NCBI GenBank assembly: GCA_036744635.1
Contig: DAIOHQ010000111.1
Span: forward strand, 1-14,667
DNA: 14,667 bases
DNA from: Tepidisphaeraceae bacterium
Lineage (GTDB): Bacteria > Planctomycetota > Phycisphaerae > Tepidisphaerales > Tepidisphaeraceae
Reading direction: 5' to 3'
Shown: in pieces, positions 1 through 14,667 of the stretch
How positions within the stretch are numbered: position 1 is the first letter of the stretch
Layout: the number at the start of each line of letters is the position of its first letter
Translations under genes and position numbers: made by a program
The notes under the pieces: generated by a model
Database searches by the model: none
What the model was told of the DNA's origin: nothing
Seen by the model: only the letters and a program-made list of their open reading frames with translations

Positions 1-293
1 CCCAGCAGGTTGAACACCCGCGCCAGGGTTTCGTTGCCGACCGGAACGGTCACCGGCGAGCCGGTGTCGAGGCAATCCATGCCGCGGCGCAGGCCGTCGG
101 TGGAACCCAGGGCTACAGCGCGCACCTTGCCGCCGCCGAGGTGCTGCTGCACTTCGCCGGTCAGGCGGATCGTGCCGCCGTCGTTGGCCGAGCCAATTGT
201 CACCGCGTTGTAGATTGAGGGAAGTTGATCCTCGGGAAATTCCACGTCGAAGGTAGAACCGATCACCTGCGTCACTTTACCGGTGCTGGCCAT
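1..293 (-). CDS. atpD: F0F1 ATP synthase beta subunit, N-terminal part (gene continues past the window start)
   Basis: Reverse complement of 1-293 reads MASTGKVTQVIGSTFDVEFPEDQLPSIYNAVTIGSANDGGTIRLTGEVQQHLGGGKVRAVALGSTDGLRRGMDCLDTGSPVTVPVGNETLARVFNLLG..., colinear with the N-terminal domain of bacterial AtpD (compare E. coli [20 protein letters not shown]...[25 protein letters not shown]...VPVG..TLGRI.NVLG). The ATG is at complement(291..293) with GAGGAA about 7 nt upstream. The ORF is open to the window edge, so it is absent from the ORF track. Confidence 0.88.
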   Translation of the reverse strand, partial: MASTGKVTQVIGSTFDVEFPEDQLPSIYNAVTIGSANDGGTIRLTGEVQQHLGGGKVRAVALGSTDGLRRGMDCLDTGSPVTVPVGNETLARVFNLL

Positions 294-364
294 GGTTGGG
301 TTCCTCAAGCTGATATCTCGCCAGGAGCGCAATCACAGCGCCCCGCTTCGGGCAAGGGGCGGGG

Positions 365-392
365 ATTGTATCATTCCTTCACAAAGGGGCAA
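365..392 (-). promoter_or_regulatory. Candidate sigma70-type promoter for atpD
   Basis: On the minus strand: TTGCCC (complement 387-392), a 16-nt spacer, then TACAAT (complement 365-370), about 70 nt upstream of the atpD ATG. No atpG lies upstream, so atpD needs its own promoter here. This is a motif match only. Confidence 0.35.
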
Positions 393-434
393 GAGAAACG
401 GAAATTGGGGAATGGGTCGGGTTGAAATTTCCGG

Positions 435-520
435 GTGCCACAGGTCGCGGTACTCCGAGACCTGTGCCGCGTAGCAACGCAGTAAGACACAGGTCTGCGA
501 GTACGCCGACCTGTGGCACC
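435..520. repeat. Nested palindromic element: a roughly 33-bp imperfect inverted repeat whose two arms are each a hairpin (CACAGGTC-N11/13-GACCTGTG)
   Basis: Bases 435-467 (GGTGCCACAGGTCGCGGTACTCCGAGACCTGTG) and 488-520 (CACAGGTCTGCGAGTACGCCGACCTGTGGCACC) are reverse complements except for swapped CG/GC dinucleotides in the inner loops. The outer stem is GGTGCC/GGCACC. An adjacent 8-bp stem CGGAAATT (399-406) pairs with AATTTCCG (426-433). The element lies in non-coding DNA between the atpD promoter and the small ORF at 611. Confidence 0.5.
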
Positions 521-610
521 CAATCTGACCCACTACCGAAAATTGCATAGACGGGGTAAATAGAAGAGCAGAGTGGCTCGTTTGGCGACGGTGGTCCGAG
601 AGGGTATGCT

Positions 611-853
611 TTGGTGATGTCCGACGCCGAAATCCCCGCCTCCCTTCCCACCGATCCCCAGCGATTTTACTGCACCACTGTTGACTTTGAAGAACTCACC
701 CCGCCAATCCTGGTTGAAACCACTCCCGCGCTCGAGCGGCTCGGGCCGTCTCCGTTTGCCAAGACCAAATTCCCGCTGCTGGGTTTTCTGGAAACGCTTT
801 ACGAGCATGTTGCGGCGCAGGCGCAGGCCGCGTTGGGAACGAAGCGCGGGTGA
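611..853 (+). CDS. Small hypothetical acidic protein (about 76-80 aa). The start is ambiguous: TTG 611, GTG 614 or ATG 617
   Basis: This is the only clean ORF in the 300-930 spacer. GAGAGGG lies 10-13 nt upstream of the GTG/ATG. The composition is not low-complexity (…FYCTTVDFEELTPPILVETTPALERLGPSPFAKTKFPLLGFLETLYEHVAAQ…). A strong GC hairpin with a T-rich tail follows immediately. I recognise no homology. Confidence 0.35.
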   Translation: MVMSDAEIPASLPTDPQRFYCTTVDFEELTPPILVETTPALERLGPSPFAKTKFPLLGFLETLYEHVAAQAQAALGTKRG

Positions 854-862
854 AGATGTCGT

Positions 863-885
863 AGGGGCGGGGTTTCCCCGCCCCT
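863..885 (+). terminator. Intrinsic-terminator-like hairpin (GGGGCGGGG-TTT-CCCCGCCCC) for the plus-strand small ORF
   Basis: A perfect 9-bp GC stem (864-872 / 876-884) with a 3-nt loop, extended by an A-T pair and followed by CATTCTTC. It begins 10 nt after the stop codon at 851-853. Confidence 0.55.
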
Positions 886-905
886 CATTCTTCACGCGAA
901 ACAAG

Positions 906-928
906 AGGGGCGGGGAAACCCCGCCCCT
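906..928 (-). terminator. Intrinsic terminator for the minus-strand flotillin-like gene; it is a mirror copy of the 863-885 hairpin
   Basis: GGGGCGGGG-AAA-CCCCGCCCC (907-915 / 919-927) is extended by an A906-T928 pair. On the minus strand it is followed by CUUGUUUCG. It overlaps the stop codon at 927-929 of the convergent gene. Confidence 0.6.
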
Positions 929-3161
929 ACGATACCCGTCCCGCCGCAACCGCCTTGGCGGGAACATCCACATTCATCGAGTTCATGGACTCCATCACCT
1001 GCCGGCTCATGCGTTCGGTGAGTTCCGTTAGGGCGGGATTCTGCTTCCCATCGCCCAGCTCGAAGCCGCTCTTCTCGGCCACCATCAGGCTGATGAGCGT
1101 GCCGAGCAGGCCCTGGGCGCCATGGCCGCCGGCGCCGTCGCCTCCGCCGGTGACGAAGAGCTTTTCCGGGACGAGCGGCTGGGCGCTCTTGCTGAGATGT
1201 TCGGCCACCAGCGCCAGGGCATACAAGCGTGGATCGCCGAAGCCGCTGATCTTCTGCATCAGCACCGATGCTTCCGACAGGCCCACCTGCAACGTGCGCT
1301 GGCTTTCGCCTTTGCCGGCCAGGATGCGCTGCTCGCTTTCGGCTTTGGCCGTGACGACGGTCTGTTCGGCCGCCCGCCGCGAGCGTTCCAGATCGGCCTC
1401 GGCCATGACCACCTGCTGCTGCGCCTGTTTGCGGGCGCGGGAGAGGTCGGCGTCGCCATTGTTCTCGGCGATGCGAATCTGCACCTGCGAGTTGGTTAGC
1501 TCCGCCTGCTTGGCCGCGATTGCCTGGGCTTCGTTGAGCGCCCGCAGCTTGTCGGCGGCGACGCGCTGGCGGTCGAAGGTCTCGAGCTGCTCGATGGAAA
1601 GCTGCCGCAGGCGAAGCTGCTCGAGCAGCGTTTCAATCTTGCCGCCGGCTTCGGCGGTGTCGGGCTTGCCGATCAGCACGTCCACGCACTCGATGTCGAA
1701 ATCGAGGAAGCGGTGCTTGAGCGCCTCGCGGGCCTCAAGCTGCATGGAATCGCGCTGCTGCAGCAGTTCCAGCATGGTGCGCTTGTGGGCCACATCCCGG
1801 AAGTAGGCGCTCAGCATGGGATCGAGCGTCTGGGTGATCAGCTTCTTCACATCGCCGAAGCGCTGAATGACGCTTGGAGCTTTCATATAGTCGATATGAA
1901 CGACGACACTCAGCGGCAGCAGCGGCTCATACGCATCCTTGGTGACGATGTCGATGGATTTAAGCCCTTCATCATAGCGGTGCGACTCGGTGCGCCCGGT
2001 GATCCAGTGCAGCACGAAGTTTGTCGTCGGCACCAGCACGATCTGCCCGGCGTAGGCGTTGAACGGATATTTGCCCGGCCCCAGCGGCCTTTCCCACACC
2101 CCGCGCTCCCCGCGAGCAACCCGCTCGCCATGGCGGAAGGCATCGCCCGACAGGTCCTTGCCGATCGGCCCGTAATAGCTGATGACCACGCCGACGTAGC
2201 CAATGGGAATCAGCGTCTTGGGGATCATCTCGACGGTCGCGAACCAGCGGTTCACGAAATAGGTGCCATCGGTCAGTGGCACATACTGCCGCCCGCGCCG
2301 GCCGCCGGCCGCCAGAAACGCCTCGGGATCCTGATAGTTGTTGTGATAGTGCGGGTCGTTGGCGTCGTTCCCCACCGAAGGCGCGATGATCTCGCCGGGC
2401 GCCAGCGACGGGCCATCATGCACGGTCACGATGGCGATATTGTCCATGACCACGCCCTCTTCGCGTTCCTCGCGGGTTGGGCTGCCAATCGAGCCGACGA
2501 CGACGGGGCTGAATCCATCGATCTGCCGCAGCTCCTTCTGCCAGCTCACCACCGTTTCCAGCTCGCGCCGGCCGCCCTGGGAATCCAGCCGATAGACGGC
2601 ATCTTCACAGATCACGTTGAACAGCGCCAGGTTGATCGCATAGACGCCCTCGCGGAGGATGATGCGCTGGCGGCCCCGCTGGCCGTGGGTGTCGCGCTCG
2701 GCCTTTCCCGCTTTTCCCAGAAACGCAAAGGCATCCTGAAAATTATTGCAATCCACCACCCGGCCCAGCGTCTGGCTGGGCTCCAGCGGCTGCCCATCGC
2801 GGGCATACACATACCCGATCTTCCCCTGCGACACCGTCACCAGCGGAACCTTGTGAATCCGGTACTGCCATGGCCAATAAAAGAAATGCACGCCGCCGCG
2901 CAGCAGCCACGCCTGATACCCCGCCTCGCCGTTGATGGCGATGATCTGCCCTTCGCGCACGCTGCCGCCGCTGGACCACAGTTTTTCGATCACTCCGACG
3001 CGATTGTTGGGAATATAACGCATTCCCAGCGCCGAAAATGCCAGAATGAACAGCACAAACAGCGCGACGGCGACCTTCAGAATCGTCATGAGCCAATCGC
3101 TGCTGTCTGGCTGAGCCAAAAAGTTGGAAAAATTCCCCGATAAGATGGTGGCGAGAAACAT
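927..3161 (-). CDS. Flotillin-like SPFH/band-7 domain membrane protein (YqiK family), about 744 aa
   Basis: The ORF 927..3482 contains MFLATILSGNFSNFLAQ…LMTILKVAVALFVLFILAF…RYIPNNRVGVIEKLW (an N-terminal hydrophobic anchor followed by an SPFH core). A long Ala/Glu/Gln-rich coiled-coil flotillin C-terminus follows (…EAQAIAAKQAELTNSQVQIRIAENNGDADLSRARKQAQQQVVMAEADLERSRRAAEQ…). I chose the ATG at complement(3159..3161) because it is preceded by AAGGAG with a 6-nt spacer. The ORF-track start at 3482 and the ATG at 3182 lack an SD and add a non-homologous Pro/Arg-rich extension. Confidence 0.85.
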   Translation of the reverse strand: MFLATILSGNFSNFLAQPDSSDWLMTILKVAVALFVLFILAFSALGMRYIPNNRVGVIEKLWSSGGSVREGQIIAINGEAGYQAWLLRGGVHFFYWPWQYRIHKVPLVTVSQGKIGYVYARDGQPLEPSQTLGRVVDCNNFQDAFAFLGKAGKAERDTHGQRGRQRIILREGVYAINLALFNVICEDAVYRLDSQGGRRELETVVSWQKELRQIDGFSPVVVGSIGSPTREEREEGVVMDNIAIVTVHDGPSLAPGEIIAPSVGNDANDPHYHNNYQDPEAFLAAGGRRGRQYVPLTDGTYFVNRWFATVEMIPKTLIPIGYVGVVISYYGPIGKDLSGDAFRHGERVARGERGVWERPLGPGKYPFNAYAGQIVLVPTTNFVLHWITGRTESHRYDEGLKSIDIVTKDAYEPLLPLSVVVHIDYMKAPSVIQRFGDVKKLITQTLDPMLSAYFRDVAHKRTMLELLQQRDSMQLEAREALKHRFLDFDIECVDVLIGKPDTAEAGGKIETLLEQLRLRQLSIEQLETFDRQRVAADKLRALNEAQAIAAKQAELTNSQVQIRIAENNGDADLSRARKQAQQQVVMAEADLERSRRAAEQTVVTAKAESEQRILAGKGESQRTLQVGLSEASVLMQKISGFGDPRLYALALVAEHLSKSAQPLVPEKLFVTGGGDGAGGHGAQGLLGTLISLMVAEKSGFELGDGKQNPALTELTERMSRQVMESMNSMNVDVPAKAVAAGRVS

Positions 3162-3353
3162 GAGCTTCTCCTTAATTGTCATGACCAGCGGCCCCGGCCG
3201 CCCGCACAACGTCCCCATCATACCGTTCGCCCCTTCCCCTGCACTTACAACCCCGGCAAAATTCTCTAAGCGCGGCGCGGCGGGGCGCGGGCGGAAAGAG
3301 CGGATTTCTCGTTGCAGATTTCCTGCCTTATTTGCGCGGCATACGATTTGCCG

Positions 3354-3367
3354 ATAGTGTTCACTAT
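3354..3367. promoter_or_regulatory. 14-bp palindrome ATAGTG-TT-CACTAT abutting the -35 of the plus-strand promoter; a candidate operator
   Basis: A perfect 6+6 inverted repeat with a 2-nt spacer at 3354-3367. It lies 6 bp upstream of TTGACA (3374-3379), in the divergent intergenic region between the flotillin-like gene and the DUF2203-like gene. Confidence 0.3.
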
Positions 3368-3373
3368 GCGTGA

Positions 3374-3401
3374 TTGACACCATCGGATGCGATGTCATAA
3401 T
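3374..3401 (+). promoter_or_regulatory. Candidate sigma70 promoter TTGACA-N16-CATAAT for the DUF2203-like gene
   Basis: TTGACA at 3374-3379, a 16-nt spacer, then CATAAT at 3396-3401. It is about 80 nt upstream of the ATG at 3485. This is a near-consensus match in a GC-rich background. Confidence 0.45.
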
Positions 3402-3484
3402 CGCCGGTGGGTTGAAGATGTAGCGCATCGTCCCGTTTGTGCGAGCAGGCACCCCCGAGCCGCTCGCGAAGAAAGGCGGCATTT

Positions 3485-3922
3485 ATGGCCGGTCCACAGT
3501 TTGTCACTCCCCAACCGGTTCATCCGTCCCGTCCGCGCCGGCACTTCACGCTGGTGCAGGCCAACAAGACGCTGCCGCTGGTGAAACGGATCGTGGCGGA
3601 TATCGTTAGGTTGCACGATGAGGTCGCGGTCCTGCAGGCCAAGCTGGCCGGCGGCGATGCCGGCGCCGGCAAGAACCAGGAGACGCAAAAGGCGCTGGAG
3701 CGCGGCATCGAGCAGTTGCAGGCCTATGTCGATGAGCTGGCCGAAGTCGGCTGCGAATTGAAGGACTACCAGATGGGCCTCATCGACTTCGTCGGCCGCC
3801 ACCAGGGCCGCGACATCAACCTGTGCTGGAAGCTCGGCGAGGACAAAATCACCCACTGGCACGAAATGCAGGCCGGCGTGGCCGGCCGGCAGCCGGTGTC
3901 GCTTCTGGATGAAGGGGAATAG
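3485..3922 (+). CDS. Conserved hypothetical protein of about 145 aa. It resembles the DUF2203 family (coiled-coil N-terminal half, C-terminal …LCWKLGEDKITHWHE…GRQP motif)
   Basis: The ORF 3437..3922 starts at TTG in the track. The only ATG is at 3485 (MAGPQFVTPQ…), with GAAAGG about 9 nt upstream. The product has a conserved-looking C-terminal half (…CELKDYQMGLIDFVGRHQGRDINLCWKLGEDKITHWHEMQAGVAGRQPV…). The family assignment is from memory and not certain. Confidence 0.55.
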   Translation: MAGPQFVTPQPVHPSRPRRHFTLVQANKTLPLVKRIVADIVRLHDEVAVLQAKLAGGDAGAGKNQETQKALERGIEQLQAYVDELAEVGCELKDYQMGLIDFVGRHQGRDINLCWKLGEDKITHWHEMQAGVAGRQPVSLLDEGE

Positions 3923-3952
3923 TTCTCGAAGCGGAAAATTCGGAATAAGCCT

Positions 3953-3982
3953 CAACGGCTGGTCCTCCGGGACCGGCCGTTG
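3953..3982 (+). terminator. Stable hairpin 3' of the DUF2203-like gene (13-bp stem with one G-U pair and loop TCCG); a possible terminator lacking a clear U-tract
   Basis: CAACGGCTGGTCC-TCCG-GGACCGGCCGTTG lies 31 nt after the stop codon and is followed by TGCGTAAG, which is not U-rich. Confidence 0.35.
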
Positions 3983-4159
3983 TGCGTAAGAAGCCACTCT
4001 GGCCGGGCACGCCATTCTTTCGCGGCTCCGATCCGTGGCTGATCGAGGGCGTCGGGAACCTGCTGGAAAGGGCATACGTTCCTGCAGGGTGATGGCGGGC
4101 TTGTGGTGGGGGGAAAAGCGGGTAAGCTTTCCGCCTCTTTACCTTTAGGAGCAAGCACG

Positions 4160-5323
4160 ATGTCTCTGATTCCTCCGCATGGCGGGCAACTGGTCAATCG
4201 GGTTCTGCAGTCGGCGGCGGCCGAAAAGGCGGCCAAAGACGCCGCTTCCCTGCCCGCACTCACCCTTACCCCCCGTGAAGCGTTTGACCTGGAGATGATC
4301 GCCATTGGCGCCTTCTCGCCGCTGACGGGATTCATGGGGCAGGCCGACTTTCAGGGGGTTTGCAGGAACATGCGGCTGGCCAGCGGCGTGGTCTGGCCGA
4401 TTCCGGTGATCCTTTGCCCGCCGGATGAAATCACGGCGAAACTGAACACCGGCGACCGGGTGGCCCTGAAGGATGACAAGGGACGGCTGCTGGGAACCAT
4501 GACCATTCAGGAGAAATATCCCCACGACAAGGCGCTGGAAATTCCCAATGTCTATCGCACCGAGGATGAGGCCCATCCGGGCGTGAAGATCGTCAAGGCG
4601 CAGGGGAACACCTGCCTGGGCGGGCCGATCGACGTGATCACGCCGACGCACGAGCCGGAGTTTTCGGATTATCGCCTGCCGCCGGCGGCGACGCGGGCGG
4701 CGTTTGAGAAGAAGGGATGGTCAACGGTTGCGGCATTTCAGACGCGCAATCCGATTCACCGCTCGCACGAATATCTGACCAAGTGCGCGCTGGAGATGAC
4801 CGATGGGCTGCTGATTCACCCGCTGGTGGGCGAGACCAAGTCCGATGACATTCCGGCCAACGTGCGCATGGACTGCTACAAGACGCTGGTGGACAACTAT
4901 TACAACAAGGAGCGCACGATGCTGAGCGTGATGCCGCTGGCGATGCGCTACGCCGGCCCGCGCGAGGCTGTCCTGCATTCGCTGATCCGCAAGAATTACG
5001 GCGTGACCCATTTCATCGTCGGGCGCGATCACGCCGGCGTGGGAACGTACTACGGCACCTACGATGCGCAGAAGATTTTCGACCAGTTCGATTTGCCGAA
5101 GGATATCGGCGTCACCATCTTGAAATTTGAGCACACCGCCTGGTGCAAGAAGTGCGAGGCGATTGTCTCCAGCAAGACCTGCCCGCATGGCCCCGAGGAC
5201 AAGATCGCCCCCAGTGGAACCAAGGTGCGAGAGACGCTGAAGGCCGGTCAGCGGCCGCCGATGGAATTCAGCCGGCCGGAGATTGCCGATATTCTGATCA
5301 AGTGGGCGCAGGGGGCGAAGTAG
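4160..5323 (+). CDS. sat: Sulfate adenylyltransferase (ATP sulfurylase), 387 aa
   Basis: The product contains QTRNPIHRSHEYLTK, HFIVGRDHAGVG and YGTYDAQ, which are hallmark motifs of homo-oligomeric ATP sulfurylase (Sat/MET3 type), and has the N-terminal PUA-like domain. I chose the ATG at 4160 because AGGAG lies 8 nt upstream. The ORF-track start at 4103 adds a non-homologous leader. Confidence 0.92.
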   Translation: MSLIPPHGGQLVNRVLQSAAAEKAAKDAASLPALTLTPREAFDLEMIAIGAFSPLTGFMGQADFQGVCRNMRLASGVVWPIPVILCPPDEITAKLNTGDRVALKDDKGRLLGTMTIQEKYPHDKALEIPNVYRTEDEAHPGVKIVKAQGNTCLGGPIDVITPTHEPEFSDYRLPPAATRAAFEKKGWSTVAAFQTRNPIHRSHEYLTKCALEMTDGLLIHPLVGETKSDDIPANVRMDCYKTLVDNYYNKERTMLSVMPLAMRYAGPREAVLHSLIRKNYGVTHFIVGRDHAGVGTYYGTYDAQKIFDQFDLPKDIGVTILKFEHTAWCKKCEAIVSSKTCPHGPEDKIAPSGTKVRETLKAGQRPPMEFSRPEIADILIKWAQGAK

Positions 5324-5382
5324 GGGCGGGGAATCCGGCGCAGTAGCAATATCGCCAGGAACCCATGGTGCCTAGATGCAAA

Positions 5383-5418
5383 ATGGCGCACCCGAGCGCA
5401 CGCGCTCGGGTGCGCCAT
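5383..5418 (-). terminator. Perfect 17-bp hairpin (ATGGCGCACCCGAGCGC / GCGCTCGGGTGCGCCAT) between the convergent sat and cytochrome genes. It is U-tailed on the minus strand
   Basis: Bases 5383-5399 pair with 5402-5418. On the minus strand the hairpin is followed by AUUUUGCAUCU, giving an intrinsic terminator for the minus-strand operon ending at 5461. On the plus strand no U-tract follows, so it may act as a structural terminator for sat only. Confidence 0.6.
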
Positions 5419-5460
5419 GCAAGGTGCTGGCGCTGGCATTGCCGCCTTCGTTCGCGGTCT

Positions 5461-5820
5461 TCAGTTGCTGGCCTGCAGAAACTCGGTAATCTTCCGCTGC
5501 TCTTCGCCGGTAAGATTGGCGCGGAAGCGCATGTGGCGAACGATAGTAGCCCATTGCGCGTCGCTGAAGCGCTCCGGCGGAGGAGCGTTGTGGCAGCGGT
5601 TACAGTTGTCCGTCCACAACTCGACGCCCGAGCGATCCGGTGGAGGCGGGAACAGGCCCAGCACCTTAGGGGGCGGGCCGGAATCCGATGCACCGGCGGG
5701 CCTGGCATCAGTGGATTGACAGCCCGCAAGGCCCAGAGCGGCGATGCCCGCCGCACAGATCAGCCAGCCGCCAAGACTCACAGCAAGTCTTGCGCGTTTT
5801 TGTTTTTGGTTGGGAAACAT
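5461..5820 (-). CDS. Monoheme c-type cytochrome lipoprotein (CXXCH = CNRCH), about 119 aa
   Basis: MFPNQKQKRARLAVSLGGWLICAAGIAALGLAGC is a lipoprotein signal peptide with an LAGC lipobox. The mature part carries CNRCH and …WATIVRHMRFRANLTGEEQRKITEFL. I chose the ATG at complement(5818..5820) because it is preceded by AAAGGAG with a 5-nt spacer. The GTG at 5835 in the ORF track would place the SD inside the coding sequence. Confidence 0.75.
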   Translation of the reverse strand: MFPNQKQKRARLAVSLGGWLICAAGIAALGLAGCQSTDARPAGASDSGPPPKVLGLFPPPPDRSGVELWTDNCNRCHNAPPPERFSDAQWATIVRHMRFRANLTGEEQRKITEFLQASN

Positions 5821-5831
5821 GAGAACTCCTT

Positions 5832-7217
5832 TCACAGCCCGATGCCCAATTGGATAAGGAAAGCGTTCTGATTCGGCCCCACCTTCTTGTCATCGAACTC
5901 ATAGGCGGCCTTGAGAACGAGGGAAGGGGTGAACCAGTAATCGAGGCCAAGCGTCAGGCGATTCTCGCGCTCGCCGCCCGGTGCGCTCAAGGAACTGGCC
6001 ACTCGGTCGAATCGCACGCCGTACTCGAGATTGCGGAAGAATTCGATGTCGGACTTCGTCGCCCGAAACAGGAGCTGCGCGTATCCCCCGTTGCGGTCAT
6101 TGCTGAACCGCACCGGGCCGAACCCCAGGGCGCCGCTGGGATCATAGGTGGCCCGGTCCACGGTGGACCAAGTCCATTCCGCCCGGAAATCGAACCTGCC
6201 TTTGAGCGGATCGACAATTTGCCGGTAATTCAGATCCACGGCCTGGAACAGCCCGCTGGTGCTCGGGAAACCGCTGGGGTTGACCTGGGCGCCCATGATC
6301 GAATACCCCATTTCCACGTTCGGCATCGGCAGGAATCCAAGGCGTCCGCCAACCGCTTTGTTGTTATTCAGATCGCTGAACTCGTCGAAATTGAGCTGTC
6401 CGGCGGCGTCAGGGTCGTTTGTTATCAGGTTTGGGCCGTTGCTGACGTACAGATCGTAGGTGACCTTCGCCGTGCTGATGGGAATGGCGCCGCGGACGAA
6501 GGCGCCGACGGCGTGTTCGGGAGCGATCGCGCTGTCACCAAATGCGAGGGGATCATCGGGGAACTTGTTGATCCAGGGCGGATCGAAATGGTTGTGGTAT
6601 ACGCCGAAAGGTGTAGTAAACAGGCCGCCGCCAACCATCATGTAGTCGTTGATGATGAACGATCCGTTGGCGATGGTCAGGTCGAAGCTCGTGGATGAGC
6701 TGTTGGTGTCATCGGTTTCAATACCGATGTCGAACGCCGCTTCGAAGAGGAACCGGTCGGTTGGCTTCCAGAGGATCAGGGGGGCGACGCCGGCGCTGAA
6801 GCTGGATTTCGTGCCCTTCTGCGTGGTAAAGCCGGCATCGGCGTCACCGGCGATGACCACGTTCTCCAATCCGCCGCGGTTTCGGTCGGTCGCGTCCTTG
6901 AGAACCTTGATTTCTTCTTCGAGTTCCTCGTTAGTCGGTGCCGAGGATTCGGCGGCGGCCGGGGCGGATTTCGCTGCTGCGGGAATCGCGGCGGCGGGCG
7001 CGGCTTGGACGGCGTTGCGTTTCTTCAACTCCTGCAATTCCTCCCGCATCTCCTTCTGCTCGCGGAGGACACGCTGATATTCCTGCCATGTCACATAGGG
7101 TTGGGTAGTCGCACCCGCCGGCGGTGCCGGATCGTCGGCGCGGGCTAAACCCGAAATCGCCACCAGCGCCACGGCCCCCCCTGCGGCCATGGCGAACATT
7201 CCAAACGCAGTCCTCAT
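5832..7217 (-). CDS. Outer-membrane beta-barrel protein (porin-like), 461 aa. It has a signal peptide, an N-terminal coiled coil and a C-terminal barrel
   Basis: The signal peptide is MRTAFGMFAMAAGGAVALVAISGLARA. A heptad-like segment (…WQEYQRVLREQKEMREELQELKKRN…EELEEEIKVLKD…) is followed by alternating hydrophobic/polar strands rich in G/Y/F/N/D, ending …NAFLIQLGIGL. GGAAGGAG lies 6 nt before the ATG at 7217. The architecture is reminiscent of DcaP-like or phosphate-porin-like proteins; this is inferred. Confidence 0.65.
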   Translation of the reverse strand: MRTAFGMFAMAAGGAVALVAISGLARADDPAPPAGATTQPYVTWQEYQRVLREQKEMREELQELKKRNAVQAAPAAAIPAAAKSAPAAAESSAPTNEELEEEIKVLKDATDRNRGGLENVVIAGDADAGFTTQKGTKSSFSAGVAPLILWKPTDRFLFEAAFDIGIETDDTNSSSTSFDLTIANGSFIINDYMMVGGGLFTTPFGVYHNHFDPPWINKFPDDPLAFGDSAIAPEHAVGAFVRGAIPISTAKVTYDLYVSNGPNLITNDPDAAGQLNFDEFSDLNNNKAVGGRLGFLPMPNVEMGYSIMGAQVNPSGFPSTSGLFQAVDLNYRQIVDPLKGRFDFRAEWTWSTVDRATYDPSGALGFGPVRFSNDRNGGYAQLLFRATKSDIEFFRNLEYGVRFDRVASSLSAPGGERENRLTLGLDYWFTPSLVLKAAYEFDDKKVGPNQNAFLIQLGIGL

Positions 7218-7286
7218 GGAACACTCCTTCCCGTTAACGGATCATCGAACGACGACTTCACGGCCGATTGTTTCGGCGGCGCGGTC

Positions 7287-7778
7287 TCACCCGCCGCTGG
7301 ACGCTGTGCTGGGCGCCGGTTCGAGGGTGCGCACATAGTTCACGACCTTCCACCGGTCTTCTTCTTTTGGAATCAGTTTTTCGAACGTGGGCATCGGCTT
7401 GCGCCCGTTGGTGATCTTCCAAAACAATGCCCCGTCACTTTGCGCTGCGATTTTCGGGTCGGACAGATCATGGGGCTTGGGGTTGAGGTCCTTGGCGGCC
7501 TGCCCGTCGCCTTTTCCAAGCGGCCCGTGACAGGAGAGGCATTGCTTGAGGTAGACCTGCTTGCCGGCGGCGATCGACTTTTCGTCGGCGGGAATCGGAT
7601 TTTTCCGCCGCGCTGCGCGATCGGGGGCTTTCCACTCCTCCTCGGGCTTGGCCTCGTCGGCCCGCGTGCAAAGCGAGACGGCGCAGGTGAAAGTCAAGGT
7701 TGCGACAAAAATCATCGTCTTCCATCGCTTGAAGAACGCTTGCCCGCGCCTTAGAAAATTGCGTCGATTGAAACTCAT
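7287..7778 (-). CDS. Class I monoheme cytochrome c (CLSCHG … Met ligand region RKPMPTF), 163 aa, with an N-terminal export signal
   Basis: The CXXCH motif is CLSCH with …GALFWKITNGRKPMP… downstream. The N-terminus MSFNRRNFLRRGQAFFKRWKTMIFVATLTFTCAVSLC has a basic n-region and a hydrophobic core. A strong SD (GGAGG) lies 6 nt before the ATG at 7778. Confidence 0.8.
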   Translation of the reverse strand: MSFNRRNFLRRGQAFFKRWKTMIFVATLTFTCAVSLCTRADEAKPEEEWKAPDRAARRKNPIPADEKSIAAGKQVYLKQCLSCHGPLGKGDGQAAKDLNPKPHDLSDPKIAAQSDGALFWKITNGRKPMPTFEKLIPKEEDRWKVVNYVRTLEPAPSTASSGG

Positions 7779-7844
7779 GGCTTGCCTCCAACAACTTCGG
7801 CCGCCACTTCTCCGGCAGGATAAGAAGCAGCATAGCGAAAAAAG

Positions 7845-7872
7845 ATGTTAAACTCTTTTTATTTCATGTCAA
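7845..7872 (-). promoter_or_regulatory. Candidate promoter TTGACA-N16-TAACAT (minus strand) for the cytochrome c / porin / lipoprotein-cytochrome operon
   Basis: TTGACA is at complement(7867..7872) and TAACAT at complement(7845..7850). It sits in a 150-bp AT-rich island, about 65 nt upstream of the ATG at 7778. A second TTGACA is at complement(7927..7932). Confidence 0.35.
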
Positions 7873-8004
7873 GCAAAAAAAGACACTAAGCTCCTTTTTC
7901 GCAATGGTGCCACCTCTTACGCCCCCTGTCAAGAATATTCAGATTTATCAACTTTTCTGTCCACCCCAATTGGCCGGGGTGTAACTTTTGTGCTCAAGTT
8001 GGAG

Positions 8005-8373
8005 TCAGGGATGGGGGGCGACGCGCGGAGGGGGCGCGAGGGTGGACTGATACTCCTTGCTGTCAAGAACGGCAATGCCGATGAAGAGCGCGACAAAGAA
8101 CGCCGCGGCGACCAGGACGACGCCGTGGAAGAGATTATCCCAACGGAGTTGCATGAAATAGACGGCCATGAGGGAAGCCTGAGCGGCGGCGATGACCAGG
8201 GCGAGCCAGAAGTTGACGATCGAGCCCATGTCAACGGAGCTGGCGGCGAGGGTGATGGCGGTCAGTGCAAGCAGGCCGGCGAAGACACCGATCAGCATCA
8301 GCGGCGAGGCGATGTGGATCTCGGCGGCGCTGGATGCTGCCTCGGAGGAGTGAGATTCAGTTGAGTTGGTCAT
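8005..8373 (-). CDS. Small 3-TM subunit of the oxidase (prokaryotic cytochrome c oxidase subunit IV-like), 122 aa
   Basis: Hydrophobic segments …IHIASPLMLIGVFAGLLALTAITLAA…NFWLALVIAAAQASLMAVYFMQLRWDNLFHGVVLVAAAFFVALFIGIAVLD resemble bacterial CoxIV/CtaF-type small subunits. Its start overlaps the subunit I/III stop in an ATGA junction (8370-8373), indicating translational coupling. Confidence 0.7.
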   Translation of the reverse strand: MTNSTESHSSEAASSAAEIHIASPLMLIGVFAGLLALTAITLAASSVDMGSIVNFWLALVIAAAQASLMAVYFMQLRWDNLFHGVVLVAAAFFVALFIGIAVLDSKEYQSTLAPPPRVAPHP

Positions 8374-11108
8374 GGTGGCTGTATCCTGGAATAAGAATGA
8401 ATCAGGTAGAGCAGCGGGAAGAGGAAGAACCAGATCAGGGTCATGAGGTGCCAGTAGAGGCCGACCAGATCGACCGGAGCGAAATAGGCGGGACTAATCT
8501 TGCGGCGGATGGCGCGAAGCATGAGCCAGATGACCAGGCCGATGCCGATTAGCACTTGCAGGGCGTGCAGGCCGGTCAGCAGGAAATAGAGGCTAAAAAA
8601 AGTGCTCACCCGGGCGCGCTCTGCTTTGGTCAAATCGAGATAGCCGAGATGGCGTCCCGCCGGCTCGGGGGCGGCCCCGGGCGGGGCGAGCCCGGGGGTG
8701 TTAAGAAAAGAGGGCTTGATCTTGGGCTCATCGGGCGTTCCGGCAAAAGGGTCCTGGTCGGCTGGGCCCTGGCGACGGGGTTCGGGGGGTTCGGCTTCTT
8801 CAGCGCCGGCCGATTTCTCGGCGGGCGTCTTGGGCTCAGCGGCGACCGGATCGATCTTGGATTCCTTGTGGTAGCGGTTTCTCGGGCCGACCCAGAGGTC
8901 GTGTTTCCACTTGTCGCGGTACTCGAATGACTTGATCCCCATGAAGCCCAAGCCGCCCAGCAGGGTGAGCCCCAGACAGAAAATCAGGCCGGCGCGGCGT
9001 CCGAGCTGGGCGCAGCGCAGGGCCAAGGCCATACAAAAGCTGCAGGCAAGGAGAACCGCGGCGGTGCCCGCCCCCTGCGTCTTGTTCAGGTACTGGTGGG
9101 CATAGGCGAAGACGGCCGGGTAATTGTGCCGGTAGGCGGCGTAGGCGCAACCGAGGCCGCCGAACATCAGCACCTCGGCGGCGATGAAAATCCACATGCC
9201 CAGCCTGCCGGCAGCATAGCCCTGCGGTTTGGTTGCAAAGGAATCGGCAAGGTCAGGCACAGGAGCCTGCGGCTCGACCGTGTCGGCGGGAAGATTGCTC
9301 GCATTCGCATGGTGTTTTCCATCCCCTCCGACCGCCCCGAGCTGGCGGACCCAACCATCTTGCGCGGAAGTAAATCTCCAGGCGCTCAGGTCATAGGGGT
9401 CGCCCAGGGATTCAGTCACCGGAAGATTCTGCGCCGGCGGGGGTGATGGGGAGAACCACTCCAGGGTATTGCCGCCCCAGGGGTTGGCCGGCGCCTTCCT
9501 CCCCCAGCGCAGAGAATGGAGCCAGCTCAGCACCACCATCACCAGGCCGACTGCCATCAGGTAGGCGCCGAGTGTGGAGATGAGCTGCAAGAGCTGGTAC
9601 TGCGGGTTGTAGGTGGCATGCCGCTCGGGCATGCCGCGGCTGCCGGCGATGAACAGGGGGAAGAATGTCCCGTTGAAGCCGACGAAGACAAGGAGGGCGG
9701 CGATCGCGCTCCATTTCTCGCTCACCATCCTGCCGGTGATCTTCGGCCACCAGTAGTACATGCCGCCCAGGAAGGCGAACAGGGTGGAGCCCGCCACCAG
9801 GTAGTGGAAGTGGGCGACGAGGAAGGAGGTGCCGATGAGATGGATGCTGGTGGCGATGGAGCCGAAGAACAGGCCGCTGAGGCTGCCGACGGTGAAGAGG
9901 GCGATGAATGCGATGGCGTAGAGCATGGGGGCCGCCAGCCGGATCGAGCCGCGGTAAAGGGTGGCGAGCCAACTGCAGATGGTGATGGCAAAGGGGATGG
10001 CGACGCTGAAGCTGAGCAGGCCGAAGATGGCATTGACCAGTCCGGAGGAGCCGCTGACGAACAGGTGCTGTCCCCATCCCAGGAAGCCGGCCAGGGCGAT
10101 GGTGAGGAAGGAGTAGGCGAGAAACGCATAGCCGAAGATGTGCTTGCGGCTGAAGGTGCAGACCAGTTCGCTGATGATTCCCATGGCCCCGAGGAGCATG
10201 ATGTAGCCGGCCGGGTGGGCGAAGAACCAGAAGAAGTGCTGGAAGAGGACCGGATCGCCGCCGAAGTTAGGGTCAAAGATGCCGACGTGCCAGAAGCGCT
10301 CGGCCGCGACGAGCAGAAGCGTTATTACCAGGACTGGGGTGGCGACGATCTGAACGATGCTGGCGCCGTACAGGCCCCAGAGGAACAGGGGCATGCGGAA
10401 CCAGGACATGCCGGGCGGGCGGAGGGTGTGGATGGAGACGACGAAATTGGCGGCGCTCAGGATGGAACTCAATGCCAGAATGGAAATGCCGAGAATCGCG
10501 AGGGTCGTGCAATCGCCGGCCTTTTCTGTGGCATAGGGGATGGAGAAGGTCCAGCCGCTGTCAAGCCCCCCCTGCCCTCCCCCCTTGAAACCGCCAGGGG
10601 GGGCGGGGAGGGTTTTGCCAAACGCAAAGTAGGCGACCCCGCTGGCCACGACATACAGGAGCACAAGTGCGCCCATGCAGTAAAGCTGGAAGCCCAGCCG
10701 GTTGATGCGGGGGAAGGCGACGTTGCGGGCGCCCAGCATCATCGGAAGGACAAAATTGCCGAGAACCGCGGGAATGCCGGGAATCATCACCAGGAAGACC
10801 ATCACCACGCCATGGAGGGTGAAAAGCTGGTTGTACAAATCCAAAGCCCGGGCGCGGGCGGCGGTGTCGGCGGAAGGGGGGATGGCGAGGCCTGGGGTGA
10901 GGAATTTGCTGCGCAGGATGATGGCCAGCAGCTCGCCGACGAACAGGAAGACGAGGATTGCGAGCATGTACATCAGGCCGATGCGCTTGTGGTCAAGCGA
11001 GAAGATCCACGAGCGGATGCCGCGAGGCTGAGTCAAGTAATTATCGCGCGCGGGCCCAGGGGGGGGCGCTGGCGGCGATAGCGAAGGTGTTGGGATGGCG
11101 GCTGGCAT
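8370..11108 (-). CDS. ctaD: Haem-copper oxidase subunit I fused to subunit III (912 aa). It has a non-canonical CuB site (WGQHLF) and lacks the D- and K-channel residues
   Basis: N-terminal motifs are …SWIFSLDHKRIG, …YNQLFTLHGVVMVF (helix II His), FWFFAHPAGY (CuB His + Tyr), VAHFHY (haem a3 / haem a His) and …FPLFIAGSRGMPERH. The C-terminal 275 aa are CoxIII-like (MWIFIAAEVLMFGG…YWHLMTLIWFFLFPLLY). GGGAG lies 9 nt before the ATG at 11108. Details of the atypical residues are given under findings. Confidence 0.9.
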   Translation of the reverse strand: MPAAIPTPSLSPPAPPPGPARDNYLTQPRGIRSWIFSLDHKRIGLMYMLAILVFLFVGELLAIILRSKFLTPGLAIPPSADTAARARALDLYNQLFTLHGVVMVFLVMIPGIPAVLGNFVLPMMLGARNVAFPRINRLGFQLYCMGALVLLYVVASGVAYFAFGKTLPAPPGGFKGGGQGGLDSGWTFSIPYATEKAGDCTTLAILGISILALSSILSAANFVVSIHTLRPPGMSWFRMPLFLWGLYGASIVQIVATPVLVITLLLVAAERFWHVGIFDPNFGGDPVLFQHFFWFFAHPAGYIMLLGAMGIISELVCTFSRKHIFGYAFLAYSFLTIALAGFLGWGQHLFVSGSSGLVNAIFGLLSFSVAIPFAITICSWLATLYRGSIRLAAPMLYAIAFIALFTVGSLSGLFFGSIATSIHLIGTSFLVAHFHYLVAGSTLFAFLGGMYYWWPKITGRMVSEKWSAIAALLVFVGFNGTFFPLFIAGSRGMPERHATYNPQYQLLQLISTLGAYLMAVGLVMVVLSWLHSLRWGRKAPANPWGGNTLEWFSPSPPPAQNLPVTESLGDPYDLSAWRFTSAQDGWVRQLGAVGGDGKHHANASNLPADTVEPQAPVPDLADSFATKPQGYAAGRLGMWIFIAAEVLMFGGLGCAYAAYRHNYPAVFAYAHQYLNKTQGAGTAAVLLACSFCMALALRCAQLGRRAGLIFCLGLTLLGGLGFMGIKSFEYRDKWKHDLWVGPRNRYHKESKIDPVAAEPKTPAEKSAGAEEAEPPEPRRQGPADQDPFAGTPDEPKIKPSFLNTPGLAPPGAAPEPAGRHLGYLDLTKAERARVSTFFSLYFLLTGLHALQVLIGIGLVIWLMLRAIRRKISPAYFAPVDLVGLYWHLMTLIWFFLFPLLYLIHSYSRIQPP

Positions 11109-11132
11109 GGTTAATGGCTCCCAGGATCAAAG

Positions 11133-12197
11133 CTATTTCGGCGGATTCTCTCCGTTATCAACCGCGTCGGCCGGCTGCGTGGCGGGCCCCGCGCGGGCGG
11201 TAGAGGCAGTCGTGGGCGCGCCGTACACGCTCTTTGACTTCATCCACAGGATGAGGGCGTCGATGTCGCGGTCCTTGAGCGTGCCTTGGTAACTGGGCAT
11301 CACGTTTTCATATCCTTCGACGATCCTGGCGCCCGGCCGCACGATCGACTCACGGAGGTAGTTCTCATCGGCCAGCACTTGCGTGCCCCCCCCTCCCCCC
11401 TTCAGCGGTTGCTTCGAGCCATAGAGATCCTTGAGCGATGGCCCGATCAGGCGCGAACCGTCGTCGGTATGGCACTGGTTGCAGCCGCGTGTGTTAAAGA
11501 ACATTTTGCCGGCCTCGGCGGGGCTCATCACTCTTGCCCAGTCGGACGCCTTCTCCAGCCAGGCGTCGAAATCGCTCTGTTCCTGAACGATGACCTTGGC
11601 AGACATCCCTGAGTGGTCAGTGCCACAATACTCAGCGCAGCAAGCGTCGAAAGTTCCGGTCTCGGTGGTCTGCACCCAGAGGCTGTTGTAACGCCCCGGC
11701 ACGGCATCCTTCTTGACGCGGAAGGCCGGGAGATACAGGTCGTGAATGACGTCCGCGCTGCTGAGCACCAGGCGGACCGGAATGCCCCTGGGCAGGTGAA
11801 GTTCGCCGTCCGAATAGCCGTTGGGATAGGTGAAGGACCATTTCCACATCTTGCCGCTGACCTGGATCTCGTAGGCGTTGGGGGGGACGACGCTCATGTG
11901 CAGATACCCCTCGAAGCCCGAATAGAAGACCATGAGCACGATGAGGGTGGGGAGGATCGTCCAACTCACCTCCAGGGCTGTGCTGTTGCTCGGGGACTTG
12001 GCCATAGGTTTGTCATCGGGGCCGCGGTAGCGATAGCGGATGACGAAGACCGCCAGTAGCGCGAAAATCACCGTCGTCACGATGACCGAGATGCCCCCGA
12101 TGAGATAGAAGAGCCAATCAACGTCGGCGGCGATGGTGGAGGCGCCCCGGGGCAACCAGAACGACTCGCTCGAATTGGCCAGCAATATGGAGAGCAT
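11133..12197 (-). CDS. ctaC: Oxidase subunit II with a CuA centre and a C-terminal fused monoheme cytochrome c domain (caa3-type), about 354 aa
   Basis: …FWLPRGASTIAADVDWLFYLI…, the CuA ligands …DVIHDLYLP…CCAEYCGTDHSGM (H…C-x-E-x-C-G-x-x-H-x-x-M), then the cytochrome c domain CNQCH…NVMPSY. The start is uncertain: ATG at complement(12195..12197) as annotated, or the TTG at 12227 overlapping the upstream stop as in the ORF track. Confidence 0.85.
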   Translation of the reverse strand: MLSILLANSSESFWLPRGASTIAADVDWLFYLIGGISVIVTTVIFALLAVFVIRYRYRGPDDKPMAKSPSNSTALEVSWTILPTLIVLMVFYSGFEGYLHMSVVPPNAYEIQVSGKMWKWSFTYPNGYSDGELHLPRGIPVRLVLSSADVIHDLYLPAFRVKKDAVPGRYNSLWVQTTETGTFDACCAEYCGTDHSGMSAKVIVQEQSDFDAWLEKASDWARVMSPAEAGKMFFNTRGCNQCHTDDGSRLIGPSLKDLYGSKQPLKGGGGGTQVLADENYLRESIVRPGARIVEGYENVMPSYQGTLKDRDIDALILWMKSKSVYGAPTTASTARAGPATQPADAVDNGENPPK

Positions 12198-12223
12198 GGT
12201 GTTCAACTCATCGGGGGTACAGG

Positions 12224-12571
12224 TCAATCCGACGTACTCGTCGTCGGGCTCGTTGTCGGTCGTGTTGTCGGGCTCGTTGTCGGCAGCCTGCCGCCATTGG
12301 CGAGCAACAGCTTCATCGCCTCATCGATCGGGATCGCCACGGTCTGGTGCTGCCGATCCACCCATCGGTAGGAGTTGATCTTCTCCAATTGGCCGGCCCG
12401 CAGGTTCGCCAGCCAGCGGACGGGGGTATCATCCCACTTCGCAGCCGTCTCCTGGTGGACTTCCTGAAGGAACCATCCCTGGACCCCGATCACCAGCACG
12501 ATCAGGAGGAAACCGGCGACGGCGCCGATCACCAGGATGCGAGCGATATTGACTTCTTGATGCTTTGCCAT
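12224..12571 (-). CDS. Small single-TM protein with a Thr/Pro-rich C-terminal tail, about 115 aa. It may be an accessory subunit of ACIII or the oxidase
   Basis: MAKHQEVNIARILVIGAVAGFLLIVLVIGVQGWFL (one TM helix), then …WDDTPVRWLANLRAGQLEKINSYRWVDRQHQTVAIPIDEAMKLLLANGG and the tail RLPTTSPTTRPTTSPTTSTSD, which is encoded by a tandem DNA repeat. No SD is visible. The upstream extension in the ORF track overlaps the actF stop. Confidence 0.45.
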   Translation of the reverse strand: MAKHQEVNIARILVIGAVAGFLLIVLVIGVQGWFLQEVHQETAAKWDDTPVRWLANLRAGQLEKINSYRWVDRQHQTVAIPIDEAMKLLLANGGRLPTTSPTTRPTTSPTTSTSD

Positions 12572-12620
12572 TGTCGTGCCGGCTGCAAGTCGTGCCGACT
12601 GCAGGTCTTCAATTGCCAAC

Positions 12621-14057
12621 TCACATGTTTTCGAATGCCACCGACTCCACGAGCCGGGGGTCCATTCTTGGCCGCAGGCTGTGCCGGGCGAGCAGGCGCA
12701 CAAACGCGGCCAGGAAAATCCCGCCGATGCCTACGAAGGTCACCACGTCCAGAAGGCCGAAGTACGCCTTGCCATCGAGTTCGGGAACGATAAGCCAGTA
12801 GAGGTCGATCCAATGGAACACCAGCAGCCAAACCGCCCAAAACGCCAGCGCCGTCTTGCGGCGCTTGACGTGGCGGGAGAGGAGCCCGGCAAAGGGGATC
12901 AGCAGATTGCCAAAGAGCAGGGCGATGGCGACGCCGCTCCAGACATTGGCGCCGCCGTGGGCGGTGCTGGCCCCGCGCCGGACCAGCCAGCCGGTTTCTT
13001 CCGGGATGCTGGCGTACCAGATGAGCATGTACTGGCTGAAGGCGATGTAGCCCCAGAAGAAGACAAAGCCGAAGAGCCATTTGCCCAGGTCATGGTAATG
13101 CTCGTTGTTGACGCTGCGTTGCAGGTATCCCCAGTGCTGCATGAGCATCAGGATCAGGATAAGCGTGGCCAAGCCGCTAACCACCGAGCCGGCAAAGAGG
13201 TAAACGCCGAAGATGGTGCTGTACCAGTGCGGGTCGAGCGACATGACCAGGTCAAAGACAGCAAAGGTGAGCGTCAGCCCGAGCACAATGAGCGCAGGGG
13301 CGCTGAGCGTCTGCATGCGCATGGTGGCGGCGGCGGCGGCGGAGGGGGAGCCGCTGATGTCCTGCTTCCAGGATTGCCGCCAGTACCAGTGCCCCATCAG
13401 TGACCAGACCACGAAATAGCACAGGATGCGGGCGATAAAGAAATGGCCGTTGAGCCAGGAGCGCTTGGACAGGGTCAGCTCATCGGGCGGCTGCACGCCA
13501 TGGGCGCTGGGATGCTCCTCGAGTTGTGGGGCGGCGGAAAAGGGGTCAGACCCCGTTGTGCGCAGCACCCTTGGGGCCGTTCCGGCAACGGGGTCTGACC
13601 CCTTTTCCGCCCCCTTTTCCGCCCCTGACCCCTTTTCCGCCCCGAGCTGGTGTGGAATGGGTTGGGCCCCCTGGGCCCAGCGATACAGATCGCCGTGGCC
13701 AAGCGCCACCGAAATCAGGATCGGCGCCGACAAAGCCAGCAGGATCGGCATGGTTGCCCCCAGCGCCTCGGCCACCCGGCGCACGCTGACGCTCCAACCG
13801 GCGCGGGTCAGGTGCTGGATCAGCACGAAGAAGATCGCTCCGAGGGCGATGGTCAGGAAGAAACAGAAGCTGACCAGATAGGTGAAAAAGAAGCGGCGGA
13901 AGCTGGGATCGATGACATAGCCCAGGAGCAGGGAGGCGAGCAGGCCAACGATGCCGGCCACGCTGGCCGTGCGGTAGGCGGGCCAGGCGCTGGCCGCCAG
14001 GTTGAGCCTCTCGCGCGGGGCAGGGGGGGTCTCGGATTGTTCTGCGTGTGCTGACAA
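12621..14057 (-). CDS. actF: Alternative Complex III membrane subunit ActF-like (NrfD/PsrC-family polytopic quinol-binding subunit), about 478 aa
   Basis: It has about 10 predicted TM helices (…VAGIVGLLASLLLGYVI, FFFTYLVSFCFFLTIALGAIFFVLI, …HWYSTIFGVYLFAGSVVSGLATLILI, …LFGFVFFWGYIAFSQYMLIWYASIPEETGW…). It immediately follows actE, as in actABCDEF operons. The ORF-track start at 14312 overlaps actE by 222 nt. The first in-frame start after the actE stop is the TTG at complement(14055..14057), preceded by a G-rich stretch with GGAG. The start is uncertain, and the family call is from memory of ActC/ActF features. Confidence 0.62.
   Translation of the reverse strand: MSAHAEQSETPPAPRERLNLAASAWPAYRTASVAGIVGLLASLLLGYVIDPSFRRFFFTYLVSFCFFLTIALGAIFFVLIQHLTRAGWSVSVRRVAEALGATMPILLALSAPILISVALGHGDLYRWAQGAQPIPHQLGAEKGSGAEKGAEKGSDPVAGTAPRVLRTTGSDPFSAAPQLEEHPSAHGVQPPDELTLSKRSWLNGHFFIARILCYFVVWSLMGHWYWRQSWKQDISGSPSAAAAATMRMQTLSAPALIVLGLTLTFAVFDLVMSLDPHWYSTIFGVYLFAGSVVSGLATLILILMLMQHWGYLQRSVNNEHYHDLGKWLFGFVFFWGYIAFSQYMLIWYASIPEETGWLVRRGASTAHGGANVWSGVAIALLFGNLLIPFAGLLSRHVKRRKTALAFWAVWLLVFHWIDLYWLIVPELDGKAYFGLLDVVTFVGIGGIFLAAFVRLLARHSLRPRMDPRLVESVAFENM
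13533..13641. repeat. In-frame repeat cassette inside actF: a 26-bp perfect inverted repeat (13533-13558 / 13586-13611) plus 3 tandem copies of CCCTTTTCCGCC
   Basis: GCGGAAAAGGGGTCAGACCCCGTTG… and …CAACGGGGTCTGACCCCTTTTCCGC are exact reverse complements separated by 27 bp. They are followed by …CCCCTTTTCCGCC CCCTTTTCCGCC CCTGACCCCTTTTCCGCC. On the coding (minus) strand this encodes the low-complexity loop …GAEKGSGAEKGAEKGSDPVAGTAPRVLRTTGSDPFS…. Confidence 0.6.
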
Positions 14058-14089
14058 CTCAAAGACTCCAACCCCCCCTAGAACCGGGG

Positions 14090-14667
14090 CTACTTCAACT
14101 TCTCCAGCGTCTGCGGCGGTACGGCCTGCGCCGGCGCCTCCTGGCTTAGCTGCAATGCGCGGAGGTAGGCGACAATTGCCCAGCGATCCTCCACCGGAAT
14201 TTGGGCGCCGTAACCGGGCATGTTGCGGATGCCGTTGTTGATCGTGTTGTACAAGTGCCCATCCGGCCGGCCGCGTACGGTCTCGCCGTGCAGGTCGGCG
14301 GCGGGCGTCCACTGCGCTTCGGACTTCACCTGCAGCTCAAGGGCCCGCTCGTTGACCGGCCCATGGCCGTAGCCGTCCAGGCCGTGGCAGGTGGCGCAGT
14401 AGATATTGAATCGCTGCTGGCCGCGCTTCAGAAGATGCTCCGTGAGTTTGATTTGCGGCGGCAGACCGTCGAAGAAATGCGCATCCCACGTTCCCGCTTC
14501 CTCGTTGAGTTTCCGGGAAAATCCGCGGTAGTAGTGATCATCTTCCTGCAATTGCCCGCGGGCGACCGACCCTTCGATGACCGGGCGGTCGGCCCGGCTG
14601 TCAGCGAAGATCGGACTGAACACCTGGGCCCGATACCCGGGCTGTTTGTCCATATCCTGAAACAGAT
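14090..14667 (-). CDS. actE: Alternative Complex III monoheme cytochrome c subunit ActE, 5'-truncated by the window end
   Basis: …RGQQRFNIYCATCHGLDGYGHG…GHLYNTINNGIRNMPGYGAQIPVEDRWAIVAYLRALQLSQ matches the characteristic ActE signature (CXXCH followed by …Y..I.NG…M..Y……RWAIVAY.RALQ). The reading frame stays open upstream of the ATG at 14653 to the window edge, and no signal peptide is present yet, so the true start lies beyond 14667. Confidence 0.8.
   Translation of the reverse strand, partial: LFQDMDKQPGYRAQVFSPIFADSRADRPVIEGSVARGQLQEDDHYYRGFSRKLNEEAGTWDAHFFDGLPPQIKLTEHLLKRGQQRFNIYCATCHGLDGYGHGPVNERALELQVKSEAQWTPAADLHGETVRGRPDGHLYNTINNGIRNMPGYGAQIPVEDRWAIVAYLRALQLSQEAPAQAVPPQTLEKLK

What the first reader, a model, noticed from the sequence alone, without database searches (positions are those of the whole stretch)
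8370..11108. The oxidase catalytic subunit has a CuB ligand His replaced by Gln, and all canonical proton-channel residues are missing
I aligned the 912-aa subunit I/III fusion by eye to bovine / R. sphaeroides subunit I.

- **Conserved.** The helix II His (…FTLHGVVMVF), CuB His240 and the cross-link Tyr244 (FFAHPAGY), and the His376/His378 pair (VAHFHYLV) are all present.
- **CuB HH motif changed.** The invariant W-A-H-H-M-F motif (CuB ligands H290/H291) reads W-G-Q-H-L-F here. The Gln codon is CAG at complement(10068..10070) and the His codon is CAC at complement(10065..10067). I confirmed this directly from the DNA.
- **D-channel residues lost.** The D-channel Asp (GAPDMAFPR) is Asn here (GARNVAFPR). 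The helix VI Glu (HPEVY) is Ala (HPAGY), with no YS substitute as in A2-type oxidases.
- **K-channel residues lost.** The K-channel Lys (AIPTGVKVFSW) is Thr (AIPFAITICSW).
- **Subunit II intact.** Subunit II keeps a complete CuA site and a fused cytochrome c domain.

An A-family-like architecture (I+III fusion, CuA, subunit IV) is thus combined with a modified binuclear centre and no pumping channels. This is the pattern reported for divergent, non-pumping HCO families, some proposed to be NO reductases in which one CuB His is replaced by Asp or Asn. A Gln at this position and the linkage to ACIII could represent an undescribed variant. Four independent substitutions make a single sequencing error an unlikely explanation, although Q to H alone would be one nucleotide.
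Basis: partly seen in the sequence, partly recalled or inferred. Interest (0 to 1): 0.85.

Follow-up and report, generated by a model that had tools for sequence, protein, structure and literature searches.

The report
Degenerate cytochrome oxidase attached to ACIII
This soil planctomycete gene encodes a cytochrome oxidase core that has lost a copper-binding histidine (now glutamine) and its key proton-channel residues yet is still kept by selection. It belongs to a wider, apparently undescribed set of "hollowed-out" oxidases encoded next to alternative complex III (ACIII) and routinely annotated as ordinary oxidases.

Summary
Profile alignments to solved A-family oxidases, without nearby indels, confirm five changes. 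These are HH→QH (Q347, codon CAG at 10068-10070), D-channel Asp→Asn, no Glu or YS gate, K-channel Lys→Thr, and an intact CuA plus cytochrome c subunit II.

It is not a sequencing error. Five protein clusters at 59-78% identity form a 100%-bootstrap clade nested inside normal ACIII-linked A2-type oxidases of Phycisphaerae. All five share these losses (Gln in four, Arg in one). Within-clade dN/dS is about 0.2-0.3.

The NO-reductase reading gains no support:
- The active-site Tyr is kept.
- No acidic ligand has appeared.
- Ancestry is A-family.
- No denitrification genes lie nearby.

The sister subclade has also lost its CuA cysteines and its low-spin haem histidines. The operon's SCO1 copper-chaperone gene is absent from every divergent cluster but present in 75/75 normal ones. 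Subunits I, III and IV now evolve faster than the ACIII subunits, the reverse of normal.

Similar degenerate subunit I proteins recur elsewhere. One is an independent acidobacterial lineage, and 41 of the 150 nearest 50%-identity cluster representatives are of this kind.

Most likely this is a non-pumping, catalytically crippled oxidase module retained as a partner of ACIII. A new catalytic class is not excluded.

The parts
8370..11108 (-). Fused subunit I + III gene (912 aa). The COX1 domain covers about residues 1-590 and the COX3-like domain about 625-912.
   Evidence: ORF. Pfam COX1 5e-119 and COX3 1e-06. PDB phmmer best hit is 2yev_A, the Thermus caa3 I+III chain, at 9e-100. AF2 model pTM 0.83, and all top 50 Foldseek PDB hits are A-family subunit I. 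The 912-aa start is supported by N-terminal homology to P0002-P0004. NCBI annotates an 888-aa version.
10065..10070 (-). Q347-H348 (CAG CAC), in place of the CuB HH pair.
   Evidence: Gln in 4 of 5 clade clusters and Arg in the fifth. His in all 115 normal neighbours.
10722..10724 (-). N129 (AAC), in place of the D-channel entrance Asp.
   Evidence: The clade has N/N/G/S/G and the normal relatives are 100% Asp.
10203..10223 (-). F296-A297-H298-P-A300-G-Y302. The A2-type Tyr-Ser gate is lost and there is no Glu. CuB His298 and the cross-link Tyr302 are kept.
   Evidence: S297 is Ala in all five clade members.
9975..9983 (-). T376-I-C378. The K-channel Lys is replaced by Thr, and a clade-wide new Cys sits two residues later.
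9621..9626 (-). E495-R496, in place of the conserved PRR arginine pair that contacts the haem propionates.
   Evidence: The role of the Arg pair comes from established knowledge of A-family oxidases.
9804..9812 (-). H433-F-H435, the haem a3 and haem a axial histidines. Both are kept in this lineage.
11133..12197 (-). Subunit II (354 aa) with a complete CuA site (His152, C187-A-E-Y-C-G-T-D-H-S-G-M) and a fused cytochrome c domain (C239-NQCH).
   Evidence: Pfam COX2, COX2_TM and cytochrome c. NCBIfam CoxB scores 175 bits against a cut-off of 148. Motifs read directly.
8005..8373 (-). Subunit IV (COX4_pro), overlapping the stop codon of the I/III gene.
   Evidence: Pfam 2e-10.
12224..12571 (-). 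Small single-helix protein conserved after actF. COX2 follows it directly, and no SCO1/SenC gene lies between them.
   Evidence: Synteny by tblastn. SCO1 is present in 75/75 normal loci with enough upstream DNA and in 0 divergent clusters.
12621..14057 (-). ActF-like membrane subunit of ACIII (478 aa as called in GCA_036565285.1).
   Evidence: 72-79% identical to ActF of L001, which sits in a full actABCDEF cluster.
14090..14667 (-). ActE, the monohaem cytochrome c subunit of ACIII (CATCH). It is cut off by the window end.
   Evidence: Pfam cytochrome c. 84% identical to ActE of L001.

Best explanation
**What it is (shown).** This is the catalytic subunit of an ACIII-linked, A2-type caa3 oxidase lineage of Tepidisphaeraceae (Phycisphaerae). 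It has stopped being a proton-pumping O2 reductase.

**Ancestral losses (shown).** The ancestor of a small clade lost:
- the D-channel Asp and the Ser of the YS gate;
- the K-channel Lys;
- residues around the haem propionates;
- the first His of the CuB HH pair (now Gln);
- the SCO1 copper-chaperone gene of the operon.

**State of the window's lineage (shown).** Both haems and CuA still have their ligands.

**How it most likely works (inferred).**
- It probably still binds its haems and accepts electrons from ACIII through the subunit II cytochrome c domain.
- Its binuclear centre is crippled, with weak, altered or absent copper binding.
- It has no canonical route for substrate or pumped protons.
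- It is retained mainly as a structural and electron-relay partner of ACIII.
- At most it acts as a slow, non-pumping electron sink.
For: **Residue losses** rest on indel-free profile alignments and on the DNA itself.

**A real, monophyletic clade**
- There are five 90%-identity clusters among 5.8 billion, separated from normal relatives by a clear score gap.
- NJ bootstrap support is 100/100, and the clade is nested in normal Phycisphaerae oxidases.
- All five share the losses at sites invariant in 115 normal relatives.

**Not a pseudogene**
- All reading frames are intact.
- dN/dS is 0.17-0.32 within the clade.

**Relaxed constraint on the oxidase core only**

| Comparison | ACIII subunits | COX2 | COX1 | COX3 | COX4 |
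|---|---|---|---|---|---|
| L001 vs L003, dN | 0.036-0.060 | 0.053 | 0.114 | 0.162 | 0.229 |
| L001 vs L003, % identity | 89-93 | 90 | 81 | 73 | 62 |

In normal operons COX1 is the slowest-evolving or joint-slowest gene. It is 63-78% identical where ActE, ActF and COX2 are 41-65%.

**Stepwise loss of redox centres in the sister subclade (P0002, P0003, P0039)**
- A 26-aa deletion removes the helix II haem-a His in P0002 and P0003; P0039 has Asp at that position.
- HFH has become HFD or HFY in two of them.
- The CuA cysteines are lost.
- The cytochrome c CXXCH motif and a cofactor-complete ACIII are kept.

**SCO1/SenC** is present in 75/75 normal clusters and in none of the divergent ones.

**The same syndrome recurs elsewhere**
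- It appears in an independent acidobacterial lineage and in P0273 and P0276.
- It also appears in 41 of the 150 nearest 50%-identity cluster representatives.
- All three of the lineages with enough flanking DNA are ACIII-linked and lack SCO1.

Against: - In the window's own lineage every haem ligand, two CuB His residues, the cross-link Tyr and all CuA ligands are kept. This is what a still-working redox enzyme would look like.
- Gln is the commonest replacement at this position (17 of 41 divergent representatives). It is kept in four of five clade members, which hints at selection for a specific side chain.
- Purifying selection is still substantial.
- No biochemical data exist.
- The structural or relay role is an inference.
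- I could not show that the host genome carries another terminal oxidase.
Confidence: 0.5

Rival explanations
1. It is a new catalytic class of haem-copper enzyme. A His2-Gln (plus Tyr) site next to the high-spin haem binds Cu or another metal. It reduces a substrate that needs no proton pumping, such as NO, H2O2 or another small oxidant, using electrons from ACIII via cytochrome c and CuA.
For: - The window lineage keeps all haem and CuA ligands.
- Gln is conserved in 4 of 5 clade members and arose independently in an acidobacterial lineage.
- Gln is the modal replacement, at 17 of 41.
- There is a precedent for a viable His replacement: gNOR has Asp in place of an active-site His (PMC11214002).
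- dN/dS is below 1.
Against: - The active-site Tyr is retained, whereas all described NOR families lack it.
- No acidic FeB-type ligand has been gained.
- No nir, nor or nos neighbours are present.
- Relatives replace the other active-site ligands haphazardly: H298 becomes Q, R or N; H433 becomes Q, S or A; Y302 becomes F or V. They also lose CuA and haem a. A tuned active site would not be expected to do this.
- H→Q is a single transversion. My metagenome scan looked only for Gln, so recurrence in that scan alone is biased.
- The oxidase core evolves faster than its ACIII partners.
Confidence: 0.2
2. It is still an ordinary O2 reductase, perhaps of low activity or non-pumping. Gln or a water molecule completes the CuB coordination. 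Protons arrive by alternative, lineage-specific routes, as in the B and C families, which lack a D-channel.
For: - The cross-link Tyr, two CuB His residues, both haem sites and CuA are kept.
- The D-channel Asn residues and the Ser at the K-channel Thr position remain.
- The fold is indistinguishable from A-family oxidases.
Against: - From established mutagenesis of R. sphaeroides aa3 and E. coli bo3 (my own knowledge, not checked here), D132N, K362M and CuB-His substitutions each nearly abolish turnover. Here all three are combined, together with loss of the gate residue and of an Arg at the haem propionates.
- The SCO1 gene has been lost from the operon.
- Sister lineages have clearly abandoned CuA and haem a.
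- No compensating conserved ionisable residues appear along either channel.
Confidence: 0.15
3. It is an artefact: a sequencing or assembly error at one codon, or a decaying pseudogene.
For: - Q versus H is a single nucleotide (CAG versus CAC).
- The three database copies of this exact protein may derive from the same reads: the DNA is identical over 7367 nt.
Against: - The same Gln and the same set of other substitutions occur in P0002, P0003 and P0004. These are 59-78% identical and come from unrelated samples.
- All frames are intact and dN/dS is 0.17-0.32.
- Synteny is conserved.
Confidence: 0.02

Closest known systems
A2-type caa3 cytochrome c oxidase encoded downstream of ACIII (Thermus thermophilus caa3, PDB 2YEV; Rhodothermus marinus ACIII-caa3 supercomplex)
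   Same: - Best sequence match is 2yev_A at 9e-100.
- Same 12-helix fold.
- Subunit I+III fusion, and subunit II with CuA plus a fused cytochrome c.
- Operon order actABCDEF-COX2-COX1-COX3-COX4.
- Phylogenetically nested among such oxidases.
   Different: - One CuB His is Gln.
- There is no D-channel Asp, no YS gate and no K-channel Lys.
- The first Arg of PRR is lost.
- The SCO1 gene is missing from the operon.
- The oxidase subunits evolve faster than the ACIII subunits.
gNOR, a proposed NO reductase family (Murali et al. 2024, PMC11214002)
   Same: - It is a haem-copper superfamily member in which one of the three active-site His residues is replaced.
- It lacks the canonical A-family proton channels.
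   Different: - gNOR has Asp rather than Gln.
- gNOR lacks the active-site Tyr.
- gNOR derives from the B-family.
- Its cupredoxin subunit lacks CuA.
- Here Tyr and CuA are kept and the ancestry is A2-type.
NO dismutase (NOD), qNOR-like, of 'Ca. Methylomirabilis oxyfera'
   Same: Per my own recollection (not checked here), one metal-ligating His is replaced by an amide side chain (Asn).
   Different: - NOD belongs to the qNOR/C-family branch.
- It has no CuA subunit, no Tyr and no ACIII linkage.
Pseudoenzyme subunits retained in complexes (general concept)
   Same: - Catalytic residues are lost in a patchwork, lineage-specific way.
- Fold, reading frame, synteny and purifying selection persist.
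- The partner subunits stay tightly conserved.
   Different: - No such case has, to my knowledge, been described for haem-copper oxidases or ACIII.
- In the window lineage most cofactor ligands are still present.

Membership tests
A-family (A2) haem-copper O2 reductase | Subunit I sequence and fold match the A-family best | tested here: met
   Pfam COX1 5e-119. All 50 PDB sequence hits are A-family subunits I or III. All top 50 Foldseek hits are A-family, with query-normalised TM 0.73-0.80. NCBIfam CtaD_CoxA scores 540 bits, below the equivalog cut-off of 670.75, while the normal neighbour P0005 scores 663.
A-family (A2) haem-copper O2 reductase | Phylogenetic position within A2-type oxidases | tested here: met
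   NJ tree: the clade has 100/100 support and is nested in Phycisphaerae/Tepidisphaerales YSHPAVY-type oxidases. The method is distance-based only.
A-family (A2) haem-copper O2 reductase | Six invariant His residues (two for haem a, one for haem a3, three for CuB) | tested here: not met
   Five of six are present. The first His of the HH pair is Gln347.
A-family (A2) haem-copper O2 reductase | Helix VI Tyr that cross-links to the CuB His | tested here: met
   The H298-x3-Y302 spacing is present. Whether the covalent cross-link forms cannot be tested here.
A-family (A2) haem-copper O2 reductase | D-channel: entrance Asp plus a Glu (A1) or Tyr-Ser (A2) gate | tested here: not met
   N129 replaces the Asp and F296-A297 replaces YS, with Ala at the Glu position.
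A-family (A2) haem-copper O2 reductase | K-channel Lys | tested here: not met
   T376.
A-family (A2) haem-copper O2 reductase | CuA site in subunit II | tested here: met
   His152 and C187-AEYCGTDHSGM.
A-family (A2) haem-copper O2 reductase | O2 reduction coupled to proton pumping | not testable with these tools
   This needs purified enzyme or membranes.
Divergent NO reductases (eNOR, bNOR, sNOR, nNOR, gNOR; Murali et al. 2024) | Active-site Tyr absent | tested here: not met
   Tyr302 is present and invariant in the clade. The criterion comes from PMC11214002.
Divergent NO reductases (eNOR, bNOR, sNOR, nNOR, gNOR; Murali et al. 2024) | Affiliation with the B-family (or C-family) branch | tested here: not met
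   Nested in the A2-type A-family. No B-family, C-family or NOR chain appears among the PDB hits at E<=0.001.
Divergent NO reductases (eNOR, bNOR, sNOR, nNOR, gNOR; Murali et al. 2024) | gNOR: Asp replaces an active-site His, and the cupredoxin subunit lacks CuA | tested here: not met
   The replacement is Gln, not Asp, and CuA is complete.
Divergent NO reductases (eNOR, bNOR, sNOR, nNOR, gNOR; Murali et al. 2024) | cNOR/qNOR/nNOR-type Glu ligand for FeB | tested here: not met
   No clade-wide gain of an acidic residue at or near the binuclear-centre motifs. The Tyr occupies the i+4 position after H298.
Divergent NO reductases (eNOR, bNOR, sNOR, nNOR, gNOR; Murali et al. 2024) | Denitrification gene neighbourhood | tested here: not met
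   No nir, nor or nos genes in the window or in L001, L003, L109 or L110. Contigs are short, so this is weak evidence.
Divergent NO reductases (eNOR, bNOR, sNOR, nNOR, gNOR; Murali et al. 2024) | NO reductase activity | not testable with these tools
   This needs biochemistry.
ACIII-caa3 'superoperon' | actABCDEF immediately followed by COX2-COX1-COX3-COX4 | tested here: met
   The window holds ActE (cut), ActF, the small protein, COX2, COX1/3 and COX4. Clade members L001 and L003 show the full actA-F set with 5+1 haem motifs.
ACIII-caa3 'superoperon' | SCO1/SenC copper-chaperone gene between the act genes and COX2 (typical of the normal relatives) | tested here: not met
   Present in 75/75 normal loci with enough upstream sequence. 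Absent from the window, L001-L005, L088, L106, L109 and L110.

The most novel reading that the evidence does not exclude
The His→Gln change marks a convergently evolved, catalytically competent new class of haem-copper enzyme. It would derive from ACIII-linked A2 oxidases in at least two phyla (Planctomycetota and Acidobacteriota). Its Gln-modified binuclear centre would carry out non-pumping chemistry on something other than O2, such as NO, peroxide or another oxidant, or would act in gas sensing. ACIII alone would conserve the energy.
Probability: 0.15. Interest if true: 0.85.

Novelty: new variant of a known kind. Interest (0 to 1): 0.6.

Why it matters
**Annotation and ecology**
- COX1 genes like this one are annotated as 'cytochrome c oxidase subunit I' or 'cbb3-type'.
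- They pass Pfam COX1 by a wide margin.
- They are therefore counted as markers of aerobic respiration in genome and metagenome surveys.
- This protein, and a surprisingly large and diverse set of relatives, lack residues that mutagenesis has shown to be essential for O2 reduction and pumping. The set includes 41 of the 150 nearest 50%-identity cluster representatives.

**Bioenergetics**
- If these are retained pseudo-oxidases, ACIII needs its oxidase partner for more than electron disposal. Possible reasons are assembly, stability, or use of the tethered cytochrome c as an electron exit.
- That bears on the debated role of ACIII-oxidase supercomplexes.

**If instead they are active**
- They would be the first haem-copper enzymes derived from the A-family with a non-His ligand at the binuclear centre.

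Tried and rejected
**Sequencing error: rejected.** The Gln and the accompanying substitutions are shared by diverged homologues from other samples.

**Pseudogene: rejected.** All ORFs are intact and dN/dS is 0.17-0.32.

**Mis-alignment hiding a His: rejected.** The HMMER alignments to four solved structures are indel-free around each motif.

**Membership in the NOR families: rejected.** Tyr is kept, ancestry is A2-type and CuA is present.

**Searches that added nothing**
- A scan of 185,579 GTDB species-representative genomes found 80 normal relatives at 58% identity or less. None was a member of the clade.
- Four full-text literature searches found no description of ACIII-linked oxidases lacking CuB or channel residues.

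**Does the source MAG have a second, normal oxidase? Inconclusive.**
- I compared NCBI protein accessions of the nearest hits.
- None shares the HEY86... series of GCA_036565285.1.
- The MAG is fragmentary.

**Shared accessory cassette? No.**
- I asked whether the 461-aa porin-like protein downstream in the window (5832..7217) matches the CXXCH beta-barrel-like protein next to the acidobacterial divergent COX1.
- There is no significant similarity; the best E-value was 0.048 in a two-sequence BLASTP.

**Clade-specific COX3 loop? No.** The conserved loop motif 'AGTxDEPKIKP' in the COX3 part also occurs in a normal relative, L008.

**P0039 N-terminally truncated? No.** The reading frame extends upstream to an MPAV... 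start, so this is a gene-calling artefact.

**Structure model.** It confirms the fold only.

Full report
**1.

The minus-strand ORF 8370..11108 encodes 912 aa. Pfam gives COX1 at E=5e-119 (residues 42-517) and a COX3 C-terminal match (residues 835-902).

phmmer against all PDB chains returns only A-family subunit I or III chains. The best is the Thermus caa3 I+III fusion, 2yev_A, at 9e-100. No B-family, C-family or NOR chain is found at E<=0.001.

The printed HMMER alignments have no indels around the motifs:

| Query | Reference | Meaning |
|---|---|---|
| WGQHLF | WAHHMF | first CuB His of the HH pair is Gln |
| GARNVAFPR | GARDVALPR / GAPDVAFPR | D-channel Asp is Asn |
| FFAHPAGY | FYSHPTVY / FFGHPEVY | no Glu and no YS gate |
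| IPFAITICSW | VPTGVKLFNI / IPTGIKFFNW | K-channel Lys is Thr |

- The DNA reads ...tgg gga CAG CAC ctg ttc... This places Q347 at 10068..10070 and H348 at 10065..10067.
- H99, H298, Y302, H433 and H435 are present.
- Subunit II (11133..12197) has a full CuA site and a CNQCH cytochrome c domain.
- An AlphaFold2 model (pTM 0.83) matches only A-family subunit I structures in its top 50 Foldseek hits.

One nuance applies. The D-channel Asn residues and a Ser at the K-channel Thr position remain, so 'all' channel residues missing is slightly too strong. On the other hand further functional residues are gone. The first Arg of the PRR motif is Glu495, D421 is Ser, Y428 is Ser and Q485 is Leu.

**2. 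It is a lineage feature, not an error.**

- The source is a Tepidisphaeraceae MAG. The window is identical over 7367 nt to GCA_036565285.1 contig DATCNL010000867.1.
- Among the 120 nearest 90%-identity clusters, 115 are canonical A2-type oxidases. They have YSHPAVY, Asp, HH and Lys, are about 590 aa long, and are not fused to COX3.
- Five clusters carry the same substitutions: query/P0001, P0002, P0003, P0004 and P0039. The pattern is D→N/G/S, S→A, H→Q (four) or R (one), and K→T/Q.
- A profile built from the five retrieves no further member among 5.8 billion clusters.
- None occurs in 185,579 GTDB species-representative genomes.
- In an NJ tree the five are monophyletic (100/100). They are nested within Phycisphaerae/Tepidisphaerales oxidases and split into (query, P0004) and (P0039, (P0002, P0003)).
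- Pairwise dN/dS within the clade is 0.17-0.32, so these are not pseudogenes.

**3. What the relatives reveal.**

*Operon structure.* The clade's operons are actABCDEF-small-COX2-COX1(/3)-COX4.

*Further cofactor loss in the sister subclade.*
- Subunit I of P0002 and P0003 has a 26-residue deletion that removes the helix II haem-a His; P0039 has Asp at that position.
- Two members also change the second haem-a His (HFD, HFY).
- Subunit II has lost the CuA cysteines (FDAYFAEYGGNNY, YSADYGG, YSAEYGG) but keeps the cytochrome c CXXCH.
- The ACIII in these operons keeps all five ActA and one ActE haem motifs and the ActB cysteines.

*Missing copper chaperone.*
- Normal relatives have a SCO1/SenC gene between the small protein and COX2 (Pfam).
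- It is present in 75 of 75 normal loci with enough upstream sequence.
- It is present in none of the divergent clusters.

*Reversed rates of evolution.*
- In normal operons COX1 is the most conserved or joint most conserved gene. It is 63-78% identical where ActE, ActF and COX2 are 41-65%.
- In the clade the order is reversed. For L001 versus L003, the Act proteins are 89-93% identical, COX2 90%, COX1 81%, COX3 73% and COX4 62%. For the window versus L001, ActE is 84%, ActF 79%, COX2 72%, COX1 70%, and COX3 and COX4 60-61%.
- dN for L001 versus L003 is 0.036-0.060 for the Act genes, 0.053 for COX2, 0.114 for COX1, 0.162 for COX3 and 0.229 for COX4.
- The oxidase core is therefore under relaxed, though real, constraint. 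ACIII and subunit II are tightly kept.

**4. The same syndrome recurs elsewhere.**

*Metagenome scan.* A DNA-pattern scan for WGQH[LM]FV[ST]G found other haem-copper oxidase (HCO) lineages with Gln at this position.

*Acidobacterial lineage.*
- One group lies among Bryobacteraceae-like A2 oxidases. Nine of the 120 nearest clusters belong to it.
- It shows the same combination: D→G/S, YS→YA/YV, H→Q (eight) or V (one), K→T/I/M/N, and PRR→PGR/PIR/PSR/PNR.
- Some members also replace H240 or the haem a3 His with Gln.
- It does not join the window's clade in any of 100 bootstrap replicates.
- It sits behind an ACIII cluster whose COX2 has an intact CuA site.

*Exhaustive search.* phmmer against 1.84 billion 50%-identity cluster representatives gives the least biased view. 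Of the 150 best representatives, 41 lack His at this position:

| Site in the 41 divergent representatives | Residues found |
|---|---|
| Position 347 | Q 17, T 5, G 4, E 3, V 3, S 2, Y 2 |
| D-channel Asp | almost all lost (N 19, G 10) |
| K-channel Lys | lost, mostly to I, V or L |
| Cross-link Tyr | lost in 18 |
| Haem a3 His | lost in 19, of which Q 12 |
| Low-spin haem His residues | mostly kept (35/37 and 38/41) |

*Further examples.* Two more such proteins were inspected, P0273 and P0276. Both lie in act-COX operons without SCO1. Each 90%-identity cluster is small, with 1-5 members.

**5. Interpretation.**

*Shown.*
- Ancestry is from ACIII-linked A2 oxidases.
- The key ionisable residues of both proton pathways, residues at the haem propionates, one CuB ligand and the operon's copper chaperone have been lost.
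- Purifying selection continues.
- Constraint is relaxed specifically on subunits I, III and IV.
- Further cofactor ligands are lost in a patchwork manner in close and distant relatives.

*Inferred.*
- Proton-pumping O2 reduction has been abandoned.
- The module is kept because ACIII, which forms a supercomplex with caa3 with ActE next to the subunit II cytochrome c (PMC5928083), still needs it. It may serve as a scaffold or as an electron relay.
- In the window's own lineage all haem and CuA ligands persist, so slow non-pumping turnover or a new chemistry cannot be excluded.
- The predominance of Gln is suggestive. However, Gln is also the most conservative single-nucleotide replacement of His, and the representatives are not phylogenetically independent.

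**6. Comparison with the known.**

- Murali et al. 2024 (PMC11214002) define the new NOR families by absence of the active-site Tyr and place them on the B- or C-family branches.
- gNOR is described there as the first HCO with an active-site His replaced (by Asp), and it has a CuA-less subunit II.
- The present protein fails these criteria. Tyr is present, ancestry is A2-type, CuA is present, the replacement is Gln, and there are no denitrification neighbours.
- It also fails the defining residue set of A-family oxygen reductases.
- It is best filed as a degenerate derivative of an A2-type caa3 oxidase: a new variant of a known kind.
- Four full-text searches found no prior description. The held library is incomplete, so prior mention elsewhere cannot be ruled out.

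**7. Verdict.**

| Item | Assessment |
|---|---|
| Observation | confirmed |
| Crippled or pseudo-oxidase retained with ACIII | about 0.5 |
| New catalytic class | about 0.2 |
| Residual O2 reductase | about 0.15 |
| Artefact | about 0.02 |
| Interest | 0.6 |

The feature is real and recurrent, and it matters for how COX1 genes are read in metagenomes. Its function remains unresolved.

Noticed in passing
L001 10001-12523 and 8935-9966; L003 9866-11551 and 8815-9840; L086: The sister subclade of the window's protein (P0002, P0003, P0039) goes further. A 26-aa deletion removes the helix II haem-a His in P0002 and P0003, and P0039 has Asp there. HFH has become HFD or HFY in two members, and subunit II has lost the CuA cysteines. 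The fused cytochrome c and a cofactor-complete ACIII are retained.
   Followed up: yes
window 12197-12224 (junction between the small protein and COX2), compared with L008 8120-8911 and L027 8097-8927: Normal ACIII-oxidase operons carry a SCO1/SenC copper-chaperone gene just upstream of COX2 (75/75 loci). It is absent from every divergent cluster examined.
   Followed up: yes
L092, L094, L104, L105, L106 (P0152, P0165-167, P0178, P0180, P0188, P0225, P0260): An independent acidobacterial (Bryobacteraceae-like) lineage of A2-type COX1 shows the same set of substitutions, including His→Gln. In three loci the gene lies next to a conserved three-gene cassette on the opposite strand. The cassette comprises a ~400-470-aa protein, a CarboxypepD_reg-domain protein and a ~545-595-aa CXXCH beta-barrel-like protein. 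In L106 the cassette is inserted between COX2 and COX1.
   Followed up: partly
L089 1-1206 (233-kb contig Ga0208191_1000004); L093 and L097: More distant COX1 homologues have Gln at two of the three CuB positions (FGQPEIY or FAQAEVY, plus WGQHMF). L089 sits in an otherwise ordinary-looking oxidase operon. ORFs there that I read by eye as CtaA- and CtaB-like (not scanned against any profile) are followed by COX3-like and subunit IV-like genes.
   Followed up: no
P0273-P0420: Of the 150 nearest 50%-identity cluster representatives, 41 lack the first HH histidine and almost all of these also lack the D- and K-channel residues. The low-spin haem histidines are mostly kept, while the binuclear-centre ligands vary widely. 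This is a large, rare and diverse 'dark' set of COX1-like proteins.
   Followed up: partly
window 7287-7778 (-), 5832-7217 (-), 5461-5835 (-): Downstream of subunit IV lie three genes on the same strand. They are an extra monohaem cytochrome c (CLSCH), a 461-aa protein with no Pfam match that looks like an outer-membrane beta-barrel, and a small CNRCH cytochrome with a weak DHC match. These may be further electron carriers of the same unit. The cytochrome c is also present on L088.
   Followed up: partly
window 8370-11108 (start region 11037-11108): NCBI and JGI call an 888-aa product starting at residue 25 of the 912-aa ORF. Homologues P0002-P0004 align from the upstream Met, which supports the longer form. 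Likewise the mechanical ORFs for ActF (563 aa) and the small protein (159 aa) are longer than the annotated 478 and 115 aa.
   Followed up: partly
window 9975-9977 (C378) and 9654-9656 (L485): Two substitutions are fixed in all five clade members at sites invariant in normal relatives. They are Phe→Cys two residues after the lost K-channel Lys, and Gln→Leu in the FFPQF motif. Their meaning is unknown.
   Followed up: no
L087 2017-2025; L003 11551-11564: Subunits I and III are fused in the query, P0002 and P0003. They are separate genes in P0004 and P0039, so the fusion state has changed more than once within this small clade.
   Followed up: partly
window 927-5323: Apparently unrelated neighbours: an 851-aa SPFH/Band-7 protein (927-3482, -), a DUF2203 protein (3437-3922, +) and an ATP sulfurylase (4103-5323, +).
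   Followed up: partly

Follow-up and report, generated by a model that had tools for sequence, protein, structure and literature searches.

A probable REPIN- or TIR-repeat-type hairpin in the reading frame of the respiratory gene actF of a Planctomycetota bacterium

Palindromic repeats that reside in frame in many unrelated genes are reportedly known from Rickettsia, where such Rickettsia palindromic elements (RPEs) are said to have been described by Ogata and colleagues in 2000 (summarised in PMC3733652). RPEs are longer than the hairpin unit of about 75–85 nt that characterizes the family of the present study and, to our knowledge, no transposase has been assigned to them. For transposition by Y1 enzymes, as found in IS200/IS605 and RAYT systems, no target-site duplication is expected. 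Among repeats with an associated enzyme, REPINs are doublets of REP sequences that form hairpins and are accompanied by RAYT transposases (Bertels and Rainey, 2011, PMC3116915; see also the REP/RAYT work of Nunvar and of Ton-Hoang, as cited in PMC6006769). REPs of the GTAG/CGTC type, either single or dimeric, occur wholly within open reading frames, where they encode short extra segments, with genes of DNA repair and tRNA-related genes among their hosts (Di Nocera et al., 2013). The motif GGGGWSAS is found in the TIRs flanking genes of TIRYTs (Di Nocera et al., 2013, PMC3733652; PMC6006769), which constitute TnpA-Y1 subclass 2.1 (Quentin et al., 2018, PMC6006769) and carry a C-terminal HTH-like domain with similarity to Bac_DnaA_C, HTH_23 or HTH_28. 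TIRYT repeats are sometimes amplified and dimeric, with R. baltica being among the repeat-rich hosts (PMC3733652, PMC6006769). Finally, bacterial MITEs such as Correia/NEMIS, RUP and Nezha (reviewed in PMC10969869) are derivatives of DDE-type IS elements that create target-site duplications.

Here we describe a repeat from a Tepidisphaeraceae bacterium that was found in a 14.7 kb stretch of DNA (the window), which holds a single copy of the repeat family and no transposase gene. We regard it as likely, with a probability of about 0.7, that the segment 13530-13643 represents a copy of a dispersed REP/REPIN or 'TIR-repeat' family, whose members form hairpins and which is spread by a Y1 transposase of the RAYT/TIRYT type, where the link to the transposase is one that we infer for the lineage of the window. 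In our judgement, the repeat is an element of the REPIN/TIR-repeat type, not a classical MITE, and it behaves like an RPE. Similar to the latter, it resides in frame in unrelated, apparently functional genes, to whose products it adds a surface or loop segment, and it also has intergenic copies, although its hosts are free-living Planctomycetota instead of obligate intracellular Alphaproteobacteria and its sequence is, as far as tested, unrelated. With REPINs it shares the organization into two inverted palindromic units, which are separated by a short spacer and form one long hairpin, and, as judged from relatives, the dispersal as a multi-copy family. It differs from them in the large fraction of copies found within genes, in the sequence of its core (GGGGTCWGACCCC) and in its Planctomycetota form, which contains a conserved apical module of 27 nt and lineage-specific outer stems. 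Neither a composite hairpin of this kind, with its apical module, nor residence in frame in housekeeping genes is described in PMC3733652 or PMC6006769, where the published TIRtrons consist of short TIRs beside a transposase and form moderately abundant families.

The insert in ActF and its empty counterpart

The host gene was assigned from homology to proteins of known structure, with 6f0k_F ('ActF', E = 5.6e-78) as best match in the PDB and 8k9e_F, 6lod_F and 6btm_F as further ones, and from its neighbourhood. The gene order in the window is cyt c-ActF-ORF-CoxB-CoxA/C and, on contigs of orthologues, ActB-ActC(NrfD)-ActD-cyt c-ActF-small ORF-CoxB-CoxA-CoxC. Homologues of the protein are Phycisphaerae-like. 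The probable start codon, a TTG at 14057 with a preceding GGAG, corresponds in the alignment to the Met of orthologues.

12621..14057, minus strand: actF, encoding subunit F of alternative complex III
13533..13643, minus strand: translated insert GAEKGSGAEKGAEKGSDPVAGTAPRVLRTTGSDPFSA, 111 nt or 37 codons, residues 139-175 of the 478-residue ActF

A preliminary description of this DNA had placed the repeat in frame within actF, where it would encode a hydrophilic low-complexity loop, and in our analysis all 111 nt are found in frame, with the minus-strand translation including QLGAEKGSGAEKGAEKGSDPVAGTAPRVLRTTGSDPFSAAPQ as given there. The inserted residues, which are rich in Gly, Ser, Pro and Lys, follow the third transmembrane helix and are part of a loop whose length varies among ActF homologues and that comprises about 11 residues at the equivalent position of solved ActF structures, as judged from the PDB alignment. 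In the AlphaFold model, the insert shows pLDDT values below 50 and no secondary structure, and it is thus predicted to form a disordered, unstructured loop. The variable length of the region and the low-confidence coil are both in accordance with the initial suggestion that the insertion was tolerated in a loop.

The insert is missing at the level of both DNA and protein from the three closest orthologues (P0002-P0004, 72-77% identity), and the DNA alignment with the four contigs on which they are encoded (L121, L122, L125 and L126) displays a clean net difference of +87 nt, equivalent to 29 codons. Poor conservation of the loop leaves the exact boundaries of the insertion in actF uncertain. 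For the same reason, we have dropped the idea that the partial arm repeats described below had restored the frame after a +1 insertion of the hairpin, since the ends of the element cannot be fixed in this variable region. No target-site duplication was detected at the actF site, where the flanks CACACCAGCTCGG and GCCCCACAACTCGAGG are not duplicates of one another; both are single-copy and each has a counterpart in the empty orthologues. A second record, the JGI metagenome contig L127, matches the window without difference over 2482 nt that include the element; it may not be an independent assembly.

Anatomy of the repeat and of its family

In a repeat search, the element appears as an inverted repeat (13530-13558 / 13586-13614) with arms of 29 nt that are 97% complementary and separated by 27 nt. 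Its inner 26 nt (13533-13558, GGCGGAAAAGGGGTCAGACCCCGTTG, and 13586-13611) match perfectly, in agreement with the palindrome and spacer reported initially, and the tandem repeats claimed to follow it are equally present, as partial copies of the outer arm that reach position 13643. The strand reading GAAAAGGGGTCAGACCCC...GGCCCNNNGGGTGC, which defines the orientation of the hairpin, is the sense strand of actF. On this strand, the element is composed as follows:

13530..13614, minus strand: composite hairpin resembling a REPIN doublet, with two inverted arms and an apical module of 27 nt
13586..13614, minus strand: 5' arm, consisting of outer stem GGCGG, AAAA, core GGGGTCAGACCCC and inner stem GTTG
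13559..13585, minus strand: apical module CCGGAACGGCCC-CAA-GGGTGCTGCGCA
13530..13558, minus strand: 3' arm, consisting of inner stem CAAC, core GGGGTCTGACCCC, TTTT and CCGCC
13607..13643, minus strand: partial tandem repeats of the arm's outer portion, GGGGCGGAAAAGGGGTCAG and GGGCGGAAAAGG

The two cores are the complements of 13590-13602 (GGGGTCAGACCCC) and 13542-13554 (GGGGTCTGACCCC), each arm containing the near-palindromic sequence GAAAAGGGGTCWGACCCCTTTTC, and both (GGGGTCAG/GGGGTCTG) fit the GGGGWSAS motif, the start GGGGTCAG matching as in TIRtrons. The GTAG/CGTC tag that forms the canonical foot of RAYT-type REPs, and of REPINs, is absent from the arms, whereas GTAG is present in a separate doublet at 861-930 of the window. 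The apical module forms a mini-hairpin of GCCC and GGGT with a variable triloop. The partial arm copies, which encode the GAEKG repeats, are detected as a 19-nt repeat with three copies starting at 13595, 13607 and 13625 and, by TRF, as 2.2 copies of CCCCTTTTCCGC at 13599-13625 with 100% matches. Within the window, the 23-mer singled out in the preliminary description does not occur beyond the two arms, and the arms were matched in none of 200 dinucleotide shuffles. The RNA of 13520-13660 (minus strand) has a folding energy of -83.3 kcal/mol (z = -5.7), which was equalled in none of 200 shuffles. A search of Rfam with the region 13300-13900 at a permissive E-value returned only sub-threshold matches to eukaryotic miRNA precursors, themselves generic long hairpins, and full-text literature searches with the core DNA strings and encoded peptides yielded nothing relevant.

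Further copies, which the preliminary description had proposed to seek elsewhere, are numerous. The 18-mer of the arm matches at least 120 genome loci in a pattern scan and, like the core, occurs in multiple copies in nine or more bacterial phyla, and a pattern of arm plus spacer identifies 50 metagenome loci with a matching composite hairpin. The arms are self-palindromic units, which across phyla are additionally found on their own or in differing pairs. From 59 pattern matches we obtained a set of 42 unique full hairpins after removal of duplicate contigs and of the armless L146 and L168. About 40 other distinct loci from metagenomes and Planctomycetota share both arms and apical module with the actF copy, including eight contigs of a single subfamily in sample Ga0206872 and two contigs each in Stieleria sedimenti and in one Pirellulaceae MAG. 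In a covariance model (R1) built from the 42 copies, the best match in the window is 13530..13614 (92.4 bits, E = 5e-24), a score that is partly due to construction as the actF copy is part of the model. The apical module is conserved throughout this family, with the columns GCCGGAAC and TKCGCAC being preserved although they were outside the search pattern. Inner and outer stems vary while retaining complementarity, with 97.9% of the cells in 31 pairs being paired. Doubly compensated cells number 124, a count reached in none of 500 shuffles (38 ± 4.6), while slid controls gave 11-48, and these compensated changes maintain the hairpin. Wobble pairs are asymmetric on one strand, with 19 G.T compared to 3 A.C cells. 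Partial arm duplications also adjoin six other copies (L072, L111, L145, L156, L157 and L178), which makes it plausible that the arm cassette is a hotspot of expansion and contraction, as had been surmised for the actF loop.

About 12 of the roughly 40 loci, or approximately 30%, are located in frame in genuine genes, essential ones among them. Copies across which a Pfam domain of the host extends are the following:

GatB_N: L145, L174 and L183, three organisms with one shared site
Pkinase: L191 and L169
Radical_SAM: L176
Peptidase_M3: L172
Y1_Tnp: L186

These copies are found in either orientation relative to the host gene and represent at least five combinations of reading frame and orientation encoding unrelated peptides, and other copies are non-coding. 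On average, 3.69 of the six frames of a repeat copy are free of stop codons, compared to 2.64 in shuffles. The varied frames and orientations, together with the insert-free orthologues, define the palindrome as a feature of the DNA and not as a by-product of codon choice, in line with the preliminary description, which had deemed its maintenance by protein selection alone very unlikely. Both sequence-based findings that this description had named as evidence against its view, a lack of other genomic copies and orthologues sharing the insert as protein but not as DNA, are contradicted by the data. At the shared GatB site, the elements are 96-99% identical, compared to 67-76% at the third codon positions of the flanks, a conservation that could reflect function or gene conversion instead of transposition.

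Proximity to Y1 transposase genes

In four of the 120 loci matched by the arm 18-mer (877 kb in total), a RAYT-like Y1 gene is located within 40 nt of a core. In L026, cores at 2320 and 3048/3079 bracket the open reading frame 2326-3018 and in L033, cores at 282 and 1015 bracket the open reading frame 288-977, the stop codon of the transposase in both cases falling within the core. In L045 and L074, a core is found on one side of the Y1 gene. All four loci originate from phyla other than that of the window. The arrangement in L026 and L033, where a single-copy Y1/HUH gene is flanked by matching units, resembles REP-RAYT systems, as does the lack of a target duplication at the actF site, and it equally resembles TIRtrons, where Y1 genes encoding about 230-245 residues with a C-terminal extension have inverted copies on both sides. 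In the core-adjacent proteins, the NHVH/NHWH and RYIE.NP motifs can be aligned; these proteins extend for about 100 residues past the Y1 domain and end in a basic RGRPRK tail. All four pass the Pfam threshold for Y1_Tnp, as does the interrupted protein of L186, and their sole NCBIfam match is NF047646 ('REP-associated tyrosine transposase') with 64-73 bits, which is just under the equivalog cut-off of 80 bits. The same model is the best match of L186 (45 bits), followed by a weak match to IS200. In a Pfam hmmscan at E ≤ 1, only Y1_Tnp was detected in the core-adjacent proteins and no C-terminal HTH. Phycisphaerae orthologues of the L186 protein (L194-L197) are encoded by single-copy, syntenic genes with no flanking core, and no RAYT-like gene is present on the viral contigs containing the core. 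L164, suggested by tblastn as a second interrupted RAYT, was discarded since its translations do not contain Y1 motifs. We also considered the core as a generic terminator. Among viral contigs, the pattern GAAAAGGGG-N5-CCCCTTTTC retrieved 16 hairpins of ordinary terminators, all of which lack a TCAGA/TCTGA loop, and the core is thus not merely a common terminator.

A Y1 (HUH) tyrosine transposase of the RAYT/TIRYT type would recognise the folded single strand and insert it without duplicating the target. Only copies that, by their length and frame, leave the host protein functional would survive in genes, and the inserted peptide would have no selected function of its own. The partial arm duplications might have arisen from hairpin slippage or template switching, or from an abortive or nested insertion, and the hairpin in the mRNA (-83 kcal/mol) would probably exert no more than a modulating influence, for instance by making ribosomes pause.

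Weighing the origin of the repeat

The preliminary description had referred to the insert as either MITE or REP-like. A classical MITE would be a deletion derivative of an IS with a DDE transposase, mobilised in trans via its terminal inverted repeats and leaving a target-site duplication. The long inverted termini, the small size (85-114 nt) and the dispersal of the family would suit such an origin, and the actF repeat shares with MITEs (PMC10969869) the non-autonomous nature, the formation of a hairpin when transcribed and the occasional residence in frame. We nevertheless consider a MITE improbable, since neither a DDE-type IS origin nor a target-site duplication was observed, both flanks being present in empty orthologues, and since the arms are self-palindromic and single or variously paired among phyla, as in REPs. 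Moreover, the sole transposase found beside the core is a RAYT-like Y1/HUH protein, and no IS with matching ends was noticed in an unsystematic look at about 1.5 Mb of fetched loci. Of the two terms it is therefore the REP-like one that holds, given the absent duplication, the palindromic GGGGWSAS arms and the RAYT-like genes adjoining the core elsewhere. A further concern is an artefact of assembly, be it a chimera, a collapsed repeat or a fold-back, because the sequence is metagenome-assembled, palindromes and tandem repeats are prone to error, and the only other record, L127, possibly stems from the same assembly. This appears highly improbable in view of a frame that is unbroken through the element and flanked on either side by conserved ActF sequence, and of an architecture that is shared, down to the partial arm duplications, by isolates such as Stieleria sedimenti and by dozens of independent assemblies.

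Less readily dismissed, albeit still unlikely, is a structured nucleic-acid element that is under selection in place and would be more than a selfish insertion. It might be a protein- or DNA-binding site, or a hairpin in the mRNA that adjusts stability or translation where the act part of the operon meets the cox part. The compensated stem changes, the wobble asymmetry on one strand, the conservation of the GatB-site copies despite diverged synonymous sites and the very stable fold would all be accounted for, and a mobile origin would be compatible with such a role. However, the unrelated host genes and both orientations provide no evident common role for a sense-strand RNA, the closest ActF orthologues work without the insert, no Rfam family scores above threshold, and a transposase or gene conversion maintaining the copies predicts the conservation of the hairpin equally well. 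Finally, the repetitive, low-complexity nature of the encoded peptide might have suggested that selection for GAEKG/GSDP repeats in combination with codon bias had created the palindrome by coincidence. This explanation, to which we assign next to no probability, is already refuted by the family data, as the DNA also occurs outside coding regions and encodes unrelated peptides elsewhere, with third codon positions conserved within the element; additionally, the peptide is missing from orthologues and shuffling did not reproduce the arms.

Within the preferred reading of a REPIN/TIR-repeat-type family linked to Y1 transposases, we tentatively entertain the possibility, though we find it rather doubtful, that GGGGTCWGACCCC marks an ancient cross-phylum class of Y1-linked repeats, whose Planctomycetota form, a hairpin of about 80 nt with apical module, colonises housekeeping genes (ActF, GatB, a LipA-like protein, kinases and a RAYT-like gene) and persists there through speciation with its DNA actively maintained. 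If true, the intragenic hairpins would either have a function for the host or be renewed at fixed sites by continuous conversion or re-insertion, and the family would be a free-living, phylum-wide counterpart of the RPEs with an identifiable enzyme.

The locus illustrates that a core respiratory gene of a free-living bacterium can harbour a REP/REPIN-type repeat in its reading frame, with relatives of the repeat in frame in at least seven other gene families. In protein databases, such repeats appear as odd peptides (EKGSDPF, CEAPEGPFRQ and similar) and as spurious 'loops' of low complexity, and they inflate the length of loops in alignments and in models of structure. With this family it becomes tractable to study how hairpin repeats enter genes without destroying them, why repeat DNA stays near-invariant despite drift of the host gene, and whether the poorly understood TIRYT-type Y1 transposases are the drivers, for whose biochemistry a core common to at least nine phyla provides a concrete substrate. 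The actF repeat belongs to a different super-family than the intragenic GTAG/CGTC REPs. A separate doublet of the GTAG type is located at 859-932 of the window at the end of a gene, to which it contributes only the stop codon.

The hairpin and its host gene

The element is located within actF and consists of a composite hairpin that is followed by partial copies of its arm:

12621-14057 (-): actF, with a likely TTG start at 14057 that aligns with the Met of orthologues
13530-13614 (-): composite hairpin
13586-13614 and 13530-13558: arms of 29 nt each, with a perfect inner inverted repeat of 26 nt (13586-13611 and 13533-13558)
13559-13585: 27-nt spacer, the apical module
13599-13625: tandem unit CCCCTTTTCCGC, 2.2 copies (Tandem Repeats Finder)
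13595, 13607 and 13625: starts of three copies of a 19-nt repeat (repeat search)

Repeat searches of the window and translation bore out the inverted repeat, the tandem copies and the in-frame reading of the preliminary description. The arms, spaced by 27 nt, are 97% complementary and constitute the only occurrences in the window of the 23-mer singled out in that description, which was matched in 0 of 200 dinucleotide-preserving shuffles, and the tandem copies near 13595-13643 duplicate parts of the outer arm. For 13520-13660, RNA in sense orientation has a predicted fold of -83.3 kcal/mol (z = -5.7). The minus-strand ORF continues uninterrupted across the element, with a translation including QLGAEKGSGAEKGAEKGSDPVAGTAPRVLRTTGSDPFSAAPQ, and 13533-13643 comprises exactly 37 codons. 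A JGI metagenome contig of 2482 nt (L127), possibly from the same assembly, is identical to the window throughout, including the element.

The host protein matches no Pfam or NCBIfam model. Its best PDB matches are 6f0k_F ('ActF', E = 5.6e-78), followed by 8k9e_F, 6lod_F and 6btm_F, and its named homologues are 'quinol:cytochrome c oxidoreductase' of Tepidisphaeraceae, Fontivita and Humisphaera, which points to a Phycisphaerae-like planctomycete as source. Orthologue contigs display the gene order ActB-NrfD/ActC-ActD-cytochrome c-ActF-small ORF-CoxB-CoxA-CoxC, and the minus strand of the window encodes cytochrome c, ActF, a 159-aa ORF, CoxB and a CoxA/CoxC fusion. Judged from these matches, names and gene order, the host is ActF of alternative complex III. 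The fusion, a 912-aa ORF (8370-11108, -), consists of COX1 (residues 42-517) and a C-terminus resembling subunit III (COX3, 835-902), unlike the nearest orthologue contigs, where CoxA and CoxC are separate genes. Between actF and coxB, the 159-aa ORF carries a 12-nt tandem repeat at its C-terminal end (12237-12283, 3.9 copies of CTCGTTGTCGGG), which encodes PDNE-like repeats on the minus strand.

The segment is absent from the three closest ActF orthologues (P0002-P0004, 72-77% identity). In four orthologous contigs, the DNA aligns cleanly on both sides of an 87-nt (29-codon) gap opposite the hairpin, with a separate 9-nt difference upstream, and each flank has a single counterpart in these empty sites, leaving no target-site duplication visible. 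Hydropathy places the insert after the third hydrophobic helix, in a region that ranges from 0 to ~60 residues among homologues and where query residues 131-192 face only ~11 residues of the solved R. marinus chain. An AlphaFold model based on the orthologue alignment has a confident helical core (pTM 0.80), and its residues 144-190, which encompass the insert (150-186 in model numbering), show no secondary structure and a pLDDT below 50. With a probability of about 0.9, we regard the element as a copy of a repeat family that has inserted into a loop of ActF. A second small length change in actF is found in a (GGC)x5.7 run at 13326-13342 encoding poly-Ala in SGSPSAAAAATMRMQ, with four residues fewer in the closest orthologues.

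A repeat family with a maintained hairpin

A search with the arm 18-mer GAAAAGGGGTCAGACCCC in a one-genome-per-species collection matched more than 120 stretches. Among the matches listed are Planctomycetota, Acidobacteriota, Pseudomonadota, Actinomycetota, Bacillota, Spirochaetota, Myxococcota, Desulfobacterota and Patescibacteria, at least nine bacterial phyla, besides one archaeal MAG, frequently with multiple loci per genome and frequently as inverted pairs; six listed Planctomycetota loci (L012, L072, L077, L078, L104, L111) share the spacer as well as the arms with the window. A pattern that covers the arm together with the apical mini-hairpin (GGTCAGACCCC-N9-14-GGCCCNNNGGGTGC) retrieved 50 metagenome loci. 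After removal of duplicates and the false positives L146 and L168, 42 unique full hairpins were aligned (A2). Columns fixed by the search pattern are invariant by construction, although the 3' arm, GCCGGAAC and TKCGCAC are conserved without being demanded by it.

Family consensus, from outside to inside
5' half: lineage-specific outer stem, GAAAAGGGGTCAGACCCC, variable inner stem of 4-5 nt
Apex: GCCGGAACGGCCC-NNN-GGGTGCTKCGCAC
3' half: inner-stem complement, GGGGTCTGACCCCTTTTC, outer-stem complement

Long outer stems mark some subfamilies; eight contigs from the Ga0206872 sample, for example, share TAAGAGCCTATCC.../...GGATAGGCTCTTA. Like the window, L072, L111, L145, L156, L157 and L178 have partial arm duplications, and whole or partial tandem units are present in L149/L165 and L161. 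In light of these duplications, the loop may also be a hotspot of expansion or contraction, as suggested in the preliminary description. Other composite families combine the same core, the near-palindromic arm center, with different outer modules (L014, L090, L094 and L117 from Gemmataceae and Planctomycetota MAGs; L002, L039, L050, L069, L097). One of these joins GAGAGGCTRTCC to GAAAAGGGGTCAGACCCC in Gemmataceae; another, GAAAAGGGGTCAGACCCCTTTTTCAAAGGGTTAA, comes from an uncultured bacterium and from a Sandaracinaceae MAG. Several GGGTCWGACCC cores are also carried by a few IMG/VR contigs (six in L200, nine in L207; also L198/L202/L203/L205), which are classed as viral, contain no RAYT-like gene and may instead be host DNA or prophage regions.

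RNAalifold predicts 31 pairs in A2, of which 10 show compensated changes on both sides, and 97.9% of cells are paired. The 124 doubly changed cells compare to 38 +/- 4.6 in column shuffles (0 of 500) and to 11-48 in a control with partners slid by 1-3 columns. Covarying positions cluster in two places, the outer stem (columns 11-14 with 87-90) and the inner stem (32-36 with 65-69). The window, for instance, has GTTG/CAAC where other loci have AATTG/CAATT, GATTG/CAATC or AAAAA/TTTTT. An excess of G.T (19 cells) over A.C wobbles (3 cells) weakly hints that the folded form is one specific strand, either in RNA or in single-stranded DNA. Rfam contains no family matching the element.

In-frame copies in other genes

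Copies were screened for long stop-free frames, which were then tested against Pfam.

Pfam domains at in-frame copies
GatB_N: L145, L174 and L183, three organisms, same site; domain spans the element
Pkinase: L191; element between catalytic loop and DFG
Pkinase: L169 (L157 near-identical), NERD-kinase; kinase match stops just before the element
Radical_SAM/LipA-like: L176; domain spans the element
Peptidase_M3: L172; domain spans the element
Y1_Tnp: L186; domain spans the element

Further copies lie between or after domains in a glycosyltransferase (L184), a HlyD protein (L154) and a large kinase (L161), bringing in-frame genic copies, including ActF, to ~12 of ~40 distinct loci. These occur in both orientations and encode at least five different peptides (e.g. 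EKGSDP.AGTA.RVLRT.GSDPF, GKGVRP.LCEAPEGPFRQ.GSDPF and KKGSDP.CAQHP.GRSGKRGLTPF), which argues against selection on any encoded peptide. The element leaves somewhat more reading frames open than random sequence of equal composition, with 3.69 of 6 free of stops compared to 2.64 of 6.

Between organisms, the elements at the GatB site share 96-99% identity, compared to 82-87% for the flanking codons as a whole and just 67-76% for their third positions; the palindrome DNA has thus remained near-constant while the host gatB drifts. Possible causes are selection, conversion by other copies or recurrent insertion at a hotspot. Upstream of its element, the GatB of L183 (2771-4558, -) contains an extra insert of ~22 aa within PGESLADRPHPNRLRAPTEGWSGEGTVS that is absent from L145 and L174 and may be another repeat-derived segment.

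A candidate transposase and related repeats

In L186, the element (2279-2376) interrupts in frame a RAYT-like Y1 gene (2015-2764, +). The 23 aa added fall between its HUH and Tyr motifs, and orthologues lacking the interruption (P0122-P0131) have 220-235 aa. The best match of this ORF is NCBIfam NF047646, 'REP-associated tyrosine transposase'. In a tblastn search of all fetched loci, it detected full-length homologues (27-33% identity) in 4 of 120 core-motif loci (877 kb):

L026: Desulfobotulus
L033: Saccharibacteria
L045: Ectothiorhodospiraceae
L074: Pseudohongiellaceae

In each case, a core is found within 40 nt of the gene, and in L026 and L033 inverted cores flank it on both sides, with the stop codon residing inside one of them (...KGV* = AAAGGGGTCTGA). 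All four proteins contain HUH and RYIE.NP.RA motifs, pass Pfam Y1_Tnp and have NF047646 as only NCBIfam match, at 64-73 bits, just below its 80-bit equivalog cut-off; a ~100-aa C-terminal extension ending in RGRPRK gives no HTH signal in Pfam. RAYT-type genes are normally single-copy, and four in 877 kb, all abutting a core, are far above chance (estimated expectation ~0.2).

Similar arrangements were described as 'TIRtrons', where RAYT-like 'TIRYT' genes lie between inverted repeats sharing GGGGWSAS that in some cases have multiplied into dispersed families with a dimeric arrangement, with R. baltica listed as repeat-rich host (PMC3733652; Di Nocera et al., 2013). TIRYTs were later assigned to TnpA-Y1 subclass 2.1, with the motif given as GGGG[AT][CG]A[CG] (PMC6006769; Quentin et al., 2018), which is fitted by GGGGTCAG of our family. 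The preliminary description had proposed a MITE-like or REP-like element. The absent target duplication at actF, which fits Y1 transposition, the core-flanked Y1 genes and the GGGGWSAS motif speak against a MITE and for the REP-like alternative. As agent moving the element, we slightly favor a RAYT/TIRYT-type enzyme, with core-flanked genes known from outside the window's lineage; the window itself contains no transposase gene.

The Phycisphaerae Y1 orthologues of the L186 gene (L194, L195, L197) are single-copy and syntenic, in a conserved FlgM-response regulator-hemerythrin-Y1_Tnp-TPR neighborhood also seen in the upstream flank of L186, and have no core repeats in their flanks. Domesticated RAYTs are likewise single-copy in conserved neighborhoods.

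Rickettsia RPEs and some GTAG/CGTC REPs are established cases of palindromic repeats residing in frame (PMC3733652), the GGGGWSAS repeats of TIRYTs have been published (PMC3733652; PMC6006769), and REPINs, REP doublets acting as mobile unit, and their Y1 transposases are established (PMC3116915; PMC5581495). A full-text literature search with the element sequence and its peptides found no paper containing either. The composite Planctomycetota hairpin with its conserved apical module, the frequency of in-frame residence in housekeeping genes and the exactness of the 18-23-nt core over at least nine bacterial phyla appear undescribed so far.

The window contains a second palindromic doublet of a different, GTAG-tagged REP type (859-932), with two exact inverted, self-complementary copies of GTAGGGGCGGGGTTTCCCCGCCCC (861-884, +; 907-930, -), whose TAG (927-929, -) is the stop codon of an 851-aa SPFH/Band_7 ORF (927-3482, -). 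The sulfate adenylyltransferase gene (4103-5323, +) takes its TAG stop from a half-unit of this repeat (GTAGGGGCGGGG, 5320-5331). Since the genome thus holds at least two REP-type families, a resident RAYT-type enzyme is independently likely. Further features of the window lie near the sulfate adenylyltransferase gene and at its left end. About 60 nt downstream, this gene is followed by a near-perfect palindrome (TGGCGCACCCGAGCGC-ACG-GCGCTCGGGTGCGCCA, 5384-5420), a putative terminator judging by its palindromic sequence. Finally, a long inverted repeat at 436-522 (GGGTGCCACAGGTCG...CGACCTGTGGCACCC), with more pairing inside, weakly matches the hairpin model (14 bits).
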